Origin: Euryarchaeota archaeon UBA170
Lineage (GTDB): Archaea > Thermoplasmatota > Poseidoniia > Poseidoniales > Thalassarchaeaceae
Assembly: GCA_002499345.1 (NCBI GenBank)
Contig: DALF01000050.1
Location: 14,923 to 73,525 of the forward strand
Direction of reading: 5' to 3'
DNA length: 58,603 nt
A program made the translations under genes and the position numbers. The notes beneath the pieces were generated by a model. The model did not search any database. It saw only the letters and a program-made list of their open reading frames with translations, and was not told where the DNA came from. Positions 1-58,603 of the stretch are shown here, one piece after another. The number at the start of each line of letters is the position of its first letter. Positions within the stretch are counted from its first letter, which is position 1.

Positions 1-566
1 CTCGTGAAGTTGAATGGGGTGATCGAGAGAACAAATCCCTCTAGAGGCCTGATCTCTGTCGAGTTCACAACTCCCTCTGGGGAGACTAATGGCTGGAAGT
101 CATCATGAAATCCCCTTGCATAGTGGCAGTTGAACCTCCAGAAGTCTATGAGCTCACAGGCGGAATCAATCTCTGCTTGGAATGCGGTCTTGGACTGGTT
201 GAGCATGGTTGAAGCATTGACCCTCATCCTCCACTCTCCTGCTAGGAGGTCGGCGCACTTCTCGAAGATTTTGCATCTTTCCTCCAGTCCGATTTCAATC
301 CAGGATTTCTGAGCGTTAACTGCAGCTGAGCAAGCTGATTCCATCTCCCTCCTACCAGCCAGATGGACATTCGCAAGAATGTGCCCGTGGCTGTGTGGGA
401 TGACCTGCGGTATCGTGTCACCGGTGAAAACCTCCTCTCCGTTGATTATGCAGGGTATCTCGATAACCTCGGACATCTGCCTGTCAATCTCTTGGATTAT
501 GGAGTTCCTTTCAGGGCTTCCCGGGGCATATCCCAGTATAGGCTCATTCAGTGGTTGCACAGTCAT
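1..566 (-). CDS. pruA: delta-1-pyrroline-5-carboxylate (L-glutamate gamma-semialdehyde) dehydrogenase, N-terminal part; the gene runs off the left edge
   Basis: Absent from the ORF track because it is truncated by the window edge. The minus-strand ATG at 566-564 opens a frame that stays open to base 1. Hand translation: MTVQPLNEPILGYAPGSPERNSIIQEIDRQ...ERCKIFEKCADLLAGEW...NASTMLNQSKTAFQAEIDSACELIDFWRFNCHYA...PLEGFVLSITPFNFT. This matches the conserved N-terminal half of ALDH4-type P5C dehydrogenases. Confidence 0.8.
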   Translation of the reverse strand, partial: MTVQPLNEPILGYAPGSPERNSIIQEIDRQMSEVIEIPCIINGEEVFTGDTIPQVIPHSHGHILANVHLAGRREMESACSAAVNAQKSWIEIGLEERCKIFEKCADLLAGEWRMRVNASTMLNQSKTAFQAEIDSACELIDFWRFNCHYARGFHDDFQPLVSPEGVVNSTEIRPLEGFVLSITPFNFT

Positions 567-627
567 GGTGTTCGCTGATGACGCCCATCTAACATTGTTA
601 CTGTTTGGGAGCCCGGGTTGTTTTATC

Positions 628-1233
628 CTATTGCCACCATTTCTTATCGTCTTCAGTCGGCTCTAATTCCTCAATTGAAACCCACTGTCCATCATCAACA
701 TTCCACTGCTTCCGGCCAATAGGGAGTTCAAATCCCTCGTAGGGAAACCATCCTCCGTCGAACCAGTCCCTTCTACCGGAGTCATCTCGGTCATCGAGAC
801 TCCAGCCGGCCGCCCCTCCCTCGTTCTGAGCGTAGTAGTAGAGTCGATGGAGGGTTTCCTCTTTCCTATACCAATCCCTGCCGTTTATTGCTTCTGACTG
901 CCTGAAAAACGCTCCGATGTATGATTGATCTGGGTGCTCAGTGATTGATATCGCATCTGGCCCGGGAGGTAGTTCTCTGGGAATTGAAGTTGGATCCTTG
1001 GGGCCTATGATTCCCGTCCTTATCATACTCAGGCCCATGAATTGAACGAAGAGCCCTGCCATCAAGAATGGAATTACGAAAGCGATCATGAACAGAGCAG
1101 CAAATGGGTATGAAGGGTCAATGGCGCCATCCAAGAAAATCATGAATGGTACTAATGTGAATGGCAATCCAAAAAAGAATAAGAATATGCCCATGAATAC
1201 CGGCGCTATTCTATTTGTAAGTAAATCATCCAT
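628..1233 (-). CDS. hypothetical membrane protein (N-terminal TM bundle, acidic Trp/Tyr-rich C-terminal domain)
   Basis: ATG start. The N-terminal half is hydrophobic (VFMGIFLFFFGLPFTLVPFMIFL, FAALFMIAFVIPFLMAGLFVQFMGL). The C-terminal half is acidic and W/Y-rich (DWFDGGWFPYEGF, KQWNVDDGQWVSIEE). No family recognised. Confidence 0.5.
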   Translation of the reverse strand: MDDLLTNRIAPVFMGIFLFFFGLPFTLVPFMIFLDGAIDPSYPFAALFMIAFVIPFLMAGLFVQFMGLSMIRTGIIGPKDPTSIPRELPPGPDAISITEHPDQSYIGAFFRQSEAINGRDWYRKEETLHRLYYYAQNEGGAAGWSLDDRDDSGRRDWFDGGWFPYEGFELPIGRKQWNVDDGQWVSIEELEPTEDDKKWWQ

Positions 1234-1254
1234 ATTTACACAGCTCTAGGGCGG

Positions 1255-1539
1255 TCATGACCATTCAGTGGGCTCATCCTTCTTCGCCTTCTTCCAAGTA
1301 CGGTAGCATGACTTGCATATTTTGACCCTCCTAGAGTCGCTACTCAGGCCGGATTCGCCCCATACATCGGCCGCTCTGTCGAAGGCGAGCTTTCTGCCGC
1401 CCACTTTCTTGTCGGCCCAGTTTTTGCAACCAGAGACATCGCACTTCACTTGGCCGATGAATTCCTCTGAGGACTTCTTCGAGGAGCTGTCGCTCCCGGA
1501 TTGTTGCCTCTTCTTGCGGGCGTTGGACTTGAAACCCAT
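1255..1539 (-). CDS. small basic putative zinc-ribbon protein
   Basis: Lys/Arg-rich product with two Cys pairs (KCDVSGC ... CKSC). The ORF-track start at 1545 is GTG; the first ATG is at 1539. No family recognised. Confidence 0.45.
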   Translation of the reverse strand: MGFKSNARKKRQQSGSDSSSKKSSEEFIGQVKCDVSGCKNWADKKVGGRKLAFDRAADVWGESGLSSDSRRVKICKSCYRTWKKAKKDEPTEWS

Positions 1540-1562
1540 AGGCACGCGTCCAAGCGTGGCAA

Positions 1563-2909
1563 TTAGAAGGTTGTCACTTCAGGCTCGGTGTCAAAAGGCC
1601 CGCCACGGCTAGCGATTGATGCCCTTCTGTCGGGACCTACCCCTATGCTCACGATTGGAATACCAGATAATTGCTCAATTCTCCTGACATACGACAATGC
1701 TTCTTCAGGAAGGGCCTCGAACCCTTGTCCCTCACTTCTGGATAGTTCGGCCATCGCTATCCACTCCTCCTCGGATAGTGCGGGAAATCCTGGATGTCGC
1801 TCATATACAGGCTTACATCTCGCCAGTTCTTCGCAACTAGTAGGCATGTAGTCGACAGTCTGTCCATCTAGTTCGTAACCAGTGCATAACATCAACTCAT
1901 CTAAGCCACCCAATACGTCTAGTTTGGTGAGTACGATGCCAGTATATCCATTCACTCTATGGCTATCGGAGAGAGATACCATGTCCAGCCAACCTGTCCT
2001 TCTTGGCCTTCCCGTGGTAGTGCCGAACTCGTGGCCGACCATTGCCATGTGATTGCCTGGGCCTTCTTCGTAAGGTAGCTCAGTAGGAAACGGACCATTT
2101 CCTACTCTAGTTGTGTAGGCCTTGGAAATACCGAAGCAATTCTCGACGTGCCCTGGGTGTATTCCAGCTCCATGAGTGGCGTTCGCCCTACTGGTTACTG
2201 AGGACGTGACGAAAGGATAGGTTCCTTGGTCGATATCTAGCATCGCTCCCTGAGCGCCTTCCAGAAGTACGTTCTCACCGTCCTCCAGAGCCCTGTGAAT
2301 CATTCTCCCAGTTTGCCTGATGGCATTCCCATACCTCTCCAATATCCATCTCAAATGAGATACTAGATCTTGTTTTTCCACTCTTTGCGATACGCCTACT
2401 GAATCTAGTTGCTTATTCATTCTGGAGATGGTTTCTTCCACTTTTGCCTCGTCATCGAGGAAGTAGGGGATATCGACGAATCTGATACCTACTCTCTCGA
2501 TGCGGTCCCTGTAGGCCGGCCCTATCCCCCTTCCTGTCGTGCCTACTATCTTATCAGCACTGTCGTACAACCTATGGAAAGGAAGTATCACCGACGCCCT
2601 TTCGCTGATGAATAGCCTCTCTCCCTCTGGCCTCTCTTTTGTCAGGGCGAACCATCTATCGAGCTCTTCTTCCAAAACCCATGGATCGATGACCATTCCA
2701 TCTCCGAGAATAAGGTTACAGTTAGGGGAAGTGACTCCTGAAGGTATCTGATGGAGCTTCAGCGTCGTATCTCCGAGTACAATAGTATGGCCTGCGTTGT
2801 TCCCCCCTTGGAATCTGACAGCCCAAGTTGAGTCGGCGGCGAGTTGGTCTATGGCCTTGCCCTTACCCTCATCCCCCCACTGGGCTCCGAGTACTACGCT
2901 GGCTGGCAC
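1563..2909 (-). CDS. purA: adenylosuccinate synthetase
   Basis: Motifs GAQWGDEGKGK, GGNNAGHT, TTGRGIGPAY and GTTTGRPRR. The maximal ORF (to 3035) adds about 42 non-conserved residues and overlaps the L40e gene. In-frame GTG at 2909-2907 gives (M)PASVVLGAQWGDEGKGK, a typical PurA N-terminus. Confidence 0.9.
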   Translation of the reverse strand: MPASVVLGAQWGDEGKGKAIDQLAADSTWAVRFQGGNNAGHTIVLGDTTLKLHQIPSGVTSPNCNLILGDGMVIDPWVLEEELDRWFALTKERPEGERLFISERASVILPFHRLYDSADKIVGTTGRGIGPAYRDRIERVGIRFVDIPYFLDDEAKVEETISRMNKQLDSVGVSQRVEKQDLVSHLRWILERYGNAIRQTGRMIHRALEDGENVLLEGAQGAMLDIDQGTYPFVTSSVTSRANATHGAGIHPGHVENCFGISKAYTTRVGNGPFPTELPYEEGPGNHMAMVGHEFGTTTGRPRRTGWLDMVSLSDSHRVNGYTGIVLTKLDVLGGLDELMLCTGYELDGQTVDYMPTSCEELARCKPVYERHPGFPALSEEEWIAMAELSRSEGQGFEALPEEALSYVRRIEQLSGIPIVSIGVGPDRRASIASRGGPFDTEPEVTTF

Positions 2910-3020
2910 CGGACGGGCTCCAATGCAGGGGGTGTTTGAATGCTTTGGAAGCAATGGGCGGTTACAGATACTGAAATTTATCACGAAGCGGTTATGTAGG
3001 GCTGGTAGGTCGGCGGGTTG

Positions 3021-3179
3021 ATGGCACAGCGGCACCCGGTAGCTGAAGCGCGTCTACTAAAGAAGTGGATATGCATGAAGTGCTCCGCCACCCACCGTGG
3101 GACAAAGGCTCCGCGTGCATGTAGAAAGTGTGGCTACAAGAACTTCAGACAGAAGGCTTCTGAGAGAAGAAAGACTTGA
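3021..3179 (+). CDS. rpl40e: 50S ribosomal protein L40e
   Basis: Below the ORF-track size cutoff. Hand translation from ATG 3021 to TGA 3177-3179: MAQRHPVAEARLLKKWICMKCSATHRGTKAPRACRKCGYKNFRQKASERRKT (52 aa). It has the archaeal L40e pattern: EAR, basic residues, ICM.C, then C.KCGY, then a basic tail. Confidence 0.85.
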   Translation: MAQRHPVAEARLLKKWICMKCSATHRGTKAPRACRKCGYKNFRQKASERRKT

Positions 3180-3182
3180 GTC

Positions 3183-3461
3183 TTACTTGGTCCTCTTGTA
3201 CTCCGCCATTAAAGTCTCTAGAGCAGTCTGAATCTGCAGACATAGCGGGCCATAGTGGATTGGAAGGTTTGTATCATTGAATATCTCATCTAGCTTTGAG
3301 GCGGTCATGCCAAGCCTCACATCCATATCCTTGCCCTTATTCAGGAGCCATTGATCTACAGCATCCTTAGCAGAGGCCCTGATATTTCTCGGGACCTGAG
3401 TATCGTCTAGCTGACCCAATACTTGGGCTATCTGCTGAATTCTGGTCTCGACGTCTGACAA
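3183..3461 (-). CDS. UPF0147 family protein (archaeal)
   Basis: DDTQVPRNIRASAKDAVDQW ... KLDEIFNDTNLPIHYGP ... LETL matches the remembered UPF0147 pattern (D.SVPRNIRR.A, then L.EIS.DPNMP.H). The start codon is TTG and no earlier ATG exists. Confidence 0.75.
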   Translation of the reverse strand: MSDVETRIQQIAQVLGQLDDTQVPRNIRASAKDAVDQWLLNKGKDMDVRLGMTASKLDEIFNDTNLPIHYGPLCLQIQTALETLMAEYKRTK

Positions 3462-3514
3462 GTTACCACCAGCTCTACGAGCAAAGGGCCCTCCTTAAGC
3501 ACATCCCCCTAGAG

Positions 3515-4306
3515 TTAGTCCTCAATCCATGAAGCCCATGGCATCACAGTATTCGACAGACCAACTCCTGGCCCCTCATTTCCCAGTGCTATCAAGCCCA
3601 CGGAAGCGCCGTTCGGAATAAGCTCGTCCAGTCCCCAACGCATCGCCTCCATCAGCGAGTCGCACTGCGATGAGGATACCCTATTACTCACTCTGTAACT
3701 CAGTAGAGCCTTCGTAATCTCTTCTCCCTCTCCGGTGGCGGCAACAGATCTAGAATTCTCAACCCAGAAACCGGATCCCGGCAGGGGGACGTCACCTACT
3801 CTTCCGGGGGGCCTATGGCTACATCCGCCAGTACTGGTTGCGCATGCCATCTCCCCCGATGAGTCCCTGACGATGACCCCTACGGTATCTCCGTCTCCCT
3901 CAATCGGCTCCCTGCCCTCTACGGCCCTATTGACATGCCCTCTCTCGTCTGCCCACGCCCTTGCTCCTGAGCCAGTGAGGCCATTGATTGGCTCATCCAA
4001 AAGGCTCGCTGCCACTCGTATTGGGTTTGGCGTATCTGACATAGCTATGACAAATCCTATCCTTCCATCGCTAGTTTGTATTGAGGCGTCGAGTAGCACC
4101 GAGCCGTCATTCCTGAAGACCCCCCCGGTGCCAGCGTTGAATACCGGATCATCCTCCAAGATAACACATGCTTCGACTGCTGCCTCTATGGCGGACGATC
4201 CTGATAGGAGGAGCTCCGAGGCCACATCCACCGCTCTCTGCAGATTTGTTTGTCTTTCAGGCCCTGGACCGGCCCCTCCATGTGCCACGACCGCCATCTT
4301 CACCAT
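3515..4306 (-). CDS. isoaspartyl peptidase / L-asparaginase (Ntn-hydrolase, asparaginase-2 family)
   Basis: AVVAHGGAG N-terminus, GDTVGVIVRD (autoprocessing Thr region), ATSTGG, GEGEEI. Confidence 0.8.
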   Translation of the reverse strand: MVKMAVVAHGGAGPGPERQTNLQRAVDVASELLLSGSSAIEAAVEACVILEDDPVFNAGTGGVFRNDGSVLLDASIQTSDGRIGFVIAMSDTPNPIRVAASLLDEPINGLTGSGARAWADERGHVNRAVEGREPIEGDGDTVGVIVRDSSGEMACATSTGGCSHRPPGRVGDVPLPGSGFWVENSRSVAATGEGEEITKALLSYRVSNRVSSSQCDSLMEAMRWGLDELIPNGASVGLIALGNEGPGVGLSNTVMPWASWIED

Positions 4307-4353
4307 TGCTGTGCCCCGCTGTGCGTGGCGTAGGAGGGCCTTAGTTAGAACGG

Positions 4354-6408
4354 TCAGGCCGATGGTTGATTACCGTGCGGGGATGAGAAAGTATCGATGA
4401 CATTCGCCAGTCTTTCGACGAGGCTGACCTTTTCTTCAGCACCCACCAAAGCGTACTGCAGTACTTCATCCAAGGAGTCGACAGGCCTTATGGTGACCAT
4501 GGATTCATACTTCTCGTCTATTAGGACGTCCTGAAGGTTTGACCTAGGGATTATTATTGTCTCGATTCCTGCCTTGGCGGCGGCTTCGATCTTTGCTGTT
4601 ACTCCTCCGATCGGCAATACTTCGCCCCTAACAGAGAGTGATCCGGTCATAGCTAGATTCTGCTCTATCGGGACACCTTCAAACGCGCTTATGATGGCAG
4701 TAGCCATTGTTATAGATGCACTGTCGCCATCTACATTGTGAGTACCTGGGAATTGAACGTGCAAATCGAAATCCTTGATGTCCTTGCCAGTTAGTTTCTT
4801 CACTACTGCACTGATATTGGTAACGCTCTCCTTGGCCAAATCAGACAGTCCTCCAGTGGCGATTACCTGTCCTGACCTACCTTGAGAAGGAGTAACCATG
4901 GCCTCAACTGGAAGGACTACTCCAGAGAAGTCGGAAAGGCCACTGTCGGCACCCAGAACTGCTAGTCCGTTCACCCTGCCAACCCTAGTTCCGCGATTCA
5001 CTAGCATGGCATACTCTGACTGCCTCTCGAGATATCTATCAGCTATTTGCTGCTCTAGGGGTTTTGCAATGGCCCTTGCCCTTGAGATATGTTCGGCCCT
5101 CACTAGCTCGGCGCCTTCTTCCGAAGCTAGATCGCCTGCGATTCTAACCAATCCACCAAGCTCTCTGAGTCTCAGTGAAAGCCTACCTCTCCTGCCACTT
5201 CTTCTCTGGGCTTCCTTTAGGATGAGTCCTATCGACTCCCTATTGAAATGAGGTATCGCCCTTCCAGAATCCTTCTTTTTCTCGTTCTTGACTTCTTGGG
5301 CGATGAATCTTACTAGCCTTCTTCTGTTCCTCTCAGTATCCCTCATGTCTGTATTAACATAGACTTCGTAACCATATCCCCTAATCCTACTCCTGAGGGC
5401 TGGATGCATCTGCTGGATACTGTCGAGGTTTCCTGCGGCTACTAAAATGAAGTTTGTGGGAACTGGCTCTGACTTGGTTAGTGCCCCGGAAGATCTCTCG
5501 GAGCGTCCACTGATTGATAGCTCGCTTTCCTGCATTGCCACCAGCAGTGCTTGTTGCTCCTCCATCCTCAGCATTCTAATTTCATCGATGTAGAGGACTC
5601 CTTTGTTCGCCCTGTGGACGGCCCCTGGCTCGACCCTCTCATGCGCGGGAGTTGCTAGGTCGGCACCGGACTGGAATGGGTCGTGCCTTACATCTCCGAG
5701 TAGGGCTCCGGCGAGAGTTCCAGTGGCATCAATGAAAGGCGGATCATCATTTCTACCTCTCTTGATGAGTAGTTTTGGTATGTTAGACTCGTCTCCTGCT
5801 GTGAGTCTGGTTCTGAGGAAGAAGTACCCAAAAATTAGAAGGAAAGCCCCGAAAATGAGTGTCATTATGTCCCCTGTCTGCAACACCGCTAGGAGAAGGG
5901 CGGCACCGATTACCATTACCACGAATAGCAGGGTCCTGTTGGTCCTCTCTCTCTGAATCCTAATCTGAGCCTTTCTCTCAGATATAATGGCTGACCCCCT
6001 TCCAGCGGGAACGGTACGAACCCTGGGCTCGTTCTCGTCTTCGGTATTCCTGTAGACCAGAACATCTTCCATACTATCCTTAGGTAGAAACTCTGTCATT
6101 GACCTAGCTAGCATTGATTTACCGGTACCTGGTTCACCGACCATAATCATGTGCCTTCTCTGCTCGGCGGCCTTTCTGACCACAATTGAGGCGGCTTCTT
6201 GCCCGATAACTTGATCGACTAGGTTTTCTGGGATGGGGACCTCTTCTGTTGAAGATATTTTTAGCTCAGATACCCATGCTTCGACAGGGGTTTCACAAAT
6301 GGGGTCCTTGTCTTCACCTACACCGAAAGCAGGCCCTTCTTCCCATGTATCAAGATACTCATCGACATCTGACTCGATAGCGGAGTCGGTCTGATCTTCA
6401 TCTCCCAT
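4354..6408 (-). CDS. lonB: archaeal membrane-bound Lon protease (LonB)
   Basis: Walker A GEPGTGKSM. Two TM helices are inserted in the AAA+ domain (LLFVVMVIGAALLLAVL, LIFGAFLLIFGYFFL). The C-terminal Lon protease domain has DGDSASITMATAIISA and TAKIEAAAKAG. The ORF-track start 6414 is GTG; ATG at 6408. Confidence 0.9.
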   Translation of the reverse strand: MGDEDQTDSAIESDVDEYLDTWEEGPAFGVGEDKDPICETPVEAWVSELKISSTEEVPIPENLVDQVIGQEAASIVVRKAAEQRRHMIMVGEPGTGKSMLARSMTEFLPKDSMEDVLVYRNTEDENEPRVRTVPAGRGSAIISERKAQIRIQRERTNRTLLFVVMVIGAALLLAVLQTGDIMTLIFGAFLLIFGYFFLRTRLTAGDESNIPKLLIKRGRNDDPPFIDATGTLAGALLGDVRHDPFQSGADLATPAHERVEPGAVHRANKGVLYIDEIRMLRMEEQQALLVAMQESELSISGRSERSSGALTKSEPVPTNFILVAAGNLDSIQQMHPALRSRIRGYGYEVYVNTDMRDTERNRRRLVRFIAQEVKNEKKKDSGRAIPHFNRESIGLILKEAQRRSGRRGRLSLRLRELGGLVRIAGDLASEEGAELVRAEHISRARAIAKPLEQQIADRYLERQSEYAMLVNRGTRVGRVNGLAVLGADSGLSDFSGVVLPVEAMVTPSQGRSGQVIATGGLSDLAKESVTNISAVVKKLTGKDIKDFDLHVQFPGTHNVDGDSASITMATAIISAFEGVPIEQNLAMTGSLSVRGEVLPIGGVTAKIEAAAKAGIETIIIPRSNLQDVLIDEKYESMVTIRPVDSLDEVLQYALVGAEEKVSLVERLANVIDTFSSPHGNQPSA

Positions 6409-6482
6409 GGGCACGCCTCATGATTACCTGATGACAGCACCTTCTTGAAGGTGTGTTAACCGTGACGATGGAAGAAAGAGCG

Positions 6483-9400
6483 TCATCTGTCTCTAAAATT
6501 GGCACCACTGTAGAACTTGTCCAGATACTCTTCACCATAGTAATGCCACTGTTCCATGGTCCATCCGGGAGGGAGCCCCCCAGGAGGAAGAGGAGGGGTC
6601 ATTGGAGGAGGAGGCGGAGGAGCGGTATTGTAAACGGGTTTTGGGAGAATTTCCACAGGAGGTGGAAGATTAATCGCAGAGAGGGCTTCTTGATGATAAA
6701 TGGGGTTTCTCTTTGAGCTTCTCCTTGCGATAGAGTTGATGCCCCCTACCACGGCCACTAAAGCAATCAGAGCCACAACAGAAGCACTTGCTAGGAAAAT
6801 TGTGTCAGGAGATTCCTCGCCACTGTTATGCTGGTCATCGGGAGGCTGGCTTGAATCCACTCCTTGAGGAGCTACAGCATCGTACTTCATTTGCTCGGGC
6901 GTCCTTCTGTCGAAGCCGTTTTCATCCACTCCCCGGATGCTCAATGTGAAGTAATCCCCAGTACTGAGACCGCTTCCAGTGACTGGGAGAATGATGAAAG
7001 GACCCAGGTTGAATGAGGATCCAGCACTGTGGCAGATTCCTGTAATCTTGTTACAAACCGTCCAAGTCACCCTGATATCAGTCAGTGACTCATCGCCAAT
7101 GTTTGAGATTAACACGGTAGGAGTGTCCCCGATATCGAATGAGTCTATCTCTACCTCGAAGTTTTCATCCCAATCAAGCGGAATATCGTCGACAATCGTG
7201 TAACTCAGAGAGATGGTGGAAGATTCCCCATGGCGGTCTTCGGCAGTTATCTTAATACTGTCAGAACCTTCCTCTGGCCAGTTAGCAGTCATGATTCCGG
7301 TTATTGGGTCGTAAAACACTGCGCCTGGATAGTAGCTAGTTGCTGTTATCCAAATTTCTTCGTCTGGATCATCAATATCTGTAATCCTACTGATTAGATC
7401 TACTTCAGTTGTGACACCCATCTTCAAGGTGACATCTTCTATACCAGAAGTATCGATAATAGGGGCATCGTTGACATTCAAGACGTGGAAAGTTACTGTG
7501 GTGTCTGACGACTTATCGCCATCACTAGCCCTCAGAGAAATCTCCACGAGACCGTTTGAGTCGTCATCTAGTGAGTTGACGTTGATGGTTTGACCAAAAA
7601 TACTGGCTTCAACTAGGTTTTCATCGGATATCGACAATATTTCCACTGACACCCCTGAGACTGGGACCACTTGGCCATTATTGTTAGTATCAGATAGATA
7701 GTCAGTGAGGCCGAGACTAGCGGATCCTCCCTCGTGGAATGACTTGATGGGTATGGGTGACCACCTAGGTGCACCATTTTCTACGACATTGAACATCATC
7801 AAGCCAGTATTGGACTCATCCCCGTCATGGACACTGATTAGCATACCTTGTGGAATTGGTGAGCCTTGGCTATCGAGTAGTAGACTATCGAATCTTACCT
7901 CTATCTCTAATGAAGATGGGTTCCATCCTATGAACTCAGGCTCAGTGCTTGAGATTTCTAAATTGAAAAGAGAGGTTTCCGCGTCTGATACCAGTCCAAC
8001 TACTGAAACCATCTCACTGGTCTGCACCTTAACAGTAGGAACTCCGGCATAGGTCATGTCGCTATTGCCGAGTACTCTTGGCAGGGAGTTCTGTAGATAG
8101 AAGGCATTCTCGGAAGTTAGCCATTCACTTGTCTGCCCAGATGAGTCAGTCCATTTGATCCTTAGGTCATAGTACCCCATCGCTGCGTCTAGAGGAGTGT
8201 CGATGTCTAATGAATGCCTTGCATTATCACCTGATCCTATGATGGCGTGATTGGCAATCCAATCATTGCTCCACATGGAGGATGATGAGGGAGAGTATTC
8301 CAAAGATGGTTGCATAGTATATATGTCATCAACTAGATCATTGGAAATCGCTGAAACCTCGAAGCCAACTGCTGATCCCCTATCGACTGAAGTTGAGCCA
8401 CTAGAAGAAGGCTGGCTGGCGGTCGGTGGCATGTCATGCAAAGCGACCGCGTCTGAGATGTCGTTGGAAGGTCCCCGATCTCCGTCATTTCCTGAAATCT
8501 TTGCCCTAATTGTCGTTGATCCGAGAGCCGTTATATCGATATCAGTGGTATCCAAGAAAGCATTGTATGTGTGGAAACCGCCTACGGCGAAATCCCCTAT
8601 TGTGAAGGTGGATATCTCAATCTCGGATAGGCCGTCCATCCAGTTGATAGATAGTTGCCCACCCCCCTCATATTCCTCTACTCCATTGTTGGAAACTCTG
8701 CAAGAAATATCTAGAACATCTCCCGAAACGAATCCAGAGTTGCCATTTCTGTTTGAGATGATTATCTCTTCCACGCCTATGTCGACTAGAGGAATCATGC
8801 CCAAGTCTACAGCAGATAGGAAGTTGTTGTAGGTGGTGTGAGGACCATCCATCAATGCGAAAACGGGCCAGAAATTTTCGAACTGGGAGTACCCCCCACC
8901 AGCCCTTACTGCGCTCAGTGGGACTTGCCATGAGCTCTCTACGGGAGAATTAGGAGTTAGTGTGAGTTGTTCGAAGCCATTGTTGTGACTGGCCAGCATC
9001 CATTCCCTGAAACTGTGGTGGGGCTTTACGCCGTTGTCGTAAGCGTCGGGGCTGACCTTCTCAGTAATCGCCGCATACAGGAAAACTGATACTGAACTGA
9101 GGGAGCCCGTGTACATAGAATTTACAGTTACTGTTACTTGATTTGTGGATTGATCATATTGGACCTCCAACTGCATGGCGTAGTTTGACGTATCTGAATC
9201 CATACAACCTCCATTTGAATAGTCAGAGTCGTAATAATTTGTCCCCCCTGCGCCAATTTTGTAACATGTGCCTGATTGCTGGTCTGCAAAGGAAAATTTG
9301 GGAATTCCACCACCACCAGCTGAGACGTGGCTTCGGCGATTGATTGGACTATCATCAGGATAGCCGCTAGAGCTAGATTCGAAAAACGAAACAAAAGTGA

Positions 9401-9662
9401 AATCCTCGGGATTAGAGGACTTGAGGTTATCCAAAGATGGAGAGGCGCTACTCATGCATGGCCCACACCAGTGTGCGCCGACATATTCGCCAAATACGGG
9501 GTGTCCGGGGCTTGTTGCGAACATCTTTGCTTCAATCTGCTCTAATTCTTGCCTCTCTTGTATGGATTCTTCTACTGCACAAAAAGAGACAAATGAGGAT
9601 AGCAACATCAGTGAAACTAGAGTAAAGGAAGAAACGACCGCATAGGGAGTAGTATGCCTCAT
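6483..9662 (-). CDS. large type-I surface protein: thioredoxin-like WCGPC module, CARDB-like and cadherin-like domains, C-terminal TM, proline-rich cytoplasmic tail
   Basis: N-terminal signal/anchor (SSFTLVSLMLLSSFVSFCAV). VFGEYVGAHWCGPCMSS has a thioredoxin-type CxxC (nt 9456-9470). CARDB-like DISCRVSNNGVEEYEGGG. Cadherin-like hallmark FHVLNVNDAPIID. TM IFLASASVVALIALVAVVGGI. An 84-aa tail contains PPPPPPMTPPLPPGGLPPGW. Confidence 0.8.
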   Translation of the reverse strand: MRHTTPYAVVSSFTLVSLMLLSSFVSFCAVEESIQERQELEQIEAKMFATSPGHPVFGEYVGAHWCGPCMSSASPSLDNLKSSNPEDFTFVSFFESSSSGYPDDSPINRRSHVSAGGGGIPKFSFADQQSGTCYKIGAGGTNYYDSDYSNGGCMDSDTSNYAMQLEVQYDQSTNQVTVTVNSMYTGSLSSVSVFLYAAITEKVSPDAYDNGVKPHHSFREWMLASHNNGFEQLTLTPNSPVESSWQVPLSAVRAGGGYSQFENFWPVFALMDGPHTTYNNFLSAVDLGMIPLVDIGVEEIIISNRNGNSGFVSGDVLDISCRVSNNGVEEYEGGGQLSINWMDGLSEIEISTFTIGDFAVGGFHTYNAFLDTTDIDITALGSTTIRAKISGNDGDRGPSNDISDAVALHDMPPTASQPSSSGSTSVDRGSAVGFEVSAISNDLVDDIYTMQPSLEYSPSSSSMWSNDWIANHAIIGSGDNARHSLDIDTPLDAAMGYYDLRIKWTDSSGQTSEWLTSENAFYLQNSLPRVLGNSDMTYAGVPTVKVQTSEMVSVVGLVSDAETSLFNLEISSTEPEFIGWNPSSLEIEVRFDSLLLDSQGSPIPQGMLISVHDGDESNTGLMMFNVVENGAPRWSPIPIKSFHEGGSASLGLTDYLSDTNNNGQVVPVSGVSVEILSISDENLVEASIFGQTINVNSLDDDSNGLVEISLRASDGDKSSDTTVTFHVLNVNDAPIIDTSGIEDVTLKMGVTTEVDLISRITDIDDPDEEIWITATSYYPGAVFYDPITGIMTANWPEEGSDSIKITAEDRHGESSTISLSYTIVDDIPLDWDENFEVEIDSFDIGDTPTVLISNIGDESLTDIRVTWTVCNKITGICHSAGSSFNLGPFIILPVTGSGLSTGDYFTLSIRGVDENGFDRRTPEQMKYDAVAPQGVDSSQPPDDQHNSGEESPDTIFLASASVVALIALVAVVGGINSIARRSSKRNPIYHQEALSAINLPPPVEILPKPVYNTAPPPPPPMTPPLPPGGLPPGWTMEQWHYYGEEYLDKFYSGANFRDR

Positions 9663-9767
9663 CGTCTTTAGCGGCTTGAATTATGGTATAATCATGTTCC
9701 TTAATCGTGCAGTCCGAGGTTGTCAAACTGTGGTTTACTTGATAGCTTAAGTTGTATTCCGTGAGAT

Positions 9768-10580
9768 ATGGAGAATAGCGAACCGGCTGAATGGCTGGCC
9801 CTCAGAGAGGATGATGGCAGGGCGTACCTTCTTTGTAGGGCCCCCGGAGAAGTCAAAGTGAAGGGACTAGGGAGATTCGATGCCGAGGAACTCCTAAGGG
9901 GATATTCAGTAGGTGACAGAATTACAGTGGGCCAGAAGTCGCTAACGATTGTTGCGCCTTCACTTCCCGAAGCTAGGAGGAATATGGCAAGAAGGGCCCA
10001 GGTCATCGGGGCTAAGGACTCGGGATTCCTGATTTCGTGGATGGGGATTGGGGTTGGTTCCAGAGTACTTGAAGGAGGCCATGGCTCCGGTGGACTGGCG
10101 ATGCATTTAGCCAATGTGATGGGAGCGGGAGGGACCTTGATATCTGTGGAGTCTAGATCCGAGCATGCAGAGGTAGGGAGGAAAAATATGGAAAGGCTGT
10201 CTGAAGTCCTTCCTGAGTTTCCCGAGTGGCATCTGGTAGAAGGAGATATCTCGAGTGTTGGAGAATTAGTGGTTGATAAGTGCGGCATGTTAGATGCGGC
10301 GATTATCGATATTGCAGAGCCTTGGGGCGTGATTCCCGACATAGAGCCTCTACTTAGAGCAGGCGGAAGGCTGGCTTGTTACTGCCCTACCACAATCCAA
10401 TTAGAAAAGTGCTGGGAAGCCGCTGAGGACAGGGGCTTGGTAGTAGAATGGGCTGGAGAGATGATAGAAAGAAGATGGGTGAAGGCCAGTAGAGGTGGAG
10501 TCAGGCCTGGCAATACCCCAATAGGGCATACTGCGTTCCTGCTGATTTCAGCCAAGGTAGCTAGTATTGAAGAGGAATGA
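9768..10580 (+). CDS. trmI: tRNA (adenine-N1)-methyltransferase, TrmI/Gcd14 family
   Basis: SAM-binding EGGHGSGGLAMHLA, DAAIIDIAEPWGVI and LLRAGGRLACYCPTTIQ. The stop overlaps the aspS start (ATGA). Confidence 0.8.
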   Translation: MENSEPAEWLALREDDGRAYLLCRAPGEVKVKGLGRFDAEELLRGYSVGDRITVGQKSLTIVAPSLPEARRNMARRAQVIGAKDSGFLISWMGIGVGSRVLEGGHGSGGLAMHLANVMGAGGTLISVESRSEHAEVGRKNMERLSEVLPEFPEWHLVEGDISSVGELVVDKCGMLDAAIIDIAEPWGVIPDIEPLLRAGGRLACYCPTTIQLEKCWEAAEDRGLVVEWAGEMIERRWVKASRGGVRPGNTPIGHTAFLLISAKVASIEEE

Positions 10581-12025
10581 GCATCGTTGATAACTCTGAC
10601 CCTTTCCGAGAGAACATGCGTGATAGTAAAGAGTGGATGCCGACCTCCTACAGGAGCCATACAATTGGGCAGGTTGTCGAACTTGGAGATTCTCTGATTG
10701 GTACCGAAGTAACCATTTGCGGATATGCAGAGACAGTCAGGGGCAGGGGGGCAATTTGCTTTCTAATGCTAAGGGACGGTACCGGGAAAATACAGGCATT
10801 TCTGAAGAAGGACAATATGGATGGCAGTTTGTTCGACTCGATTCAGTCTGCCTCTAGAGAGTCCACTATCCGAGTTTCTGGAATAGTAGCCCAGAAGAGG
10901 CCCCCGAAGCTCAAGGAGGGAGAACCCGCCCCTCCTGCTGAATTTGAGGTAAATGTCTCATCGGGAGAAGTCCTTGCACAGGCTTCCACGCCCCTTCCTG
11001 TTGGAGTCATCGATGATGTCCAAGTTGGACTGGACATAAGGTTGGATAATAGGCACCTGGACCTCAGGAGAGAACATGTTAATGCTATGTTCCAACTCAG
11101 ATCCAGAGTTCTCCAGTATGGCAGGGAGCATCTAATTTCAGAGGGTTTCCAAGAAATTAATAGCCCTAAAATAATAGCCGCGGCCGCAGAGGGAGGGACG
11201 AATCTTTTTCCTATGAAATACTTCGATACAGATGCTTACCTATCTCAGAGTCCACAGTTGTACAAGCAATTAGCTATCCTAGGAGGTCTTGAGAGGGTTT
11301 TCGAGATCGGACCTGCATTTAGGGCCGAGAAGCATGACACATATAGGCATCTGAATGAATTCATTTCATTCGATATTGAAGGTGCTTGGATGGATGATGA
11401 GGACGTCATGGGCGTGCAGGAGAGAATGATTTTTCACATCTGGTCGCAGGTCAAGAAAAATGACCAGCACCTTATTGATGCAGTAAATAGGTATAGAATA
11501 TCCCAGGAAAAGGAAGAAGTGACAGTGGATGTTCCAACATTGCCGTTTCCCAGAATTCCATACTGTGAGGCAGTTGAAATCGTGAAAGAGGGTGGTGGCG
11601 ACATTGAATGGGGTGATGATATTGAGAGTCATCATTGTGATCTGATAGCGGCTAAATTCCCTGGTTTCCACTTCATCCCCAGATGGCCAATGGCCATGAA
11701 GCCGTTCTACATACACCATAAAGAAGGTGAGCAAGGGGCCTCTGGAGGACAACTAAGCAGGGGATTTGATCTAAACTATGGAAGAGATGAGATGACCAGC
11801 GGAGGAGCTAGGGAGCATAGAGTTGATGTTTTGGAGCAGAATCTAATAGACATGGGGCTGAATCCTGACGACTTTTCATTCTACACCGATGGATTTCGCT
11901 ATGGGGCCCCACCTCATGCGGGATGGGGCTTAGGCGTTGCTAGATTATTGATGGTCCTTACTGGAGCGGGCAATGTCAGAGAAGTAGTGCTATTCCCCCG
12001 GGACAGAAGTAGAGTTACCCCCTAA
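10577..12025 (+). CDS. aspS: aspartate--tRNA ligase, archaeal/eukaryotic type
   Basis: OB-fold N-domain. Class II motifs FEIGPAFRAEKHDTYRHLNEF, GGAREH and GWGLGVARLLMVL. Confidence 0.9.
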   Translation: MSIVDNSDPFRENMRDSKEWMPTSYRSHTIGQVVELGDSLIGTEVTICGYAETVRGRGAICFLMLRDGTGKIQAFLKKDNMDGSLFDSIQSASRESTIRVSGIVAQKRPPKLKEGEPAPPAEFEVNVSSGEVLAQASTPLPVGVIDDVQVGLDIRLDNRHLDLRREHVNAMFQLRSRVLQYGREHLISEGFQEINSPKIIAAAAEGGTNLFPMKYFDTDAYLSQSPQLYKQLAILGGLERVFEIGPAFRAEKHDTYRHLNEFISFDIEGAWMDDEDVMGVQERMIFHIWSQVKKNDQHLIDAVNRYRISQEKEEVTVDVPTLPFPRIPYCEAVEIVKEGGGDIEWGDDIESHHCDLIAAKFPGFHFIPRWPMAMKPFYIHHKEGEQGASGGQLSRGFDLNYGRDEMTSGGAREHRVDVLEQNLIDMGLNPDDFSFYTDGFRYGAPPHAGWGLGVARLLMVLTGAGNVREVVLFPRDRSRVTP

Positions 12026-12036
12026 CTGGTGATTCA

Positions 12037-12699
12037 ATGAGCCATATATTCATACAGTCCGAGGAAATCATGGGCTGGGAAGGTAGGAAGAGGGCCAGAT
12101 TCGTGAATAGCCTAAGCGGATTCAAGAGTGCCACATTGATAGGCACATCCCATCCCGAATTTGGAGATAATCTGTCAATAGTCTCCTCCGTTGTTCACCT
12201 AGGATCCACTCCCCCTATGATGGGATTCGTGCTGAGACCTCCAGGCGAGGATGCACATACTTACAAAAATATCAAGTCGACAGGAGTTTGTACATTTAGT
12301 CATGTAAATGTAGATATTATTGAGAAAGCCCATCAGACCAGCGCGAGGTATCCGAGAGAGAGTAGCGAGTTTGATGAAGTAGGGCTCACTCCCAGGAGAG
12401 TAGAAAATTGGCTGGCTCCTTCTGTTGAAGAGGCCCATGTGAGGATGGGGTTGACCCTACTAAATGATACAGAGCTGGTAAATGGATGCAGGTTCATGAC
12501 TTGCTCTGTAGAATGGTTTGAGTTAGAGTCGGATGGAATGTGCGGGGATGGTTATGTGGATCTGAGCAGTATGGGCGGAGTTACAATTTCAGGTCTTGAT
12601 GGATATCATAAGACACCGGGGATTAGCAGGCTTTCATATGCAAAAATTAATCGTGAAATAGATAAAATAACTGATTTTAGAGCTGGATGGCCAGAATAG
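12037..12699 (+). CDS. flavin reductase family protein (split-barrel FMN-binding fold)
   Basis: FVNSLSGFKSATLIGT ... VHLGSTPPMMGFVLRP ... TYKNIKSTGVCTFSHV ... KAHQTSARYPRESSEFDEVGL matches a flavin-reductase-like family I remember from Bacteroidota. Confidence 0.65.
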   Translation: MSHIFIQSEEIMGWEGRKRARFVNSLSGFKSATLIGTSHPEFGDNLSIVSSVVHLGSTPPMMGFVLRPPGEDAHTYKNIKSTGVCTFSHVNVDIIEKAHQTSARYPRESSEFDEVGLTPRRVENWLAPSVEEAHVRMGLTLLNDTELVNGCRFMTCSVEWFELESDGMCGDGYVDLSSMGGVTISGLDGYHKTPGISRLSYAKINREIDKITDFRAGWPE

Positions 12700-12713
12700 G
12701 CATGTGTTGGCTA

Positions 12714-12719
12714 TTTTTT
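12714..12719 (+). terminator. oligo-T tract, possible archaeal terminator/attenuator
   Basis: TTTTTT lies 15 nt after the TAG of the 12037-12699 gene. Archaeal RNA polymerase terminates at oligo-T. It is the only obvious T-run inside the 9.8-19.2 kb same-strand gene array. Confidence 0.25.
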
Positions 12720-12771
12720 AGTCACTCGGCAGAGGACCGAAAATAACGGGTATGTGTGCCCCCTCCGGAAT

Positions 12772-13503
12772 ATGAGCGACATGGCCAAGCCGAGGTTTGT
12801 ATTTCTGCTATTGAAGGAACATCCGTATGGGCGTGAGATGCTCAAGCAGCTACTCTCCGAAGGTCATTCTCCCGTACTGATAATAGAGGAAGATTCACCA
12901 GTTGCCGACGAAGAAAGAGAGAAATTTATGGAGAGGATTGCAGGTAATGAAATAGCTCCTACTATTGAAGATCAAACACTTAGAAATGGGATTCCGGTAG
13001 TGACGGTCCCCATACACAATTCATCTAAAGTCATGCCCCATATAGAAGAAATGGACCTAGACCTAATTGTATTTGGCGGCACCAGGATAATTAGAGGGGA
13101 TATTCTTGATTTCCCTAAGGACGGGGTTGTTAACTCACACCCGGGCCTTCTACCAGAGTGCAGAGGGTCTGCGTCCCCAGCATGGTCGGTCTACCATGAC
13201 ATTCGGGTAGGGTCAACCTGTCATTTCTGTGACAATGGAATTGATACTGGCGAGATTCTACTCAGGAGAGAGTTCCCCGTGGAGCGTGGAATGACATATG
13301 AGGACCTCTGTTATGGGACACTAGTTCTCTCAGGAGTGTTGATGAAGGAGGCACTGATTGCATACGATAATGGAGAGTGGGCAGCGATGCGCAGACCACA
13401 GGGAGCCAGTGAGTTCCCAACATTCAGGAATGCCCCGGAAGAAGTACTTGATGCAGTCAGAGAAAAGCTCAGTGAAGAAGAGTACGCACATTACGTTGAC
13501 TAG
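12772..13503 (+). CDS. formyltransferase-family protein (N-terminal Formyl_trans_N-like domain only)
   Basis: VVNSHPGLLPECRGSASPAWSV corresponds to the H.SLLP..RG formyltransferase motif. It has no Fmt-type C-terminal domain. Candidate starts: GTG 12754, ATG 12772, ATG 12781. Confidence 0.6.
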   Translation: MSDMAKPRFVFLLLKEHPYGREMLKQLLSEGHSPVLIIEEDSPVADEEREKFMERIAGNEIAPTIEDQTLRNGIPVVTVPIHNSSKVMPHIEEMDLDLIVFGGTRIIRGDILDFPKDGVVNSHPGLLPECRGSASPAWSVYHDIRVGSTCHFCDNGIDTGEILLRREFPVERGMTYEDLCYGTLVLSGVLMKEALIAYDNGEWAAMRRPQGASEFPTFRNAPEEVLDAVREKLSEEEYAHYVD

Positions 13504-13511
13504 GTGAAAAA

Positions 13512-14312
13512 ATGGGAAAAAATCTCTTAGAAAGTGATTTCCCCTTTGCCGAGGGGATTCTTAATGGAAAGACGGCACTAGTATGTGGGGCCTCCAAGGG
13601 AATCGGAAGAGCCACAGCATTGGTTCTTGCTAGAGCGGGATGTAGGATAATTGCGTGTGCTAGATCGGTAGAAGATCTTGAGTCACTTATGATAGAAATG
13701 CATGGATCGGGGCATGAATATCTGGCATTAGATATGGAGAGCCTGGAGTCAATTTCTTCTTCAGTGTCAGATTTAGGCACTGTGGACATACTTGTGAATA
13801 ATTCTGGAGGCCCCCCCGGAGGGCCATTACTCGGCAATACAGTTCAGGATTTTGAGGGCCCGTTCACGAGGCATCTGCACGCCTCACACATCCTGACAAA
13901 AGAACTGGTACCTGGGATGGAAAAATCAGGAAGCGGCAGAATTGTGAATATTATCTCCACATCAGTTAGGGAGCCTATCGACAACATAGGACTTTCAAAC
14001 ACCTTGAGAGGTGCCATGGCATCATGGTCAAAGTCGCTCTCTCGGGAATTGCCAGCTTGTATAACAATTAACAATATTCTTCCGGGATTCACAGACACCG
14101 ATAGGCTAGGCTCTCTCGCTAATTCTATCTCATCGAAGACTGGCATTGGGATCGAAGAAGTTCAGAAAAACTGGATTAATAGTGTTCCAATTGAGAGGTT
14201 GATTGACCCTCTAGAAACTGCAATTGCGGTTGCATGGCTGTGCCTTCCATCTAGTGGGGCCGTGAGAGGCGTAAGTCTTGCTGTAGATGGCGGCAGAATG
14301 CGTTCCATATGA
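13512..14312 (+). CDS. short-chain dehydrogenase/reductase (SDR)
   Basis: TALVCGASKGIGRATALVLARAG (TGxxxGxG-type NAD(P) site), NNSGG, NNILPGFTDT. Confidence 0.85.
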   Translation: MGKNLLESDFPFAEGILNGKTALVCGASKGIGRATALVLARAGCRIIACARSVEDLESLMIEMHGSGHEYLALDMESLESISSSVSDLGTVDILVNNSGGPPGGPLLGNTVQDFEGPFTRHLHASHILTKELVPGMEKSGSGRIVNIISTSVREPIDNIGLSNTLRGAMASWSKSLSRELPACITINNILPGFTDTDRLGSLANSISSKTGIGIEEVQKNWINSVPIERLIDPLETAIAVAWLCLPSSGAVRGVSLAVDGGRMRSI

Positions 14313-14320
14313 GGGATAAA

Positions 14321-15562
14321 ATGGAGTTCGATATTTTCTTCTCCATTTCACAGACGCCAGACACCTCTGGCTTTATCCCCAGTGAGAGTGAGATGTTCTC
14401 CAACTTCCTAAATCAGGCCGAACATGCCGATAAGCTTGGATTTGGAATTGGCTGGATAGCTCAGGCTCACCTATCAACAGAGATACAGAAAAGAAATACA
14501 AATCCAGTAGTTCCACATTACCCGGGAGAGGTGGGACTTTGTACTGACTTCTTCCAGATCGCTCAGAAGGTTCTCTCTCGGACGGAAACGATGGAAGTCG
14601 GTAGCGCGGTAATGAGTATCCTAGCTTCTGGCGGCCCTATTGCTCAAGCAGAGAGAGTTGGGTCATTCCTATCCTTACACGGACTTGATTCCGATGAGTC
14701 AAGGAGGTTGCATATTGGATTCAGCGCAGGGAGATTTGAGTTCATGGCCAGGCCGTACGGAATAGTTCCTCGAGACCCCGTGGAGGAAGCGGCGTGGCCC
14801 GCCCTTAGAGGAAGAGTTTTCGCAGAGGCATCTGAGATATTCCTCCGATTACTCAGAGGTGATGTTTTATCTAGCGATATGATAGGGAAGACCGTATTGA
14901 CCAGAGCCAACTTCAGGAGCGATGAAGATTGGTCCAGAGTCCAACAGGAGGCCGCATCATACCATAGTTTGAGTGATTTGCCCGATTCAATTGAAATCAG
15001 AAATAGATATAATTTCGAGGAAATAAAGATAATTCCTCAAGATTGGAACAGAGATCTTCTGAATTTAGTTCTTGGAAGTCACGACCCTATTTTACAGAAA
15101 GAGGTAAATCAGTGGATTCCTGTTCAGGTATTCAACCTCTCAATAACCCCACCAAGAATAATAGAGGAGACGCATGAGAGAATGAGGGAGTCTTACCACA
15201 GGGATGGCGGCCCATGGGAGCGGTCAATGATGCCTCGTACTATCATGATTTTCATTAACGAAGAGGATGGCTTGAGTTCAGAAGAGAGGAGCTCTGAGGC
15301 TAAAATTGAGGCTAAATCTGCTCTTTCTACATATTGGAGCGCCTTGGAAGGGACCATTGACCCTTCAAAAGTTGACAGGGCCGTAGACAACGCAGTAATA
15401 GGTAACGCTGAGGAAGTGGCACAACAAATTATTGAGAGGTTTGATTCCAATGATCGTTTGATGTGCTGGTTTGATTTCTTCAACCATGACAGTGAGAGAG
15501 TGATGAGGAACATGACTGCATTCATGACCAAGGTAGTACCCCGAATCAATGGAGGGACGTAG
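14321..15562 (+). CDS. luciferase-like (LLM-class) flavin-dependent monooxygenase/oxidoreductase
   Basis: MEFDIFFSISQ ... AEHADKLGFGIGWIAQAHLS ... VGSAVMSILASGGPIAQAERV ... IGFSAGRF resembles the LuxA/SsuD-type TIM barrel. An alternative ATG at 14309 overlaps the SDR stop (ATGA). ATG 14321 is preceded by GAGGG. Confidence 0.65.
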   Translation: MEFDIFFSISQTPDTSGFIPSESEMFSNFLNQAEHADKLGFGIGWIAQAHLSTEIQKRNTNPVVPHYPGEVGLCTDFFQIAQKVLSRTETMEVGSAVMSILASGGPIAQAERVGSFLSLHGLDSDESRRLHIGFSAGRFEFMARPYGIVPRDPVEEAAWPALRGRVFAEASEIFLRLLRGDVLSSDMIGKTVLTRANFRSDEDWSRVQQEAASYHSLSDLPDSIEIRNRYNFEEIKIIPQDWNRDLLNLVLGSHDPILQKEVNQWIPVQVFNLSITPPRIIEETHERMRESYHRDGGPWERSMMPRTIMIFINEEDGLSSEERSSEAKIEAKSALSTYWSALEGTIDPSKVDRAVDNAVIGNAEEVAQQIIERFDSNDRLMCWFDFFNHDSERVMRNMTAFMTKVVPRINGGT

Positions 15563-16735
15563 ATGGGAGGCCGGGATAACGTTCCTTCTTCAGTATCTCC
15601 TGGAAGGCCTGGATCGTCTCTTTATCCCTCTAATCCACTGGGCGAAAGGCACGAGGGAATAGCCACAGGAAGAGATGTTGAATGGGAGCCTTTGGTAGAT
15701 TTTCGAAGGATGGACATCTCGGAGAATACAATACATGGCGCAATAGCTTGGGCCCATGGGAATGAAATTATACATTCATTCGGAGGAAACGTTCTGGTGT
15801 ACGGCAGATCAATGATGAAGCCATTCACAATGAAAGTCTTCAGCGAGGCCCTCTCTGATGCTGGCCTAAGTACGGAACAAATGGCGATTTCATGCTCATC
15901 TCATAATGGGGATACTGAACACGTTGCTGCGGCTCAGTCCATGCTGAGTGAATCAGAATGGGGGCTGATGCAATGCCCATTAGATGTCCCATTAATCCAG
16001 TTTGGAAGGCAGGTAAGGAGACCTAGGAGATGGTTTCATACATGCTCTGGAGAACATGCCGCGATGCTCAAAGGAATGAGACTGATGGGAATTAGTAGAG
16101 CTGGTTACACTCTCCCTAGCTCCGGCTGGTTTCCATTGTACCTAGATGTACTCAGAAGGATGATGGGCAAGCCTGATTGGGAGCCTTTGAGAGTAGCAAA
16201 GGATGGGTGTGGCCTTCCTACAGTATCGAATACTGTAGATGAGTTGGCAGTAATGATGGCAGGACTGGCTTTTGAGAAAGACGATGACTGGATTTGGAAT
16301 GCGATGACTGAGCACCCAGATCTGGTAGGGGGCTTCAACAGACTGGATTCAACCTGCCTGAAGGCGGGCGGGGGTAAAATCTTGGCTAAGGAGGGAGCGG
16401 ATGGTTTACTAGGCCTTTCCGTGGATCATCCCGACTGGCCAAATGGCCTGGGGATAGTAATCAAAATAGCCCATGGTTGGAATAGTCAGGCTACTTGGTA
16501 TGTCGCTAGGGCCGTCTTGGGAGTATTGGGCGTCGAACTAAGAAACCCATATCCTTTGCATCGTCAGAAGGCGTTTATTGTTCCAGGAATTGTTCCCGAT
16601 AGTATGAGAGAAGCTCTTGAAGAGGTTGTCACTTGGGACGAATGGGACCCCGATAGAGACAGATTCTCGATGGACTGGAGAGATTATTCTGACGGAGCGA
16701 CTCGAGAAAGCCCCTTTGCTAATGAGGGGTCCTGA
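15563..16735 (+). CDS. asparaginase-II (PF06089-like, beta-lactamase-fold) family protein
   Basis: Motifs GRSMMKPFT, CSSHNGDTEH and CSGEHAAMLKG parallel the remembered RSSAKPFQ / SHSG / CSGKHAGML signature. The ATG directly abuts the preceding TAG. Confidence 0.6.
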   Translation: MGGRDNVPSSVSPGRPGSSLYPSNPLGERHEGIATGRDVEWEPLVDFRRMDISENTIHGAIAWAHGNEIIHSFGGNVLVYGRSMMKPFTMKVFSEALSDAGLSTEQMAISCSSHNGDTEHVAAAQSMLSESEWGLMQCPLDVPLIQFGRQVRRPRRWFHTCSGEHAAMLKGMRLMGISRAGYTLPSSGWFPLYLDVLRRMMGKPDWEPLRVAKDGCGLPTVSNTVDELAVMMAGLAFEKDDDWIWNAMTEHPDLVGGFNRLDSTCLKAGGGKILAKEGADGLLGLSVDHPDWPNGLGIVIKIAHGWNSQATWYVARAVLGVLGVELRNPYPLHRQKAFIVPGIVPDSMREALEEVVTWDEWDPDRDRFSMDWRDYSDGATRESPFANEGS

Positions 16736-18168
16736 TGAAAATACTGAACTATATCAAGGGTAAATTTAACGAGCCGATATCCTCAGAATGGATGGATAAT
16801 TTTTCACCTTCTACTGGGAAGGTTATCGGAAGTATTCCTCTATCGGGGGATGCTGATGTCATATCTGCAATCGCCGCCGCTAAGGGTGCTCTTCCGGAAT
16901 GGAGTAGTCTTGACCCGTCTGATAGGGCTCTTTGGCTGGATAAGATAGCTGACTGCCTGGAGGAGAAATTCGAGGAGATCGCACACTTAGAGAGCATGGA
17001 TACTGGGAAGCCCATATCTCTGGCCCGTTCGGTTGATGCAAGGAGATCGGTCTCAAACTTCAGATTCTTCTCAGAAATGATCAGAGATAGGGAAGAGGAG
17101 GTATTTGAGATGGAAGACGCCACTAATATAGTGAAGCTTAGAGCTGTCGGAGTTGGTGCTCTAATCACTCCTTGGAATCTCCCTCTGTACCTCCTTTCAT
17201 GGAAGGTTGCTCCGGCCATTGGCATGGGCAACACCGTAGTCTGTAAACCGAGTGAGCTGACCCCACTAACTGCTGACCTCCTGATGAGGGTAATAGACGA
17301 GGTGGGCCTACCGCCTGGCGTGGTCAATCTCGTTCATGGAAATGGTAATGCAGGGTCAGTACTTACTGGGAATCCAGATGTAGACCTTGTCTCATTCACC
17401 GGAGGGACATCTACTGGTTCAAAGGTAGCAATGTCTGCATCTCCTCAATTCAAGAAGTTGAGTTTGGAACTGGGTGGCAAGAATTCGAGTATAGTATTCT
17501 CAGATTGTAATCTGGAAGAAACAGTCAAAGGAGTTACTAGAGCCGCATTTCTGAATCAGGGGCAGGTTTGTTTGTGCGGCTCTAGGATACTCGTGGAAGA
17601 ATCGATCTATGATCAATTCATGGATATGTTCGTAGAGTCCGTAGAGTCGATGGTAATTGGCGACCCGATGGATGAGGATACCGACCTAGGGGCCTTGATT
17701 TCCAAGCAACACTTGGAGAAGGTTGAGAGTTATGTATCACTAGCTCTGGAGGAGGGTGGACAAATAGTAACCGGAGGTAAGCCGTGCTTACCGAAAGAAT
17801 TGGAAGGTGGAAATTGGATGTCTCCCACAGTAGTGACTGGCCTGGGAACCGAATCGAGATGCTCGACTGAGGAGGTCTTCGGTCCATTTGTTACCGTGCA
17901 TAGGTTCAATTCCGAAGAAGACGCAATAAAAATTGCAAATAATACGAGATACGGGCTAGCTGGCAGTATTTGGACTGGCGATTTGGAACGGGGCAGAAGG
18001 GTGGCCGAGAGTATCCATACTGGGATGATTTGGGTAAATACTTGGCTACACAGGGATCTTCGGGTGCCTTTTGGGGGAATTAAAGATAGCGGAGTTGGAA
18101 GAGAAGGCGGCAAATGGAGCTTGGGATTCTTCTCAGAGCCCCTTAATGTATGCCTAAAGCACGATTGA
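16735..18168 (+). CDS. NAD(P)-dependent aldehyde dehydrogenase
   Basis: LITPWNLPL, ELGGKNSSIVF (catalytic Glu), GQVCLCGSR (catalytic Cys), EEVFGPF. The start overlaps the previous stop (TGATG). Confidence 0.9.
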   Translation: MKILNYIKGKFNEPISSEWMDNFSPSTGKVIGSIPLSGDADVISAIAAAKGALPEWSSLDPSDRALWLDKIADCLEEKFEEIAHLESMDTGKPISLARSVDARRSVSNFRFFSEMIRDREEEVFEMEDATNIVKLRAVGVGALITPWNLPLYLLSWKVAPAIGMGNTVVCKPSELTPLTADLLMRVIDEVGLPPGVVNLVHGNGNAGSVLTGNPDVDLVSFTGGTSTGSKVAMSASPQFKKLSLELGGKNSSIVFSDCNLEETVKGVTRAAFLNQGQVCLCGSRILVEESIYDQFMDMFVESVESMVIGDPMDEDTDLGALISKQHLEKVESYVSLALEEGGQIVTGGKPCLPKELEGGNWMSPTVVTGLGTESRCSTEEVFGPFVTVHRFNSEEDAIKIANNTRYGLAGSIWTGDLERGRRVAESIHTGMIWVNTWLHRDLRVPFGGIKDSGVGREGGKWSLGFFSEPLNVCLKHD

Positions 18169-19193
18169 TGCACAAGACTGTAAGAATGAGAGTGGGCGGG
18201 CCATTGATTAGAATGGCACCTGTTGGAATCATCGGAGTTGGCTCATACGTCCCGCCGCATGAAATGAGTAATGATGATTGGTCGGAAATCGTGGATACTA
18301 GTGACGAGTGGATTACTACCAAGACCGGTATGAAAAAAAGGAGGATTGCCGACCCCAGTACATGTACGTCTGACTTAGCCGTTGAGGCCTGCAGAGTGGC
18401 ATTAGAAAACTCTGGACTAACGGCCTCCGATATCGATTTGATAATACTGGCAACTTCTTCGCCAGATGTCCCTATGTCTTCGACGGCCGGGATAGTCCAG
18501 GATAAGCTAGGTTGCTCCGATTGTGTTGCTTTTGACATCAATGCGGTATGTGCTGGTTGGGTTCACGCACTGGATATAGGTTCTAGATTTGCAGGGACAG
18601 CAGGTTATGAAAATGTACTGGTTGTCGGATCCGAGGTATATTCGAGGATCCTGAATTGGAAAGATCGTTCGACTTGTGTACTGTTTGGGGATGGCGCGGG
18701 AGCTGTGGTACTTTCCCAAGTACCAGAGGGGAAGGGAATTATTGGATCGTGGATGATGAGCGATGGTTCTGGATCTAGTGTTATTGAGATTCCAGCAGGA
18801 GGGGTCAGAACTCCGATCCCCAGTGAGGGTTTCAAAGAGGGGATGCAATACTTTCACATGGATGGGAGGGCTGTTTGGGACTTTGCGATCGAAGCGTTTC
18901 CTCAAGCCGTGTTATCAGTTCTCGAAAGATATGGCAAAACTATAGATGAGGTTGACCTTATTCTACCTCATCAGGCTAACATAAATATCATTGAGAAGGG
19001 AATGGAAAAGCTAGGACTTCCCATGGACAGGGCGTTCACGAATCTCCATAAGTATGGAAATACAGCTGGAGCGAGTGTCCCTATTGCTATGCACGAGGCA
19101 TTCGAAGAAATGAAGATAGTAGAAGGGGATCTAGTCGTCACCGTTGCATTTGGTGGTGGCTTGGCATGGGGCGCTAATCTCATTCAGTTCTAG
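18168..19193 (+). CDS. fabH: 3-oxoacyl-ACP/CoA synthase III (FabH-like KAS III)
   Basis: GSYVPPHEMSNDDWSEIVDTSDEWITTKTGMKKRR, NAVCAGWVHAL (Cys), LPHQANINII (His), YGNTAGASVPIAM (Asn). The maximal ORF starts at 18150. ATG 18168 forms TGATG with the ALDH stop. ATG 18213 is also possible. Confidence 0.85.
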   Translation: MHKTVRMRVGGPLIRMAPVGIIGVGSYVPPHEMSNDDWSEIVDTSDEWITTKTGMKKRRIADPSTCTSDLAVEACRVALENSGLTASDIDLIILATSSPDVPMSSTAGIVQDKLGCSDCVAFDINAVCAGWVHALDIGSRFAGTAGYENVLVVGSEVYSRILNWKDRSTCVLFGDGAGAVVLSQVPEGKGIIGSWMMSDGSGSSVIEIPAGGVRTPIPSEGFKEGMQYFHMDGRAVWDFAIEAFPQAVLSVLERYGKTIDEVDLILPHQANINIIEKGMEKLGLPMDRAFTNLHKYGNTAGASVPIAMHEAFEEMKIVEGDLVVTVAFGGGLAWGANLIQF

Positions 19194-22100
19194 TTGACAG
19201 GGCCCCAAGACCCAGTGGACTGGTTGAATGAGAGGATTGATCCATCTGGATTCTGACAGTACACATTACCCGTATTGTCAACCCAAACAAGTTGCCCGTT
19301 TTCGTTCATCTTAGCGTCACTGGGAGGCTTTGGTTCGGTTCTTCCTCCATCTGAAGGGAGAGATGTAGAGCTGGGGACGGAGACATTTGAGTATATTTTG
19401 GACTCATTAGTTACCTCGCCGGAATCATTGGATTGAGAGAATAATGACTGCTCTTTTTCTCCTCTTCTCCTGACAAAGAGTAAACCTCCGAGAGAACCGA
19501 TCACTACCACAGAAATCAGTGCTACTAAGATTAGCATTGTTGTTGATTCCTCGGCTACCTGCCTATCAGGGTCGTTTGGGAATGCATCTCCATTGTCTCC
19601 TACGCCATCTAGGTCTGAGTCCAACCACTCAAATGGATTCAGGGGGAAGTCATCTACGCCATCCATGAATCCGTCATCATCAGAATCCGGATCGGTAGCA
19701 CTGGTATTTCTCGCATCTTCCTCCATATCAGATGAGCCGTCATTGTCATCATCAGAATCTGAGTTGTCCCCTACGCCATCCAAATCATTATCATTCCACT
19801 CAGTCGAATCTAGTGGGAGGGCATCTAGTAAATCAGGGAATCCATCATTGTCATCGTCATCATCCTCTTCAGAATCCTTACAGCCGTCTGAATCGTTGTC
19901 GGTATCCACTGTGCTGGTCCACCCTACTAGACCCAGTGTACACCCGTCGACGATATCGTTAATTCCATCACCGTCATCATCCAAATCCACTTCATCATGG
20001 AGTCTATCTCCATCTGAGTCTAGAAGGCAATCATCGACCGATGTAGAGGATTCTTGCAGGGTAATCATATCCTCTGGACAAGATTCTGTAGCTATACTTC
20101 GTGCCGATGTTACAAACTGATCGAATGGGGCGGGGGCCTGTTGGGCCTGCCCCTTTTCGGATACGAAGAATCCTGGGTCTGCATCTATGCATGTAGATTG
20201 GCCCGAGGATGGCTGGTAAGTTCCCTGCAGACATTCTTCTTGTGACACTGATGCTTCAGACGAAGTGAAGAACCCTGGGTTCGTATCTAGGCAAGTGGTT
20301 TGTCCAGGGGATGGCTGATAAGTTCCAGACAAACATGGATTCTGCTCATTGGAGCCTTCAGAGAGTACGTAGTGACCTGGTTCGGATGAAATACAGGAAA
20401 TCTGCCTAGTCTGATTCTGATAGCTCCCCGGTGAACACGGAGTCTGCCCGGAAGAACCGGGAGAGGAGACATAGTGTCCCTCATCTGATTCTAGGCAATC
20501 TGACTGGCTTGTTGCTGATTCGTCGGGATTGTAAGTTCCCACGGGACATGGATTTTGAGAAGTGGACATTTCGGAGTCTACATAGAAGCCCGGATCAGCA
20601 TTGATACAATTTTGCTGGCCCATTGAAGGTTGATACTCTCCTGCCTGACATTCTTGTTGGCCATCTTCTCCTGATAATTCGACAAAATGCCCAGGATCTG
20701 CCTGCAAGCATGATACTTGCCCGGCATAAGGCTGATACTCGCCCGGAGAACATAGATTCTGGTAAGACGCTCCGAGAATTGCTGAGTAGTTGCCCGGATC
20801 AGCTTCGAGACAAGCCGCGGAGCTATTTGCCCTGGATACTGGATTATAGGTCCCAAGGGAGCAGGGAATCTGGGTAGAAGATGCGTTGCTATCTGTGTAG
20901 TACCCGGGACTGGCCTCTAGACATTCAGAGAGTCCGACCTGATTGGCCCAATAACCAGGAGGGCAGGGAGAAGCGAATATGGCCCCCCCTGAGCCGACAA
21001 AGTAGCCTGGAGGAGCCGGAGTGCAAGAAACCTGTCCAGACATAGATTGGTAGAACCCAGGAGTGCAGGGGATCTGGTAAGATGAGGCATTGGCGGGGAC
21101 CGCATGCCCCGGGTCCGCATCAAGGCAAGATTGGGAACTATTGGCCGCGCCCGCTGGATTGTATGTGCCAGCGAGGCAGGGAGTCTGTGTGGTGGACCCT
21201 GCCTGTTCTACGTAGTGTCCAGGATCTGCGTCTATACAATCTGTTGCCGCGAAAGAAGGCTGGAAAGATCCGGGCTGGCAAGGTGTTTGCGAGGAAGACG
21301 CATTCGATGGGACATGGTTTCCAGGGGTCGCCAGCAGGCACAGTGTCTGATTCGAAGACGGCTGATAGAAACCGGGATCACAGGCTATTTGTGAGGTGCT
21401 TGCAGTCCCAGGCACGACATACCCCGGAGATGAAGATAGGCAGGATTGCTGAGCAGACAGTGGCTGATAATATCCCGGATCGCAGGGGATTTGGGATGTC
21501 GAGCTATAGTTAGGGACGTAATATCCGGAAGAGGCATCAATACACGAGGTGGAGCCATTAGAAGGCTGATACTCCCCGGGTGAGCAGGCGGCCTGACTGA
21601 CGGACCCGGATGAGAATACATAGAATCCAGGATCTGCTACCAGACAGCTAATTTGGGCAAATGAGGGCTGATATTTCCCAGGGGAACATTGAGTCTGTGA
21701 AGTAGCTCCTGGATTGGCGACAAAATTACCCGGTAAAGCAGGAGTCTGGGATGTGGCGCCGGATTGAGATACATAGTATCCTTGTTGAGCGCTTAAACAC
21801 GACGATTGTCCTGTTAGAGGTTGATAATTGCCAGGAGTGCATAGCTCCTCAGATGTCGCGCCGACACTAGAGACATATCTGCCAGTAGAAGCAGAATCGC
21901 ATGAACCGCTACCAGTTTTTGCCTGATACGTTCCTAGCTGACACTGGAAGAATCCGACTTGAATCTCTGCGTCTATTGACTCTGATTGATTACCTATAGT
22001 GGAGTCGTCGATGATTGACTTCAGAGTAAGTGTAAATGTATAATCCCCGGAGCTTGAATTATTGGGAGTAACTGAAATCAGTAATATCGAAGAACTATTG

Positions 22101-24418
22101 AAGGGCGTTCCAATCGTACTTACGCTTGCTACATCCCCTCCTAGTGTCGAGTTATTTGACGTAGAAATAAAGGACATGGCCAACGAAGAATTGTAGTAGT
22201 ACAAGCTAACACTAAAGTCCCCATTGAGATTTGAATTGGTGAGATTGACTGAAACAGTAGTATCTCTTGGGACGAATATAGAGAATAAATCACCGGAGTC
22301 ATTGGACCATGAATAGTTCCCAATTTCCCCGTCATAAGTAGCACTTCTAGACTGAAGTGGAGTGGGATGTGAATCATCCGCATCCCCATATTGATTGTTC
22401 GTATAATTTCCCACTGGAGAGGGAGTACAAGATGACTGTGCGAGATCATTCTGGTAGAACCCTGGATCGCAATGTTGCTGAACAGAAGATGATTCTTCAT
22501 CGACGAAATACCCGCTCGATGCCTCATAGCACAGAGATTGCCCCTCCTCAGGTTGATAATTTCCTGTTGTGCAACTTTCATGGAAAAGGGAGCCTTGCAA
22601 AGAGAAATGGCCAGTGGATGAGTTCTGACAGGATAATCGTCCCCATTGGCCGTCTGGACAGCTTACCCATCTGGCTGGATTATCTGGAAAATCATCCATT
22701 GATGAATTGAACCCATCACCATCGGTATCGTCACCGATATCCAAATCCAGAACGTTACGGGTTCCATCTCCATCGAGGTCCTGCTCAGAGTATCCAATTG
22801 ATTCTCCAAGAGTGGAGTTATTGAAGTCCATCAGATATGGTACGAGGATATCATTTGAGGTTCCATCAAATTCTCCAGATTGACCGCCCCAACAGAACAG
22901 AGAGTAGCTCTGATTTATCGCACATGTGGATTCGATACCAGTTACTAATGCTATGGCCGGAGATGGCATAAGGACGTACGAGGGAACGTTTCCATCCGTT
23001 CCTGAGCAATTGCTGGAACTGGAGCTACAAGTTCCATCTCCCCACTGCCCATGGGTATTAACTCCCCAGCAATTGATCGACCCATTGTCCATCAATGCAC
23101 ATGTGTGCCAGTTAGTACCATCAATATCGGATGCTGTCCTGCCAGTTGGTAACTGAATATCGGTTGATGAACCTGTTACAGAGCCACCCTGAGTTGAGAC
23201 TGTGTAGGCCTTGCCCCAACAACTGATCGACCCATTATCAAAAATAGCACATACGCTATATCCGGGAGTTGCCAATGAGGAAGCCCTAAGGCCCGTTGAG
23301 TGATTGGCCAAGACTGGTGAGTTCCTACTAGTGGTGGTGCCATCACCTAGATTTCCAAAACCATTGAATCCCCAGCACTTGATTTCACCGGTATCTAGAA
23401 TTGCACAGGTGAAATCATTTCCCGCTGAAACAGAAATCGCTGTTCTGTTTACCCCTAGGTCAACTGGAACGGGGGAGTTTCTGTTAACGTTTGAGCTATC
23501 CCCTAGTTGGCCGTGATTATTCCTTCCCCAGCAATTTAGAGATGCATCGTCCAGAATTGCGCAATTGTGATAGTTTCCGTTTGAAATAGCAACTGGCACA
23601 CGAGTTCCGAAGTCCACCGTCCCATTGCTTAGGGAATTAGAGCCGACTCCGAGTTGTCCGTAGGTATTTGACCCACTGCATCTAAGTGTCCTATTGTACA
23701 GTATTGCACAGTCCCCTGCAATTGAAATCACTTCATCGTTGATGACTTCTGAACCTCCAGTACTGTTGAAACTAACTGTGCTCCCATTGGATAGGACTAG
23801 TGTAGGAGATCCAGTATCTAAGTCCAGAACTGAGTGGCTGAAGACTGATCCCCTATCTGTGCCTGGTTGATTGAAACCAAGATTGTTTATCTGAGCTGGC
23901 GAGGGGGATGATGACGCTTCGCTAAGTGTCCATGAGTCTGTCCCCCATGAGTCTCCAGAAGTGCCCCCATTTCCATTAACTAGGTTTACGGCCAGATAGA
24001 ATACCACATCTCCAGAACCCGTTATGGGGGCTGTCCAGTCAACCGACCATGCCCTAGAATTGGAGTTTGAATGAGTGACCTCGCCTGAGGATAACCGAGC
24101 ATTCGGACCTGGATTAGAGAATACTCCCAGATTAGAATCCAGATTGAATCCACCGCTGGTACCACTCGGTCCACCAGAGGCGCTTACTGAAAGAGAATAT
24201 GTAATTCCCGGAGTATATCCTGATGAAGGAGTTCCTGAAAGTGCAGGGGTGACTGTTGGAGAGGTTGAGGAATGGCAAAATCCAGCTCCACATCCATCGG
24301 TAGAACCGGTTCTCCCGGAGCTGTTGGCAAATGCTGTTTCTGGCACAGCCATAAGCAAAAGCATCAGAAAGGTTCCCACAATAATTACTCTAGTTTTCAT
24401 TCCACTCTCTCCTGCCAT
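19190..24418 (-). CDS. giant (1742 aa) type-I surface protein: N-terminal C-x4-CH module, RCC1-like propeller, PPC-like domain, about 20 Cys-repeat units, TSP3-like acidic Ca-binding repeats, TM, cytoplasmic tail
   Basis: Signal peptide VIIVGTFLMLLLMAVPETAFA. RCC1-like blades (YGQLGVGS, CWGRNNHGQLGDSS, CWGFNGFGNLGDGT, CWGVNTHGQWGDGT). Repeats C.PG.YQP...Q.SC...PG.YV. DxDxDG runs (DSDGDRLHDEVDLDDDGDGINDIVD). TM MLILVALISVVVIGSLGGLLFV. Confidence 0.85.
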   Translation of the reverse strand: MAGESGMKTRVIIVGTFLMLLLMAVPETAFANSSGRTGSTDGCGAGFCHSSTSPTVTPALSGTPSSGYTPGITYSLSVSASGGPSGTSGGFNLDSNLGVFSNPGPNARLSSGEVTHSNSNSRAWSVDWTAPITGSGDVVFYLAVNLVNGNGGTSGDSWGTDSWTLSEASSSPSPAQINNLGFNQPGTDRGSVFSHSVLDLDTGSPTLVLSNGSTVSFNSTGGSEVINDEVISIAGDCAILYNRTLRCSGSNTYGQLGVGSNSLSNGTVDFGTRVPVAISNGNYHNCAILDDASLNCWGRNNHGQLGDSSNVNRNSPVPVDLGVNRTAISVSAGNDFTCAILDTGEIKCWGFNGFGNLGDGTTTSRNSPVLANHSTGLRASSLATPGYSVCAIFDNGSISCWGKAYTVSTQGGSVTGSSTDIQLPTGRTASDIDGTNWHTCALMDNGSINCWGVNTHGQWGDGTCSSSSSNCSGTDGNVPSYVLMPSPAIALVTGIESTCAINQSYSLFCWGGQSGEFDGTSNDILVPYLMDFNNSTLGESIGYSEQDLDGDGTRNVLDLDIGDDTDGDGFNSSMDDFPDNPARWVSCPDGQWGRLSCQNSSTGHFSLQGSLFHESCTTGNYQPEEGQSLCYEASSGYFVDEESSSVQQHCDPGFYQNDLAQSSCTPSPVGNYTNNQYGDADDSHPTPLQSRSATYDGEIGNYSWSNDSGDLFSIFVPRDTTVSVNLTNSNLNGDFSVSLYYYNSSLAMSFISTSNNSTLGGDVASVSTIGTPFNSSSILLISVTPNNSSSGDYTFTLTLKSIIDDSTIGNQSESIDAEIQVGFFQCQLGTYQAKTGSGSCDSASTGRYVSSVGATSEELCTPGNYQPLTGQSSCLSAQQGYYVSQSGATSQTPALPGNFVANPGATSQTQCSPGKYQPSFAQISCLVADPGFYVFSSGSVSQAACSPGEYQPSNGSTSCIDASSGYYVPNYSSTSQIPCDPGYYQPLSAQQSCLSSSPGYVVPGTASTSQIACDPGFYQPSSNQTLCLLATPGNHVPSNASSSQTPCQPGSFQPSFAATDCIDADPGHYVEQAGSTTQTPCLAGTYNPAGAANSSQSCLDADPGHAVPANASSYQIPCTPGFYQSMSGQVSCTPAPPGYFVGSGGAIFASPCPPGYWANQVGLSECLEASPGYYTDSNASSTQIPCSLGTYNPVSRANSSAACLEADPGNYSAILGASYQNLCSPGEYQPYAGQVSCLQADPGHFVELSGEDGQQECQAGEYQPSMGQQNCINADPGFYVDSEMSTSQNPCPVGTYNPDESATSQSDCLESDEGHYVSSPGSSGQTPCSPGSYQNQTRQISCISSEPGHYVLSEGSNEQNPCLSGTYQPSPGQTTCLDTNPGFFTSSEASVSQEECLQGTYQPSSGQSTCIDADPGFFVSEKGQAQQAPAPFDQFVTSARSIATESCPEDMITLQESSTSVDDCLLDSDGDRLHDEVDLDDDGDGINDIVDGCTLGLVGWTSTVDTDNDSDGCKDSEEDDDDDNDGFPDLLDALPLDSTEWNDNDLDGVGDNSDSDDDNDGSSDMEEDARNTSATDPDSDDDGFMDGVDDFPLNPFEWLDSDLDGVGDNGDAFPNDPDRQVAEESTTMLILVALISVVVIGSLGGLLFVRRRGEKEQSLFSQSNDSGEVTNESKIYSNVSVPSSTSLPSDGGRTEPKPPSDAKMNENGQLVWVDNTGNVYCQNPDGSILSFNQSTGSWGPVN
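20144..21946 (-). repeat. in-frame tandem array of about 18 units of roughly 32-33 codons (Cys-repeat, GCC2/GCC3-like) inside the giant surface-protein gene
   Basis: Protein residues about 825-1425 repeat the pattern C-x-(P/A/L/V)-G-x-(Y/F)-(Q/N)-P-x4-5-(S/D)-C-x3-(D/S)-PG-x-(Y/F/H)-V-x6-9-Q-x-x. Examples: CSPGEYQPSNGSTSCIDASSGYYV, CDPGFYQPSSNQTLCLLATPGNHV, CLQGTYQPSSGQSTCIDADPGFFV. The units have diverged at nucleotide level. Confidence 0.8.
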
Positions 24419-24536
24419 ATGCCGTCAATTCCTGTATTGGCCATATCAAAGATATTTGTCGGACTTGTCCGATGGCCTCTGTAACAATTTGCATAGCGCT
24501 TCTATTGGCAATATGACTATTCCTACCACACGAGCT

Positions 24537-26330
24537 TTACTGCATCGTTACGAATACCTCAGAGGCCAGCGGAGGCATTGTAACTCCAGCTTCTGAGAAT
24601 GCCTCTTCCACAGATACAAAGCTTCCTCGGTTCTTATTCGCTCTTCTGGCTCTATTGCTGATGATTTTCCAAGATGCCTTGTCGCCTATCCCCGGTAGTG
24701 CCTGAAGTTGGCTCTTGGTGGCGAAATTGATATCGAGATCACACTCAATTCCTGAGATACTCCTCATCCCATGTCCAGTAACTAAGATATTCGAGCCTGT
24801 TTCGAGAGGGATTGCATATGGGACCCCCACTAGTATGGGGTAGGCCCCTATCTGCCTTCCAAATGTAATTCCGGGCTCTCCATGTTTGGAAGAGTCTCTG
24901 TATTTTTCATCTGATACGTGCTCAGGGAGTCTTATTCTACCACCTCTAGACTCCCACCACAAGTCCTTCAATTTGGTCCCGATGGGAAATATCTCTTCGA
25001 GCATTGGGCGGTCGATTTCTTCTCTGACCGTGGTTTTGAATTTCCTGAATTCATTTTCAGGGATATCTTGAAATCCTTTTCCCTCGACTTGTCGGATATT
25101 TATTCTTCTCAGCCATAGTCTCTCCGATTTCAATTCGTTAAGAAGATCGAGATTCATTGCATACGTTCTCTCAGTCTCGCCGTTTAGTCCTGCTATAAAG
25201 TTCAGACCGGGAAGTAGTCTTGGAAGCCCTCTAGGCCCCCTTTCCCTTCCGTATTCATTTATGTGCCTAATGGCTGTCTTCAGCTGATTTGCGTCACAAT
25301 TTAGCCAATTTGTCTCATGTACCATCGGATCAGCTGATTCCAAGCCGAAAGAAAGTACTGCTCCATCAGATAGATTCTCTACCAGAGATTTAGTTATCTC
25401 CGTGGACGGCTCAATATTTTGTGCAACTATCGACGGATTGGCATTGTCCACATGCAGAATTTGTAGACCCTCATTGCTTCTTGCTCCTTGCAGTACCTTG
25501 GAGATTGGCTCTGGATCAGGAATGGGATATTCCAGTTCCTGAACCCCTTCCGCCCTGTAGGTATAGATATCCGTAGCTCCCCCTATTCTGACGTTGACGA
25601 CACCAGATTCTACTGCAGTATTGATTTCCTTGATAATATCATCTTCTTTTCTCCACAGAGGAAGGCCTTTCTTGGGCTCAATACAGAATTTACAACCTCT
25701 CTTGAATCGGACGCAACCCTGATACAGCTCCACCTCATAAGTAAGAGGACCATTGGACCCATCTGGAGATAATAAATCGGGGTGCCTCACTACCGCCTTT
25801 GATGAGGCCCCTCTAAGTGCCCATCTTGACCATTCATCCGGACTCCTTTTCTTATGGTTCATGTTTCCCGTAGAAAGGAAATGATTGAGGGTTGCGTCTA
25901 CATCCTTCAAGCTACAAAAAAGGTTTGTCCTAGGGGAGACCCATCCCGATTGCCTCCAGTGTCGAATTGCCCAACCGCCGCATATAACTGGGATTCTATT
26001 TGGAATAGAGGATAGGAACGAGTCCGTCTCTCGTATACTGATTGGAGTCCCCCTGATGTACTTCCCTGGAACCACTGCTCCAGCTAGAAGGATCGCACCG
26101 TCCAGTTCACTCATTCGCTCCCTTACAGATTTGCGCCCACCATAGGTCGAGAGTTCTGATTTGAATGACCTTCTCCATTGATCGACGGTCATGTAGGTGT
26201 ATTGTATTCCCCTCTCCTCTAGAACACCGCAGATGTATCTGATGTGGAATCCAACATAATTTGGAACACCAAAAGCCGCGGGTTCATCCTCATACCCATC
26301 AAGGACGAGCCATCCCTCGAGCTTTTCCAT
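24537..26330 (-). CDS. radical SAM-like protein with C-terminal helix-hairpin-helix
   Basis: Cys cluster ELYQGCVRFKRGCKFCIEP (C-x6-C-x2-C, nt 25683-25715). TIM-barrel-like middle region. C-terminal LQALPGIGDKASWKII is an HhH motif. Confidence 0.55.
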   Translation of the reverse strand: MEKLEGWLVLDGYEDEPAAFGVPNYVGFHIRYICGVLEERGIQYTYMTVDQWRRSFKSELSTYGGRKSVRERMSELDGAILLAGAVVPGKYIRGTPISIRETDSFLSSIPNRIPVICGGWAIRHWRQSGWVSPRTNLFCSLKDVDATLNHFLSTGNMNHKKRSPDEWSRWALRGASSKAVVRHPDLLSPDGSNGPLTYEVELYQGCVRFKRGCKFCIEPKKGLPLWRKEDDIIKEINTAVESGVVNVRIGGATDIYTYRAEGVQELEYPIPDPEPISKVLQGARSNEGLQILHVDNANPSIVAQNIEPSTEITKSLVENLSDGAVLSFGLESADPMVHETNWLNCDANQLKTAIRHINEYGRERGPRGLPRLLPGLNFIAGLNGETERTYAMNLDLLNELKSERLWLRRINIRQVEGKGFQDIPENEFRKFKTTVREEIDRPMLEEIFPIGTKLKDLWWESRGGRIRLPEHVSDEKYRDSSKHGEPGITFGRQIGAYPILVGVPYAIPLETGSNILVTGHGMRSISGIECDLDINFATKSQLQALPGIGDKASWKIISNRARRANKNRGSFVSVEEAFSEAGVTMPPLASEVFVTMQ

Positions 26331-26356
26331 GAGCTAGCGGCCCGGGTAGTCAGCCT

Positions 26357-27634
26357 TCACCGCTTCGACTGTTTCCTTCGTCCGCCTCTATCTCTACTAG
26401 AGCCACTAGGGGATGACTCCTCGACTACTATCTTCCGACCTTTAATTTCTGAACCATTCATGGCCTTGATAGCTGCCTTTGCATCATCTTTAGAGGGGAA
26501 AGTGACAAATGCGAATCCCTTAGACTTTCCAGAGTCTCTATCCTTGGCGATGTGTATGGAGTCGATTTTTCCATGCTCCGAGAATGCTTTGGATAGTTCT
26601 TCCTCCGATATTTCGTATGGGAGCCTACCAACAAATAGCTTGGATCCCATTTTCTCCTCGAGCTTCCCCCTCATGGCAGATATTGTCTCCCTCTCTTTGG
26701 ATAGCTCTTCTTTAGTGGCATTTCCACCCTTGACCTTGTCCATACAGTCTCTACATCTTATTGGCTTGCCGGGAGTTGGTTTGAATGGCACCTTTGTTTT
26801 AACCCCGCACATCGTACAAACTGCTTCGTGCATGTCCCTTCTAGGCCTACTCTGGCCCCCTCTTCCACCACCGCGGCTAGAAGACCTCATGGATGCCACC
26901 CTAGGCGGGATATCGTGATTTGCACCTCTTCGGAAGTCAGCTAGAGGAGAAAGGTATGGCCGGGCTCCATCATGACCTAGTTTCGCTTCTGCCTCGGGAG
27001 ACCATCTTTCTCCGGATCTGTTCAGTTTGTGTAGACCGAAGCCAGTTTCGTGGCCATGGCCAAAACCATCTGAGAGAACTCGATAGGCTGTATAGTCACA
27101 TCTTGAGCATTCTACATTGAAATCGATTTTCTTATCCGATACGTCCAGCATTACTCCACAGGCGGGGCAAGATGCAGATAATACTCCTAAGGATATGTCG
27201 CCCTTTGTTGAGGCTTTAAGGATAGGATCATCCTTGACTATTCTAGCTCTGACAATATCTCGCATCCTCATAGCATCACCAGGGGACGGAATGAATCTGT
27301 CAACGACTTCAGAGACATGTATATCAGCAAATAATTGAAGGGCCGGGAGGCTCCTGTGCCCTCCTTGCTTGCTCTCGACGTGTAGGATTCTAATCTCGGC
27401 GACGTTCTCGTTCAGTCTCGTTACCTGTCCGATCACTACATCATCAACAGAAGGAGAGTTTATGGGTGGCCTAGATGACTCTACGGAGATATTTCCATCC
27501 TTCTCTACAAGAGTTCCGGGGAGCGTGGCTATGCATCTTCCGTTCTTCTCAAAAATACCTTCTCCAACAGAGGATTCTGATGGAATAGTTACTGTGGAAC
27601 CGGGTGTAACTTGATCACCAACTACGGCAGACAT
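26357..27634 (-). CDS. csl4: exosome cap subunit Csl4 fused to RGG box, CxxC-x17-CxxC zinc knuckle and RRM domain
   Basis: The Csl4-like N-domain, S1 domain and Zn ribbon are supported by VIGQVTRLNENVAEIRILHVE ... CPACG ... CSRCDY. These are followed by SRGGGRGGQSRPRR, then CTMCGVKTKVPFKPTPGKPIRCRDC. A canonical RRM follows (RNP2 LFVGRL, RNP1 KGFAFVTF). The ORF-track start 27664 is TTG; ATG at 27634. Confidence 0.8.
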   Translation of the reverse strand: MSAVVGDQVTPGSTVTIPSESSVGEGIFEKNGRCIATLPGTLVEKDGNISVESSRPPINSPSVDDVVIGQVTRLNENVAEIRILHVESKQGGHRSLPALQLFADIHVSEVVDRFIPSPGDAMRMRDIVRARIVKDDPILKASTKGDISLGVLSASCPACGVMLDVSDKKIDFNVECSRCDYTAYRVLSDGFGHGHETGFGLHKLNRSGERWSPEAEAKLGHDGARPYLSPLADFRRGANHDIPPRVASMRSSSRGGGRGGQSRPRRDMHEAVCTMCGVKTKVPFKPTPGKPIRCRDCMDKVKGGNATKEELSKERETISAMRGKLEEKMGSKLFVGRLPYEISEEELSKAFSEHGKIDSIHIAKDRDSGKSKGFAFVTFPSKDDAKAAIKAMNGSEIKGRKIVVEESSPSGSSRDRGGRRKQSKR

Positions 27635-27677
27635 TGACCGGGCGACCAGCCGTTCCCCTATCAACGGTACGGAGGAA

Positions 27678-28292
27678 CTAGGGGGGAACTAGTCTCCAGA
27701 ATCCTGCCCTGGTGACTCCTCTGGTCATCTTATGATGAGAATATGAAGCAGGAAGCGGAAAGTCTGCTTCGCCATACATCTCCACGTCCCAATTCATATC
27801 TTCGAATCTTTTTTCTAGATGTTTGGCGTTGGCACTGTGCATTATGTGAGTGATGGTTTTTGAGGCTAAAATGTGTTCAATAAATTCAGAATCAGCTCCC
27901 TCTTTCTGCCTGCCCCAAGGGGGGTTGGAAATGATTAGGTCGTATCCTTCTAGATGGAAATTGTCCTTCCCTATTCGCTTATTGGAGACTTCATATTTGC
28001 CGCTCATTAGCATGCCTTCTGCATTGGCATTAGCCAGATCGCATAATTTTTGATCCGCCTCTACTAATTTTACAAAACTGGCCCCCATCATAACGGCACC
28101 AATTCCTAATATTCCGTTTCCAGCTCCCAAATCGGCGACTCTGCATCCGGGGGATAAATCTCCGAAGGCCTGGATATCAAAAAGCCATCTCGATGCTAAA
28201 TCCCCCGGTGTGACATACTGCTCCATGGATGCATCTAAGTCTTCTTTTACACCTAGTTTGGACAAGGACATCGCGAGTTTTCGTAGCCTCAT
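27678..28292 (-). CDS. SAM-dependent methyltransferase with NPPW motif (COG2263 / METTL5-like putative RNA methylase)
   Basis: VADLGAGNGILGIGAVMMGA (motif I), DLIISNPPWG (motif IV), N-terminal LEQY-like MEQYVTP. The ORF-track start 28313 is TTG; ATG at 28292. Confidence 0.7.
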   Translation of the reverse strand: MRLRKLAMSLSKLGVKEDLDASMEQYVTPGDLASRWLFDIQAFGDLSPGCRVADLGAGNGILGIGAVMMGASFVKLVEADQKLCDLANANAEGMLMSGKYEVSNKRIGKDNFHLEGYDLIISNPPWGRQKEGADSEFIEHILASKTITHIMHSANAKHLEKRFEDMNWDVEMYGEADFPLPASYSHHKMTRGVTRAGFWRLVPP

Positions 28293-28323
28293 CAAATGAG
28301 GGAGAGCCCTCAAATAGTTATGC

Positions 28324-29457
28324 CTACCGGATACGTTGGTTGGATTTTAGAATATTTCTTGAATCGTGAATAATGCCTTGAGCAAGCAACATTTCTGCGA
28401 GAAGTATACTATTTCCTGCGGCTCCTCTAACAGTATTATCTGAAGCTACCTTGTAGCACAATTTACTTCCTAAAATTCTGATATCTCCAACGAGAACATC
28501 CATTGATTTCTGTAGGTTATTATCTAATTTAGTAGATTTTTCATAGTTCGGTAAAGAGGCTGAAGGACCTGTTTCTGAGACAAATATTAGTGGTTTTTTA
28601 GTACCCGAAGGCAAATCTAGTTGCTGAACCAATGACTGGAAATTAGACCACGCCTCGATTACCTCGTGTGCACTAACATCTTTCCCGAGGTCTACTGTAA
28701 CAGTGGCAGAGTGTCCGAACTCCCGGGGAAATCTCCTACATTGGGCATTAATTTTAATGTCGGTAATACGAGATTCCGAGGAATCATTCTCACCGAGAAT
28801 CCTCCTTAGTTCAGATTCAATACTCTGGGATTCGCCGATAATCTCTGGCTTAGATGTAACTCCCTCCCTGTATCTTTCCAGTGCCTCCCTCCCGGCCCCA
28901 GAAATAGATTGCTCTGTGGATATATCGATACTATTTACAGGAAATTTCCTTACAATTGGTGCCAAAGAAATAGCAAGAGGAACTACCATACAATTGGAGC
29001 ATGCAACTAGGGCACCTGGCCCATATCCATCTTGTATTTCCAGTAAGTCGAGATGCCCAGGATTAACTTCCGGAACAATCAGAGGTACCATTTCTGAATG
29101 TCTATGAATCGTCGAATGACTCAACACTACCAGTCCAGATCTCGCCAAATCCTCCTCGATCATAGATGCCGGTGAGTCAGGAAGAGCCGAGAATACAATT
29201 CTGACCCCTTGCGCGAGAAGTTCTGAGGCTAATTCATTGCTTTCGCCCATCACTCTAACAGTGATATCCGGGAAATCCGGCCTTGGTTCGTTAAAGCTCC
29301 ATGGGAGTTCATTCACAGAAATTCCATCTGATTCCTTTGATCCAAACACGTGTGTTGGGATTAACCAGTGATGATTTACTAGTCTCTGAAGAAGTCTTTG
29401 AGCTACAAGTCCCCTTGCTCCCAGAACAGCACAGTTTACTCTACCTATAGCCCCCAT
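28324..29457 (-). CDS. asd: aspartate-semialdehyde dehydrogenase family protein
   Basis: N-terminal Rossmann segment AVLGARGLVAQRLLQRL. Active-site Cys region ALVACSNCMVVPLAISLAP. SISGAG. C-terminal DNTVRGAAGNSILLAEML. Confidence 0.6.
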   Translation of the reverse strand: MGAIGRVNCAVLGARGLVAQRLLQRLVNHHWLIPTHVFGSKESDGISVNELPWSFNEPRPDFPDITVRVMGESNELASELLAQGVRIVFSALPDSPASMIEEDLARSGLVVLSHSTIHRHSEMVPLIVPEVNPGHLDLLEIQDGYGPGALVACSNCMVVPLAISLAPIVRKFPVNSIDISTEQSISGAGREALERYREGVTSKPEIIGESQSIESELRRILGENDSSESRITDIKINAQCRRFPREFGHSATVTVDLGKDVSAHEVIEAWSNFQSLVQQLDLPSGTKKPLIFVSETGPSASLPNYEKSTKLDNNLQKSMDVLVGDIRILGSKLCYKVASDNTVRGAAGNSILLAEMLLAQGIIHDSRNILKSNQRIR

Positions 29458-29543
29458 ATTGCCTTCTGATCGTATCTGGTCTATGAAGAAGTGTTTTGAA
29501 CGTGGTGAATAGTTAAAGTACTCCCGCTATTACTTTTATTTTC

Positions 29544-30536
29544 ATGGAGACGGAGATGGCAATGGTATTGGCTGGAATTGTCATCATAATCATCCTGATG
29601 TTCGCGAACATGATGATGCTTAGAGAACAGAAGGATCCGCCCACTGCTACAGATATTGGGCAAGCATTAACATTTCCATCTACTACAGATATCGTTACAG
29701 CCCTGAACATTCCTAGTACACGGGATATGCAGAATGCCCTAGGTGCTAGTTTTACTGGAGAAGGTGGTTTTTCTGAAAGGATAGGTGCCTTCACTGACTT
29801 ATCCAAAGACATGACTGAAGCTACGAGGAAGTTTAACCAGATGGTAGCGACCAAGAGTAAGCGAGCGAAATGGGGCGAATGGCATCTTGAGGAAGAGCTC
29901 AAAGAAGCATTTCCAGATGTGAAAATCCGCGTCGCCGTAAAGGGATTAGGGAATATCCCCGATGCGCATTTGAAGACTCCCGATGGAAAAATTTTGATTG
30001 TAGATTCGAAGTTCGTATATGACACCTACGATAAAATTCAGAATACTCCTGCGTCTCAAGAAGTAACGAAGAAGAATCTCCAAACTACATTCAGAGGGGA
30101 CGTCAAAAATCATGTAGAGAAAATAAAGATGGATTATGTTCAACCTGGCAAGGGCACGCAGGAAGTAGCTTACATGTATATTCCATCGATGGCAGTTTAT
30201 GAATATCTAATTGAGCATGAATCGGCCATGGTACGCTGGGCCGCTTCACAGGGAGTCGTTATTTGCTCCCCCGTGAATCTGATGGCTAACATGCACATGA
30301 TGGAGATAGTCAGGATGGCCCAGAATATGACGAGTTTGCATACTGAGATTCTTGATGCTCATCTAAGGATAAAGAAGAGTTTTGAGGATTTTGACGAAGA
30401 ATACAATAAACTCAGCGAACATCTCAGAAAAGCAGTCAACAAAAGGGATGAGGTCACTTCACTTAAGAGTAAGTTGAGTGATGAGATTGAGGGCCTCTCA
30501 TCTATTGATAGGTCGATTGAAGAAGATAGTGATTGA
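29544..30536 (+). CDS. rmuC: RmuC-family DNA recombination/nuclease-like protein with N-terminal TM anchor
   Basis: TM AMVLAGIVIIIILMFANMMM. PDAHLKTPDGKILIVDSKF, YMYIPSMAVYEY and VVICSPVNLMANMHMM parallel the RmuC core. Confidence 0.65.
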   Translation: METEMAMVLAGIVIIIILMFANMMMLREQKDPPTATDIGQALTFPSTTDIVTALNIPSTRDMQNALGASFTGEGGFSERIGAFTDLSKDMTEATRKFNQMVATKSKRAKWGEWHLEEELKEAFPDVKIRVAVKGLGNIPDAHLKTPDGKILIVDSKFVYDTYDKIQNTPASQEVTKKNLQTTFRGDVKNHVEKIKMDYVQPGKGTQEVAYMYIPSMAVYEYLIEHESAMVRWAASQGVVICSPVNLMANMHMMEIVRMAQNMTSLHTEILDAHLRIKKSFEDFDEEYNKLSEHLRKAVNKRDEVTSLKSKLSDEIEGLSSIDRSIEEDSD

Positions 30537-30581
30537 GGCAGAAACAGTAGTGATAAAATCATCGTACCTCTTGGACAAGAT

Positions 30582-31163
30582 ATGATTGACTGGCGGACGG
30601 AGGATTACCACCCAGTAGTTCAGCTCCCAGATGAGTACGAGGTTAGGGATTTCACTACTGGGGATTACTCTCCTTCCAAATATGAATTTGATATCGGGAG
30701 ATATGATGAATTACGTCCAGGGATGTACTCAACGGACCTTTTCTCTGATGGCAGATTTCTGCATGTAGGGATCGATATAGGGGCCCCGGTTGGAACTCCT
30801 TGTATGGCATTTGATGACGGCGAGATTTCTCATTTTGGCTACAATCCAGATGATGGCGATTATGGGCATGTGGTAATCACGAAGCATATTATAGATGGGA
30901 TATCAGTATGGGCTCTATATGGCCATCTAAACTCTAAATCAATAGAAAATAAGGAAACCGGGCAGAAGATTTCCAAGGGAGAGGTGATATGTTGGATGGG
31001 AGATAAGCATGAGAACGGAGGATGGGAGTCGCACCTCCACTTCCAGCTGTCCTTGAAGGAGCCAGAAACACATGATATGCCAGGGGTAGTCTCCCCCAAT
31101 AATCGAGAACAGGCACTGGAGGACTACCCTGACCCAAGATTAGTATTAGGCGCGATCTACTGA
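30582..31163 (+). CDS. M23-family (LytM-like) metallopeptidase domain protein, no signal peptide
   Basis: HVGIDIGAPVGTPCMAFDDGEI, GHVVITKH, ALYGHL, GEVICWMGD and ESHLHFQL give the H.G.D ... H.H zinc pattern. The N-terminus is hydrophilic. Confidence 0.7.
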   Translation: MIDWRTEDYHPVVQLPDEYEVRDFTTGDYSPSKYEFDIGRYDELRPGMYSTDLFSDGRFLHVGIDIGAPVGTPCMAFDDGEISHFGYNPDDGDYGHVVITKHIIDGISVWALYGHLNSKSIENKETGQKISKGEVICWMGDKHENGGWESHLHFQLSLKEPETHDMPGVVSPNNREQALEDYPDPRLVLGAIY

Positions 31164-32200
31164 ATATCAGAGAGGTATTCCTTTAGTTGAGGAATTGGCT
31201 CCATGGATGTAGGATTTACCCCTCTTAGGAGGGCTAGTGCTATGGAAGTCCAATCAGAAAGGTGAGCGGCATAAATTAATCGCTCAAGGAGAGATTCGCC
31301 TTCGCATTCTATTCTCCAGACATTCTTGGTACTCAAATTCTGCTCGATCCAGCTAATCCTTGATTCGTTCCTCTCATGAATGCCCTCAGAACTCATAATC
31401 AGGAGCGCCCTGCTTCCGGGGGACTCTGAGAACCATGCCACTATCTCGTTATGGTTCATCTCAGGTACCTCGGAGTGCTTGGCGAATGCTTCAGAGTTCT
31501 CATTAATCTGACAAGTGAATCTGTATGCAGCGGCGTTAAATTCCCTGGGGCAAATTATACCAATCTCAGAATCTACGAGATTTCTAGCCAGAGCCTCTGA
31601 CATTCCATCTCCTGAGATAATGTCAAGCTTCCTCGAAGAATCTCGAATTCTATTGATCATCGATTGAAGTTCTTGCTCCTCGGGACGAGCTAGAATTCCC
31701 ATTGACCAGCAGACTGCTAGTTGGGCCCCTAGTATGTGGCCAAATGCAGACCTAGGCATTTGCCCCTTGGGAATAGTAATCGACACAGATTCATCATGAT
31801 CTTCCAAGATTCTGGTCAGTTCTCCTCCAGAGGATATTCCTACCACTGTTCCCCCAGAATCTATGGCCTTCATTACACCATCAATGGTCTCCTCCGTATT
31901 TCCAGAGTATGAAGTAGCAACAACCAGCCAGTCCGGCCCCCACCACTGAGGGAGTCCGTAGTCCCCCCAGACCACGAATGGTAGACCGCCCTCTTCATCT
32001 GAAATGGTTTTGAGAAACCTGCCAGCTGAACCTGAGCCGCCCATTCCAAGGAATATCACTCCTGTCCAGTCTAAGTCTGATCCCAATCCTGTCTCCGAAG
32101 AAATAGCATTCTCTAAATCATCCACGAAACTCCTAGTAAGTCCACACATATCTTCAGTATCTAGGGACTCAGCTAACTCTTCTATTCTTTGGCCGGGCAT
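31157..32200 (-). CDS. bifunctional phosphoglucose/phosphomannose isomerase family (SIS domain)
   Basis: GMGGSGSAGRFL, VVATSYSGNTEET, size about 345 aa. Convergent 7-nt overlap with the M23 gene. Confidence 0.6.
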   Translation of the reverse strand: MPGQRIEELAESLDTEDMCGLTRSFVDDLENAISSETGLGSDLDWTGVIFLGMGGSGSAGRFLKTISDEEGGLPFVVWGDYGLPQWWGPDWLVVATSYSGNTEETIDGVMKAIDSGGTVVGISSGGELTRILEDHDESVSITIPKGQMPRSAFGHILGAQLAVCWSMGILARPEEQELQSMINRIRDSSRKLDIISGDGMSEALARNLVDSEIGIICPREFNAAAYRFTCQINENSEAFAKHSEVPEMNHNEIVAWFSESPGSRALLIMSSEGIHERNESRISWIEQNLSTKNVWRIECEGESLLERLIYAAHLSDWTSIALALLRGVNPTSMEPIPQLKEYLSDIQ

Positions 32201-32204
32201 TGAC

Positions 32205-33251
32205 TTACTTCCTCCCTGAGGGCACTGCTAGCCATACCCCTTGTATGAAACCAATGCGTATTGACTTCGATTCGAGGTCATCATCGTATGGTAACGCTAC
32301 AGTGACTACCTTGTAGTCTGTAGGGTCAAGGATCTCCACTGCCGAACTATCCCTGTTCAATATGTCAACAACGAACTGTTCGGTCTTGGGGCAGATTACT
32401 ACAGAACCTTCCATATCCCTCCAGGTAGCGCCCGATCTCTCGAATCTGTCCATTTTCTTTAGAATCGGCCCGTCCTTCTGCCAACTTTCGACTATCCAAA
32501 GATTCTTTCTGAATCTAATGACATCTCCGAGGCCATATGCAGGTTTTCTGTAGCTTAGTGTCAGCCTTGAGACCTCGATTCCGTCGTTGGCACCAACTAC
32601 CGTGGAGGTTTCTTTGACGGTACCTCCGAACTTCTTGACTAAATTTCTGGACCATCTCCTTGCCATGGCCTTGGACCCTAATTTCAGATCCCATCCACCG
32701 GTGACCTGTCCCTCCTCTGAGATGAAGAACATAGGGTCCGCCTCCATCTCAGACAACATCTCATCAAGAGTCTCTCGTAATGACTTGAGCTCTGTTTCGG
32801 ACAGTCTCCTGCCAGCAGATCTAAGTTGCATTACCGCCTCAAAATATGAGCCTGCCTTGCGTGTGCATGTTGGACAGACTGCATTACTGGTCTGTAGAAG
32901 TACCTCATGAGAATCTGAGAATTCATATCCTTCAATAATACCAGAGATATCCACATGTAATCTACTGGTTCTATCGTCTATTTCCTCGACTGCGAAATCT
33001 ACTGAAACTTGCTTTGCCCTGTCCTCGACACCGAGGCTCCCCCTAATCCTCAAGTCTGCTAAATCATTAGAGTCGATTACTGACCATCGTCCACGAATTT
33101 CATGAAAACCACATTTGGAGCATCTATCTTGTTGGATTCTCTCAGGCATGACAGATAGCCTAGTCCTATCTCTCAAGCAAGATTCGCACATTCTATCTGT
33201 GGTCAAGGGCGGCGATGCGCCACAGACTATGCAGAATTCGCCGTCAGACAT
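32205..33251 (-). CDS. nmd3: NMD3-family ribosomal large-subunit export/biogenesis factor homologue
   Basis: FCIVCG ... CESC ... CSKCG ... CPTCTRKAGSYFEAVMQLR is the NMD3 N-terminal Cys pattern. The maximal ORF starts with TTG at 33299; ATGs at 33275 and 33251. Confidence 0.7.
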   Translation of the reverse strand: MSDGEFCIVCGASPPLTTDRMCESCLRDRTRLSVMPERIQQDRCSKCGFHEIRGRWSVIDSNDLADLRIRGSLGVEDRAKQVSVDFAVEEIDDRTSRLHVDISGIIEGYEFSDSHEVLLQTSNAVCPTCTRKAGSYFEAVMQLRSAGRRLSETELKSLRETLDEMLSEMEADPMFFISEEGQVTGGWDLKLGSKAMARRWSRNLVKKFGGTVKETSTVVGANDGIEVSRLTLSYRKPAYGLGDVIRFRKNLWIVESWQKDGPILKKMDRFERSGATWRDMEGSVVICPKTEQFVVDILNRDSSAVEILDPTDYKVVTVALPYDDDLESKSIRIGFIQGVWLAVPSGRK

Positions 33252-33323
33252 GCCTCTCCCATCAAATGCGCCCATACTCCCAGTTAGAAGGGTTCCCAAT
33301 GACTGAATGCTTGTAATTAGTTT

Positions 33324-33467
33324 TCATTCTTCGGAATCGGAGGAAAAAATCTTCAGTTGGATACTTAATTCCGCTATTCTTGACCGTAAGTGGTTTACGT
33401 AGTATGCGAGTATGAAAGATAGTATTGTGTAGGCGACTATCATTTCAGAGGTTCCTGTCAAATTCAT
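33324..33467 (-). CDS. ccmD: small single-TM protein, CcmD-like (heme exporter protein D candidate)
   Basis: Not in the ORF track (47 aa). Hand translation: MNLTGTSEMIVAYTILSFILAYYVNHLRSRIAELSIQLKIFSSDSEE. Its ATG overlaps the ccmC stop (ATGA at 33464-33467). One TM followed by a basic segment, in the position expected for ccmD. Confidence 0.45.
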   Translation of the reverse strand: MNLTGTSEMIVAYTILSFILAYYVNHLRSRIAELSIQLKIFSSDSEE

Positions 33468-34186
33468 GCCCTCCCATCTAGTTCCACCTTGCTCTGTTCT
33501 AGTCTCTCTTCCATTCTGATAACCTCATTACTTAGTATTGCTAGGCCAATAAATAGAATCAGGAATGAAAGGAAACCCATCATTAGTACTGTCCTGATGG
33601 CAGGATCTAAGCCCGTCTCTTCTCCGTTGACTAAAACTATCCCGGGGTGCCTCTTCTGATACCATGTTGTGGCCAGTGCAGTTATTGGGACTAGTGCAAA
33701 TCCGAATAGTCCCACAGCGGCGAGAGTATCTCTGGTTTCTTGGCCATCTGGTTGAGACCTTCTAGATAAGACCAGGAATAGTGCCACGCCCGTCAGTAGA
33801 GCGAATGTATTGAGGCGGAGATCTCCCCAGTCCCACGGGACGCCCCATTCTGCAGACCCCCAAATCGGCCCTGATGTGATTACTCCGAGGCCGAAAAGTA
33901 ATCCGAGGTCTGAGCCGGTAGAAAACCACCTCCACCCCCAATCTGACCTGTCCTTATACCATGCCACTGCTCCGATGAACAACATACAGAATGCTAGGAA
34001 TGAAGACCATGCGAAGGGTACGTGCCAGTACAATATCCTGTATGCCTCAGGAGCGTTGAATGCTGTTGAGTCAACCATGGGAGCGTAGTATACTCCCATC
34101 AAAGCTGTGAAGGCCGCCCCCGTAATCCCCAGTGCCGTCAGGCCAATACCCACTCCCATTGATGAAGAAGGATTGGTGTCGGGCAT
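33464..34186 (-). CDS. ccmC: heme exporter protein C (cytochrome c maturation System I)
   Basis: Trp-rich WWD motif PIWGSAEWGVPWDWGDLRLNT (nt 33812-33862). Conserved His in WHVPFAW and in WYQKRHPG. About 6 TM helices. Confidence 0.85.
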   Translation of the reverse strand: MPDTNPSSSMGVGIGLTALGITGAAFTALMGVYYAPMVDSTAFNAPEAYRILYWHVPFAWSSFLAFCMLFIGAVAWYKDRSDWGWRWFSTGSDLGLLFGLGVITSGPIWGSAEWGVPWDWGDLRLNTFALLTGVALFLVLSRRSQPDGQETRDTLAAVGLFGFALVPITALATTWYQKRHPGIVLVNGEETGLDPAIRTVLMMGFLSFLILFIGLAILSNEVIRMEERLEQSKVELDGRA

Positions 34187-34224
34187 GAGCCTTCGAGGCG
34201 CTACCTAGTCAAGAATGCTATTCC

Positions 34225-35658
34225 CTATGCATCAGGAATAATAACAGCCACTGCCCAGACCATAGCAGAGATAATACTCGCAATAATTATTGATGCCAGA
34301 GGACTTCCTATAGAAATCTCTGATGACATGCCGACTTCCATGATTACAGATAGTGCGTCAACTAGTTCCATGAATGGCCAAATTAAGACTATCAGAAGGA
34401 GAGAGGCCACCGCGGCGCCGGACCTTCGTAGATCGGAAACCAAAAGATGCAGAGCAGTGGCCGCACAAGAAATGTCAATTATTACGAGCGAAGGTAGCCA
34501 GAGCCACCTCAAAACCTCCTCAGAACTGTCAACTGGTAAAGAGCCACTCAATACGAACCATGAGAGGTAGGTAAGAGGAAGCGGCAGAAGAATGGATGAT
34601 GCCATAATCGATGTTGCTGGACGGAATTGTGGACCACAAACCGCTGACCACCATTTCCCACATTCTTCCTCTGAGAGCCTACGAATCATAGCAGGAGAAA
34701 TAACAGCGGATATGAACGCTGGAGTAAGAATTAGAGCTGCGGCCAGATGGTTTCCGATATTGGTATTCGACAGAGTCGCTTGCGAAGTATCCATTCCAAT
34801 CATCACTGAATAAGATAGGAGAAGTGCCAGTATGGAGGGAGTCGCCCTTCCAATGGCATCTACTGGGTTTCTCTTCTCGATTGAGTAGCTCCATGAGAAT
34901 AGTGATGAGATAGTCCTGCTATCCCTTACATTGAGGAGTTGTCTTTCCTGGATAATATCTTCTTTGATGGTGTTATTCGACTCGGAAATTCTCCCAGACT
35001 CAATAGTTAAAATCCTCCTTGATATCGAAATTATTTCTTGGTCATGTGAAGCTATCACTATGGCATTTCCGTGTTGTGATAGCTCACTTATCCATTTCTT
35101 TAGAACTCCTTTGGAGAATGAGTCTAGCCCTTCGGATGGCTCGTCTAAAAAAACTATCCTAGGAGTCCTACACATCATCGCCGGAGCCATTCCAGAGATT
35201 ACCGCCAGGCGTCTCCTCAGTCCGGCTGACAGTTGCGAAACCCTGTCCTCTGCTCTGTGGGACATGCCCCACTCCTCTAGGATCTGTTTGGCCTCTATTT
35301 GGCTACAATCCATTCCTGATACTTTCAGTGCGGTTATGAGCCTCTCCATGACCTTCTCCTCTCCACAAACGCCGTCTGATTGCAGGGTCAGTCCGAATGG
35401 ATAGGGCTTTTCCCTTGTTCCAGAGTAATTTCTAATTGTGAGTGATTCGCCTTTCTCTGAAAACCAATCAACTTGGCCAGTCGTAAGAGGAAGGATTCCC
35501 ACGAGAGATTCTATCAGAGTAGTCTTTCCAGAGCCATTTTCCCCTACGAAGCATACGATATCACCTTGTATTATTTCGAGATTCAATTTCTTGATTACGG
35601 TTCGTGTCCCCCTGGTAACGCTAAGGCCTCTAGCCTTGAGGACCGGTGACTGCACCAT
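34225..35658 (-). CDS. ccmA: fused ABC ATPase (CcmA-like) and membrane permease (CcmB-like) heme-export protein
   Basis: N-terminal half: Walker A GENGSGKTT, signature LSAGLRRRLAV, Walker B VFLDEPSEGLD. The C-terminal approx 230 aa is polytopic membrane. Lies directly upstream of ccmC. Confidence 0.7.
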   Translation of the reverse strand: MVQSPVLKARGLSVTRGTRTVIKKLNLEIIQGDIVCFVGENGSGKTTLIESLVGILPLTTGQVDWFSEKGESLTIRNYSGTREKPYPFGLTLQSDGVCGEEKVMERLITALKVSGMDCSQIEAKQILEEWGMSHRAEDRVSQLSAGLRRRLAVISGMAPAMMCRTPRIVFLDEPSEGLDSFSKGVLKKWISELSQHGNAIVIASHDQEIISISRRILTIESGRISESNNTIKEDIIQERQLLNVRDSRTISSLFSWSYSIEKRNPVDAIGRATPSILALLLSYSVMIGMDTSQATLSNTNIGNHLAAALILTPAFISAVISPAMIRRLSEEECGKWWSAVCGPQFRPATSIMASSILLPLPLTYLSWFVLSGSLPVDSSEEVLRWLWLPSLVIIDISCAATALHLLVSDLRRSGAAVASLLLIVLIWPFMELVDALSVIMEVGMSSEISIGSPLASIIIASIISAMVWAVAVIIPDA

Positions 35659-35735
35659 GCACCTCGGAGTAGTATCAGTCGTTTGAGTCGTTCCATTCTG
35701 AAAATCACTATTTGTAAGTCCCCTGTGTCAGGGGT

Positions 35736-36740
35736 ATGAGTGCGTTAGGAGAGCTTGGAGCTTCCGAGCAAATTTTTGTTATCGTACTATTATTTTCCTG
35801 TATTTCGCCCTACATTTCTGCTTATCGTGGGAACACAAGTATTGCCCTTGCGACTATTCTTTCACTTATGTTGGCGTCTTTCGTACAATTTGCTATTTCT
35901 ATTATTCAAGGAGTCCCAGTCGAGATGGGATGGGTAGTTTCTGTTTTTGGAGTCAGGCCGTCAATAGCTACATCTCCTGAAGAGTCATACAGATTCATTA
36001 CAAGTGCATGGATTCATGCTGGATGGATACATGTGCTAGGGAATATCTTGGTGATTGGACTGGTGGGCGTCCCCCTAGAGCAGAGGATGGGCGGCAAGAG
36101 ATGGATGGCTGTTTACTTGCTCGGGCTATTGGGCGGGAATATTGCGTGGGTTTTTACACATCCTGATTCAATGATACCTACTATTGGAGCGAGTGGGGCG
36201 GCTTTCGGGATACTGGGAGCTTACATGGCATGCTGGCCCAGTGATGAAGTGGAGTTTCCCCTACTATTCCTGATCAGAGCATGGCCAATTTGGTTGATTG
36301 TATTCATCAGATTGGGGATAGAGGTTTGGCAAATATACTCGATTCAGATAGGAACCTCAGGCGATAGTAATATTGCACACATGGCTCATGTTGGGGGATT
36401 CTTTCTGTCTTACTCGCTAGCAAGGAGAGTAGCCTCCGGAGGACCTCAACCTCTGGAGAAAGATGCAATTGATGGAGTCCCTCAATCCACTAGAAATATG
36501 CCGAGCCTTAAGGAAAATCCCTGGGAATCTTCTGGATTCCCTCTCGAAGGCAGAGCCCTGAGAGTACTAGGAAAACTTCTCGAAGAAGGAGATGAAATAG
36601 AAACTAGAAGGGCATGGTTGGAAGAGCTTTCCGAACATACAATCTGTCCGATATGCGGAGGAGAGATTCTAGCAGAGACCAAAAATGGCCGAACTTGGAT
36701 AAAGTGTGGCGTGTCAGAGAGTCACCTAATGTGGCCATAG
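35736..36740 (+). CDS. rhomboid-family intramembrane serine protease with C-terminal cytoplasmic zinc ribbon
   Basis: HAGWIHVLGNIL, catalytic GASGAAFGILGAY, AHMAHVGGF. C-terminal CPICGGEILAETKNGRTWIKCGVSESH. Confidence 0.85.
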   Translation: MSALGELGASEQIFVIVLLFSCISPYISAYRGNTSIALATILSLMLASFVQFAISIIQGVPVEMGWVVSVFGVRPSIATSPEESYRFITSAWIHAGWIHVLGNILVIGLVGVPLEQRMGGKRWMAVYLLGLLGGNIAWVFTHPDSMIPTIGASGAAFGILGAYMACWPSDEVEFPLLFLIRAWPIWLIVFIRLGIEVWQIYSIQIGTSGDSNIAHMAHVGGFFLSYSLARRVASGGPQPLEKDAIDGVPQSTRNMPSLKENPWESSGFPLEGRALRVLGKLLEEGDEIETRRAWLEELSEHTICPICGGEILAETKNGRTWIKCGVSESHLMWP

Positions 36741-36756
36741 AGCGAAAAAAACGGTC

Positions 36757-39700
36757 ATGGACAGGTTGGGATTATACAGGGCCGACATTTGGCTCTCTAA
36801 GAGAGCCATGGGAAAGAGAGCATCCCCAGTGAATCCAATCATTGTAGCCTTGATGGTTCTGATGCTTGACGTTTCCCTAGGAGTGAGTGGTTCTGAATGG
36901 GAAATTAATAATTCTGATGCACAAATAGAAAATGTAGATTCACATGCAATCGCAGATATTCCCCCCCTCATGTGCGAGTCAGGCGAGTGCCCCCTCAAAG
37001 ACCGGAGCCCTCATCTTCCGCCGAATGGAGTGGATTGGCCAGTTCAAGAACCCGGTTGGTGGTTTAATTTCTGGAATGATAAAGATACCAATGGGATGGA
37101 CGATAGGTTGCAATGGATAATTTCTGGAGAACGTGAGTCTGTTTCCACCAGTGCGATTATGGGGGATGATGGCAGGATGACTGTGGCGATTTTCGTTTGC
37201 TACTCTTGGCACCCAGGAGATGATGATATCTCTGATTTGAAGGATGTTCTATCCAAGTATGGGTGGGAGGAGTATGGTACTTACTTCAGATCGGTAGACA
37301 TTCTTGACACTTTGATTGTCGAGCATGTTCCAGTGAGTGCATTGATTGAAATCTTGATGCTTGATGGAGTTGTACTGGTTGAACAGCAGGATGTTCTGGT
37401 CCCATACCTCAATACCGCGACCAAGGGATCTAAAGTCAGGACCTCAGATGTTTTCAGCGAGACTATGATGGACTATGGTTACGATGGCACAGGAGTAGTT
37501 ATCGCCATTGCAGATACTGGTGTTGACAATGAGCATTTCTCACTTGATGACTTCTCAGACCAAAATTCTGACAATGGGGCGGAGCCCGATGAATTACCAG
37601 ATCCTAAGTGGGTAGCCGGATGTGATTCGACCTCTTGGAACCAGCAAGATTGTGATGATGGCGGTGATGATCCTGATGATGGAGACGGGCATGGCACGCA
37701 CGTTGCGGGCATAGCTCTCGGAACCGGTGGCGATGATAGGGAGAATCAGGGATATGCCCCCGGTGCGTATCTTGTTGATATCAAGGTCATGACGGACGCT
37801 GGGGCGTCCAACTCCGGATATACTGTGGCAGGCATTAACTGGGCGGTGCAGAATGCAGACACTGATTGGGGCAACAATGATTCCAGTAGAGGCATAGATA
37901 TTCTATCAATGTCATTCGGTAGTGGATCAAGCCCTGCTGGAGAGGATCCTGGAGATAACGGAACCAGTCAAGATTCTCTAGCAGTTAATGCGGCATCTGA
38001 AGCGGGCATCGTTTGTGTGGCCGCGATTGGAAATGACGGTTATCGAAGGGTAACCTCTGTGGGGGCGGCAGACTCCGCCATAACCGTAGGTGCGATTGAT
38101 GACAAAGCCAGTATAGAAAGGGGGGACGATTCTATCGCATCTTACTCTAACTCTGGACCCAGGGAAGACGATGGGGATGACAATCAGTGGGAGGAGCTGA
38201 AACCAGATGTTGTTGGTCCGGGCTCTAATATTATGTCTGCACAGCATGCCGCATCTAGCTCACAGTTGCCCGGTTCTGCCAAACCTCTAGCCAGTGACAA
38301 TTATGTCCAAAAATCAGGAACTAGCATGTCTACTCCGGCAGTAGCCGGATTCATAGCAGCGATGCTTCAGATGGACGAGGATTTAACCCCTCAAGAGGTA
38401 AAAGACATACTCAGGAACAATTCGGAGACAAGAGGGGGCTCGTCAGCCCCCGATATTTCTGAGAGGTGGAACGATCAATATGGATTTGGGATAATTGATG
38501 GAGAAATGGTCATGCAGGCCATTTTAGGAGATACCGGCGGAGGAGGTGGTGACGGAAATGGCACTGGTCCGCCCCCCACGGGAACAGAGGAATGGGTGGT
38601 AATAGAAACTCCCGAGGAAGATGCTTGGCTTGTAGAGGGAGAGACCTACAGTGTCAGGGGATACATAGATGAGGATACTGAGACTAATGGAACAATTGAA
38701 GAGGTAAATGTAAGCATTTCATACAGGTACAAGCCTGATGAAGGGCCGCGGCAGACTGAGGTTTTAGTTGATTGGCACATAGTTCAGGGAACCATGAATT
38801 GGTCTACTCCTTTCTCCATTCCGGAATTCACAGAAGACGAAATAGATGTTGAGGAGATAATAATCAGGGCAAAGGCCAGAAATGAATTCAATGTCTGGAG
38901 TGAGATGGAGCAAAGCGAGCATCCTGTTGGACTACTTGAGGTTACATTGGGAGGCCCTAGTGGACAAAGTCCTGTATCTGGGAATACAAATATTTTTGGA
39001 GGCTGGGAGTCGGTCAATGGGGCAGATATTCAATGGAGATTAGGTACTGAAAGCTGGGAAACATCACAGCAGTTTGGAGGGACGGGGAGTGACTCGGGAG
39101 ATTGGTCTGTAAACTGGGACACGACATCAGTAAATGATGGATTTTATAGAATCTCAGTAAGGGTAGTGAGCGGAGATGGTATTTTCTCAGATGAAGTTAG
39201 GAGAACTGTAGAGGTAGACAATGATCCTCCTGCTCCTGATTTGATATTCCGAAGCGGAATTAGTGTAAGCGAATACGGATTACCTATATCTGAGACATTC
39301 ATCAATACATTTCTAGAAGTTAGCTGTGAGGTTAGGAATGATGGCGATTTAGATGCTTCTGAGGTCACCATATATCTAAAGGAAAATGGTGCAAGGAAGG
39401 ATGAGCTTACAATTCCCAGTATTGGCAGTGGCGATATTGTAGAGGTCATACTTTATTGGAATCCATTGACTTTGGGAGATAGGACTCTATCTATTTCATT
39501 GGACCCTTCTAACGAAATCGAGGAGATAGATGAAGAAGATAACGAGCAGTCGGTTGAGTTTCCTGTATTGCAGCGCCCACAGGGTGTCGATCTTGCATTC
39601 AGAGATGGAGCAGTTAGAACTGAACCCCCCGTTCCCAGACCTAATGAGCAGTTCCTAATAACTGCCAGAGTTGATAATCTTGGATCCAGTGATGCGACAA

Positions 39701-41583
39701 ATCTTAAGGCGACTTTGGAGATTAGAAATGATGTTGGATGGGAGGCTATTTCCTCTTCTCCCGTACCTCTAGTAATGGGGCAAGGGGCATCCCAGATTTC
39801 ATTCGCCCACGTGGAGGGCTCCACTGGCCCGGTTCATATCAGAGTGAGTCTTTCAGGCGAGTCCGTGTCCGATCTAGACTGGAGTAACAATATTGTTGAG
39901 ACTACAATTCTAGTCGATGAGACCACATTAACTGGCCCTAGGACTACTAATTTCCCTACCGGGGAGGAGCCAGTGGAGATTATCCATTTGAGCGAAGAAG
40001 GAGGAGTAGTGATAACTAGCAGAGGTGATGAATTAGGACTTTACCGGCTTGGCAGTAACAGGGCCATAACCGCCTGCTCTAATATTTTGGAGGAAAAATG
40101 GTCTGGCGACATTGTTGCAGAAGCGTCCAATGATGGCCTTGCCCATGTAGCTTGGACTCGTAGATACCTAGACAATGATGGCTTCTTTAAACAGACTGTA
40201 AGCTATACCACAATTGACCCCAGTTGTCTAATGTCACCAATTCAAGACCTTATGGAACCAATCTCTCTTTCTGAAGGAAAATATTGGGGAATTGGGATGG
40301 ATATGAAGGGACCGGAAATCCTAGTGGCTGGTTATCATCACGAGTTGGCGACAGGCTCTACCAACCAAAATAATGCTATCTTCTTGGTTACCTCCGAGTC
40401 TCCGACTAAATCGTCTGATTGGTCCGTTAACCCCCAGCTAGTAGGTGACCTAGATGTCACCCCGGGAAAGACTGACCCAGTTGCCGTGGCCATTGGAGAT
40501 GAAGACGGACACATTCTCTATCAAGATACGCGAAATGACACCACTGGGGCCGACAGGCTGGGACTCTGGTATGCTCATGGACTTCCTGATCAGACCTCTT
40601 GGTCGTTCAGAAAAGCCGTGGGGGATTACTCATTCATGCCCTCAATTTCGATTTCTGATATAGAAGGGGAGGATGTGATCGTAGCGGCTTGGGGAGAGGG
40701 CTCCGATCAGACATCAGAATTAGTCGTCACAATAGTTGATTCATCGTTCTCCCAGATAGGCGATGGAGAAGTTAGGACTTCTGCAAGAGGGCTTAGTTAT
40801 ATTGGACTTCTGGATACAGATAGAGGAATACAGATTCTCTTCGACTTCATTGGCCCGAGTGGCCCCCAGATACAATATGGAATGGTTGATTCTGAAGATG
40901 GATGGATTGGAATTTCAGATAGGCTGGGCATTGGAAGAATCGTGGTAGCTAGCAGATCCCCAATAGACAGTGATGCGACCATTCTACAGACATCTCCTAC
41001 TGGATGGCAAATTAGGGCTTTAGTGGATGATTCTTCCCCTATCAAATCTGAGGAAAATATTCTAGAGCAAGTTAGGTCTTACCTTGGCCTGGATGAAAGG
41101 AATTTCAATGTAATTCTAGTGGGCATCTCAGGAGTAACAATAGTACTCTGCTTAGTAATTATTTTGACAATGTCTACTAGGGCAATTAGATGGGCGAGTG
41201 GCAGGACGGGAAAGAAAATTTCTGGAGTTGTGATTCTTGAGGAAGATGTAGTCGATGTTATTGTAGAGACAGACATCTCAGTTAGTTCTTCTGAGGTCGA
41301 ATTAGTCGAAGAATCTGGAACGGATTCGCAAAGTACCTCTGAAAGGAGGAGAAGGAGGGAGTATAGGTCTAATAACTCAGCTCAATCACTTCCAGAACTG
41401 CATAGCTCTGACAAATTTATCATTCCAGTCCCAAAACATTCCGCCCCTTTGCCGCTCCCAGTCCCACTTAACGGTGCAAATGTTAGAGTGAGTTGTCACT
41501 CTTGTAGCTCTATTTTCGAGATAGAATTAGGATTGAAGAAATTCATTTGCCCTGTCTGTGGTGAGAAAATTAAGCTTGGATAA
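36757..41583 (+). CDS. giant (1608 aa) membrane-anchored subtilisin-like (S8) serine protease with CARDB domains, C-terminal TM and cytoplasmic zinc-ribbon tail
   Basis: Catalytic triad context VVIAIADTGVD, HGTHVAGIA, SGTSMSTPAVAGF. CARDB-like segments (SCEVRNDGDLDASEVTIYL, ITARVDNLGSSDATNLKATL). TM FNVILVGISGVTIVLCLVIILTM. The 136-aa tail ends CHSCSSIFEIELGLKKFICPVCGEKIK. The second ATG at 36808 (MGKRASPVNPIIVALMVLML) is an equally good signal-peptide start. Confidence 0.9.
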   Translation: MDRLGLYRADIWLSKRAMGKRASPVNPIIVALMVLMLDVSLGVSGSEWEINNSDAQIENVDSHAIADIPPLMCESGECPLKDRSPHLPPNGVDWPVQEPGWWFNFWNDKDTNGMDDRLQWIISGERESVSTSAIMGDDGRMTVAIFVCYSWHPGDDDISDLKDVLSKYGWEEYGTYFRSVDILDTLIVEHVPVSALIEILMLDGVVLVEQQDVLVPYLNTATKGSKVRTSDVFSETMMDYGYDGTGVVIAIADTGVDNEHFSLDDFSDQNSDNGAEPDELPDPKWVAGCDSTSWNQQDCDDGGDDPDDGDGHGTHVAGIALGTGGDDRENQGYAPGAYLVDIKVMTDAGASNSGYTVAGINWAVQNADTDWGNNDSSRGIDILSMSFGSGSSPAGEDPGDNGTSQDSLAVNAASEAGIVCVAAIGNDGYRRVTSVGAADSAITVGAIDDKASIERGDDSIASYSNSGPREDDGDDNQWEELKPDVVGPGSNIMSAQHAASSSQLPGSAKPLASDNYVQKSGTSMSTPAVAGFIAAMLQMDEDLTPQEVKDILRNNSETRGGSSAPDISERWNDQYGFGIIDGEMVMQAILGDTGGGGGDGNGTGPPPTGTEEWVVIETPEEDAWLVEGETYSVRGYIDEDTETNGTIEEVNVSISYRYKPDEGPRQTEVLVDWHIVQGTMNWSTPFSIPEFTEDEIDVEEIIIRAKARNEFNVWSEMEQSEHPVGLLEVTLGGPSGQSPVSGNTNIFGGWESVNGADIQWRLGTESWETSQQFGGTGSDSGDWSVNWDTTSVNDGFYRISVRVVSGDGIFSDEVRRTVEVDNDPPAPDLIFRSGISVSEYGLPISETFINTFLEVSCEVRNDGDLDASEVTIYLKENGARKDELTIPSIGSGDIVEVILYWNPLTLGDRTLSISLDPSNEIEEIDEEDNEQSVEFPVLQRPQGVDLAFRDGAVRTEPPVPRPNEQFLITARVDNLGSSDATNLKATLEIRNDVGWEAISSSPVPLVMGQGASQISFAHVEGSTGPVHIRVSLSGESVSDLDWSNNIVETTILVDETTLTGPRTTNFPTGEEPVEIIHLSEEGGVVITSRGDELGLYRLGSNRAITACSNILEEKWSGDIVAEASNDGLAHVAWTRRYLDNDGFFKQTVSYTTIDPSCLMSPIQDLMEPISLSEGKYWGIGMDMKGPEILVAGYHHELATGSTNQNNAIFLVTSESPTKSSDWSVNPQLVGDLDVTPGKTDPVAVAIGDEDGHILYQDTRNDTTGADRLGLWYAHGLPDQTSWSFRKAVGDYSFMPSISISDIEGEDVIVAAWGEGSDQTSELVVTIVDSSFSQIGDGEVRTSARGLSYIGLLDTDRGIQILFDFIGPSGPQIQYGMVDSEDGWIGISDRLGIGRIVVASRSPIDSDATILQTSPTGWQIRALVDDSSPIKSEENILEQVRSYLGLDERNFNVILVGISGVTIVLCLVIILTMSTRAIRWASGRTGKKISGVVILEEDVVDVIVETDISVSSSEVELVEESGTDSQSTSERRRRREYRSNNSAQSLPELHSSDKFIIPVPKHSAPLPLPVPLNGANVRVSCHSCSSIFEIELGLKKFICPVCGEKIKLG

Positions 41584-41584
41584 T

Positions 41585-42229
41585 ATGAGAAGAGTACTCC
41601 TTGCATCACAGTCCGAAAGGAGATTTTCTTGGTTAAAAGAAAATCTAGGAGAGGACATAGAGTTTTATTCGTCCGCCCTCATATCTCCCGAATCTAAGCC
41701 CCCCCAAGGATTTGAAGTGAGTGAGCAGGTAGAGAGAGTATGCCAATCTAAGGCCGAGAATGCCATAATTGAGCATAAGCTTTCCGAGTACCAGAGAAAG
41801 GCCCATTATGACGCTATTTTGGTTGCGGATACAATGATTGAGGACCCTGATGATCATAAATCATCTTTTGGCAAGCCAATTGATGGCCTTTCGGCCGCGG
41901 GCATGCTGATTAGACTCGCTGGGAGGAAACATAAGGTTTGGTCGTCGACCTCGATACTACTTCCCCCTGATTCAAACGAGAGAGGGGGAGACAATGCAAA
42001 ATGGAATATCTCAAATTATACCAGTTTTGCAACTGTGGAATTCTCGGACTTGGGAGCGGATGAGATTTTCGAGCTGATTTCATCAGAATCATGGAAGGGG
42101 AAGGCAGGGGGATATGATTTGGCTGGCTTAGCAGGAAAATTCTGTCGAGTAGTGGAAGGGGAAGAAGTCACTGTACTTGGATTATCAGATCTAGCAATAG
42201 ATAGACTGGTACAGATTATTCCTAGATGA
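41585..42229 (+). CDS. maf: Maf-like nucleoside triphosphate pyrophosphatase
   Basis: MRRVLLASQSERR, VADTMI, GKP, GKAGGYD. ATG 41585 lies just after the subtilisin TAA. The ORF-track start at 41558 overlaps that gene. Confidence 0.75.
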   Translation: MRRVLLASQSERRFSWLKENLGEDIEFYSSALISPESKPPQGFEVSEQVERVCQSKAENAIIEHKLSEYQRKAHYDAILVADTMIEDPDDHKSSFGKPIDGLSAAGMLIRLAGRKHKVWSSTSILLPPDSNERGGDNAKWNISNYTSFATVEFSDLGADEIFELISSESWKGKAGGYDLAGLAGKFCRVVEGEEVTVLGLSDLAIDRLVQIIPR

Positions 42230-42701
42230 AAGTGACTCCGCCGAACTTCAGTACAAACTCCTTCTGAATTTCATCGAACCATTCCAACATTGATGAAGAG
42301 AACCTAATCCTCTCAACTTCCTCATCCATCAGTAGATCATCCTGTATTCCCTTCAATGTCCCTGGCGCCGCCCCACAGGACACACATGCTCCGTCTAAGT
42401 CAATAACTAGGGACAGTGACTTCCCAGTTCCATCATAGAATTCCCAACTTGAAAGAATTAGGCCCCCTCCATGACCATCTAGAGCGGCCCTGACAGGACC
42501 TAATCTTGCCATTAATGCGGGGATGGAATCTGGATGGTCTGCTTCAATCAATGGAATTAGAGAGAGGCCCCTAAGTCTTCCCAACTCTTCTTCATCATGA
42601 TTTTCACTGATTCTTCTTTGTGCCTCAATTCTCATTTGCTCTTCTATCTGAGAACCATATGTTTTTGCCAACTCATCGTCGTCTGTCTTGGCCGGATCCA
42701 T
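42222..42701 (-). CDS. NifU/Nfu-domain Fe-S cluster scaffold-like protein
   Basis: DGHGGGLILSSWE ... IDLDGACVSCGAAPGTLKGIQDDL is the Nfu C-terminal CxxC domain. Divergent from sufCBD. Confidence 0.7.
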   Translation of the reverse strand: MDPAKTDDDELAKTYGSQIEEQMRIEAQRRISENHDEEELGRLRGLSLIPLIEADHPDSIPALMARLGPVRAALDGHGGGLILSSWEFYDGTGKSLSLVIDLDGACVSCGAAPGTLKGIQDDLLMDEEVERIRFSSSMLEWFDEIQKEFVLKFGGVTFI

Positions 42702-42803
42702 GTTGTAGGATTAGGGGTGCTCTTTAGAAATGTACTAATTTGTGATGAAGTTGTGCCACACACATTCAAAAGGATGGAAGCACAGCACATTACGAGGAGT
42801 AGT

Positions 42804-43586
42804 ATGGCATCGAACGAAAACCCCATCCTAGAAGTCAAAGGACTGAAAGTGGGCATAGAGGGTACATCGATACTGAAAGGTATAGATTTGATGATTCCAA
42901 AAGGTGAAATTCACGCAATAATGGGCAGGAATGGCAGTGGAAAAACAACCACTGCGAATGTCATAATGGGGCATCCGGCGTATGAAATTGAAGATGGCGA
43001 GATGTATTTGGATGGCGAGAGCCTTCAAGACATGGAACCATGGGAGAGATCTAGAGAAGGGGTTTTCCTGTCTTTCCAATACCCACAATCAATACCTGGC
43101 TTACAAGTAGGAAATTTTCTCCGGAAGTCAGTGTCCAGTGTCAGAGGAGAAGAAGCGGCTAGAGGCTCCGAATTTAGAGAGAAGTTAACAAATGCCATGG
43201 AGGAGCTAGATATTCCTAAATCATTCCTCTCTAGATACGTCAATGATGGATTCAGCGGAGGGGAGAAAAAGAGGTTCGAAATTTTACAGTTGATGTTACT
43301 GCAGCCCAGGTTAGCAGTCCTAGATGAGACAGATAGTGGATTGGATATTGATGGAATAAGAACTGTTTCTAAGGGCATAAACTCTGCAGTCAGGGGGACT
43401 GAAAATGGTGCATTGATAATTACTCACTACTCTAGAATATTAGAGCATGTCAATCCGGATCGTGTCCATATCATGATTGGAGGCAAGATTGTAGCTAGTG
43501 GAGGCCCCTCTCTAGCGATTTTGTTGGAAGATAATGGATATGATTGGCTTGAAGAGCAGGTTGAGAGTGGAGTTGAATTCGAATGA
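42804..43586 (+). CDS. sufC: Fe-S cluster assembly ATPase SufC
   Basis: [44 protein letters not shown] lies 5 nt upstream of ATG 42804. The maximal ORF from 42597 overlaps the nfu gene on the other strand. Confidence 0.9.
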
Positions 43587-44995
43587 CTGGAGATATTGAA
43601 GCCCGAGAAGCAGTGGGAGACTACAAAGCAGGATGGCATGATCCTGAAAATGCCACTATAAGATTTGATTTTGGACTTTCAGAAAAGGTAGTCAGAGATA
43701 TTTCTGAGCTCAAGAATGAGCCCGAATGGATGACCGAAATACGAGTAAAGGCATACAGACACTTCATTGAAAGGCCGATGCCTACTTGGGGCAACACGGA
43801 AGAATTGATGGAAATTGATTTCGAAAAAGTATGCTACTTTTTGAGGTCGTCTGATCAAACTGGTAATTCGTGGGACGACGTGCCGGAAGATATCAGAAAT
43901 ACCTTCGATAGGCTGGGCATTCCTGAAGCTGAGCAGAAGTGGCTATCGGGAGTTACTGCGCAATATGAATCAGAGACCGTGTACCATAGCATAAGGGAAG
44001 ACCTCGAGAAGCAAGGAGTGATTTTCTTAGATATGGATTCTGGACTTAGGGAACATGAGGAGATTGTGAAAAAATACTTCGGAAGTGTGATCCCCTACAG
44101 TGATAACAAATTCTCTGCACTCAATACAGCAGTATGGTCTGGAGGCTCTTTCATCTATGTTCCCAAAGGCGTACATGTCGAAATGCCAGTTCAGGCTTAT
44201 TTTAGGATAAATGCCAAGAATATGGGTCAGTTTGAGAGGACTCTTATCATTGCTGATGAAGGAAGTAGTATCCATTATGTCGAAGGTTGCACGGCACCTA
44301 CCTATTCCACCGACTCTCTACACTCGGCTGTTGTCGAGCTCTTGGCCCTCCCGGGAGCCCACATCAGATACACCACTGTACAGAACTGGAGTAACAATGT
44401 GTACAACTTGGTGACCAAGAGAGGTGTCGCTTATGAGAATGCGAAGATCGAGTGGGTGGATGGAAATATAGGAAGTAAATTGACCATGAAATATCCCGCT
44501 GTTATCCTCAAAGGCGAGGGAGCACATGCAGAGGTCATTTCTGTAGCCTATGCAGGAAATGGGCAACATCAGGATGCGGGGGCCAAAGTACATCATATGG
44601 CGTCAAATACCACTAGTAATATTCTTTCAAAAAGCATCAGTAAAGATGGAGGGAGGGGCTCTTACAGAGGGATGGCGAAGATAATGCCTAAAGCAGAGAA
44701 TTGTAGATTGAATATTGTTTGTGACGCCCTGATTCTAGATGAGAAGAGTAGGCAGGATACTTATCCCACAATGGAGGTTGGAAACCCTACCGCTCATTGC
44801 GAGCATGAAGCTAGTGTCTCAAAGGTAGGAGATGAGCAACTTTTCTACTTAATGAGCAGAGGACATACTGAGGCAGAGGCACTCGGAATGATCGTTAATG
44901 GTTTCTTTGAGCCGTTCACTAGGGAGCTTCCAATGGAATATGCTGTAGAGCTGAATAAGCTTATGTCACTTGAAATGGAAGGAAGCATAGGTTGA
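43583..44995 (+). CDS. sufB: Fe-S cluster assembly protein SufB
   Basis: Typical SufB length and sequence ([60 protein letters not shown]). ATGA overlap with sufC. Confidence 0.9.
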
Positions 44996-45002
44996 GTTCT
45001 CC

Positions 45003-46109
45003 ATGGATGCATCTTCACAATACTTGTCCACTGATCGTCCCGATAGGGCTGACCATCTGTGGAGATATACCCCTTGGAAAAAGATTCACCCTACAGGAAA
45101 AATTTCGGATATTCCCAGTGATTTTTCAACTCCACATATAAGTCTGAAGACAATAGATGGAAGTGCTTTACCCCCTGGAATATCCCTAACAAGTGGCAAT
45201 ACTATTTCCGAGGGACTTCCAGTAGATGAAAAAATTACGAGGTGCTTTCTGGAGGCAGTTACCGAGGAGTCTAAATTCACTCTTACGGTTGCCCCTAGGT
45301 TCAAGTCAAGTGTACCGATAGTCATTGAGATTTCCACGGGCGGGATTTTCTGTTCGGCCCACATCTGCCTAGACATTGGTAAGCTTGCGGAACTAGAATT
45401 AGTTACGGTTGTACGGGGAGCTTGTGATTGGTTTGGAATGTTGAGAACAGGCTCTACCGGAGAAGGCGCAATAACCAGTGATGTCGTTGTCAATAGACTT
45501 GAACATGGAAATCTATTGAGAGTCGAATCTATTTCAATTCCACGAGATTCACAATTCAAGGCTGGAACTGTCTCATCTGGATCAACAATAACAAAGGCAG
45601 ATCTAAGGTATCGGATGTTTCAACCCGGAGGAAATCTAAATGTCCTAGGATCAATTCTTTCAGCGAGAGAAATGAGTCTCGACCATCATATCGAGATATA
45701 CCATGACTCCCCAGAGACTTTCAGTCGTTTGAACTGGAACTCAGCATGCGGCGGTAGCAGTAGAACTGTGGGTACTGGAATGCTTCGAGTTTCTAAAGGC
45801 TCGAACGGTGCTGATGCGGCTCAGCTTTTTCAGAATCTTCTGTTATCCAGAGACGCGCAAGCTGATTCGATTCCTGAATTGGAGGTGTCTGAACATGATG
45901 TAGTTGGGTGCGGGCATGGAACTGCAAGCGGACCCGTTGACCAAGAACAGATGTTCTACCTTGAGTCAAGGGGAATGTCGCCCAATGAGTCCAAAAGTAC
46001 TCTGATTGCAGCTTTTCTAAATTCGACACTCTCGGAAATGGGAGGGGACAAGATGCACAGTTGGCTTGTATCTGAGTTGGATTCCGATCTTAATGAATTA
46101 GGCGATTAG
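45003..46109 (+). CDS. sufD: Fe-S cluster assembly protein SufD
   Basis: Position after sufB. C-terminal beta-helix motifs (DAAQLFQNLLLSRDAQADSIPELEV, GHGTASGPVDQEQMFYLESRG). Confidence 0.8.
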   Translation: MDASSQYLSTDRPDRADHLWRYTPWKKIHPTGKISDIPSDFSTPHISLKTIDGSALPPGISLTSGNTISEGLPVDEKITRCFLEAVTEESKFTLTVAPRFKSSVPIVIEISTGGIFCSAHICLDIGKLAELELVTVVRGACDWFGMLRTGSTGEGAITSDVVVNRLEHGNLLRVESISIPRDSQFKAGTVSSGSTITKADLRYRMFQPGGNLNVLGSILSAREMSLDHHIEIYHDSPETFSRLNWNSACGGSSRTVGTGMLRVSKGSNGADAAQLFQNLLLSRDAQADSIPELEVSEHDVVGCGHGTASGPVDQEQMFYLESRGMSPNESKSTLIAAFLNSTLSEMGGDKMHSWLVSELDSDLNELGD

Positions 46110-46339
46110 GAAGTCCTGTCCCTGAATGATGCCGCTACAATTCCAGACCTAATGCAGAGTGCGATATCTGGATCCTCTAGACCTGTGGCGAAGATAGGGA
46201 TGAAGGAGGCCGGGGCCCCAACCATGGCCCCTGCAACTAAAGAAATAGAGATGGCATCCATAGTGGCGATATTGGTCGCGGCCTCCGTAAGTAGTATCAG
46301 GTCAAGAGTTTGAGGGCAAGAGATACATTGATTTGTCAT
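46106..46339 (-). CDS. hypothetical small hydrophobic protein (doubtful)
   Basis: This 77-codon ORF exactly fills the only sizeable gap between sufD and the DUF2085 gene. No family recognised and no motif support. Confidence 0.25.
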   Translation of the reverse strand: MTNQCISCPQTLDLILLTEAATNIATMDAISISLVAGAMVGAPASFIPIFATGLEDPDIALCIRSGIVAASFRDRTS

Positions 46340-46356
46340 GAATAATTGGCCGTGAC

Positions 46357-47268
46357 ATGTGTATCTTTTGCAGTCATAGAGAGATTGCTAGCATTCAAGT
46401 TGAGGACTCTCCAACTATTCTAATAGCCGGCTCAATTGTTGTTACTGCATGTACCATTTACAATAGAAGGCTGAAGAGTGAGGAGCCAGAGAATGAGGCA
46501 TCGGAGAATGTTAAGCCAGATTCTGGCAAGCTGAAAAATGGGAAGACAGATAGAAAAAGAGAGCTTCGAGTTTCTAGCATCTTGTGTTCTATCTCTGGAT
46601 TCCTACTGTTGATGTTCTTTGTATCTCCACTCATGTTAGCAGAAGGGAGCGTTCCCGAGCTATCGGGTAGAGCCAACGCGATTGACTATATGGACGGAGG
46701 GAGCTGGGGCAACAATGATCACGATGAGAGGGGTGATTTGGGCCATAATCAGTCAGCTCATGGCGGCTCATTCGCTTGGTCTGAACTGAATCCAGTGTTT
46801 GGTTTCGTGTATGCCTTTGGCGATATTAACTGCCATCAGAAACATGATCGCTCATGGTCGATAAATGAGAATCAGATGCCAGTTTGTGCCAGAGATGTGG
46901 GAATATTCATGGGATTCTTCATGGGGTCATTATTCTTCAGATTGAAGGGGTACAATAGATGGACGGTTAGAGATTCTTTCCTTTCTGTTTTTGATGATGA
47001 TTCAATAAAATCTGTGTATATTAATGACGGGCGTATGAGGCTAATGATACTATTTTTAGCACTGGGCATCGTACCTATGGCGATAGATGGGTTTACTCAA
47101 TTACTATCTGGTTATGAATCTACCAATATAGTCAGATTAATTACTGGTTTCATGGCTGGCTTTGTCATAGGTTGGTTTGTCAACTCGGCCCTATCATCTA
47201 GGCCTGAGTTATTTGATTCCCCTTCCTCTGTCGTACTTCCTGCTGGCTCGAAATTGATATTGAAATAA
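46357..47268 (+). CDS. DUF2085-family membrane protein
   Basis: CHQKHDRSWSINENQMPVCARDVGIFMGF matches the remembered DUF2085 pattern (CHQ..(R/D)RS, then P.CAR..G.Y.G). Several TM helices. Confidence 0.6.
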   Translation: MCIFCSHREIASIQVEDSPTILIAGSIVVTACTIYNRRLKSEEPENEASENVKPDSGKLKNGKTDRKRELRVSSILCSISGFLLLMFFVSPLMLAEGSVPELSGRANAIDYMDGGSWGNNDHDERGDLGHNQSAHGGSFAWSELNPVFGFVYAFGDINCHQKHDRSWSINENQMPVCARDVGIFMGFFMGSLFFRLKGYNRWTVRDSFLSVFDDDSIKSVYINDGRMRLMILFLALGIVPMAIDGFTQLLSGYESTNIVRLITGFMAGFVIGWFVNSALSSRPELFDSPSSVVLPAGSKLILK

Positions 47269-48615
47269 TCAGATAGATTTCATTGTCCACCAAGAGATAA
47301 GATCGTTTTCATCTTTAGGGAGGGGGTATGAGCCTCTACCGGGGCCAAGTATAGCTATTCTTTCCAAAGTAGATTTAACTGCCGAAGGATATTTTCCAGA
47401 TCTAATTATTTGTCCCATTGCGAATCGGATATGAGTATCGGGATTTTTCTTCATCCATTTCATAAGGATATCTCTGAGAGGCCATATTGCGATTACTAGG
47501 CGACCGAATGGTCGGGATTCGTCATTCATCTGTGAACGCGGCGCCTCCCTCCCGATTAGAGCTCTGTGCTGATGTATACAGCCCAATTTTTCATTTAGAT
47601 ATCTTACAATTGTCTGTGTATGCCTCTCAGAAACAGATCTTACTGGCCCCAATGACTTTCTAAGTTCCCTAATATTTGCTGTTCTCATCAGCGATAATGT
47701 TCCACAGATAGAGGAGAAAGAGTGCGACAGGACTTTCTTTGGGACATCTGACCTCTCTCCGTCTAATAATTCACCGAGGATATCTGAATGAGCTTTCTGA
47801 AAGTTCTTGAGGACCCTCCAGGGAGAGCTCCCATCTAGCCATTCTTGTTCTCCAATTGCAGGTTTTACGCCCAGTCCCTGCAATGTAGACTGCCCCCTTG
47901 AGGATATTATTAGTTCGCTGACTAGATTCCTATCTACCACTTCAGATAAAACATTCACAGGTTCAGGGCGAGAATGCATAAAGTTTCTAATCAGATATTT
48001 GAGCTTCATTTTGAAATCATCTTCTGAACCTTCGTTAAGAACAGGTCCAATGATAGCCCCCATATCAAAAGGAGTTGGCATCTCAATATTTCCAGATAGT
48101 AGCTCCTGGTAGCCGTGTCTTATCATCATCTGAAGTTCGCTAGTCTCGAAATATTCCTCTTTATCGGAATGTGCTCTCAGTGTTCCGCTCTTTATCCTGT
48201 CCAATGCCACACTTGGATCGCAATCAACCCAGATACAAAGATCGGGTACTAGCGCCGCTGAATTCATATGTGCCACTCTTTCTACCCCTAGTCCCCCAAC
48301 TATTCCCTGATACACCAGCGATGAGTGTATGTTCCTCTCACTTACCACTCCAATTCCAGATTCTAATCTTGGAAGTATCCAACCATGTGAATGGTCAAGC
48401 CTGTCCGCTGCGAATAGGCCTGCTTCCCTCTCCGGGCTTGTGATTTTCTTCCTGACGGAGTCGATGGCCAACCGGCCTAGAGGGTGATCTCGTCTAGGCT
48501 CACCGGTTTCATCGACCGATACGAAAGGAAACTCCTTCCTCATTACCTCAGAGACCACCTTGGTTGCTAGTCCTTTACCACTTCCATCGCCCCCTTCAAT
48601 GGTGATCAGGTACAT
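47269..48615 (-). CDS. tmk: thymidylate kinase domain fused to a C-terminal domain of about 250 aa with unknown function
   Basis: MYLITIEGGDGSGKG P-loop and AADRLDH (DR motif) within the first approx 190 aa. The remaining approx 250 aa have no recognisable motif. Confidence 0.7.
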   Translation of the reverse strand: MYLITIEGGDGSGKGLATKVVSEVMRKEFPFVSVDETGEPRRDHPLGRLAIDSVRKKITSPEREAGLFAADRLDHSHGWILPRLESGIGVVSERNIHSSLVYQGIVGGLGVERVAHMNSAALVPDLCIWVDCDPSVALDRIKSGTLRAHSDKEEYFETSELQMMIRHGYQELLSGNIEMPTPFDMGAIIGPVLNEGSEDDFKMKLKYLIRNFMHSRPEPVNVLSEVVDRNLVSELIISSRGQSTLQGLGVKPAIGEQEWLDGSSPWRVLKNFQKAHSDILGELLDGERSDVPKKVLSHSFSSICGTLSLMRTANIRELRKSLGPVRSVSERHTQTIVRYLNEKLGCIHQHRALIGREAPRSQMNDESRPFGRLVIAIWPLRDILMKWMKKNPDTHIRFAMGQIIRSGKYPSAVKSTLERIAILGPGRGSYPLPKDENDLISWWTMKSI

Positions 48616-48618
48616 TGA

Positions 48619-49374
48619 TCAATCCTCCTTGGAGTGAACATCGTAGAACTGCCCTCTGGAAAGGCCCACAAAGCCCATTCCAGAGAGAGTTAAAAGAGGG
48701 CCGACGAACATTAGCCCGCCGCTCCACAGACCTAAGAAAGAGAGCCACCAAGTTTTCTTGTAACTGATTCCTTTTCTTGCCTCAAGGCCCCCTGCGAAAC
48801 CGGCAAGTCCGGTTAGTAGAGTAAAGACCGCAAATATCGTAGCAATCATCACTGATTCTCCCAGATAGCTTTCCCCCTGCATATCCAATACCTGTGTCCC
48901 TTCCCCCTCGATCAAAGTTATCGTGAACTGGGTGTAATCTCCGGGAATTAGTAAGACATGTACAGTCACATTTCCAGAGTGTGCTACTTCGAGCTTCACC
49001 GGCCTTCGTGGGACATCTTCGATTGAGAATCTACCGCCCGAATTAGTTGAGTCGCTTCCTATTAATATTCCATCTTCATCATAAAGTAAAACGTCAATAT
49101 CGCTTACCCCTTCAGCGCCTGATGAGTTACTGACTAGTTCTGAAATAACTATTCCTTCAACGTCTGCTGTCCCTCCTGATTCTTCCACTTGTCCCGAAAG
49201 AATATCACTCACATTGCCAGAAATTAGCATTATTCCTATGGCGAAACCCAACATTCCTCCAATCCCTATCAATACCGCTCCGAGATTCCTGGTAGCCGAA
49301 TCTGTAGAGAGGTCTGAAAGCCACATTTGGAAGCTAGAAGAGCTATCCAAATCCTCGTCAAAGTCATCAATCAT
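48619..49374 (-). CDS. hypothetical polytopic membrane protein with carboxypeptidase-regulatory-like beta-sandwich loop
   Basis: TM AVLIGIGGMLGFAIGIMLI. GGRFSIEDVPRRPVKLEVAHSGNVTV resembles CarboxypepD_reg. Three C-terminal TMs. ATG 49374 avoids the 62-nt overlap that the maximal ORF (49428) has with the upstream gene. Confidence 0.5.
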   Translation of the reverse strand: MIDDFDEDLDSSSSFQMWLSDLSTDSATRNLGAVLIGIGGMLGFAIGIMLISGNVSDILSGQVEESGGTADVEGIVISELVSNSSGAEGVSDIDVLLYDEDGILIGSDSTNSGGRFSIEDVPRRPVKLEVAHSGNVTVHVLLIPGDYTQFTITLIEGEGTQVLDMQGESYLGESVMIATIFAVFTLLTGLAGFAGGLEARKGISYKKTWWLSFLGLWSGGLMFVGPLLTLSGMGFVGLSRGQFYDVHSKED

Positions 49375-50422
49375 TGAGCATCCCCTTATCCTCTTGTGAT
49401 AGTGGAGGGAGATTAAGCTGTTCATCATGCCGATTAGAGGTTTCTACACTTTTTTTATCCGCGGGCATATCATCCCGCCTCAAAAATATGAACATTATCA
49501 CCAGTATCAAGACTCCGATAGTTATCAAGGAATTGTCTGAGATATTGGAATCTTGAGCTGCCTCACAATGCGATATACAGATATTAGCTTCAGCACCTGA
49601 GAGATTTGTCATTTGAACGAGGTACATGCTAGACCAATTCTTCCCTGTTATCCAAAATTCTGAATCCGAAATATGGGCGATTCCATTGAGAACATTGTTA
49701 TGCCCATTATCATTTTTAGAAGAGAGGTGGCTGGCATCATAGTCTCCCACAACCGTGCCATTAGATGGGTCGAATACCAGAATCCTATCCTGTTGCCAAA
49801 TATTGGCCAATACTCTTGGCCCGGCAGGAGTATTGACACATTCTAACTCATTTATTCTATCTATGAGGTTACCAAAACTATCTGCGACTGAAACTATCCT
49901 TTCAATCTCAAAAGTTTCTGGACTGCGGAAAGAAACAGTAGAAGTTCCATTGGACATAACAAATGAGTTTCCGTCGAAGCATATTCCCCAGCCTTCTCCT
50001 TCGTACTCATACGAAGATACCTGAGACAGATTATCCATCTCAAAAACATATGCTATTTGAGTCTCCCATGTAAGCATAATAATTGTATCATTGTATACTG
50101 TTATCCCCTCTGAGAAGACTGAGTCATTGAATGACTTCGATCTAATTATATCGCCAGTCCATGGATTGACTTCTCTTAATGACGAGTGGCCGTACAATCC
50201 AGTACTTTCGTATATACTCCCATTATACATCTCTAGTCCCTGTGTGAAGGCTTCATTATGATGATTATGTTCGCTTAGTATCACGATTTCATGTTCAATA
50301 GATTCATCATATATGCTAGTATTTTCAGCTTGCACTAGTGACGAAAATATGATCGATAAGACGAGATAGGTGAGGAGTAAACCACTCCGCCTCGTACGAC
50401 TCATGTACGAACGATGCTCCAT
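49367..50422 (-). CDS. glutaminyl-peptide cyclotransferase (plant/bacterial beta-propeller type), membrane-anchored
   Basis: FTQGLEMYNGSIYESTGLYGHSSLREVNPWTG, FSEGITVYNDTIIMLTWE, GEGWGICFDGNSFVMSNG, INELECV, VLANIWQQDRILVFDP, LNGIAH. N-terminal signal peptide and C-terminal TM LITIGVLILVIMFIFL. Confidence 0.7.
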   Translation of the reverse strand: MEHRSYMSRTRRSGLLLTYLVLSIIFSSLVQAENTSIYDESIEHEIVILSEHNHHNEAFTQGLEMYNGSIYESTGLYGHSSLREVNPWTGDIIRSKSFNDSVFSEGITVYNDTIIMLTWETQIAYVFEMDNLSQVSSYEYEGEGWGICFDGNSFVMSNGTSTVSFRSPETFEIERIVSVADSFGNLIDRINELECVNTPAGPRVLANIWQQDRILVFDPSNGTVVGDYDASHLSSKNDNGHNNVLNGIAHISDSEFWITGKNWSSMYLVQMTNLSGAEANICISHCEAAQDSNISDNSLITIGVLILVIMFIFLRRDDMPADKKSVETSNRHDEQLNLPPLSQEDKGMLND

Positions 50423-50480
50423 CGGTGTTAAAATACGTCTTAGAACCGATTCATTCTAGTTACAACACGGAGTGTTGAGT

Positions 50481-53400
50481 ATGCCGAGCCGGGAACGTCG
50501 TAATTCTTCAGTAAGTGCCACTGTTCTGGCCGTATTGCTAATTGTGACTAGTTTGTCTCCTTTATCTTTAGCTGAAGAGTTTGAGGATGAAGAAACACGC
50601 GGCTTTCTTAGCGATCTTAGTGAGTTCAATCCGGATCTCGACGGAAGGCAATATCTATTCTCCGAATCTCCCATTCCGATATACTCTGCAACAGGATTCC
50701 TAAAGTCACAATGGCGTTCAGCCGGTTATCCAGACTTGTCTTTGCCATTCTCGGAGTCTTATGTCAACTCTAGATCATCTACAAGGAGTTGTGAGAACGC
50801 CTGGAGCGTGGGAGATACTGATGATGTGACGACTGCAGGAGGGCCGATAGCGGCAACTGTGCAGAAGGTTTCCAGTAATTCGGCAATCTTTGTGGAAGAT
50901 GGCCAAGTTATACCTTCAACTACTCTAAACGATATTGCTTCAACTTGGGAGTCTACAATATTTCCCACTGTGACCAGCTATTTCGGTTCTGCTCCTGATG
51001 TAGATAGTACTTGTCAGATTGAGATAGTCATATTCTCAATAGATGGTGGTGGTGGAATAGGCGGTTATTTCGTCCCGGGCCTTTCATCGAGTAAGGAATC
51101 AGTGTTCATGGATATTGATGATCTAAGTTGGAGAAACACCATACTGGCCCATGAATTCCAGCACTTACTGCACAATGCAAGGGATCCTTTTGAGTACATC
51201 TGGATAGATGAAGGAGCTGCCGATATGGCCGCCTACCTGTGTTTCGGAGTTACGAGCTCCCTGACTGGCCATGCAAATGAATGGTCACAGAATTCCAATA
51301 TGAGCGTCAGGTGGTGGAATCAGAGGATAGCAGATTATGGCGCTGGTTTCCTGTTCTTGATGTATCTATCAGATAAGCTGGGAGGCGCTTCTGCCATTTC
51401 CACATTGGTCGCCGATTCCGATATCGGAGGGAAAGGAATAGAGGACTTGGCTTCTAATCCTCCTGCCGGCTCGACCCCGATTGGAACCACAATGAGTGAT
51501 ATTTTTGCCAATTTTACTCTCGCTGTATCGGTCGATAGTGGACAGGGAGCTTTTGGCTTCTCCAATCTTGACTTGAGCGCTGGCTGCACGGCGGCGTATG
51601 TTTGTAAGGCTCAGATGAGTGGTTTCAATGACCAGTGGATCAATTCATGGACAAGCCCTCTACAAGAATTGGAAGGATGGGGGATGAGGGCTTACAAGTT
51701 TAACCAAGGCTCTGGCGCTCCATTGAATATCATGGTTCAGCCTTCTGAATTCGGATTCGAGGGTGCTTTACTAGCTAAAGATAGCAGCACAGGAAGTTGG
51801 TCCATGAGTAGGATGAGGGTCGATCAGGTCACTGGCTCTGTAACGGGGCTTATCCATGATTTTGGATCGGATGTAGACGAGGTGTGGATGACGACTTGGT
51901 ATGAATCCACGGTTGATGACTGCGATTACAACTATGCTACTTGTGGAATTACCAGTGGTAGTTATCCCACCGCAACTGTGACTGTTCAAGCGATGCTAGT
52001 TACCGATCCTGCAGAAGTATCGATTGATTCGATCGATGATTTTGATAGAGATTCTGATGGATTGTCAGATAGTGTACAGGTTGACTTAGGAGTAGTTTCT
52101 AACTCGTTTTTTGAAATACTTGAGGTGACGGTGGATGCATTCTCGAACAACACACTTGTGGACAGTAAAGTTTTCTCTTTGACTGCAGGTAACAGTATTT
52201 CTACAGAAAAGAGTGTTTGGTTCACTCCTCCTTATTCCGGGCAGTGGACTTTCGGAGTAAGCATAAACGATGTTACATCTGAACTGGTGGACCAAGCTTT
52301 CTCCTTACCAATTGATTTGAGTAACATGAAGCCGGTTGCATCTATTTCTGTCTCTGTAAACTCAACCCAAACCTGGTTGCCAGTCAATATGTTTGGATCC
52401 GGCTATGATGCATGGGGATTTGGCATGGAGAATGGGACTTTCTCCAAGAACGAGACTCCCATAGCATACTATTGGGACCTAGGAGATAACGTCTCTTCAA
52501 CGCTAAAGAATCCTGTTCATCAGTATCTGGAGTCTGGCATTTACCCTGTCGTCCTTACGGTAATGGACCAAGGCGGTTACTTCTCCGAGCCTCAGACTTG
52601 GACCATTGTGGTCGAAGACACTAGTGATCCGATACCTGAAATTTCAGTAGAGGGGGTTGTAGTTTCAGAGGAGCTGGTTTTACTGACCAATCAGCAAGTA
52701 ATGTTTTCCGCCCTTGGGACCACAGACAACTTACCATTGGAAGAGTTGTACTTCGAGTGGAATTGGGGAGATGGAGAAATTGAGTCAGGAGTTGGACTCT
52801 TTGAGTCTAGCCATTCTTGGGTGGATGGGAGTGCTGAAGGAATTGTATACACCCTTTCCCTGCTGGTCAGTGATGGCATTCATGAAGTTGAGCACAGTAT
52901 TTTCATTAAGATTCTGAATAGAGTCCCTCAGCAGATTTACGATGCTCAGCTCCAGACATATACCCTTACTCCACTGACCCTTCCCTCTGTTTTTACAGAT
53001 AGTGATGGGATGATCGTGGAATATGAATGGTCTTTCGAGGAAGGAGTCAATCTCGAGGGAGGGGGCATGACTATGACCTCAGATTACTCTCAGATCTCGT
53101 CTGATGCGGCCAATCCAATCGTGGGATGGTTGACACCTGGACTGAAAAATATCAGCCTTACAGTCACTGACGATGATGGGAACTCATCATTCGCAGTACT
53201 ACAAGTCAATGTGATTAATCAGAGGCCTGTTGCTGTTTTCTCGAGACCTAGTGATGGAAATGTGGAAACCACATACACCTTCACTAGCTACTCTTTCGAT
53301 CCCGATGGAGACTCATCCCAGTTGTCCACATTTTGGACAATATCTGATTTAGAAGATCCTATTGAAAATGTCTCTTCAGTAAGCCACACATTCATGAGCC

Positions 53401-54584
53401 CGGGACTCTACACGGTGACCCTCACCGTTACAGATGTGCTCGGACTAGAGTCGGCCCAGAAGTCATTCACTTTGAGAATAGAAAATCCTCTTCCTGTTCC
53501 AGACATAGATTTCTCTTGCCCTAGTGTCAATGATAGCATACTTGAAAGAGAGCCTGTCGAGGGAGAGCAAGTAGTTTGGCAGATTCCTCAGACAGAAGCG
53601 GGCGGTGCATTCATATCTCCGGGCAGTCTTATGAAATTTGACGGATCTGGAAGCTATGACTCTGACCCCGCTTTCATTGGCAGAGCTTCTACAGACTCCA
53701 ATAGTGAGGATTGGAATGGAATTACAAGATGGATTTGGGATTTCGGTGACGCCACTCCTCAAGTTGAAGGGGCAGTGGTTTGGCATCAATATTCGATTCC
53801 TGGGACCTACTCTGTGACCCTGACAGTTGTGGATGGTTTTGAGGGAGGGGAGACCAACTCGACATACATCCTTGTCATTGTTTCCAAATCCCCTGAAATT
53901 CTGACTACCGCCCCTGTTTCATCCGATTATGTCAATATTGGCGACCCAGTCTCACTGAATTACAGTGTCTTCGATCAGGATCTAGAAGACGGCCTTGTTG
54001 CATGGATGGACATTGACTCGTCCGTAGACACAGATGGAGACGGGGATCCTACAAATGACAACGATAGATCGCTATCTGGGGATTTGATTGTCAGGTGGGA
54101 CCTAGATGCTAGTATCGATTCAGATGGAGACGGAGATTACAGGAACGACTGGGACTGGAACCCGCAGAATTGGAATGAAGAGGGCGAAATTGGGATAACT
54201 ATGCAGGTATGTGATGCTGTAAACGTGTGTGTCGATAGGGATTATGTGATCACAGTATTATCTACTGAGGACGAATATGTACCCAAGTCGCTCTCTGATT
54301 TAACTTGGGAGGACATAGTTCCCAACAAGGAGAGTGGTGGACTGCTGGCTCTTGTCGGACTCGTCCTCGTTCTAGGCTGGATCATAATGAGGCAAAAAGA
54401 TGAAGAGGAGCTTGATGCCGATGAAATGATGGAGACCTATGATGTCGATGAAGTTGAGGCTGATGGAGGATTGCCCGGCATGGATCAGCACAAGCCACCG
54501 CCTCAGCCAAAGTACCTGTCTCAAGAAGAGCGACGTGATTCTGATTCCGGTTATGTACGCCCGATTAGAACAAGGAGGCGTTGA
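50481..54584 (+). CDS. giant (about 1367 aa) type-I surface zinc metalloprotease (HExxH...E) with PKD domains and Asp-rich Ca-binding repeats
   Basis: Signal peptide VSATVLAVLLIVTSLSPLSLA. NTILAHEFQHLLHNARDPFEYIWIDEGAADM (nt 51150-51212). PKD signatures (YYWDLGDNVSSTLKNPVHQYLESGIYPVVLTVMDQGG, WIWDFGDATPQVEGAVVWHQYSIPGTYSVTLTVVDG). DTDGDGDPTNDND / DSDGDGDYRNDWD. TM GGLLALVGLVLVLGWIIM. 64-aa tail. The ORF-track start 50472 is GTG; ATG at 50481. Confidence 0.75.
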   Translation: MPSRERRNSSVSATVLAVLLIVTSLSPLSLAEEFEDEETRGFLSDLSEFNPDLDGRQYLFSESPIPIYSATGFLKSQWRSAGYPDLSLPFSESYVNSRSSTRSCENAWSVGDTDDVTTAGGPIAATVQKVSSNSAIFVEDGQVIPSTTLNDIASTWESTIFPTVTSYFGSAPDVDSTCQIEIVIFSIDGGGGIGGYFVPGLSSSKESVFMDIDDLSWRNTILAHEFQHLLHNARDPFEYIWIDEGAADMAAYLCFGVTSSLTGHANEWSQNSNMSVRWWNQRIADYGAGFLFLMYLSDKLGGASAISTLVADSDIGGKGIEDLASNPPAGSTPIGTTMSDIFANFTLAVSVDSGQGAFGFSNLDLSAGCTAAYVCKAQMSGFNDQWINSWTSPLQELEGWGMRAYKFNQGSGAPLNIMVQPSEFGFEGALLAKDSSTGSWSMSRMRVDQVTGSVTGLIHDFGSDVDEVWMTTWYESTVDDCDYNYATCGITSGSYPTATVTVQAMLVTDPAEVSIDSIDDFDRDSDGLSDSVQVDLGVVSNSFFEILEVTVDAFSNNTLVDSKVFSLTAGNSISTEKSVWFTPPYSGQWTFGVSINDVTSELVDQAFSLPIDLSNMKPVASISVSVNSTQTWLPVNMFGSGYDAWGFGMENGTFSKNETPIAYYWDLGDNVSSTLKNPVHQYLESGIYPVVLTVMDQGGYFSEPQTWTIVVEDTSDPIPEISVEGVVVSEELVLLTNQQVMFSALGTTDNLPLEELYFEWNWGDGEIESGVGLFESSHSWVDGSAEGIVYTLSLLVSDGIHEVEHSIFIKILNRVPQQIYDAQLQTYTLTPLTLPSVFTDSDGMIVEYEWSFEEGVNLEGGGMTMTSDYSQISSDAANPIVGWLTPGLKNISLTVTDDDGNSSFAVLQVNVINQRPVAVFSRPSDGNVETTYTFTSYSFDPDGDSSQLSTFWTISDLEDPIENVSSVSHTFMSPGLYTVTLTVTDVLGLESAQKSFTLRIENPLPVPDIDFSCPSVNDSILEREPVEGEQVVWQIPQTEAGGAFISPGSLMKFDGSGSYDSDPAFIGRASTDSNSEDWNGITRWIWDFGDATPQVEGAVVWHQYSIPGTYSVTLTVVDGFEGGETNSTYILVIVSKSPEILTTAPVSSDYVNIGDPVSLNYSVFDQDLEDGLVAWMDIDSSVDTDGDGDPTNDNDRSLSGDLIVRWDLDASIDSDGDGDYRNDWDWNPQNWNEEGEIGITMQVCDAVNVCVDRDYVITVLSTEDEYVPKSLSDLTWEDIVPNKESGGLLALVGLVLVLGWIIMRQKDEEELDADEMMETYDVDEVEADGGLPGMDQHKPPPQPKYLSQEERRDSDSGYVRPIRTRRR

Positions 54585-54585
54585 A

Positions 54586-55467
54586 GTGAACCTTGTAAAG
54601 AGACGTAAAATTCTGTCTTTTTTGGTCAATCTTTCATTGGTATTTCCAGCTTCTTTTTTCGCTTTAATGATACTATTCTCCCCAGTTTCCTCTGCACAAT
54701 CTACTGGCTCGTGTGATGTTCCAGCAGTGAATAACCCAACTACATCAGATAGTATTTCTTTGGAGTCTGTGGAGGATCCTTTCTGGAGTGATGACAGTCC
54801 TCTCTATGACTTGACATCTGATGTCTTTGTAGACTTCACTGTTGACAATGATAGTGCGACTTCGGTATCTATGAAGCTAGTCCCCGGATACATGTATACG
54901 TTTTGCATAAGTATAACCAGCAATCAAGAGGATCCTCCTGTGAACCCCAGCTCTGATATCTATCTAATGACTGAGCCAAACTGGGACAGGTATGTCATCG
55001 ATTATGAAATGAGGGAGGGGAATGGCTTCTTTGAAGCATTTGACGAGCTTCCCGTGGAATGGAGAGATATTGATGACTGGCTTCCTTTCAGAGATGTTCA
55101 CGCGTATGAAGATACTACGTATGTTGAATTCTCGGTCGCTATTGACTCCTCTGGATCGGGTTTCTTTGGCGGTGGTGATATCCCCTACTACCTAGTAATA
55201 GATGGATGGGAAAATAGAAGGCACACTAATACTGAAGCTAGCGGCGGGGATATCGATGTTGAGGTCCTGATAGATGTCGAAGAAAGACTGAATATCCCCA
55301 AATTCACCGCTACCCTTCTAGTCGGCTCATTACCGCTTGCTTGCATAATAATGCCAATGATCATCCATATGAGATACATGGCCACTGGCAGAGAAAATGT
55401 CGAAGGCGAAGAAAGACGCGAGCTTCCTTACCTTGACAGTGAAAACAGAAATTCTCAAGACACCTAG
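54586..55467 (+). CDS. hypothetical secreted/membrane-anchored protein co-transcribed with the metalloprotease
   Basis: In-frame GTG at 54586 lies 7 nt after AGGAGG and 1 nt after the protease stop. Signal peptide KRRKILSFLVNLSLVFPASFFALMILFSPVSSA|QSTG. C-terminal TM LLVGSLPLACIIMPMIIHM. The maximal ORF (54439) overlaps the protease gene. Confidence 0.55.
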   Translation: MNLVKRRKILSFLVNLSLVFPASFFALMILFSPVSSAQSTGSCDVPAVNNPTTSDSISLESVEDPFWSDDSPLYDLTSDVFVDFTVDNDSATSVSMKLVPGYMYTFCISITSNQEDPPVNPSSDIYLMTEPNWDRYVIDYEMREGNGFFEAFDELPVEWRDIDDWLPFRDVHAYEDTTYVEFSVAIDSSGSGFFGGGDIPYYLVIDGWENRRHTNTEASGGDIDVEVLIDVEERLNIPKFTATLLVGSLPLACIIMPMIIHMRYMATGRENVEGEERRELPYLDSENRNSQDT

Positions 55468-56396
55468 ACGTAACCCAAAAGTTTCCATGCAGTAGCTAAA
55501 TCGGATACATTTATTTTTCCAGAATGGGATAAGTGCCAGCCCGTCTGCATTGTCGAATATACAACATTCTGATTCAGAAGAGGAGCATGAATTCTTACCC
55601 AGTCCCCTCCAGAACCAATTCCCATCAAGGATGTCTTTATGCTGGAATCCCTTAATTCCCATGCGGCTTCGAATATTCTCAGGGCCCCCTCTGAGCCAGA
55701 AATCGGATAGCAAATCTTCACCATGTCCCCATGGCTAGTGTAGTCCTCGATTTCGGAAATTATTTCCTTTGCAGGAGGCGGGGCCTCTTCGGAATGGTGT
55801 GAGGCTATCACCTGTGTCTTGCCCTTTGCTATTTTCATCAATGATTCCCTATCCTTGACGGAAATATCTACCTCTAAATCTACCCAGCTAACCTCACTCT
55901 CTATTGCGGTTCTGAGGACTTCTATCCTACTTGCCTCATCCCCTGGATAGTTACCTCCCTGTCTTTGCGACCTGCATGTCAATATTACTGGAAGTTCTAT
56001 TCCTTGCTTGAATGAGGATAATGCCGAATCGAGATCTATTGACTCTAAGGGAAGTACCTCGTACTCAACTTCTATCTTAGCCCTTCTTCTTGGATCTGCT
56101 TCTTCTTCTGGGTTTTCTATTTCCAGTTCTTTAACCCAAAGATTATCCAGCCTTACTTCGACTAAATCTGCCCCTGCCGCCATCGCCAGAGTGGCATCTT
56201 TGAGCATCTCATCCACAGTGTGGCCACTTAGTACAACGCATACCTGTGGCACCTCCATATACTGCTTCGACCATAGGATTCTGTTTAATCGTGTCGTGTC
56301 AGCATGAGTCATATTTTTTTCAACTCGAGAGGGTCGTAACCCACAATTTACTAGTCTCGTCAAAGATCGGTATTGGTAGGTTTGAATCTGAAACAT
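55464..56396 (-). CDS. aroD: 3-dehydroquinate dehydratase, type I
   Basis: VCVVLSGHTVDEML, ADLVEVRLD, VILTCRSQRQGG, VIASHH, GDMVKI (Schiff-base Lys). The conserved core starts near residue 50, so ATG 56312 or 56258 may be the true start. Confidence 0.8.
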   Translation of the reverse strand: MFQIQTYQYRSLTRLVNCGLRPSRVEKNMTHADTTRLNRILWSKQYMEVPQVCVVLSGHTVDEMLKDATLAMAAGADLVEVRLDNLWVKELEIENPEEEADPRRRAKIEVEYEVLPLESIDLDSALSSFKQGIELPVILTCRSQRQGGNYPGDEASRIEVLRTAIESEVSWVDLEVDISVKDRESLMKIAKGKTQVIASHHSEEAPPPAKEIISEIEDYTSHGDMVKICYPISGSEGALRIFEAAWELRDSSIKTSLMGIGSGGDWVRIHAPLLNQNVVYSTMQTGWHLSHSGKINVSDLATAWKLLGYV

Positions 56397-56543
56397 GTTC
56401 TATTATGGATAAAAAAACCATCCTCCAATACGTCTCGTACGCCTCATCTGATGAACGAGAATAGTAGACTATCACAGAATAGTAACTATCTAGAAGGACG
56501 GTAATATACTTTTTTCCCGGGCGGAATAAACTAGTGAAATTGA

Positions 56544-58601
<2,058 letters not shown>

Positions 58602-58603
58602 AG

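Follow-up and report, generated by a model that had tools for sequence, protein, structure and literature searches.

A block of five genes in a Marine Group IIb archaeon (Thalassarchaeaceae), encoding a formyltransferase-like (fmt-like) protein, an SDR, a luciferase-like monooxygenase (LLM), an Asparaginase_II-like (AsnII-like) protein and an aldehyde dehydrogenase (ALDH), is a conserved operon of Marine Group II (MGII) archaea and, to judge from the partner genes in archaea and three bacterial phyla, is most likely part of a so far undescribed pathway of tryptophan/kynurenine breakdown via 2-aminophenol. The block lies in the window, the 58,603-nucleotide stretch of DNA that was analyzed, and constitutes a conserved unit in 80 related species genomes. 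The original prediction had proposed one pathway unit of seven genes; the unit is real but has five, as the flavin reductase and KAS III genes that flank it are not conserved members.

The conserved block and its boundaries

An open reading frame check found all seven predicted genes in place on the plus strand, the family proposed for each was borne out by Pfam or NCBIfam profile matches, and the T6 tract 3' of the flavin reductase gene (flr) is present in the sequence. The features are as follows.

12037..12699, plus strand: flavin reductase (flr); Pfam Flavin_Reduct, 55 bits; related to 3fge (4e-51)
12736..12768, plus strand: conserved non-coding box ACCGAAAATAACGGGTAT-N5-CCCCCTCCGG, directly 5' of the fmt-like gene
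12781..13503 (alternative starts 12772, 12754), plus strand: fmt-like protein; Pfam Formyl_trans_N, 49 bits
13512..14312, plus strand: classical SDR; Pfam adh_short, 109 bits
14321..15562 (alternative start 14309), plus strand: divergent LLM; Pfam Bac_luciferase, weak match
15563..16735, plus strand: class-3 (ReAV-type) asparaginase homologue (AsnII-like); Pfam Asparaginase_II, 160 bits
16735..18168, plus strand: NAD-dependent ALDH of the 2-aminomuconate-6-semialdehyde dehydrogenase (AmnC/NbaE) type; Aldedh, 539 bits
18213..19193 (longest ORF from 18150), plus strand: FabH-type KAS III; FabH, above NCBIfam cut-offs

The order fmt-sdr-llm-asnII-aldh is kept in every MGII species locus long enough to show it (80 of 80), with the fmt-like gene first and the SDR gene in its place in all MGII loci, and rearrangements among these loci affect the stretch 5' of fmt. 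The flavin reductase, previously counted as a member, is a lineage-specific accessory gene found in only 9 of 61 related loci spanning aspS to fmt (about 15%), a slot occupied in other species by unrelated genes, and it is plausible as the supplier of FMNH2 to the LLM. KAS III also loses its place in the unit: a minus-strand gene for a 453-amino-acid ATPase splits it from the ALDH gene in about 10 species, it does not adjoin the cluster in four other MGII loci (L072, L229, L058, and L060), no bacterial LLM locus carries a homologue, and it is probably an adjacent gene outside the pathway. As had been noted, no ACP, Fab gene, regulator, or transporter adjoins the cluster.

Coupled translation had been proposed from the junctions ATGA, TAG-ATG, TGATG, and TGATG; all four are in the sequence, but two of them require upstream starts that are not conserved, homologues of the LLM starting at MEFD (14321), 8 nt past the SDR stop, and those of KAS III at MAPVGIIG (18213), 44 nt past the ALDH stop. 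Coupling does not extend to flr, as 72 to 81 nt, including the T6 tract and the strongly conserved box, separate it from fmt. The tight co-directional run begins upstream of flr, where a trmI-like gene (9768-10580) overlaps aspS via ATGA and aspS lies 11 nt from flr; because these genes are equally tight, close spacing here is also a trait of genome compaction. RNA-library contigs, a weak form of evidence, span the fmt/sdr, sdr/llm, llm/asnII, and aldh/kas junctions.

The conserved box marks the 5' boundary of the unit, which extends from 12736 to 18168. Its 18-mer (three mismatches or fewer) occurs once per locus in 68 of 81 MGII loci, always just 5' of fmt and regardless of the preceding gene; sequence 5' of the box is not conserved, and the box is not a motif found generally in the window. 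It has no Rfam match and no convincing RNA structure, and it is probably an operon-specific promoter/operator.

Protein families and recurrent partners

The LLM is divergent, scoring only 28.8 bits against Bac_luciferase (cut-off, 27.9), and its family is tiny (318 cluster representatives among 1.84 billion). Its AF2 model (pLDDT 86) adopts the LLM TIM-barrel fold and matches 2i7g, RslO1, luciferase, and MsuD with TM values of 0.6-0.75 at approximately 15% identity. The best solved relative of the AsnII-like protein is ReAV (7os3), at low similarity (64.5 bits, E 7e-17); Ser48-Lys51, Ser80-Lys263, Cys135, and Cys189 of ReAV are conserved, and the intact state of all catalytic Ser-Lys tandem residues favors the pathway reading, whereas replacement of the Zn ligand Lys138 by Glu in the MGII/Thermoanaerobaculia clade counts against it. 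The fmt-like protein consists of the N-terminal catalytic domain only, carries the NSH...D catalytic motif, and has as its best solved relative the hydrolase domain of 10-formyl-THF dehydrogenase (4qpd, 3.7e-13); solved relatives found for the SDR were generic FabG-like proteins only. The ALDH is closest among solved structures to the 2-aminomuconate 6-semialdehyde dehydrogenases 4u3w, 4npi, and 4i1w (E 1e-134), with about 450 bits to such enzymes versus about 344 to betaine-aldehyde dehydrogenases, and its top NCBIfam model is 2-hydroxymuconic semialdehyde DH.

Across four phyla, the gene that comes after the LLM gene is the AsnII-like one. The bacterial comparison covered 80 loci (25 Oligoflexales-like, 16 Bdellovibrionota/Myxococcota-like, and 39 Thermoanaerobaculia), and the pair was scored when an AsnII homologue lay directly after the LLM gene, within 400 bp; it was present in 20/25, 10/16, and 21/39 loci, respectively. 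In the Bdellovibrionota/Myxococcota-like group, tryptophan 2,3-dioxygenase (TDO) is encoded in 10 loci and kynurenine formamidase (KynB) in 13 of the 16, and in 10 of the 16 KynB is fused to AsnII or lies directly after it, the AsnII::KynB fusions being proteins of 519-532 amino acids with Pfam Asparaginase_II and Cyclase domains. Three of the bacterial loci (L115, L119, and L120) have genes for a LigB-type alpha/beta dioxygenase, RidA, an ALDH, and two FAA_hydrolase-family proteins preceding LLM-AsnII::KynB, and 21 Thermoanaerobaculia loci show the arrangement LLM-AsnII-ALDH-AmnB-AmnA::RidA(-KynB). The absence of kynureninase, KMO, 3-HAO, and ACMSD types from the recurrent neighbors speaks for the pathway reading; the absence of aromatic-pathway neighbors around LLM-AsnII in the Oligoflexales-like loci, and of fmt-like and SDR homologues from the bacterial clusters, which carry kynurenine formamidase where MGII have the fmt-like protein, speaks against it.

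AmnB-AmnA-RidA genes follow the ALDH gene in Thermoanaerobaculia and in MGII locus L229. MGII genomes gave 338 species matches to this trio, which shares a MAG with the LLM in at least 38 MAGs of the LLM list, and the MGII dioxygenase is nearest to the beta subunits of 2-aminophenol and 2-amino-5-chlorophenol 1,6-dioxygenases (3e-107). The five-gene block is joined to the trio in L229, L200, and L072 and lies apart from it elsewhere; in L072, a gene for IDO (Pfam confirmed, 324 bits) sits directly 5' of fmt. The expectation that the ALDH serves the same pathway as the LLM is supported; the same ALDH type recurs beside LLM-AsnII in bacteria, and the suspected bacterial character of the genes is upheld by the 46-65% identity of MGII LLM, AsnII-like, ALDH, and AmnB/AmnA/RidA proteins to Thermoanaerobaculia homologues. 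Against the pathway reading stand the restriction of close IDO relatives to two MGII species, the absence of a tryptophan dioxygenase, AmnBA, or RidA from the window, and the absence of 4-oxalocrotonate-consuming enzymes near either MGII locus.

A candidate route and its competitors

We suggest that the unit supplies the middle steps of a route from tryptophan/kynurenine through 2-aminophenol to 2-aminomuconate that does not depend on kynureninase, the best overall explanation and one to which we give an even chance. N-Formylkynurenine would be produced by an IDO or TDO whose gene lies elsewhere, or would be imported from seawater, and its formyl group would be removed by the fmt-like enzyme in place of the kynurenine formamidase of the bacterial clusters, this putative deformylase of N-formylkynurenine (or N-formyl-aminophenol) acting hydrolytically or passing the formyl group to tetrahydrofolate. 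The LLM, as a predicted FMN-dependent Baeyer-Villiger oxygenase of kynurenine or N-formylkynurenine, would use reduced FMN to oxygenate kynurenine at its aryl ketone, with migration of the aryl group, and so form the beta-(2-aminophenyl) ester of L-aspartate; an O-to-N acyl shift could then turn this ester into N4-(2-hydroxyphenyl)-L-asparagine. The class-3 asparaginase homologue would hydrolyze either beta-aspartyl derivative to L-aspartate and 2-aminophenol; AmnB/AmnA (2-aminophenol 1,6-dioxygenase), which this lineage encodes at another place in the genome, would open the ring; the ALDH of the window would convert 2-aminomuconate-6-semialdehyde to 2-aminomuconate; and a RidA-type deaminase would yield 4-oxalocrotonate. 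None of these seven steps is assigned to the SDR, which counts against the pathway reading. In agreement with the original claim of novelty, the literature searched gave no account of this route.

Our confidence differs among the parts of this proposal. The pathway context is probable, while the specific Baeyer-Villiger and amidase/esterase chemistry, which we infer from context, is a tentative assignment with slightly less than even prospects; the substrates of the LLM, AsnII-like, and fmt-like proteins, and the order of deformylation and oxygenation, are likewise proposed rather than observed. Neither sequence comparison nor the closest fold matches tie the LLM to known type II Baeyer-Villiger enzymes, and this counts against the chemistry.

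The same context, tryptophan or aminoaromatic degradation to 2-aminophenol meta-cleavage, may instead accommodate a different chemistry, an unlikely alternative in our estimation: for example, the LLM reaction could be hydroxylation of kynurenine or the oxidative decarboxylation that turns anthranilate into 2-aminophenol, and the AsnII-like protein could serve as an amidase or a deformylase for some other intermediate. The bacterial partners and the ALDH and dioxygenase types apply equally to this possibility, the AsnII::KynB fusion places the two hydrolases in one pathway but does not specify the bond that AsnII cleaves, and the LLM shows no particular affinity to known Baeyer-Villiger LLMs. 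However, none of the loci has a recurrent kynureninase-type gene that could provide anthranilate, a serine hydrolase lacking PLP is poorly suited to cleave the kynurenine C-C bond, deformylation is already covered by KynB or the fmt-like protein, and a beta-aspartyl product fits best with homology to a hydrolase of the aspartate beta-carboxamide.

Improbably, the MGII cluster may degrade some other dissolved aryl ketone or N-acyl-aminophenol, not the cell's own tryptophan, with 2-aminophenol or a substituted analogue passing to AmnBA and the ALDH and the bacterial tryptophan dioxygenase link not being transferable. The rarity of IDO in MGII (two species), the lack of any tryptophan dioxygenase in the window, the MGII-specific addition of the fmt-like protein and SDR, and an amino acid permease conserved beside AmnB-AmnA-RidA are in keeping with this; yet the LLM, AsnII, and ALDH are 52-65% identical to Thermoanaerobaculia proteins whose genes are located with KynB, the tryptophan dioxygenase gained by MGII landed directly 5' of fmt, and import of free kynurenine or formylkynurenine would still amount to the same pathway. 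It is very improbable that these enzymes share no pathway and that their genes are only syntenic neighbors in a compact genome: the upstream housekeeping genes (trmI-like and aspS) are equally packed and also syntenic across the family, but the LLM-AsnII(-ALDH) linkage across archaea and three bacterial phyla, where other synteny is gone, contradicts this reading, as do the movement of the whole block beside AmnBA in L072, L229, and L200 and its own conserved upstream box. The chemistries first suggested, attack on alkyl C-S, C-N, or C-H bonds followed by alcohol/aldehyde oxidation or synthesis of a KAS III-primed N-formylated acyl compound, are scarcely credible: family-level resemblances hold and a flavin reductase adjoins the cluster in the window, but flavin reductase and the separable KAS III are not conserved members, ACP and Fab genes are lacking, the ALDH is of the aminomuconate-semialdehyde type, and the recurrent partners (TDO/IDO, kynurenine formamidase, 2-aminophenol 1,6-dioxygenase, and 2-aminomuconate deaminase) are all genes of aromatic amine/tryptophan catabolism.

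Relation to known enzymes and pathways

The 4-hydroxyacetophenone pathway follows the same logic as our proposal, Baeyer-Villiger oxygenation of an aryl ketone with aryl migration, hydrolysis of the ester to a phenol, and dioxygenolytic ring opening: HAPMO, a type I FAD/NADPH enzyme, and an aryl-acetate esterase of the alpha/beta hydrolase type precede ring cleavage of hydroquinone. Here, an LLM and an asparaginase-fold hydrolase would take these roles, with aspartate as the acyl portion set free. The LLM shares its fold class with the type II Baeyer-Villiger monooxygenases (3,6-diketocamphane monooxygenase, the progesterone LLM, and AbmE2/AbmZ; FMN-dependent two-component enzymes), and such catalysis is established for the fold by 3,6-diketocamphane monooxygenase (PMC4631483) and by the progesterone LLM (PMC12239570), which set a precedent for ketone-to-ester oxygenation followed by hydrolysis; the window LLM lacks a detectable sequence relation to these enzymes, and its fold matches to them are no closer than those to luciferase, SsuD, and MsuD. 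With the class 3 L-asparaginases ReAV/ReAIV of Rhizobium etli, the AsnII-like protein has in common the Pfam family, the fold, both Ser-Lys tandems, and two Cys residues; it differs in the Glu at the Lys138 position in its clade, in the constant pairing of its gene with that of the LLM and frequent fusion to a kynurenine formamidase domain, and in its predicted substrate, a beta-aspartyl aryl ester or anilide and not asparagine.

The amn pathway of 2-aminophenol meta-cleavage in Pseudomonas/Burkholderia (AmnBA, AmnC, AmnD, and AmnE/F) obtains 2-aminophenol from nitrobenzene or as a growth substrate. The window ALDH is AmnC/AMSDH-like, AmnB/AmnA-type subunits and a RidA-type deaminase occur also in MGII relatives and the bacterial clusters, and Bdellovibrionota-like loci share with the amn pathway the two FAA_hydrolase-family enzymes; in contrast to the amn pathway, the genes of this type are joined here to those of the LLM, the class-3 asparaginase homologue, and tryptophan dioxygenase/formamidase, and in the window the dioxygenase and deaminase genes are not adjacent. 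The canonical kynurenine pathway (TDO/IDO, KynB, KMO, kynureninase, 3-HAO, ACMSD, and AMSDH) shares its entry enzymes and an AMSDH-type ALDH with the related clusters, in which LLM-AsnII and a LigB-type 2-aminophenol dioxygenase replace kynureninase, KMO, 3-HAO, and ACMSD, and in MGII the formyltransferase-like protein stands at the place of bacterial KynB.

Extent of the conserved unit

All seven open reading frames of the cassette lie on the forward strand where they had been placed, and Pfam and NCBIfam bear out each of their family names.

12037-12699 (+), flavin reductase gene (flr)
12736-12768, box ACCGAAAATAACGGGTAT-N5-CCCCTCCG (second half also given as CCCCCTCCGG), directly upstream of the formyltransferase-like gene
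12781-13503 (+), formyltransferase-like gene (fmt)
13512-14312 (+), SDR gene (sdr)
14321-15562 (+), luciferase-like monooxygenase gene (llm; protein, LLM)
15563-16735 (+), gene for an Asparaginase_II homologue (asnII; protein, AsnII-like)
16735-18168 (+), aldehyde dehydrogenase gene (aldh; protein, ALDH)
18213-19193 (+), KAS III gene

The formyltransferase-like protein is a 243-aa formyltransferase N-domain with the NSHPGLLPECRG motif and a downstream Asp, the SDR is of the classical type, and the KAS III passes the NCBIfam FabH cut-offs; NCBIfam holds no specific family for the flavin reductase, LLM or AsnII-like proteins.

The translational coupling originally proposed for the junctions survived in part. 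The sequence does contain the junction strings and the T6 tract, but homologues place the LLM start at 14321 (MEFD...) and the KAS III start at 18213 (MAPVGIIG...), so that coupling is lost at the ATGA junction and at one of two TGATG junctions. The spacer between flr and fmt measures 72 to 81 nt, and the tight same-strand run starts earlier than the cassette, with a trmI-like gene that has an ATGA overlap with aspS, followed by 11 nt. Since the trmI-like gene and aspS are equally tight upstream, spacing alone does not define the unit, and operon boundaries that an annotation pipeline would set on that basis are corrected here.

Across 80 species-level loci of Marine Group II archaea (MGII), with LLM identities of 73 to 95%, the order fmt-sdr-llm-asnII-aldh was invariant wherever the contig reached, and the gene order is thus kept outside this genome. 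The flanking genes behaved differently. The flavin reductase gene, which lies 5' of the unit in the window and may supply reduced FMN to the LLM, was found in only 9 of the 61 MGII loci that span aspS to fmt; without it, the slot was empty or held unrelated genes on either strand. KAS III usually came next after the ALDH gene; about 10 species had an opposite-strand gene for a 453-aa ATPase between the two, and in several further MGII species, KAS III was missing from the post-ALDH position. The conserved unit is therefore the box followed by fmt, sdr, llm, asnII and aldh: five genes, not the seven of the original prediction, which was right that a unit exists and wrong to count flr and KAS III as conserved members. 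A fatty acid or polyketide system primed by FabH was rejected on these grounds, KAS III being separable or absent in several lineages and, as had been stated, no ACP or Fab genes being adjacent. RNA contigs from four oligo-dT marine libraries, 99% identical to the window, span the fmt/sdr, sdr/llm, llm/asnII and aldh/KAS III junctions; given their low coverage, lack of strand information and possible DNA contamination, they are only consistent with cotranscription.

Of 81 MGII loci, 68 have a single copy of the box, nearly invariant at the nucleotide level and independent of which gene lies upstream; on its 5' side, the sequences of different lineages are unrelated. It is not a common word elsewhere in the window and is absent from the loci of AmnB, a subunit of 2-aminophenol 1,6-dioxygenase, and from the bacterial loci described below. 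A riboswitch or other RNA element was rejected, as Rfam gave no match and Alifold returned only a 4-bp hairpin with no compensatory changes (mean z-score, -0.43). We read the box as a putative operon-specific promoter or operator acting at the DNA level.

Outside the cassette, the window carries housekeeping genes of archaeal type and also encodes giant secreted proteins. Four of the latter, probably secreted or surface located, are encoded at 19190-24418 (-), 36757-41583 (+), 50472-54584 (+) and 6483-9662 (-); one has RCC1 and ephrin receptor-like repeats, one is a subtilase with CARDB, one has PKD repeats, and one has no family match. The gene at 19190-24418 runs toward KAS III, and the two converge with a 4-nt overlap at the KAS III stop codon. 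RRM domains are uncommon in archaea; a 435-aa protein encoded at 26357-27664 (-) combines an RRM_1 RNA recognition motif (86 bits) with a treble-clef zinc finger.

Relationships of the cassette enzymes

The best solved relatives of the ALDH are the 2-aminomuconate-6-semialdehyde dehydrogenases 4u3w, 4npi and 4i1w (447 to 452 bits; E, 1e-134), against 415 bits for the next class, hydroxymuconic semialdehyde dehydrogenase, and 344 bits for betaine-aldehyde dehydrogenase. Against the NCBIfam equivalog for 2-hydroxymuconic semialdehyde dehydrogenase it scored 542, under the cut-off of 693. The nearest relative of the formyltransferase-like protein is the hydrolase domain of 10-formyltetrahydrofolate (10-formyl-THF) dehydrogenase, and a PDB search with the SDR gave generic FabG-like matches only.

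The LLM, which is very divergent, passes PF00296 marginally and over its N-terminal half only (28.8 bits; cut-off, 27.9), and a PDB sequence search with it retrieved only luciferase alpha, at an E value of 0.017; because this match was weak, an AF2 model (pLDDT, 86; pTM, 0.86) was submitted to Foldseek. The model matched 2i7g, 7bip, 1luc, 8cbb and MsuD with a probability of 1.0 and TM scores of 0.6 to 0.75, confirming, at the level of a predicted structure, a TIM-barrel LLM fold without a close functional neighbor. Baeyer-Villiger catalysis is established for enzymes of this fold (PMC4631483; PMC12239570). The window LLM showed no specific sequence or structure relation to characterized type II Baeyer-Villiger monooxygenases in these searches, and no diketocamphane monooxygenase title appeared among its top 50 Foldseek matches. 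The family is strikingly small: when 1.84 billion cluster representatives were searched exhaustively with HMMER, only 318 matched at an E value of 1e-3 or below. LLM homologues were named Candidatus Thalassarchaeaceae or Poseidoniales, and the 80 best genome loci were all MGII. In one 1,501-aa protein, P0123, an N-terminal member of the family (46% identity) is joined to GATase-like and ApbE (flavin transferase) domains.

The AsnII-like protein matches PF06089 at 160 bits (cut-off, 25) and ReAV, the class 3 L-asparaginase of Rhizobium etli (7os3), with an E value of 7e-17. Residue roles in ReAV have been described (PMC12292245); the catalytic Ser48-Lys51 and Ser80-Lys263 tandems are shared without exception by the window protein and 12 homologues linked to an LLM. 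In comparison with the ReAV zinc site, Cys135-Lys138-Cys189, both cysteines are kept, but the unusual ligand Lys138 is replaced by Glu in the window protein. Glu also occupies this position in the MGII and Thermoanaerobaculia homologues, whereas the Oligoflexales and Bdellovibrionota types have Lys. The genomic context argues for a physiological substrate that is a beta-aspartyl compound other than L-asparagine. A second, unrelated asparaginase, of the Asparaginase_2 or plant type (PF01112), is encoded at 3515-4306 (-), 8 kb upstream of the cassette.

Genomic partners in bacteria and marine archaea

An alignment led by distant LLM members retrieved 80 bacterial loci, comprising 25 Oligoflexales-like, 16 Bdellovibrionota/Myxococcota-like and 39 Thermoanaerobaculia loci, and not one of them held a homologue of fmt, SDR, KAS III or flr. 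The LLM-AsnII pair recurred in all three groups. An AsnII homologue followed LLM within 400 bp in 20 of the 25 Oligoflexales-like loci, and the two were adjacent in 10 of the 16 Bdellovibrionota/Myxococcota-like and 21 of the 39 Thermoanaerobaculia loci. In the Bdellovibrionota/Myxococcota-like set, tryptophan 2,3-dioxygenase (TDO) adjoined the pair in 10 of 16 loci, and kynurenine formamidase (KynB; Cyclase family) was present in 13; in 10, namely, L115, L119, L120 and seven others, the Cyclase-family domain was fused to AsnII or directly followed it. The fusions are 519 to 558 aa long (for example, L119:11197-12756), and Pfam confirmed Asparaginase_II plus Cyclase in proteins of 519 to 532 aa. 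The operon in L115, L119 and L120 encodes LigB-alpha/beta, a deaminase of the 2-aminomuconate type (RidA), ALDH, two FAA_hydrolase-family proteins, LLM and, last, AsnII::KynB. In Thermoanaerobaculia, the order LLM-AsnII-ALDH-AmnB-AmnA::RidA, which includes both subunits of 2-aminophenol 1,6-dioxygenase, was found in 21 loci, with KynB next in 11 of these.

MGII proteins share 52 to 65% identity with their Thermoanaerobaculia counterparts, which supports an old interdomain transfer and makes the suggested horizontal acquisition plausible; the GC content of the cassette, 0.46 to 0.48, is no different from that of its surroundings, so any transfer must be old.

For the LigB-type protein of MGII, the nearest relatives are the beta subunits of 2-aminophenol and 2-amino-5-chlorophenol 1,6-dioxygenases (E, 3e-107). 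AmnB-AmnA-RidA triads gave 338 species-genome matches, the best 80 of which were all MGII, and at least 38 of the triad-bearing MAGs were also in the LLM list, the triad typically lying on the contig that carries the LLM locus, at a distance of about 110 kb. In MGII genomes the two gene sets meet in three arrangements, at L229, L200 and L072. Locus L229 reads fmt-sdr-(TPR)-llm-asnII-aldh-(small membrane gene)-AmnB-AmnA-RidA-amino-acid permease, and L200 reads asnII-aldh-...-AmnB-AmnA. When indoleamine 2,3-dioxygenase (IDO), TDO, AmnBA, RidA and KynB were sought in the window and the 80 MGII LLM loci, they were found only at L072, where AmnB, AmnA and RidA lie divergently upstream and IDO (Pfam, 324 bits) directly precedes fmt.

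L072:7274-8386 (= L242:8001-9110), IDO gene, directly upstream of the formyltransferase-like gene in one MGIIb species

A genome scan with this IDO found it in two MGII species only, and a tryptophan dioxygenase is therefore not a general neighbor in MGII; the next relatives, at 65 to 70% identity, are in Phycisphaerae, and the sequence relationship suggests a recent horizontal gain. The window cluster is a partner of the amn genes and not itself an amn operon, since AmnBA and AmnD are absent from the 58.6-kb window and, in related MAGs, are encoded at other sites or, in L072, L229 and L200, adjacent to the cluster. Near the LLM and AmnB loci of MGII, neither a decarboxylase nor a hydratase for 4-oxalocrotonate was found. 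A gene for an APC-family amino acid permease, whose C terminus bears EF-hand motifs, is conserved in MGII one to three genes beyond AmnB-AmnA-RidA (L229:10244-11959; cluster D5 in L162-L241), and the permease is a candidate importer of the pathway substrate. The MGII RidA-type deaminase bears an N-terminal Gly/Ala-rich extension of about 85 aa that its bacterial homologues lack (L175:9836-10486; D1, L162-L241).

Proposed route from kynurenine to 2-aminophenol

The recurrent partners thus comprise the entry to the kynurenine pathway (TDO or IDO, and formamidase) and a complete 2-aminophenol meta-cleavage set. Enzymes of the kynureninase, KMO, 3-hydroxyanthranilate dioxygenase (3-HAO) and ACMSD types normally stand between these steps, and neither the genes of the window nor the recurrent neighbor families of those related loci that carry a Pfam or by-eye annotation include any of the four. 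The only constant candidate to bridge the gap is the LLM-AsnII pair. From this context, we consider it likely that the cassette belongs to a new, kynureninase-independent branch leading from the kynurenine pathway to 2-aminophenol meta-cleavage. The original prediction offered instead an oxidative attack on an alkyl substrate or the synthesis of an acyl compound primed by KAS III; neither chemistry is justified, and the kynurenine branch is better supported.

More tentatively, the LLM could be an (N-formyl)kynurenine Baeyer-Villiger monooxygenase and the AsnII-like protein a hydrolase of the beta-aspartyl-(2-aminophenyl) ester or of N4-(2-hydroxyphenyl)asparagine, the two together forming a branch of tryptophan catabolism independent of PLP and of kynureninase, a reading that we put at slightly less than even odds and regard as the most economical chemistry. 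Kynurenine, 2-aminophenyl-CO-CH2-CH(NH2)-COOH, belongs to the aryl ketones. If the LLM carried out a flavin-peroxide Baeyer-Villiger oxygenation in which the electron-rich aryl group migrates, the beta-(2-aminophenyl) ester of L-aspartate would result, and an ordinary O-to-N acyl shift could convert this ester to N4-(2-hydroxyphenyl)-L-asparagine. Because both are beta-acyl aspartate derivatives, either would suit an asparaginase-type hydrolase, and cleavage of either form by the AsnII-like protein would release L-aspartate and 2-aminophenol, the latter entering the amn-type meta-cleavage pathway. The established Baeyer-Villiger activity of LLM-fold enzymes and the retention of both Ser-Lys tandems and both cysteines in the AsnII-like proteins speak for this chemistry. 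Given the fusion of AsnII to formamidase, the formyl group could be removed ahead of the LLM reaction or only once AsnII has acted. A natural stand-in for the formamidase missing from MGII would be the formyltransferase-like protein, as it is encoded first in the operon, directly follows IDO in L072, and is nearest to the 10-formyl-THF dehydrogenase hydrolase domain; the formyl group might be hydrolyzed or passed to tetrahydrofolate and possibly salvaged. (Formyl)kynurenine is a product of tryptophan oxidation and photo-oxidation in surface seawater, and MGII may obtain it by uptake through the permease beside RidA or from a distant TDO. Carriers of the branch would include hundreds of abundant surface-ocean MGII species together with Bdellovibrionota, Myxococcota and Thermoanaerobaculia.

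In the literature searched, neither a role for an LLM or asparaginase II in kynurenine or 2-aminophenol metabolism nor a kynurenine pathway in MGII was described, and the suggestion of an undescribed system was justified in that no such route appeared there. All cassette enzymes are within known superfamilies. If the branch is real, it would constitute a new route in tryptophan and kynurenine catabolism, among the most studied of catabolic pathways, and would, for the first time, assign functions to members of an isolated LLM family and of a widespread "asparaginase II" subfamily whose members are probably not asparaginases. It would also name a concrete, testable substrate for MGII archaea, whose use of organic matter is so far known mostly by inference. 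The 2-aminophenol pathway is known from pollutant degraders, and a supply of 2-aminophenol from kynurenine would provide a reason why that pathway is conserved in uncultured marine archaea.

Follow-up and report, generated by a model that had tools for sequence, protein, structure and literature searches.

Bacterial fibrillar adhesins carry a signal peptide, candidate binding domains that are globular and lie distally, a long stalk of tandem repeats and a cell anchor, and their sequences evolve faster than those of neighbouring genes (Monzon et al., PMC8286594; Monzon & Bateman, PMC9210967). The stalk described below has its closest solved folds in the Chlamydomonas mastigoneme protein Mst1, ELAPOR1 and Eph receptors, which are extracellular rods or ectodomains; in Mst1, the equivalent tandem is built as a disulfide ladder (PMC10602792). 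In animals, proteins with a Reeler domain bind microbial polysaccharides and cells (PMC12113285), and thrombospondin-type genes were already cited as evidence for adhesion in the order Poseidoniales (Rinke et al., PMC6461757).

The ORF analysed here (19190..24418, minus strand, 1742 aa) lies in a window of 58,603 nucleotides, the whole stretch of DNA examined. The encoded protein has all the named features of bacterial fibrillar adhesins, including the faster sequence evolution, but it is archaeal, its stalk consists of Ephrin_rec_like units, its anchor is a transmembrane helix plus a conserved cytoplasmic motif rather than a sortase-type signal, and its gene is core, syntenic and of fixed length, whereas the bacterial genes are variable. 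The words archaea, ephrin and RCC1 are absent from the text of PMC9210967. We give about an even chance to a fibrillar-adhesin-like glycoprotein on the surface of a Marine Group IIb archaeon (Thalassarchaeaceae), held in the membrane by a type-I anchor. The best reading is a fibrillar adhesin or surface-coat protein that is laddered with disulfides, would be stiffened by calcium and has a head composed of a Reeler-like domain and a propeller.

The ORF is real and contains every feature listed in the original prediction. Its true start is probably M7 (nt 24400), because GGAGAG is found just upstream and close orthologues begin with MKTR. A signal peptide (residues 1-31, 24326..24418, minus strand) was read from the sequence as a hydrophobic stretch ending in A-F-A before N32, with export presumably of the Sec type; in 1471 relatives, the next domain always begins directly after such a leader. 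The mature N-terminus is a two-part globular head, a Reeler-like beta-sandwich followed by an RCC1-type propeller. The Reeler-like domain (residues 32-165, 23924..24325, minus strand; profile and predicted fold) was matched at residues about 22-162 by the NCBIfam model choice_anch_V NF041895 with 92.9 bits against a cutoff of 42. It contains the module noted earlier as C-x4-CH (C43-x4-C48-H49), and near-invariant residues are C43, C48, H49, H116, W124, W128 and D156. Profile and predicted fold relate this prokaryotic module to the Reeler domain of F-spondin and reelin. It shares with the Reeler domains of F-spondin, reelin and invertebrate immune proteins the fold (3COO/2ZOT/2ZOU, E 4e-6 to 2e-5, TM 0.56-0.62, 21-22% identity), a profile match (E 1.3e-3), the motifs Y-x-P-G-x-x-Y and W-x-A-P-x-x-G-x-G, and the position straight after the signal peptide. 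However, the alignment with F-spondin begins at profile position 29 and does not include the C-x(n)-C-H segment, Pfam Reeler gives the archaeal sequence 18.6 bits, under its 21-bit cutoff, and the family has a separate catalogue entry, NCBIfam choice-of-anchor V. In one lineage of orthologues (about 1604 aa), the domain is missing altogether; therefore, it is dispensable for the core function.

The predicted RCC1 propeller was strongly supported. It spans residues 183-520 (22859..23872, minus strand) and comprises six blades with C-x9-C-[WS]-G hairpins and a conserved N-terminal segment (residues 183-235), a candidate for closing the propeller at seven blades. Pfam RCC1 (70.9 bits) and RCC1_2 (76.6 bits) both scored over cutoff. 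Homology to the solved RCC1-like propellers is clear, with UVR8 as best match (E 1.4e-34), followed by the HERC2 RLD and RCC1 (to E 1e-14). Unlike these, the archaeal propeller would be extracellular, has a Cys pair in each of its six blades and is without a nucleotide-exchange context. Similar extracellular RCC1 arrays are present in many bacteria, including Bdellovibrionota and Chloroflexi.

After the head comes a short acidic DxDxDG unit of calcium type (residues about 545-585, with the DxDxDG motifs at about 545-582; 22664..22786, minus strand), recognised by motif and orthologue alignment; D547/D549/D551/G552 and D564/D566/G567/D568/G569 are invariant in 17 orthologues. The stalk consists of 20 two-Cys units of about 34 aa each plus one Cys-less unit. 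Units 1-3 (residues 586-675, 22394..22663, minus strand; profile and AlphaFold model) precede an inserted sandwich, and the 17 units 4-20 with a C1447/C1464 cap (residues 821-1464, 20027..21958, minus strand; profile, model and structural matches) follow it. With an E-value of 1.6e-43 for Pfam Ephrin_rec_like across the units, the earlier GCC2/GCC3 assignment is firm. The best structural matches were Mst1 (E 1.9e-26) and the cysteine-rich domains of ELAPOR1 (E about 1e-9) and Eph receptors (E about 3e-5), likewise extended extracellular rods of tandem disulfide-stapled hairpin modules. In contrast to these, the archaeal stalk has just two Cys per 34-aa unit; it is also without the Ig array and polyproline helix of Mst1, and filament polymerisation is without support. 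The inserted beta-sandwich (residues 686-816, 21971..22363, minus strand) carries 10 N-x-S/T sequons. Its proposed PPC-like nature holds for the fold and not for the sequence: the AlphaFold model (pLDDT about 86-92) matched ColG collagen-binding and PPC domains with a target-normalised TM of 0.59-0.68 (E 2e-3 to 1e-2), whereas Pfam PPC was not significant in this region (E 4.8). Moreover, the sandwich sits within the stalk and not at the C-terminus of a protease.

Towards the membrane, a second acidic block of about 150 aa follows (residues 1466-1616, 19571..20023, minus strand), with the TSP3-like motif LP.D..EW.D.D.DG.GDN.D.DDDNDG. The TSP3 assignment is carried by the motif and by the orthologues, of which 7 of the 17 aligned reach PF18884 TSP3_bac (best E 1.3e-6), but not by a Pfam match in this sequence itself: a TSP search of the block gave none even at E ≤ 10. 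The best PDB sequence matches were BamM (E 0.036) and thrombospondin-2, to which the motif aligns, though non-significantly (E 1.5-1.8). Acidic D-x-D-x-D-G-x-x-D-x-x-D motifs with invariant Asp/Gly columns are common to this block and to thrombospondin/COMP type-3 and TSP3_bac repeats. The archaeal block differs in being very Cys-poor and non-significant on its own, AlphaFold confidence is low (pLDDT < 50), and calcium binding is putative. One transmembrane helix (residues 1617-1647, 19478..19570, minus strand; AlphaFold model) leads into a tail of about 95 aa, which comprises a disordered, poorly conserved cytoplasmic linker (residues 1648-1705, 19304..19477, minus strand; model and conservation) and a conserved C-terminal motif, G-Q-x-V-W ... 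N-x-D-G ... G-x-W (residues 1706-1742, 19193..19303, minus strand; conservation and model). As a new observation, these last 37 residues are predicted to form a four-strand beta-meander resembling one blade of a PQQ-type propeller.

With a signal peptide, a globular head at the distal end, a long stalk of repeats and an anchor in the membrane, the protein has the general layout of a stalked surface adhesin, which agrees with the original prediction of a particle-, prey- or host-binding adhesin; ligand binding is putative. Its modules are of kinds known mainly from eukaryotes. The stalk would keep the head tens of nanometres off the cell, and the acidic blocks may bind calcium from seawater and stiffen both stalk ends. 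The head, perhaps together with the inserted sandwich, would attach to polysaccharides or proteins of particles, phytoplankton or other cells, and the cytoplasmic motif may tether or cluster the molecule. In the ectodomain there are 38 N-x-S/T sequons, and Lys makes up 0.4% of the residues.

About 20 species representatives of Poseidoniales, the named ones being Thalassarchaeaceae, have orthologues with full-length matches at one common housekeeping locus. The gene is flanked by a radical-SAM/Csl4-RRM pair on one side and a FabH/aldehyde-dehydrogenase cluster on the other, also in relatives at 85, 80, 67, 51 and about 40% identity. Of the orthologues with 51% identity, many have a length of exactly 1742 aa, and in two public protein clusters the full-length members measure 1738-1744 aa. 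Repeat number is fixed within lineages (19-20 units) and varies only between genera (16-20). The amino acid sequence evolves about 2-3 times faster than the proteins of neighbouring genes; dN/dS over the whole gene lies at 0.09-0.12, roughly double the median of the neighbours, and is never above 0.31 for any domain. Variable sites within clusters are evenly distributed, and an extracellular hot spot is absent. Because of the constant locus, near-fixed length and architecture and low dN/dS, the expected strain variability and diversifying selection are not supported; in Marine Group IIb archaea the gene is conserved as part of the stable core. Mean identity is highest in the Reeler-like domain (0.73), the propeller (0.72), the acidic block next to the membrane (0.71) and the tail motif (0.70), and it is lower in the stalk (0.54-0.56) and the inserted sandwich (0.47). 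A functional tip, base and anchor linked by a spacer would be expected to show this pattern.

The purifying selection, synteny, core status and near-fixed length of the gene suit a structural coat protein no less than a classical adhesin with fast turnover. It is possible, though on the unlikely side, that the protein is the main structural surface-coat or canopy protein of these archaea, a fixed-height spacer like stalked S-layer anchors without a specific ligand, with heads forming the outer layer and tails clustering the stalks inside. The single syntenic orthologue at each of the five loci examined, the constancy of the repeats, the strong purifying selection on every domain and the dense N-glycosylation sequons are consistent with this, and the predicted blade-like cytoplasmic motif could permit oligomerisation. 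However, a lattice-forming domain was not recognised in the 1742 aa, and other giant surface proteins in the window mean that it is not the sole surface component.

Animal Reeler-DOMON-cytochrome b561 ferric reductases would offer a parallel for a head with another role. The C-x(n)-C-H motif and a second conserved His (C48-H49 and H116 are kept in 98% and 94% of 144 diverse homologues) might form a metal- or haem-binding redox module of a stalked device for extracellular electron transfer or metal acquisition, which we regard as unlikely. The motif region has the lowest confidence in the model (pLDDT 50-74), and cytochrome c-553/c552 profiles matched over it, albeit non-significantly (E 0.59-1.3). 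All syntenic loci have a CcmC-like and CcmA-like gene pair at a distance of about 9 kb, but these matches do not reach NCBIfam cutoffs. Further, members of the choice-of-anchor V family most often have the spacing C-x-C-H, to our knowledge not a known site of haem c attachment, in some members there is one Cys only, and the 1604-aa orthologues dispense with the domain.

Similarly improbable is a transmembrane receptor relaying ligand binding through the single helix to the cytoplasmic motif, which would recruit a cytoplasmic partner. The motif is specific to this protein family, as conserved as the head (dN/dS 0.00-0.04) and confidently folded in the model (pLDDT about 80). Against this, the protein has no enzymatic or known signalling domain, a conserved neighbouring partner gene was not found in the window or at the syntenic loci, and about 58 disordered residues separate helix and motif. 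An assembly chimera of the repeats has practically no probability and was excluded, since an identical 1742-aa protein is found on a 100-kb public contig and orthologues are collinear and full-length, almost without indels, on five independent public contigs (ENA, NCBI).

Among the papers searched, none on this domain combination was found. Nevertheless, calling the combination undescribed was an overstatement: 863 database proteins matched at E ≤ 1e-10, giants with RCC1 and Ephrin_rec_like domains are common among Poseidoniales, and orthologues already bear the NCBI name “choice-of-anchor V domain-containing protein”. A hydrophobic segment followed by a tail is also found at the end of three further large ORFs of the window, consistent with the same type-I layout.

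The giant gene is a single ORF of 1742 codons on the minus strand (24418 to 19190). A second ATG lies six codons in, with GGAGAG ahead of it, and the closest orthologues begin there (MKTR...); the true start therefore probably lies at nt 24400. The window is archaeal, with LonB, an exosome Csl4 subunit and gyrase B among its genes, and no RNA gene was detected in it by Rfam and tRNA scans. Public records of the relatives carry the names Candidatus Thalassarchaeum, Thalassarchaeaceae (MGIIb) or Poseidoniales. In five independent contigs, whose orthologues show 85, 80, 67, 51 and about 40% identity, the giant gene holds the same slot, flanked by the radical-SAM and Csl4-RRM genes on one side and by the FabH, aldehyde dehydrogenase and asparaginase II cluster on the other. 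An identical protein is already public on a 100-kb ENA/Tara contig. Given this contig and the collinear orthologues in the five others, the possibility of an assembly chimera, which the original prediction had named, was rejected, and its observation of a mosaic surface protein of 1742 aa was confirmed.

The genes around it were inspected as well. A run on the plus strand (13512-19193), comprising a short-chain dehydrogenase, a luciferase-like monooxygenase, an asparaginase II family protein, an aldehyde dehydrogenase and a FabH-type ketosynthase, abuts the 3' end of the giant gene, and this synteny is kept in all relatives; the giant gene and FabH meet at their stop codons, with an overlap of 4 nt. 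The gene at 26357-27664 (-) encodes a fusion of the exosome cap protein Csl4 (NF034126, 99.5 bits) with a CxxC-x17-CxxC zinc ribbon and an RRM_1 domain of eukaryotic type (86.5 bits), and all five syntenic relatives examined have retained it.

The RCC1 propeller had been proposed from the sequence, and both Pfam models exceeded their gathering cutoffs (RCC1, PF00415, 70.9 bits, cutoff 21.7; RCC1_2, PF13540, 76.6 bits, cutoff 22). WD40_RLD reached 117.5 bits and stayed under its 150-bit cutoff. When compared to solved RCC1-type propellers, the region matched UVR8 best (E 1.4e-34), followed by HERC2 and RCC1. The cysteine map gives six C-x9-C-[WS]-G blades plus a conserved segment at residues 183-235, and a single closed propeller of seven blades is conceivable.

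For the stalk, the assignment to GCC2/GCC3 Cys repeats was borne out by sequence and fold. Ephrin_rec_like/GCC2_GCC3 (PF07699) matched far above its cutoff (E 1.6e-43, 146.7 bits, cutoff 23.1) in 18 tandem stretches, and also in 17 of 17 orthologues. According to the cysteine map, there are 20 two-Cys units of about 34 aa each, three ahead of an inserted domain and 17 behind it; one extra unit has lost its Cys. An AlphaFold model of residues 580-1742, built on 41 sequences (mean pLDDT 76.9), predicts the stalk as regular hairpin pairs (pLDDT 80-92). With Foldseek, this part matched the Chlamydomonas mastigoneme protein Mst1 (E 1.9e-26), ELAPOR1, and the ectodomains of EphA2/A4 and EphB2/B6, i.e., the Eph-receptor cysteine-rich fold. 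The equivalent tandem of Mst1 has been described as Eph-receptor-like and forming a disulfide ladder (PMC10602792). The inserted domain (residues 686-816) is modelled as a ten-strand sandwich (pLDDT about 86-92), and its Foldseek matches are ColG collagen-binding domains and a PPC domain (4hpk, 1nqd, 2o8o, 1nqj, 5sv5; target-normalised TM 0.59-0.68). Pfam PPC was not significant on the sandwich (E 4.8, 8.6 bits) and matched in 0 of 17 orthologues; the PPC label proposed earlier was retained only because of the fold matches. Domains of the ColG type bind collagen.

Similarity to thrombospondin type-3 repeats was the weakest of the domain claims. Neither TSP_3 nor TSP3_bac of Pfam matched the whole giant protein or its excised acidic segments at E ≤ 10, and thrombospondin-2 matched the acidic block weakly in a search of the PDB sequences (E 1.5-1.8). 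In favor of the claim, TSP3_bac matched in seven of 17 aligned orthologues (best E 1.3e-6), and the Asp/Gly columns of the D-x-D-x-D-G-x-x-D pattern at residues 1467-1611 are invariant in alignments of 17 and of 41 sequences. AlphaFold gave no confident structure for the membrane-side block (pLDDT < 50). By homology transfer, the acidic blocks may be taken as TSP3-like repeats of the calcium type.

The module with the C-x4-CH motif (residues 22-162) corresponds to the choice-of-anchor V domain (NCBIfam NF041895; 92.9 bits, cutoff 42). An exhaustive HMMER search found this domain in 1471 representative clusters, always directly behind the signal peptide, in host proteins of about 120 to 1474 aa. 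On visual inspection, the C-termini of these proteins are of several kinds and resemble sorting domains of secretion systems, anchors of the PGF/PEF type, or a TM helix followed by basic residues. A word-index search with the domain returned fragments of the giant-protein family only. For the AlphaFold model of the module (35 diverse sequences; pLDDT 87.4, pTM 0.82), the five best PDB matches in Foldseek were all F-spondin Reeler (reelin-N) domains (E 4.3e-6 to 2.2e-5, TM 0.56-0.62, identity 21-22%); the next class, generic Ig domains, was about 20- to 100-fold weaker. Independently, the family profile matched Spondin-1 best among the PDB sequences (E 1.3e-3), with the motifs Y-x-P-G-x-x-Y and W-x-A-P-x-x-G-x-G in common. 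Pfam Reeler (PF02014) remained just under its cutoff in the giant protein (18.6 bits vs. 21, E 0.0028) and reached E 2.1e-4 in one orthologue. The F-spondin fold matches and the independent Spondin-1 match led us to conclude that the N-terminal module is a predicted prokaryotic Reeler-like domain. With it, the giant protein would possess a further module better known from eukaryotes, which the original prediction had left unnamed, and the widespread choice-of-anchor V module (1471 clusters) seems to correspond, in prokaryotes, to the Reeler domain of animals.

Behind the stalk, AlphaFold predicts a TM helix (residues 1617-1647), a disordered linker and a four-strand meander over the last 40 residues or so (pLDDT about 80). 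The C-terminal 37 residues (G-Q-x-V-W ... N-x-D-G ... G-x-W) match the head in their degree of conservation, and the motif occurs in 44 of the 120 best homologues, both orthologue classes included; other searches for it gave only fragments of the giant-protein family. The spacing of two Trp residues had prompted a reading as WW domain, which was dropped because the profile of the motif matched no WW domain in the PDB but PQQ-type propeller blades, namely the natural protein 3hxj_A (whole-sequence E 3.3e-10) and, in addition, designer proteins built on its blade. In the printed alignments, which are those of the designer proteins, single blade matches are weak (i-Evalue about 7). These matches are suggestive, rather than proof, of the tail being a PQQ-type propeller blade. 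It is conceivable, if rather improbable, that the 37-residue tail is a lone blade, unable to form a propeller by itself, which joins neighboring tails or a partner in an intermolecular β-propeller. If true, stalks of fixed length would be bundled into a defined surface structure, and the family would be a previously unrecognised organiser of the archaeal cell envelope, not a simple adhesin.

Different Trp-rich hairpin tails were seen on other giant proteins of Marine Group II (MGII). Ten homologues (P0031, P0051, P0054, P0059, P0071, P0089, P0107, P0249, P0260 and P0264), several of them from MGII, are giant or Reeler-like-domain proteins with differing short Trp-rich, hairpin-like tails (e.g., GYEW...W..W or QWTDE.G.TWR.MSDG...WW.GT.W). 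Such tails recur on the cytoplasmic side of several MGII giants, and small β-hairpin C-terminal modules may be a general feature of the surface proteins of this group.

The giant gene was expected to be strain-variable and under diversifying selection; this expectation did not hold, and hypervariability was refuted for this gene by the synteny, the dN/dS values, the near-fixed length and the even spread of variable sites. Full or nearly full-length matches came from about 20 species representatives of GTDB; wherever the name is informative, it points to Poseidoniales or Thalassarchaeaceae, and the remainder bear generic archaeal labels. The giant protein accumulates change about 2-3 times as fast as its neighbors (85/80/67/51/39% vs. 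roughly 95/91/81/72/72% identity). Whole-gene dN/dS, calculated with the two closest relatives, amounts to 0.119 and 0.089; no domain exceeds 0.31, the tail motif has 0.00-0.04, and the neighboring genes have mostly 0.025-0.09, with one at 0.19. Indels are almost absent among 18 orthologues, one sub-lineage lacks exactly one 34-aa unit, and the full-length members of two public protein clusters measure 1738-1744 aa. Within these clusters, variable sites are spread evenly along the protein and peak only in the disordered cytoplasmic linker. Modules do change between genera: syntenic orthologues of about 1604 aa (loci L005, L006, L017 and L026; MGIIb-O1 type lineage) have no Reeler-like domain and about 16 stalk units (vs. 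20), and carry an insertion of extra acidic repeats of roughly 75 aa. They illustrate how modules are gained or lost from genus to genus while the locus stays the same. Giant repeat-rich surface proteins are, hence, not all hypervariable island genes.

The layout of fibrillar adhesins is present, i.e., a tandem-repeat stalk, a surface anchor and a distal non-stalk domain, and along the protein the tip, base and tail are conserved while the stalk is freer. Architecture and conservation pattern fit a stalked surface protein that binds through its tip; the proposed role as adhesin is plausible but unproven. Adhesion by the tip is suggested by analogy with collagen-binding-domain proteins and with Reeler-domain proteins, of which invertebrate members bind microbial polysaccharides and cells (PMC12113285). 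The main rival is a structural coat or spacer, which the core-gene behavior and near-fixed length fit almost as well.

Further readings concern single parts of the protein. In 144 choice-of-anchor V homologues, C43, C48-H49, G90-F91, H116, W124, W128, A130-P131 and D156 are conserved to 91-100%, and the near-invariant C-x(n)-C-H together with the His could, at low probability, form a cofactor site common to about 1500 prokaryotic surface-protein clusters. The motif spacing in the family argues against haem c as this cofactor. C-x-C-H is the usual spacing, C-x2-C-H or C-x4-C-H is seen in some members, and a few have a single Cys; the canonical attachment site C-x-x-C-H is not conserved across the 145 homologues read. 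About 100 of these have no C-x(2-6)-C-H at all (most with C-x-C-H, few with a single Cys), and C-x2-C-H and C-x4-C-H, the latter being the form of the giant protein, occur in 20 and 19, respectively. Ccm-like neighbors, which would favor haem c, score under their cutoffs. A receptor role of the conserved cytoplasmic tail was likewise given a low probability.

The Ccm-like neighbors are a CcmC-like membrane protein (33464-34186 (-); PF01578 38 bits; TIGR01191 66 bits, under cutoff) and an adjoining 477-aa protein (34225-35658 (-)), the N-terminal half of which is a CcmA-like ABC ATPase. Relatives whose loci reach that far have the pair in synteny; it is a hint that the UBA170 archaeon may export haem or mature cytochrome c.

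Poseidoniales commonly encode giants that combine RCC1 and Ephrin_rec_like (863 homologues at E ≤ 1e-10), and the family is a variant of a surface protein of known kind. Thrombospondin-type genes were earlier noted as evidence for adhesion in Poseidoniales (PMC6461757). Searches of a limited literature collection for MGII with RCC1 and for GCC2/GCC3 in archaea retrieved no paper describing the giant-protein family, a broad search on MGII adhesion was uninformative, and a survey of fibrillar adhesins mentions neither archaea nor RCC1 nor ephrin-type stalks (PMC9210967). MGII have been described as the most abundant planktonic archaea of ocean surface waters and have no cultured representatives (PMC6461757); their contact with particles, algae or each other has so far been inferred from gene lists alone. 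For work with antibodies, metaproteomics, cryo-ET or binding assays, the family offers a concrete target that is conserved and has a defined head and stalk, putative calcium-type modules and a cytoplasmic motif.

The window encodes other surface proteins. A rhomboid protease (35736-36740 (+)) has a weak rhombosortase-like match (40.8 bits vs. cutoff 84), and directly downstream follows a 1608-aa surface protein with S8 subtilase and CARDB domains (36757-41583 (+)), whose C-terminal part consists of a TM helix and a zinc-ribbon-like tail in the cytoplasm. A type-I surface protein of 1059 aa (6483-9662 (-)) contains WCGPC near its N-terminus; a thioredoxin domain suspected from this motif had no Pfam match. 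Its Pro-rich cytoplasmic tail has the final residues LPPGWTMEQWHYYGEEYL, and the homologue P0146 (667 aa, Reeler-like N-terminal domain) ends with the near-identical LPEGWTEEQWRWYGEQWL. Finally, a 1370-aa protein (50472-54584 (+)) has a flagellinolysin-like N-terminal match under cutoff and several PKD domains; toward its C-terminus lies a hydrophobic segment, and its tail is acidic.

What the first reader, a model, noticed from the sequence alone, without database searches (positions are those of the whole stretch)
26357..27634. Exosome cap protein Csl4 fused to an RGG box, a CxxC-x17-CxxC knuckle and a canonical RRM
Seen:
- Residues about 11-195 have Csl4 architecture: N-domain, S1, and a Zn ribbon (CPACG ... 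CSRCDY).
- A linker follows with SRGGGRGGQSRPRR.
- Next comes CTMCGVKTKVPFKPTPGKPIRCRDC, with exactly 17 residues between the CxxC pairs (nt 26744-26818).
- An RRM follows with RNP2 LFVGRL and RNP1 KGFAFVTF (nt 26417-26641), then a basic RGG-like tail.

Established: archaeal Csl4 is about 180-200 aa and ends at the Zn ribbon. RRM domains are abundant in eukaryotes, present in some bacteria and, to my knowledge, uncommon in archaea. A CxxC-x17-CxxC domain family exists (I recall TIGR04272).

Inference: the extra RNA-binding modules would give the exosome cap an additional substrate-recruitment arm, functionally reminiscent of eukaryotic exosome cofactors. Alternatively, this Csl4-like protein works outside an exosome.
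Basis: partly seen in the sequence, partly recalled or inferred. Interest (0 to 1): 0.65.

Follow-up and report, generated by a model that had tools for sequence, protein, structure and literature searches.

The report
Exosome cap protein with fused RNA-binding arm
In an abundant group of marine archaea, the Csl4 cap subunit of the RNA-degrading exosome carries a built-in zinc knuckle and RRM RNA-binding arm; this layout is real and conserved, has not been described in the papers I could search, and its function is still only inferred.

Summary
ORF 26357-27634 (-) encodes a 425-aa protein. Residues 8-191 pass NCBI's Csl4 equivalog model. Residues 266-301 are a CxxC-x17-CxxC zinc knuckle and residues 331-406 a canonical RRM, with RGG-rich linkers.

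It is not a merged gene pair:
- More than 120 protein clusters (56-90% identical) keep the full length.
- Contigs from four independent seawater studies cover the gene without indels.
- Metatranscriptome contigs span the junction.
- dN/dS is about 0.04 in both halves.

The gene sits directly downstream of a METTL5-like methyltransferase, the position canonical csl4 holds in other archaea. It is therefore the Csl4 ortholog of Thalassarchaeaceae (Marine Group IIb).

- The "linker" contains a roughly 60-aa extension that is among the best conserved parts of the protein.
- Sister lineages (Poseidoniaceae, other Thermoplasmatota) carry Csl4 + the same extension + two RRMs, or + two knuckles, at the same locus.

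Most likely function (inferred): an exosome cap subunit with flexible RNA-capture arms fused in cis. I could not verify Rrp41/Rrp42/Rrp4 in these genomes with the capped tools.

GenBank and IMG already auto-name it Csl4 or RRM. I rate it a new variant of a known kind, interest about 0.5.

The parts
26357..27634 (-). Whole gene: 425-aa Csl4 fusion protein. The stop codon is 26357-26359.
   Evidence: ORF list. Full-length homologues at 56-95% identity. Contigs from four independent studies cover it with no gaps.
27470..27634 (-). Csl4 N-terminal domain (residues about 1-55), with the invariant V-T-P-G motif.
   Evidence: NCBIfam Csl4 covers 8-191. Weak ECR1_N hit at 9-42. AF2 pLDDT above 90 and Foldseek match to 2ba1_A. 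P11 and G12 are invariant even against canonical Csl4.
27185..27469 (-). S1/OB domain of Csl4 (residues about 56-150). Boundaries are approximate.
   Evidence: NCBIfam Csl4, PDB 2ba1_A alignment, weak EXOSC1 hit at 61-93, AF2 beta-barrel strands with pLDDT 86-97.
27080..27184 (-). Csl4 zinc-ribbon domain (residues about 151-185; C156, C159, C176, C179).
   Evidence: The four Cys are invariant in family alignment A1; in A3, with canonical Csl4, C156 and C176 are invariant and C159 and C179 nearly so. Canonical Csl4 proteins end a few residues after this domain.
26900..27079 (-). Family-specific conserved extension (residues about 186-245: ...LNRSGERWSPEAEAKLGHDGARPYLSPLADFRRG...). It is absent from canonical Csl4 and shared by all fused architectures.
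   Evidence: Mean pairwise identity 0.76 within the MGIIb family, higher than the S1 domain. Alignable in the 2xRRM and 2-knuckle relatives. AF2 pLDDT is 84-95 for 186-220 and below 55 for 221-265. No Pfam or NCBIfam hit.
26840..26899 (-). Variable Arg/Gly-rich linker (residues 246-265). The RGG box SRGGGRGGQSRPRR is residues 253-266.
   Evidence: Read directly from the sequence. Low conservation (0.46) and low pLDDT.
26732..26839 (-). CxxC-x17-CxxC zinc knuckle (residues 266-301; Cys 273, 276, 294, 297).
   Evidence: TIGR04272 50.4 bits and PF23477 49 bits. It is the most conserved segment (0.81 pairwise). AF2 pLDDT 88-96.
26645..26731 (-). Charged helical spacer (residues 302-330).
   Evidence: AF2 helices 295-302 and 308-329, pLDDT 83-91. 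Moderate conservation of 0.55.
26417..26644 (-). Canonical RRM (residues 331-406; RNP2 LFVGRL, RNP1 KGFAFVTF).
   Evidence: PF00076 86.6 bits. Foldseek TM 0.90 and 46% identity to the CIRBP RRM 5tbx_A. F334, G373, F374 and F376 are invariant.
26360..26416 (-). Basic Arg/Lys/Gly-rich C-terminal tail (residues 407-425).
   Evidence: Read directly from the sequence. Basic tails are present in all family members. Predicted disordered.
27678..28313 (-). Upstream neighbour and probable operon partner: a METTL5-like (COG2263-type) SAM methyltransferase with an NPPW motif. The real start is probably the ATG 21 nt inside this ORF.
   Evidence: PF05175 MTS. PDB 1wy7 PH1948 E=1.5e-20 and human METTL5 6h2u E=9.7e-19. 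The same gene precedes fused and canonical csl4. An RNA-library contig spans 27578-27773.
24537..26330 (-). Downstream neighbour: a 597-aa radical-SAM protein with a C-terminal helix-hairpin-helix. Function unknown.
   Evidence: PF04055 and PF12836. No PDB hit, and no NCBIfam family reached its curated cut-off (only weak sub-threshold MiaB/RimO- and ComEA-like hits). It is conserved directly downstream of the fusion in MGIIb loci, and in shorter form in L009.

Best explanation
This gene is the Csl4 ortholog, the S1/Zn-ribbon cap subunit of the archaeal RNA exosome, in a Thalassarchaeaceae (Marine Group IIb, Poseidoniales) archaeon.

In this lineage Csl4 has been extended at its C-terminus by about 240 residues:
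- a conserved family-specific extension, the first part of which is predicted with high confidence (its contacts with the Csl4 body could not be inspected);
- a flexible Arg/Gly-rich tether;
- a CxxC-x17-CxxC zinc knuckle;
- a helical spacer;
- a canonical RRM;
- a basic tail.

Shown here: the architecture, the orthology by locus, the conservation and the transcription.

Inferred: the protein still caps the Rrp41/Rrp42 ring. Up to three copies can sit on one ring, so each exosome would carry up to three flexible single-stranded-RNA-binding arms. These would capture or retain substrates and feed their 3' ends to the S1 pore. That is the job done in trans by DnaG bound to Csl4 in Sulfolobus, and by RRM and zinc-knuckle adaptors (NEXT, TRAMP) in eukaryotes.

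Sister lineages solve the same task with two RRMs or two knuckles on the same Csl4 + extension scaffold.
For: - Csl4 identity: NF034126 scores 99.7 bits, above the 90-bit cut-off. PDB 2ba1_A gives E=1.5e-16 over nearly its full length. The AF2 model has pLDDT 86 and its best Foldseek hits are archaeal and eukaryotic Csl4 chains in exosome structures. The N-terminal PG motif and the Zn-ribbon cysteines are invariant or nearly so, even against canonical Csl4.
- Orthology by synteny: a METTL5-like methyltransferase lies immediately upstream in the window, in MGIIb relatives, in 2xRRM relatives and in canonical archaea, where the order is MTase-Csl4-RpoL.
- Real fusion: more than 120 full-length clusters. 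Gap-free contigs from four studies. RNA-library contigs cover 26375-26957 and 26768-27217. dN/dS is 0.029 for the core and 0.045 for the C-terminal half.
- RNA-binding modules: RRM 86.6 bits with intact RNP1 and RNP2, knuckle 50.4 bits.
- Convergent or related solutions: Csl4 + extension + 2 RRMs, or + 2 knuckles. All extension-bearing forms fall in one clade in a tree of the Csl4 core.
Against: - The exosome ring genes (rrp41, rrp42, rrp4) were not found in the 58-kb window or in the flanks of ten related loci, and my capped collection scans could not reach Poseidoniales. Co-occurrence therefore rests on indirect literature: Rrp41 is in 46 phylogenetic clusters (308 of 364 species) in PMC7414124, and the exosome is known to be missing only in Halobacteria, Methanomicrobiales and Methanococci in PMC7144898.
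- RNA binding by the knuckle is unproven. The family is only shown to bind zinc (PMC12704099).
- Residues 221-265 are conserved but modelled with low confidence, so their role is unknown.
- There is no biochemical or genetic data, and the organisms are uncultured.
Confidence: 0.65

Rival explanations
1. The protein works outside an exosome. The Csl4-like N/S1/Zn-ribbon body and the knuckle and RRM together form a free multi-domain RNA chaperone or regulator, for example a cold-shock-like or rRNA-maturation factor acting with the neighbouring METTL5-like methyltransferase and the radical-SAM enzyme.
For: No ring subunit could be shown in these genomes. The conserved gene triad MTase, Csl4 fusion, radical SAM + HhH suggests an RNA-modification context. 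RRM + Gly/Arg-tail proteins act alone in bacteria and eukaryotes; the closest RRM structure is CIRBP.
Against: The MTase-Csl4 adjacency is ancestral. Canonical exosome-bearing archaea share it, so it does not mark a new function. The Csl4 body passes the equivalog threshold and keeps the N-terminal domain motif shared with exosome-bound Csl4. The gene occupies the only csl4 position seen. The literature finds csl4 and rrp41 distributed together (PMC7144898).
Confidence: 0.2
2. The protein is an exosome cap subunit, but the C-terminal modules do not select substrates. They tether or concentrate the complex: on ribosomes or pre-rRNA, at the membrane (as proposed for DnaG-exosome in Sulfolobus), or in RGG-driven condensates.
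For: There are two RGG/basic low-complexity stretches and a long flexible tether. The relative P0121 has an RGG tail of more than 100 aa and no RRM. The neighbour is an rRNA methyltransferase homologue.
Against: The best-conserved added parts are the folded knuckle and the extension, not the RGG stretches, which vary in length and sequence. RRMs with intact RNP1 and RNP2 are classic single-stranded-RNA binders. Nothing here tests localisation.
Confidence: 0.12
3. The fusion is an assembly or annotation artefact: two adjacent genes, csl4 and an RRM/knuckle gene, joined by a sequencing error near nt 27050.
For: None found. Short 113-133-aa C-terminal fragments exist in databases, but they start at internal Met codons and the longest contigs on record for them are mostly short (532-1,561 nt; 12.6 kb for P0362).
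Against: More than 120 clusters from NCBI, JGI, ENA, Tara and Logan keep one ORF of 417-446 aa. Contigs from four independent studies show 0 gaps over 26300-27700. RNA-library contigs cross the junction. The junction region itself (residues 186-245) is among the most conserved parts. dN/dS is about 0.03-0.05 on both sides.
Confidence: 0.01

Closest known systems
Canonical archaeal Csl4 (A. fulgidus AF0206, PDB 2BA1/3M7N; NCBIfam NF034126)
   Same: The same three-domain body (N-terminal domain, S1, four-Cys zinc ribbon), about 30% identity, TM 0.75. The same genomic position downstream of the METTL5-like methyltransferase.
   Different: Canonical proteins are 180-197 aa and end just after the zinc ribbon. 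This one adds about 240 residues: extension, RGG, knuckle, helix, RRM and basic tail.
Csl4-2xRRM and Csl4-2xknuckle proteins of Poseidoniaceae and other marine Thermoplasmatota (P0123, P0124, P0126, P0128, P0132, P0134, P0137; P0121)
   Same: The same Csl4 clade (33-36% identity to the window over the full-length alignment A3; 37-45% over the matched stretches), the same post-ribbon extension, and the same MTase-upstream locus. L008 (P0132) and L009 (P0137) also have a gene immediately downstream; in L009 it hits Radical_SAM, in L008 it is cut by the contig end and has no Pfam entry on record.
   Different: The C-terminal module is RRM-RRM (or one RRM, or knuckle-knuckle + long RGG) instead of knuckle-RRM. 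Most end in a conserved peptide RExxAxREEG that the window protein lacks. The window RRM resembles their RRM2: 50% against 36-39% identity for RRM1 in the two closest relatives, P0126 and P0123 (the preference is not uniform across the others).
Sulfolobus exosome accessory DnaG bound through Csl4
   Same: An extra RNA-binding component attached at Csl4 that increases affinity for A-rich RNA (Hou 2013 as cited; PMC7667871). This is the functional analogy I propose.
   Different: DnaG is a separate protein with unrelated domains. Here the binding modules are covalently fused. Whether DnaG also binds in these organisms is unknown. DnaG is reported as universal in archaea, in a data set that includes MGII (PMC3914693).
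Eukaryotic exosome adaptors NEXT (RBM7 RRM + ZCCHC8 knuckle + MTR4) and TRAMP (Air1/2 knuckles)
   Same: An RRM and/or zinc knuckles deliver RNAs to the exosome (established knowledge; review PMC5322736 listed).
   Different: They act in trans, through the MTR4 helicase. Their knuckles are of the CCHC type, not CxxC-x17-CxxC. No homology beyond the generic RRM fold was shown here.
CxxC-x17-CxxC domain proteins (TIGR04272 / PF23477), e.g. Methanosarcina mazei small proteins A00184 and A01980
   Same: The same 37-residue knuckle. Zinc binding was shown by ICP-MS for the M. mazei proteins (PMC12704099).
   Different: Those are stand-alone, and the ten multi-knuckle proteins scanned here are tandem-repeat proteins with no other supported Pfam domain. 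Here a single knuckle is embedded between Csl4 and an RRM.
Glycine/arginine-rich single-RRM proteins (human CIRBP, cyanobacterial Rbp type NF058537)
   Same: RRM with 46% identity and TM 0.90 to CIRBP. It scores 84 bits on the Rbp model. It is followed by a Gly/Arg tail.
   Different: The score is below the Rbp equivalog cut-off of 100 bits. Here the RRM is a C-terminal module of a 425-aa exosome subunit.

Membership tests
Archaeal exosome cap subunit Csl4 (NF034126 / arCOG00676) | Sequence scores above the curated equivalog cut-off | tested here: met
   99.7 bits against a cut-off of 90, residues 8-191 on profile positions 2-178 of 180.
Archaeal exosome cap subunit Csl4 (NF034126 / arCOG00676) | Three-domain fold: N-terminal domain, S1 barrel, four-Cys zinc ribbon | tested here: met
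   AF2 pLDDT 84-97 over residues 1-220. Foldseek best hit 2ba1_A with TM 0.75, then eukaryotic Csl4 chains. C156, C159, C176 and C179 are conserved.
Archaeal exosome cap subunit Csl4 (NF034126 / arCOG00676) | Orthologous genomic position next to the COG2263/METTL5-like methyltransferase | tested here: met
   The MTase lies directly upstream in the window and in L001-L006, L008 and L009, and about 0.9 kb upstream in L010. The same holds for canonical Csl4 in L091, L093 and L094.
Archaeal exosome cap subunit Csl4 (NF034126 / arCOG00676) | Protein of about 180-200 aa that ends after the zinc ribbon | tested here: not met
   425 aa, with about 240 extra C-terminal residues. It is therefore an architectural variant.
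Archaeal exosome cap subunit Csl4 (NF034126 / arCOG00676) | Co-occurrence and physical assembly with the Rrp41/Rrp42 ring | tested here: inconclusive
   No Rrp41 in the window or in L001-L010. The genome and metagenome scans returned only the 80 hits most like the A. fulgidus query, none from Poseidoniales. Assembly is not testable in silico here.
RRM (PF00076) | HMM above the gathering score, with RNP1 and RNP2 aromatic residues | tested here: met
   86.6 bits against 20.7. RNP2 is LFVGRL and RNP1 is KGFAFVTF. F334, F374 and F376 are invariant.
RRM (PF00076) | Beta-alpha-beta-beta-alpha-beta fold | tested here: met
   DSSP gives E331-336, H344-352, E359-364, E371-379, H382-392, E403-406 with pLDDT 94-97. 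TM is 0.90-0.92 to solved RRMs.
RRM (PF00076) | Binds single-stranded RNA | not testable with these tools
   Needs EMSA, anisotropy or CLIP.
CxxC-x17-CxxC domain (TIGR04272 / PF23477) | HMM above cut-off, with exactly 17 residues between the two CxxC pairs | tested here: met
   50.4 bits against 36 and 49 bits against 27. The pattern is C273-x2-C276-x17-C294-x2-C297.
CxxC-x17-CxxC domain (TIGR04272 / PF23477) | Coordinates zinc | not testable with these tools
   Shown for M. mazei family members only (PMC12704099).
Eukaryotic exosome adaptor complexes (NEXT / TRAMP) | CCHC-type knuckle and RRM subunits acting with the MTR4 helicase | tested here: not met
   The knuckle is CxxC-x17-CxxC, not CCHC. 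The modules are fused to Csl4 and no helicase is involved in the locus. This is an analogy only.

The most novel reading that the evidence does not exclude
A whole clade of abundant marine Thermoplasmatota (MGIIb, MGIIa and related lineages) has replaced the canonical Csl4 with versions that carry a new conserved docking extension plus interchangeable RRM and zinc-knuckle arms. Their exosome would then have built-in substrate adaptors, a cis-encoded counterpart of DnaG in Sulfolobus and of NEXT/TRAMP in eukaryotes. Swapping of the C-terminal modules would have retuned RNA-decay specificity between lineages.
Probability: 0.55. Interest if true: 0.65.

Novelty: new variant of a known kind. Interest (0 to 1): 0.5.

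Why it matters
How the archaeal exosome chooses its substrates is poorly understood. Apart from Rrp4, Csl4 and DnaG, few specificity factors are known.

A Csl4 with a covalently attached RRM and zinc knuckle is conserved across some of the most abundant planktonic archaea. It comes in natural variants: knuckle-RRM, RRM-RRM and knuckle-knuckle. This offers a simple, recombinantly tractable system to test how accessory RNA-binding domains tune exosome activity.

It also documents canonical RRMs, which to my knowledge are rarely reported in archaea, in a core RNA-decay subunit. And it shows that adaptor-like solutions comparable to eukaryotic exosome cofactors arose within archaea.

The roughly 60-aa conserved extension has no family assignment and is a candidate new interaction module.

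Tried and rejected
1. Search for the exosome ring.
- I verified my A. fulgidus Rrp41 query against PDB 2ba0_F.
- I aligned it with three other solved Rrp41 sequences (A2).
- I scanned viral contigs and found nothing.
- I scanned genome contigs and metagenome contigs. Both keep only the 80 hits most like the query out of the first 600 pattern matches. They returned Archaeoglobi, Methanosarcinales and unnamed metagenome contigs, and nothing from Poseidoniales.
- tblastn of Rrp41 against the window and L001-L010 found nothing.
- I judged a further 13-CPU-hour protein search not worthwhile. Its top-120 list would again be filled by closer lineages.

2. First AF2 run. With 21 close homologues it gave pLDDT 58 and an unreliable S1 domain. 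It was superseded by the 38-sequence run, pLDDT 86.

3. Literature. Ten searches combined Csl4, RRM, Poseidoniales, Marine Group II and CxxC-x17-CxxC. None found a paper that describes the fusion. The Dombrowski 2020 supplement held as text does not give per-lineage exosome tables.

4. Split-gene suspicion. The 197-204-aa "members" of the P0001 cluster turned out to be the neighbouring methyltransferase. The 113-133-aa members are C-terminal fragments.

5. RRM origin (bacterial or eukaryotic). Not resolved. The prokaryotic Rbp model scores 84 bits and eukaryotic subfamily models up to 73 bits. The PDB is dominated by eukaryotes. A proper phylogeny was not possible, because ortholog hits would saturate the capped list.

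6. The plus-strand ORF 26244-26918, antisense to the gene, is a by-product with no support.
Full report
**What is in the sequence.** The minus-strand ORF 26357..27634 encodes 425 aa from its ATG. An in-frame TTG 30 nt upstream is not used by homologues.

- Residues 8-191 match NCBI's Csl4 equivalog NF034126 at 99.7 bits, above the 90-bit cut-off. They align to almost the whole A. fulgidus Csl4 chain 2ba1_A with E=1.5e-16.
- Residues 266-301 match the CxxC-x17-CxxC domain: TIGR04272 at 50.4 bits (cut-off 36) and PF23477 at 49 bits (cut-off 27).
- Residues 333-402 match RRM_1 at 86.6 bits (cut-off 20.7).
- A first AF2 model from 21 close homologues was poor, with pLDDT 58.
- A second model from 38 sequences, including distant relatives and canonical Csl4, reached pLDDT 86. 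Its best PDB matches are Csl4 in the archaeal exosome (2ba1_A, TM 0.75) and Csl4 chains of yeast and human exosomes. For the C-terminal domain the best matches are solved RRMs (TM 0.90 and 46% identity to CIRBP).

**It is a real single gene.**

- A protein search returned more than 120 clusters at 56-90% identity. All are 388-479 aa (nearly all 417-446), all carry RRM + knuckle, and they come from NCBI, JGI, ENA, Tara and Logan.
- A member 95% identical to the window protein occurs on 170 contigs of up to 563 kb.
- Logan contigs from four independent seawater-metagenome studies cover 26300-27700 with no insertion or deletion.
- Metatranscriptome contigs at 99% identity or more cover 26375-26957 and 26768-27217, crossing the Csl4/extension junction. 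One covers 27578-27773, crossing into the upstream gene.
- Against the 90%-identical ortholog, dN/dS is 0.029 for the Csl4 core and 0.045 for residues 186-425. dS is saturated, so these ratios are rough.
- Short database entries that looked like split genes are the neighbouring methyltransferase or C-terminal fragments that start at internal Met codons.

**It is the Csl4 ortholog, not a side copy.**

- The upstream gene (27678-28313) is a METTL5-type methyltransferase: PH1948 E=1.5e-20, human METTL5 E=9.7e-19.
- The same methyltransferase sits directly upstream of the fusion in all MGIIb loci examined and in the distant 2xRRM relatives.
- It also sits upstream of ordinary 181-194-aa Csl4 in other archaea, where the order is MTase-Csl4-RpoL.
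- Downstream, a 597-aa radical-SAM + HhH protein of unknown function is conserved with the fusion.
- GenBank names place the window type in Candidatus Thalassarchaeaceae (MGIIb).

- Residues about 186-245, called a linker, are one of the two best conserved stretches of the protein. Mean pairwise identity is 0.76 there and 0.81 for the knuckle, against 0.72 for S1 and 0.61 for the RRM.
- Canonical Csl4 proteins stop just before this segment.
- AF2 models residues 186-220 confidently (pLDDT 84-95). Residues 221-265, although conserved up to about 245, are modelled with low confidence. That pattern is expected for a peptide that folds only on a partner.
- An exhaustive search of 1.84 billion cluster representatives with residues 1-310 found only distant long relatives beyond the MGIIb representative.
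- Those relatives carry the same Csl4 + extension followed by two RRMs (P0123, P0124, P0126, P0128, P0132, P0134, P0137), one RRM (P0133), or two knuckles plus a long RGG tail (P0121).
- They are labelled Poseidoniales, Poseidoniaceae or Candidatus Thermoplasmatota. IMG calls some of them [quoted passage not shown] or "nucleolin".
- In a neighbour-joining tree of the Csl4 core alone, all extension-bearing forms make one clade apart from canonical Csl4. The tree is midpoint rooted and has no bootstrap.
- The window RRM resembles RRM2 of the two closest two-RRM forms (P0126, P0123) more than their RRM1: 50% against 36-39% identity. The preference is not uniform across the other relatives.
- The simplest history is one origin of the extension in an ancestor of these marine Thermoplasmatota, followed by shuffling of the C-terminal RNA-binding modules.

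**How it most likely works.**

- Shown: the architecture, the orthology, the conservation and the transcription.
- Inferred: the protein still caps the Rrp41/Rrp42 ring through its N-terminal domain, whose PG motif is invariant even against canonical Csl4.
- Inferred: the tethered knuckle and RRM, flanked by RGG and basic segments, act as flexible single-stranded-RNA-binding arms that capture substrates for the S1 pore.
- This mirrors Sulfolobus, where DnaG binds the exosome through Csl4 and raises affinity for A-rich RNA (Hou 2013 as cited in PMC3914693; PMC7667871; supplement of PMC7414124).
- It also mirrors, by analogy only, the eukaryotic RRM and zinc-knuckle adaptors NEXT and TRAMP.
- The knuckle family is so far shown only to bind zinc (PMC12704099). 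In ten relatives scanned it occurs as tandem-repeat proteins with no other supported domain (Arg/Gly spacers seen in P0131).

**The main gap.**

- I could not show that these genomes encode Rrp41, Rrp42 or Rrp4. None lies in the window or in ten related flanks.
- Both capped collection scans returned only the hits most like the Archaeoglobus query.
- Indirect support comes from the literature. Rrp41 is found in 308 of 364 archaeal species, spread over 46 phylogenetic clusters (PMC7414124 supplement). The exosome is reported missing only from Halobacteria, Methanomicrobiales and Methanococci (PMC7144898). DnaG is reported as universal in archaea, in a data set that includes MGII (PMC3914693).
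- An exosome-independent role therefore stays a live rival, at about 0.2.

**Novelty and verdict.**

- Ten full-text searches found no paper that describes a Csl4-RRM or Csl4-knuckle fusion.
- Public annotation pipelines already label these proteins Csl4, CxxC-x17-CxxC domain protein or RRM protein.
- The components are all known. The combination, its clade-wide conservation in abundant marine archaea, the modular variants and the unassigned conserved extension are new as far as I can tell.
- I rate it a new variant of a known kind, with interest 0.5.

Noticed in passing
window 24537-26330 (-): A 597-aa radical-SAM protein with a C-terminal helix-hairpin-helix. It has no solved relative, and no NCBIfam family reaches its curated cut-off. 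It always lies directly downstream of the Csl4 fusion in MGII loci and may be an uncharacterised RNA- or DNA-modifying enzyme.
   Followed up: partly
window 27678-28313 (-): A METTL5-type (PH1948/Ta1320-like) methyltransferase with an NPPW motif, probably co-transcribed with csl4. An RNA-library contig spans the gene boundary. The MTase-Csl4 pairing is conserved from canonical archaea to these fusions.
   Followed up: partly
window 19190-24418 (-): A 1742-aa secreted or anchored giant protein with an RCC1-repeat propeller, many ephrin-receptor-like Cys repeats, Asp-rich calcium-type repeats and a C-terminal transmembrane helix. A giant gene of 1,703-1,737 aa with no Pfam entry on record holds the same position in L001-L005.
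   Followed up: no
P0121-P0137 (L008-L010 and relatives): The 2xRRM and 2-knuckle Csl4 relatives end in a short conserved C-terminal peptide, R-E-x-x-A-x-R-E-E-G, separated from the last domain by a basic linker. The window type lacks it. It may be a docking motif.
   Followed up: no
P0174 (Logan contig, 295 aa); P0256 and P0269 (252-254 aa): Other Csl4 proteins carry N-terminal extensions. In P0174 this is a basic, Pro/Arg/Lys-rich low-complexity stretch of about 110 aa, which suggests that RNA-binding appendages on Csl4 arose more than once.
   Followed up: no
cluster of P0001: The 90%-identity cluster of the Csl4 fusion also lists 197-204-aa sequences that are the neighbouring methyltransferase. 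This is a clustering oddity in the collection, not evidence for split genes.
   Followed up: yes
window 26533 / 27316, run X28: One RNA-library contig joins 26533 to 27316 on opposite strands. This is most likely a library or assembly chimera. It was seen in one run only.
   Followed up: no
window 56550-58601 (+): A DNA gyrase B gene runs to the end of the window. Raymann et al. 2014 (PMC3914693) report that MGII gyrase looks like an independent transfer from bacteria.
   Followed up: no
L006 13159-15449: In an MGII relative, the block PAC2, a Nop10-like 49-aa ORF, eIF2-alpha and L44e lies just downstream of the radical-SAM gene. No S27e gene is called there. This fits the reported absence of Rps27e from MGII and MGIII (PMC7414124 supplement).
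   Followed up: partly
window 32205-33299 (-), 36757-41583 (+), 50472-54584 (+): By position, 32205-33299 corresponds to the NMD3-family gene (PF04981) called in the related loci; it had no NCBIfam match and was not scanned against Pfam here. 36757-41583 encodes a 1608-aa protein matching in size and position the S8 peptidase with CARDB domains called in L002/L003 (not scanned here). 50472-54584 encodes a 1370-aa PKD-repeat protein (scanned). Large surface proteins make up a sizeable share of this window.
   Followed up: no
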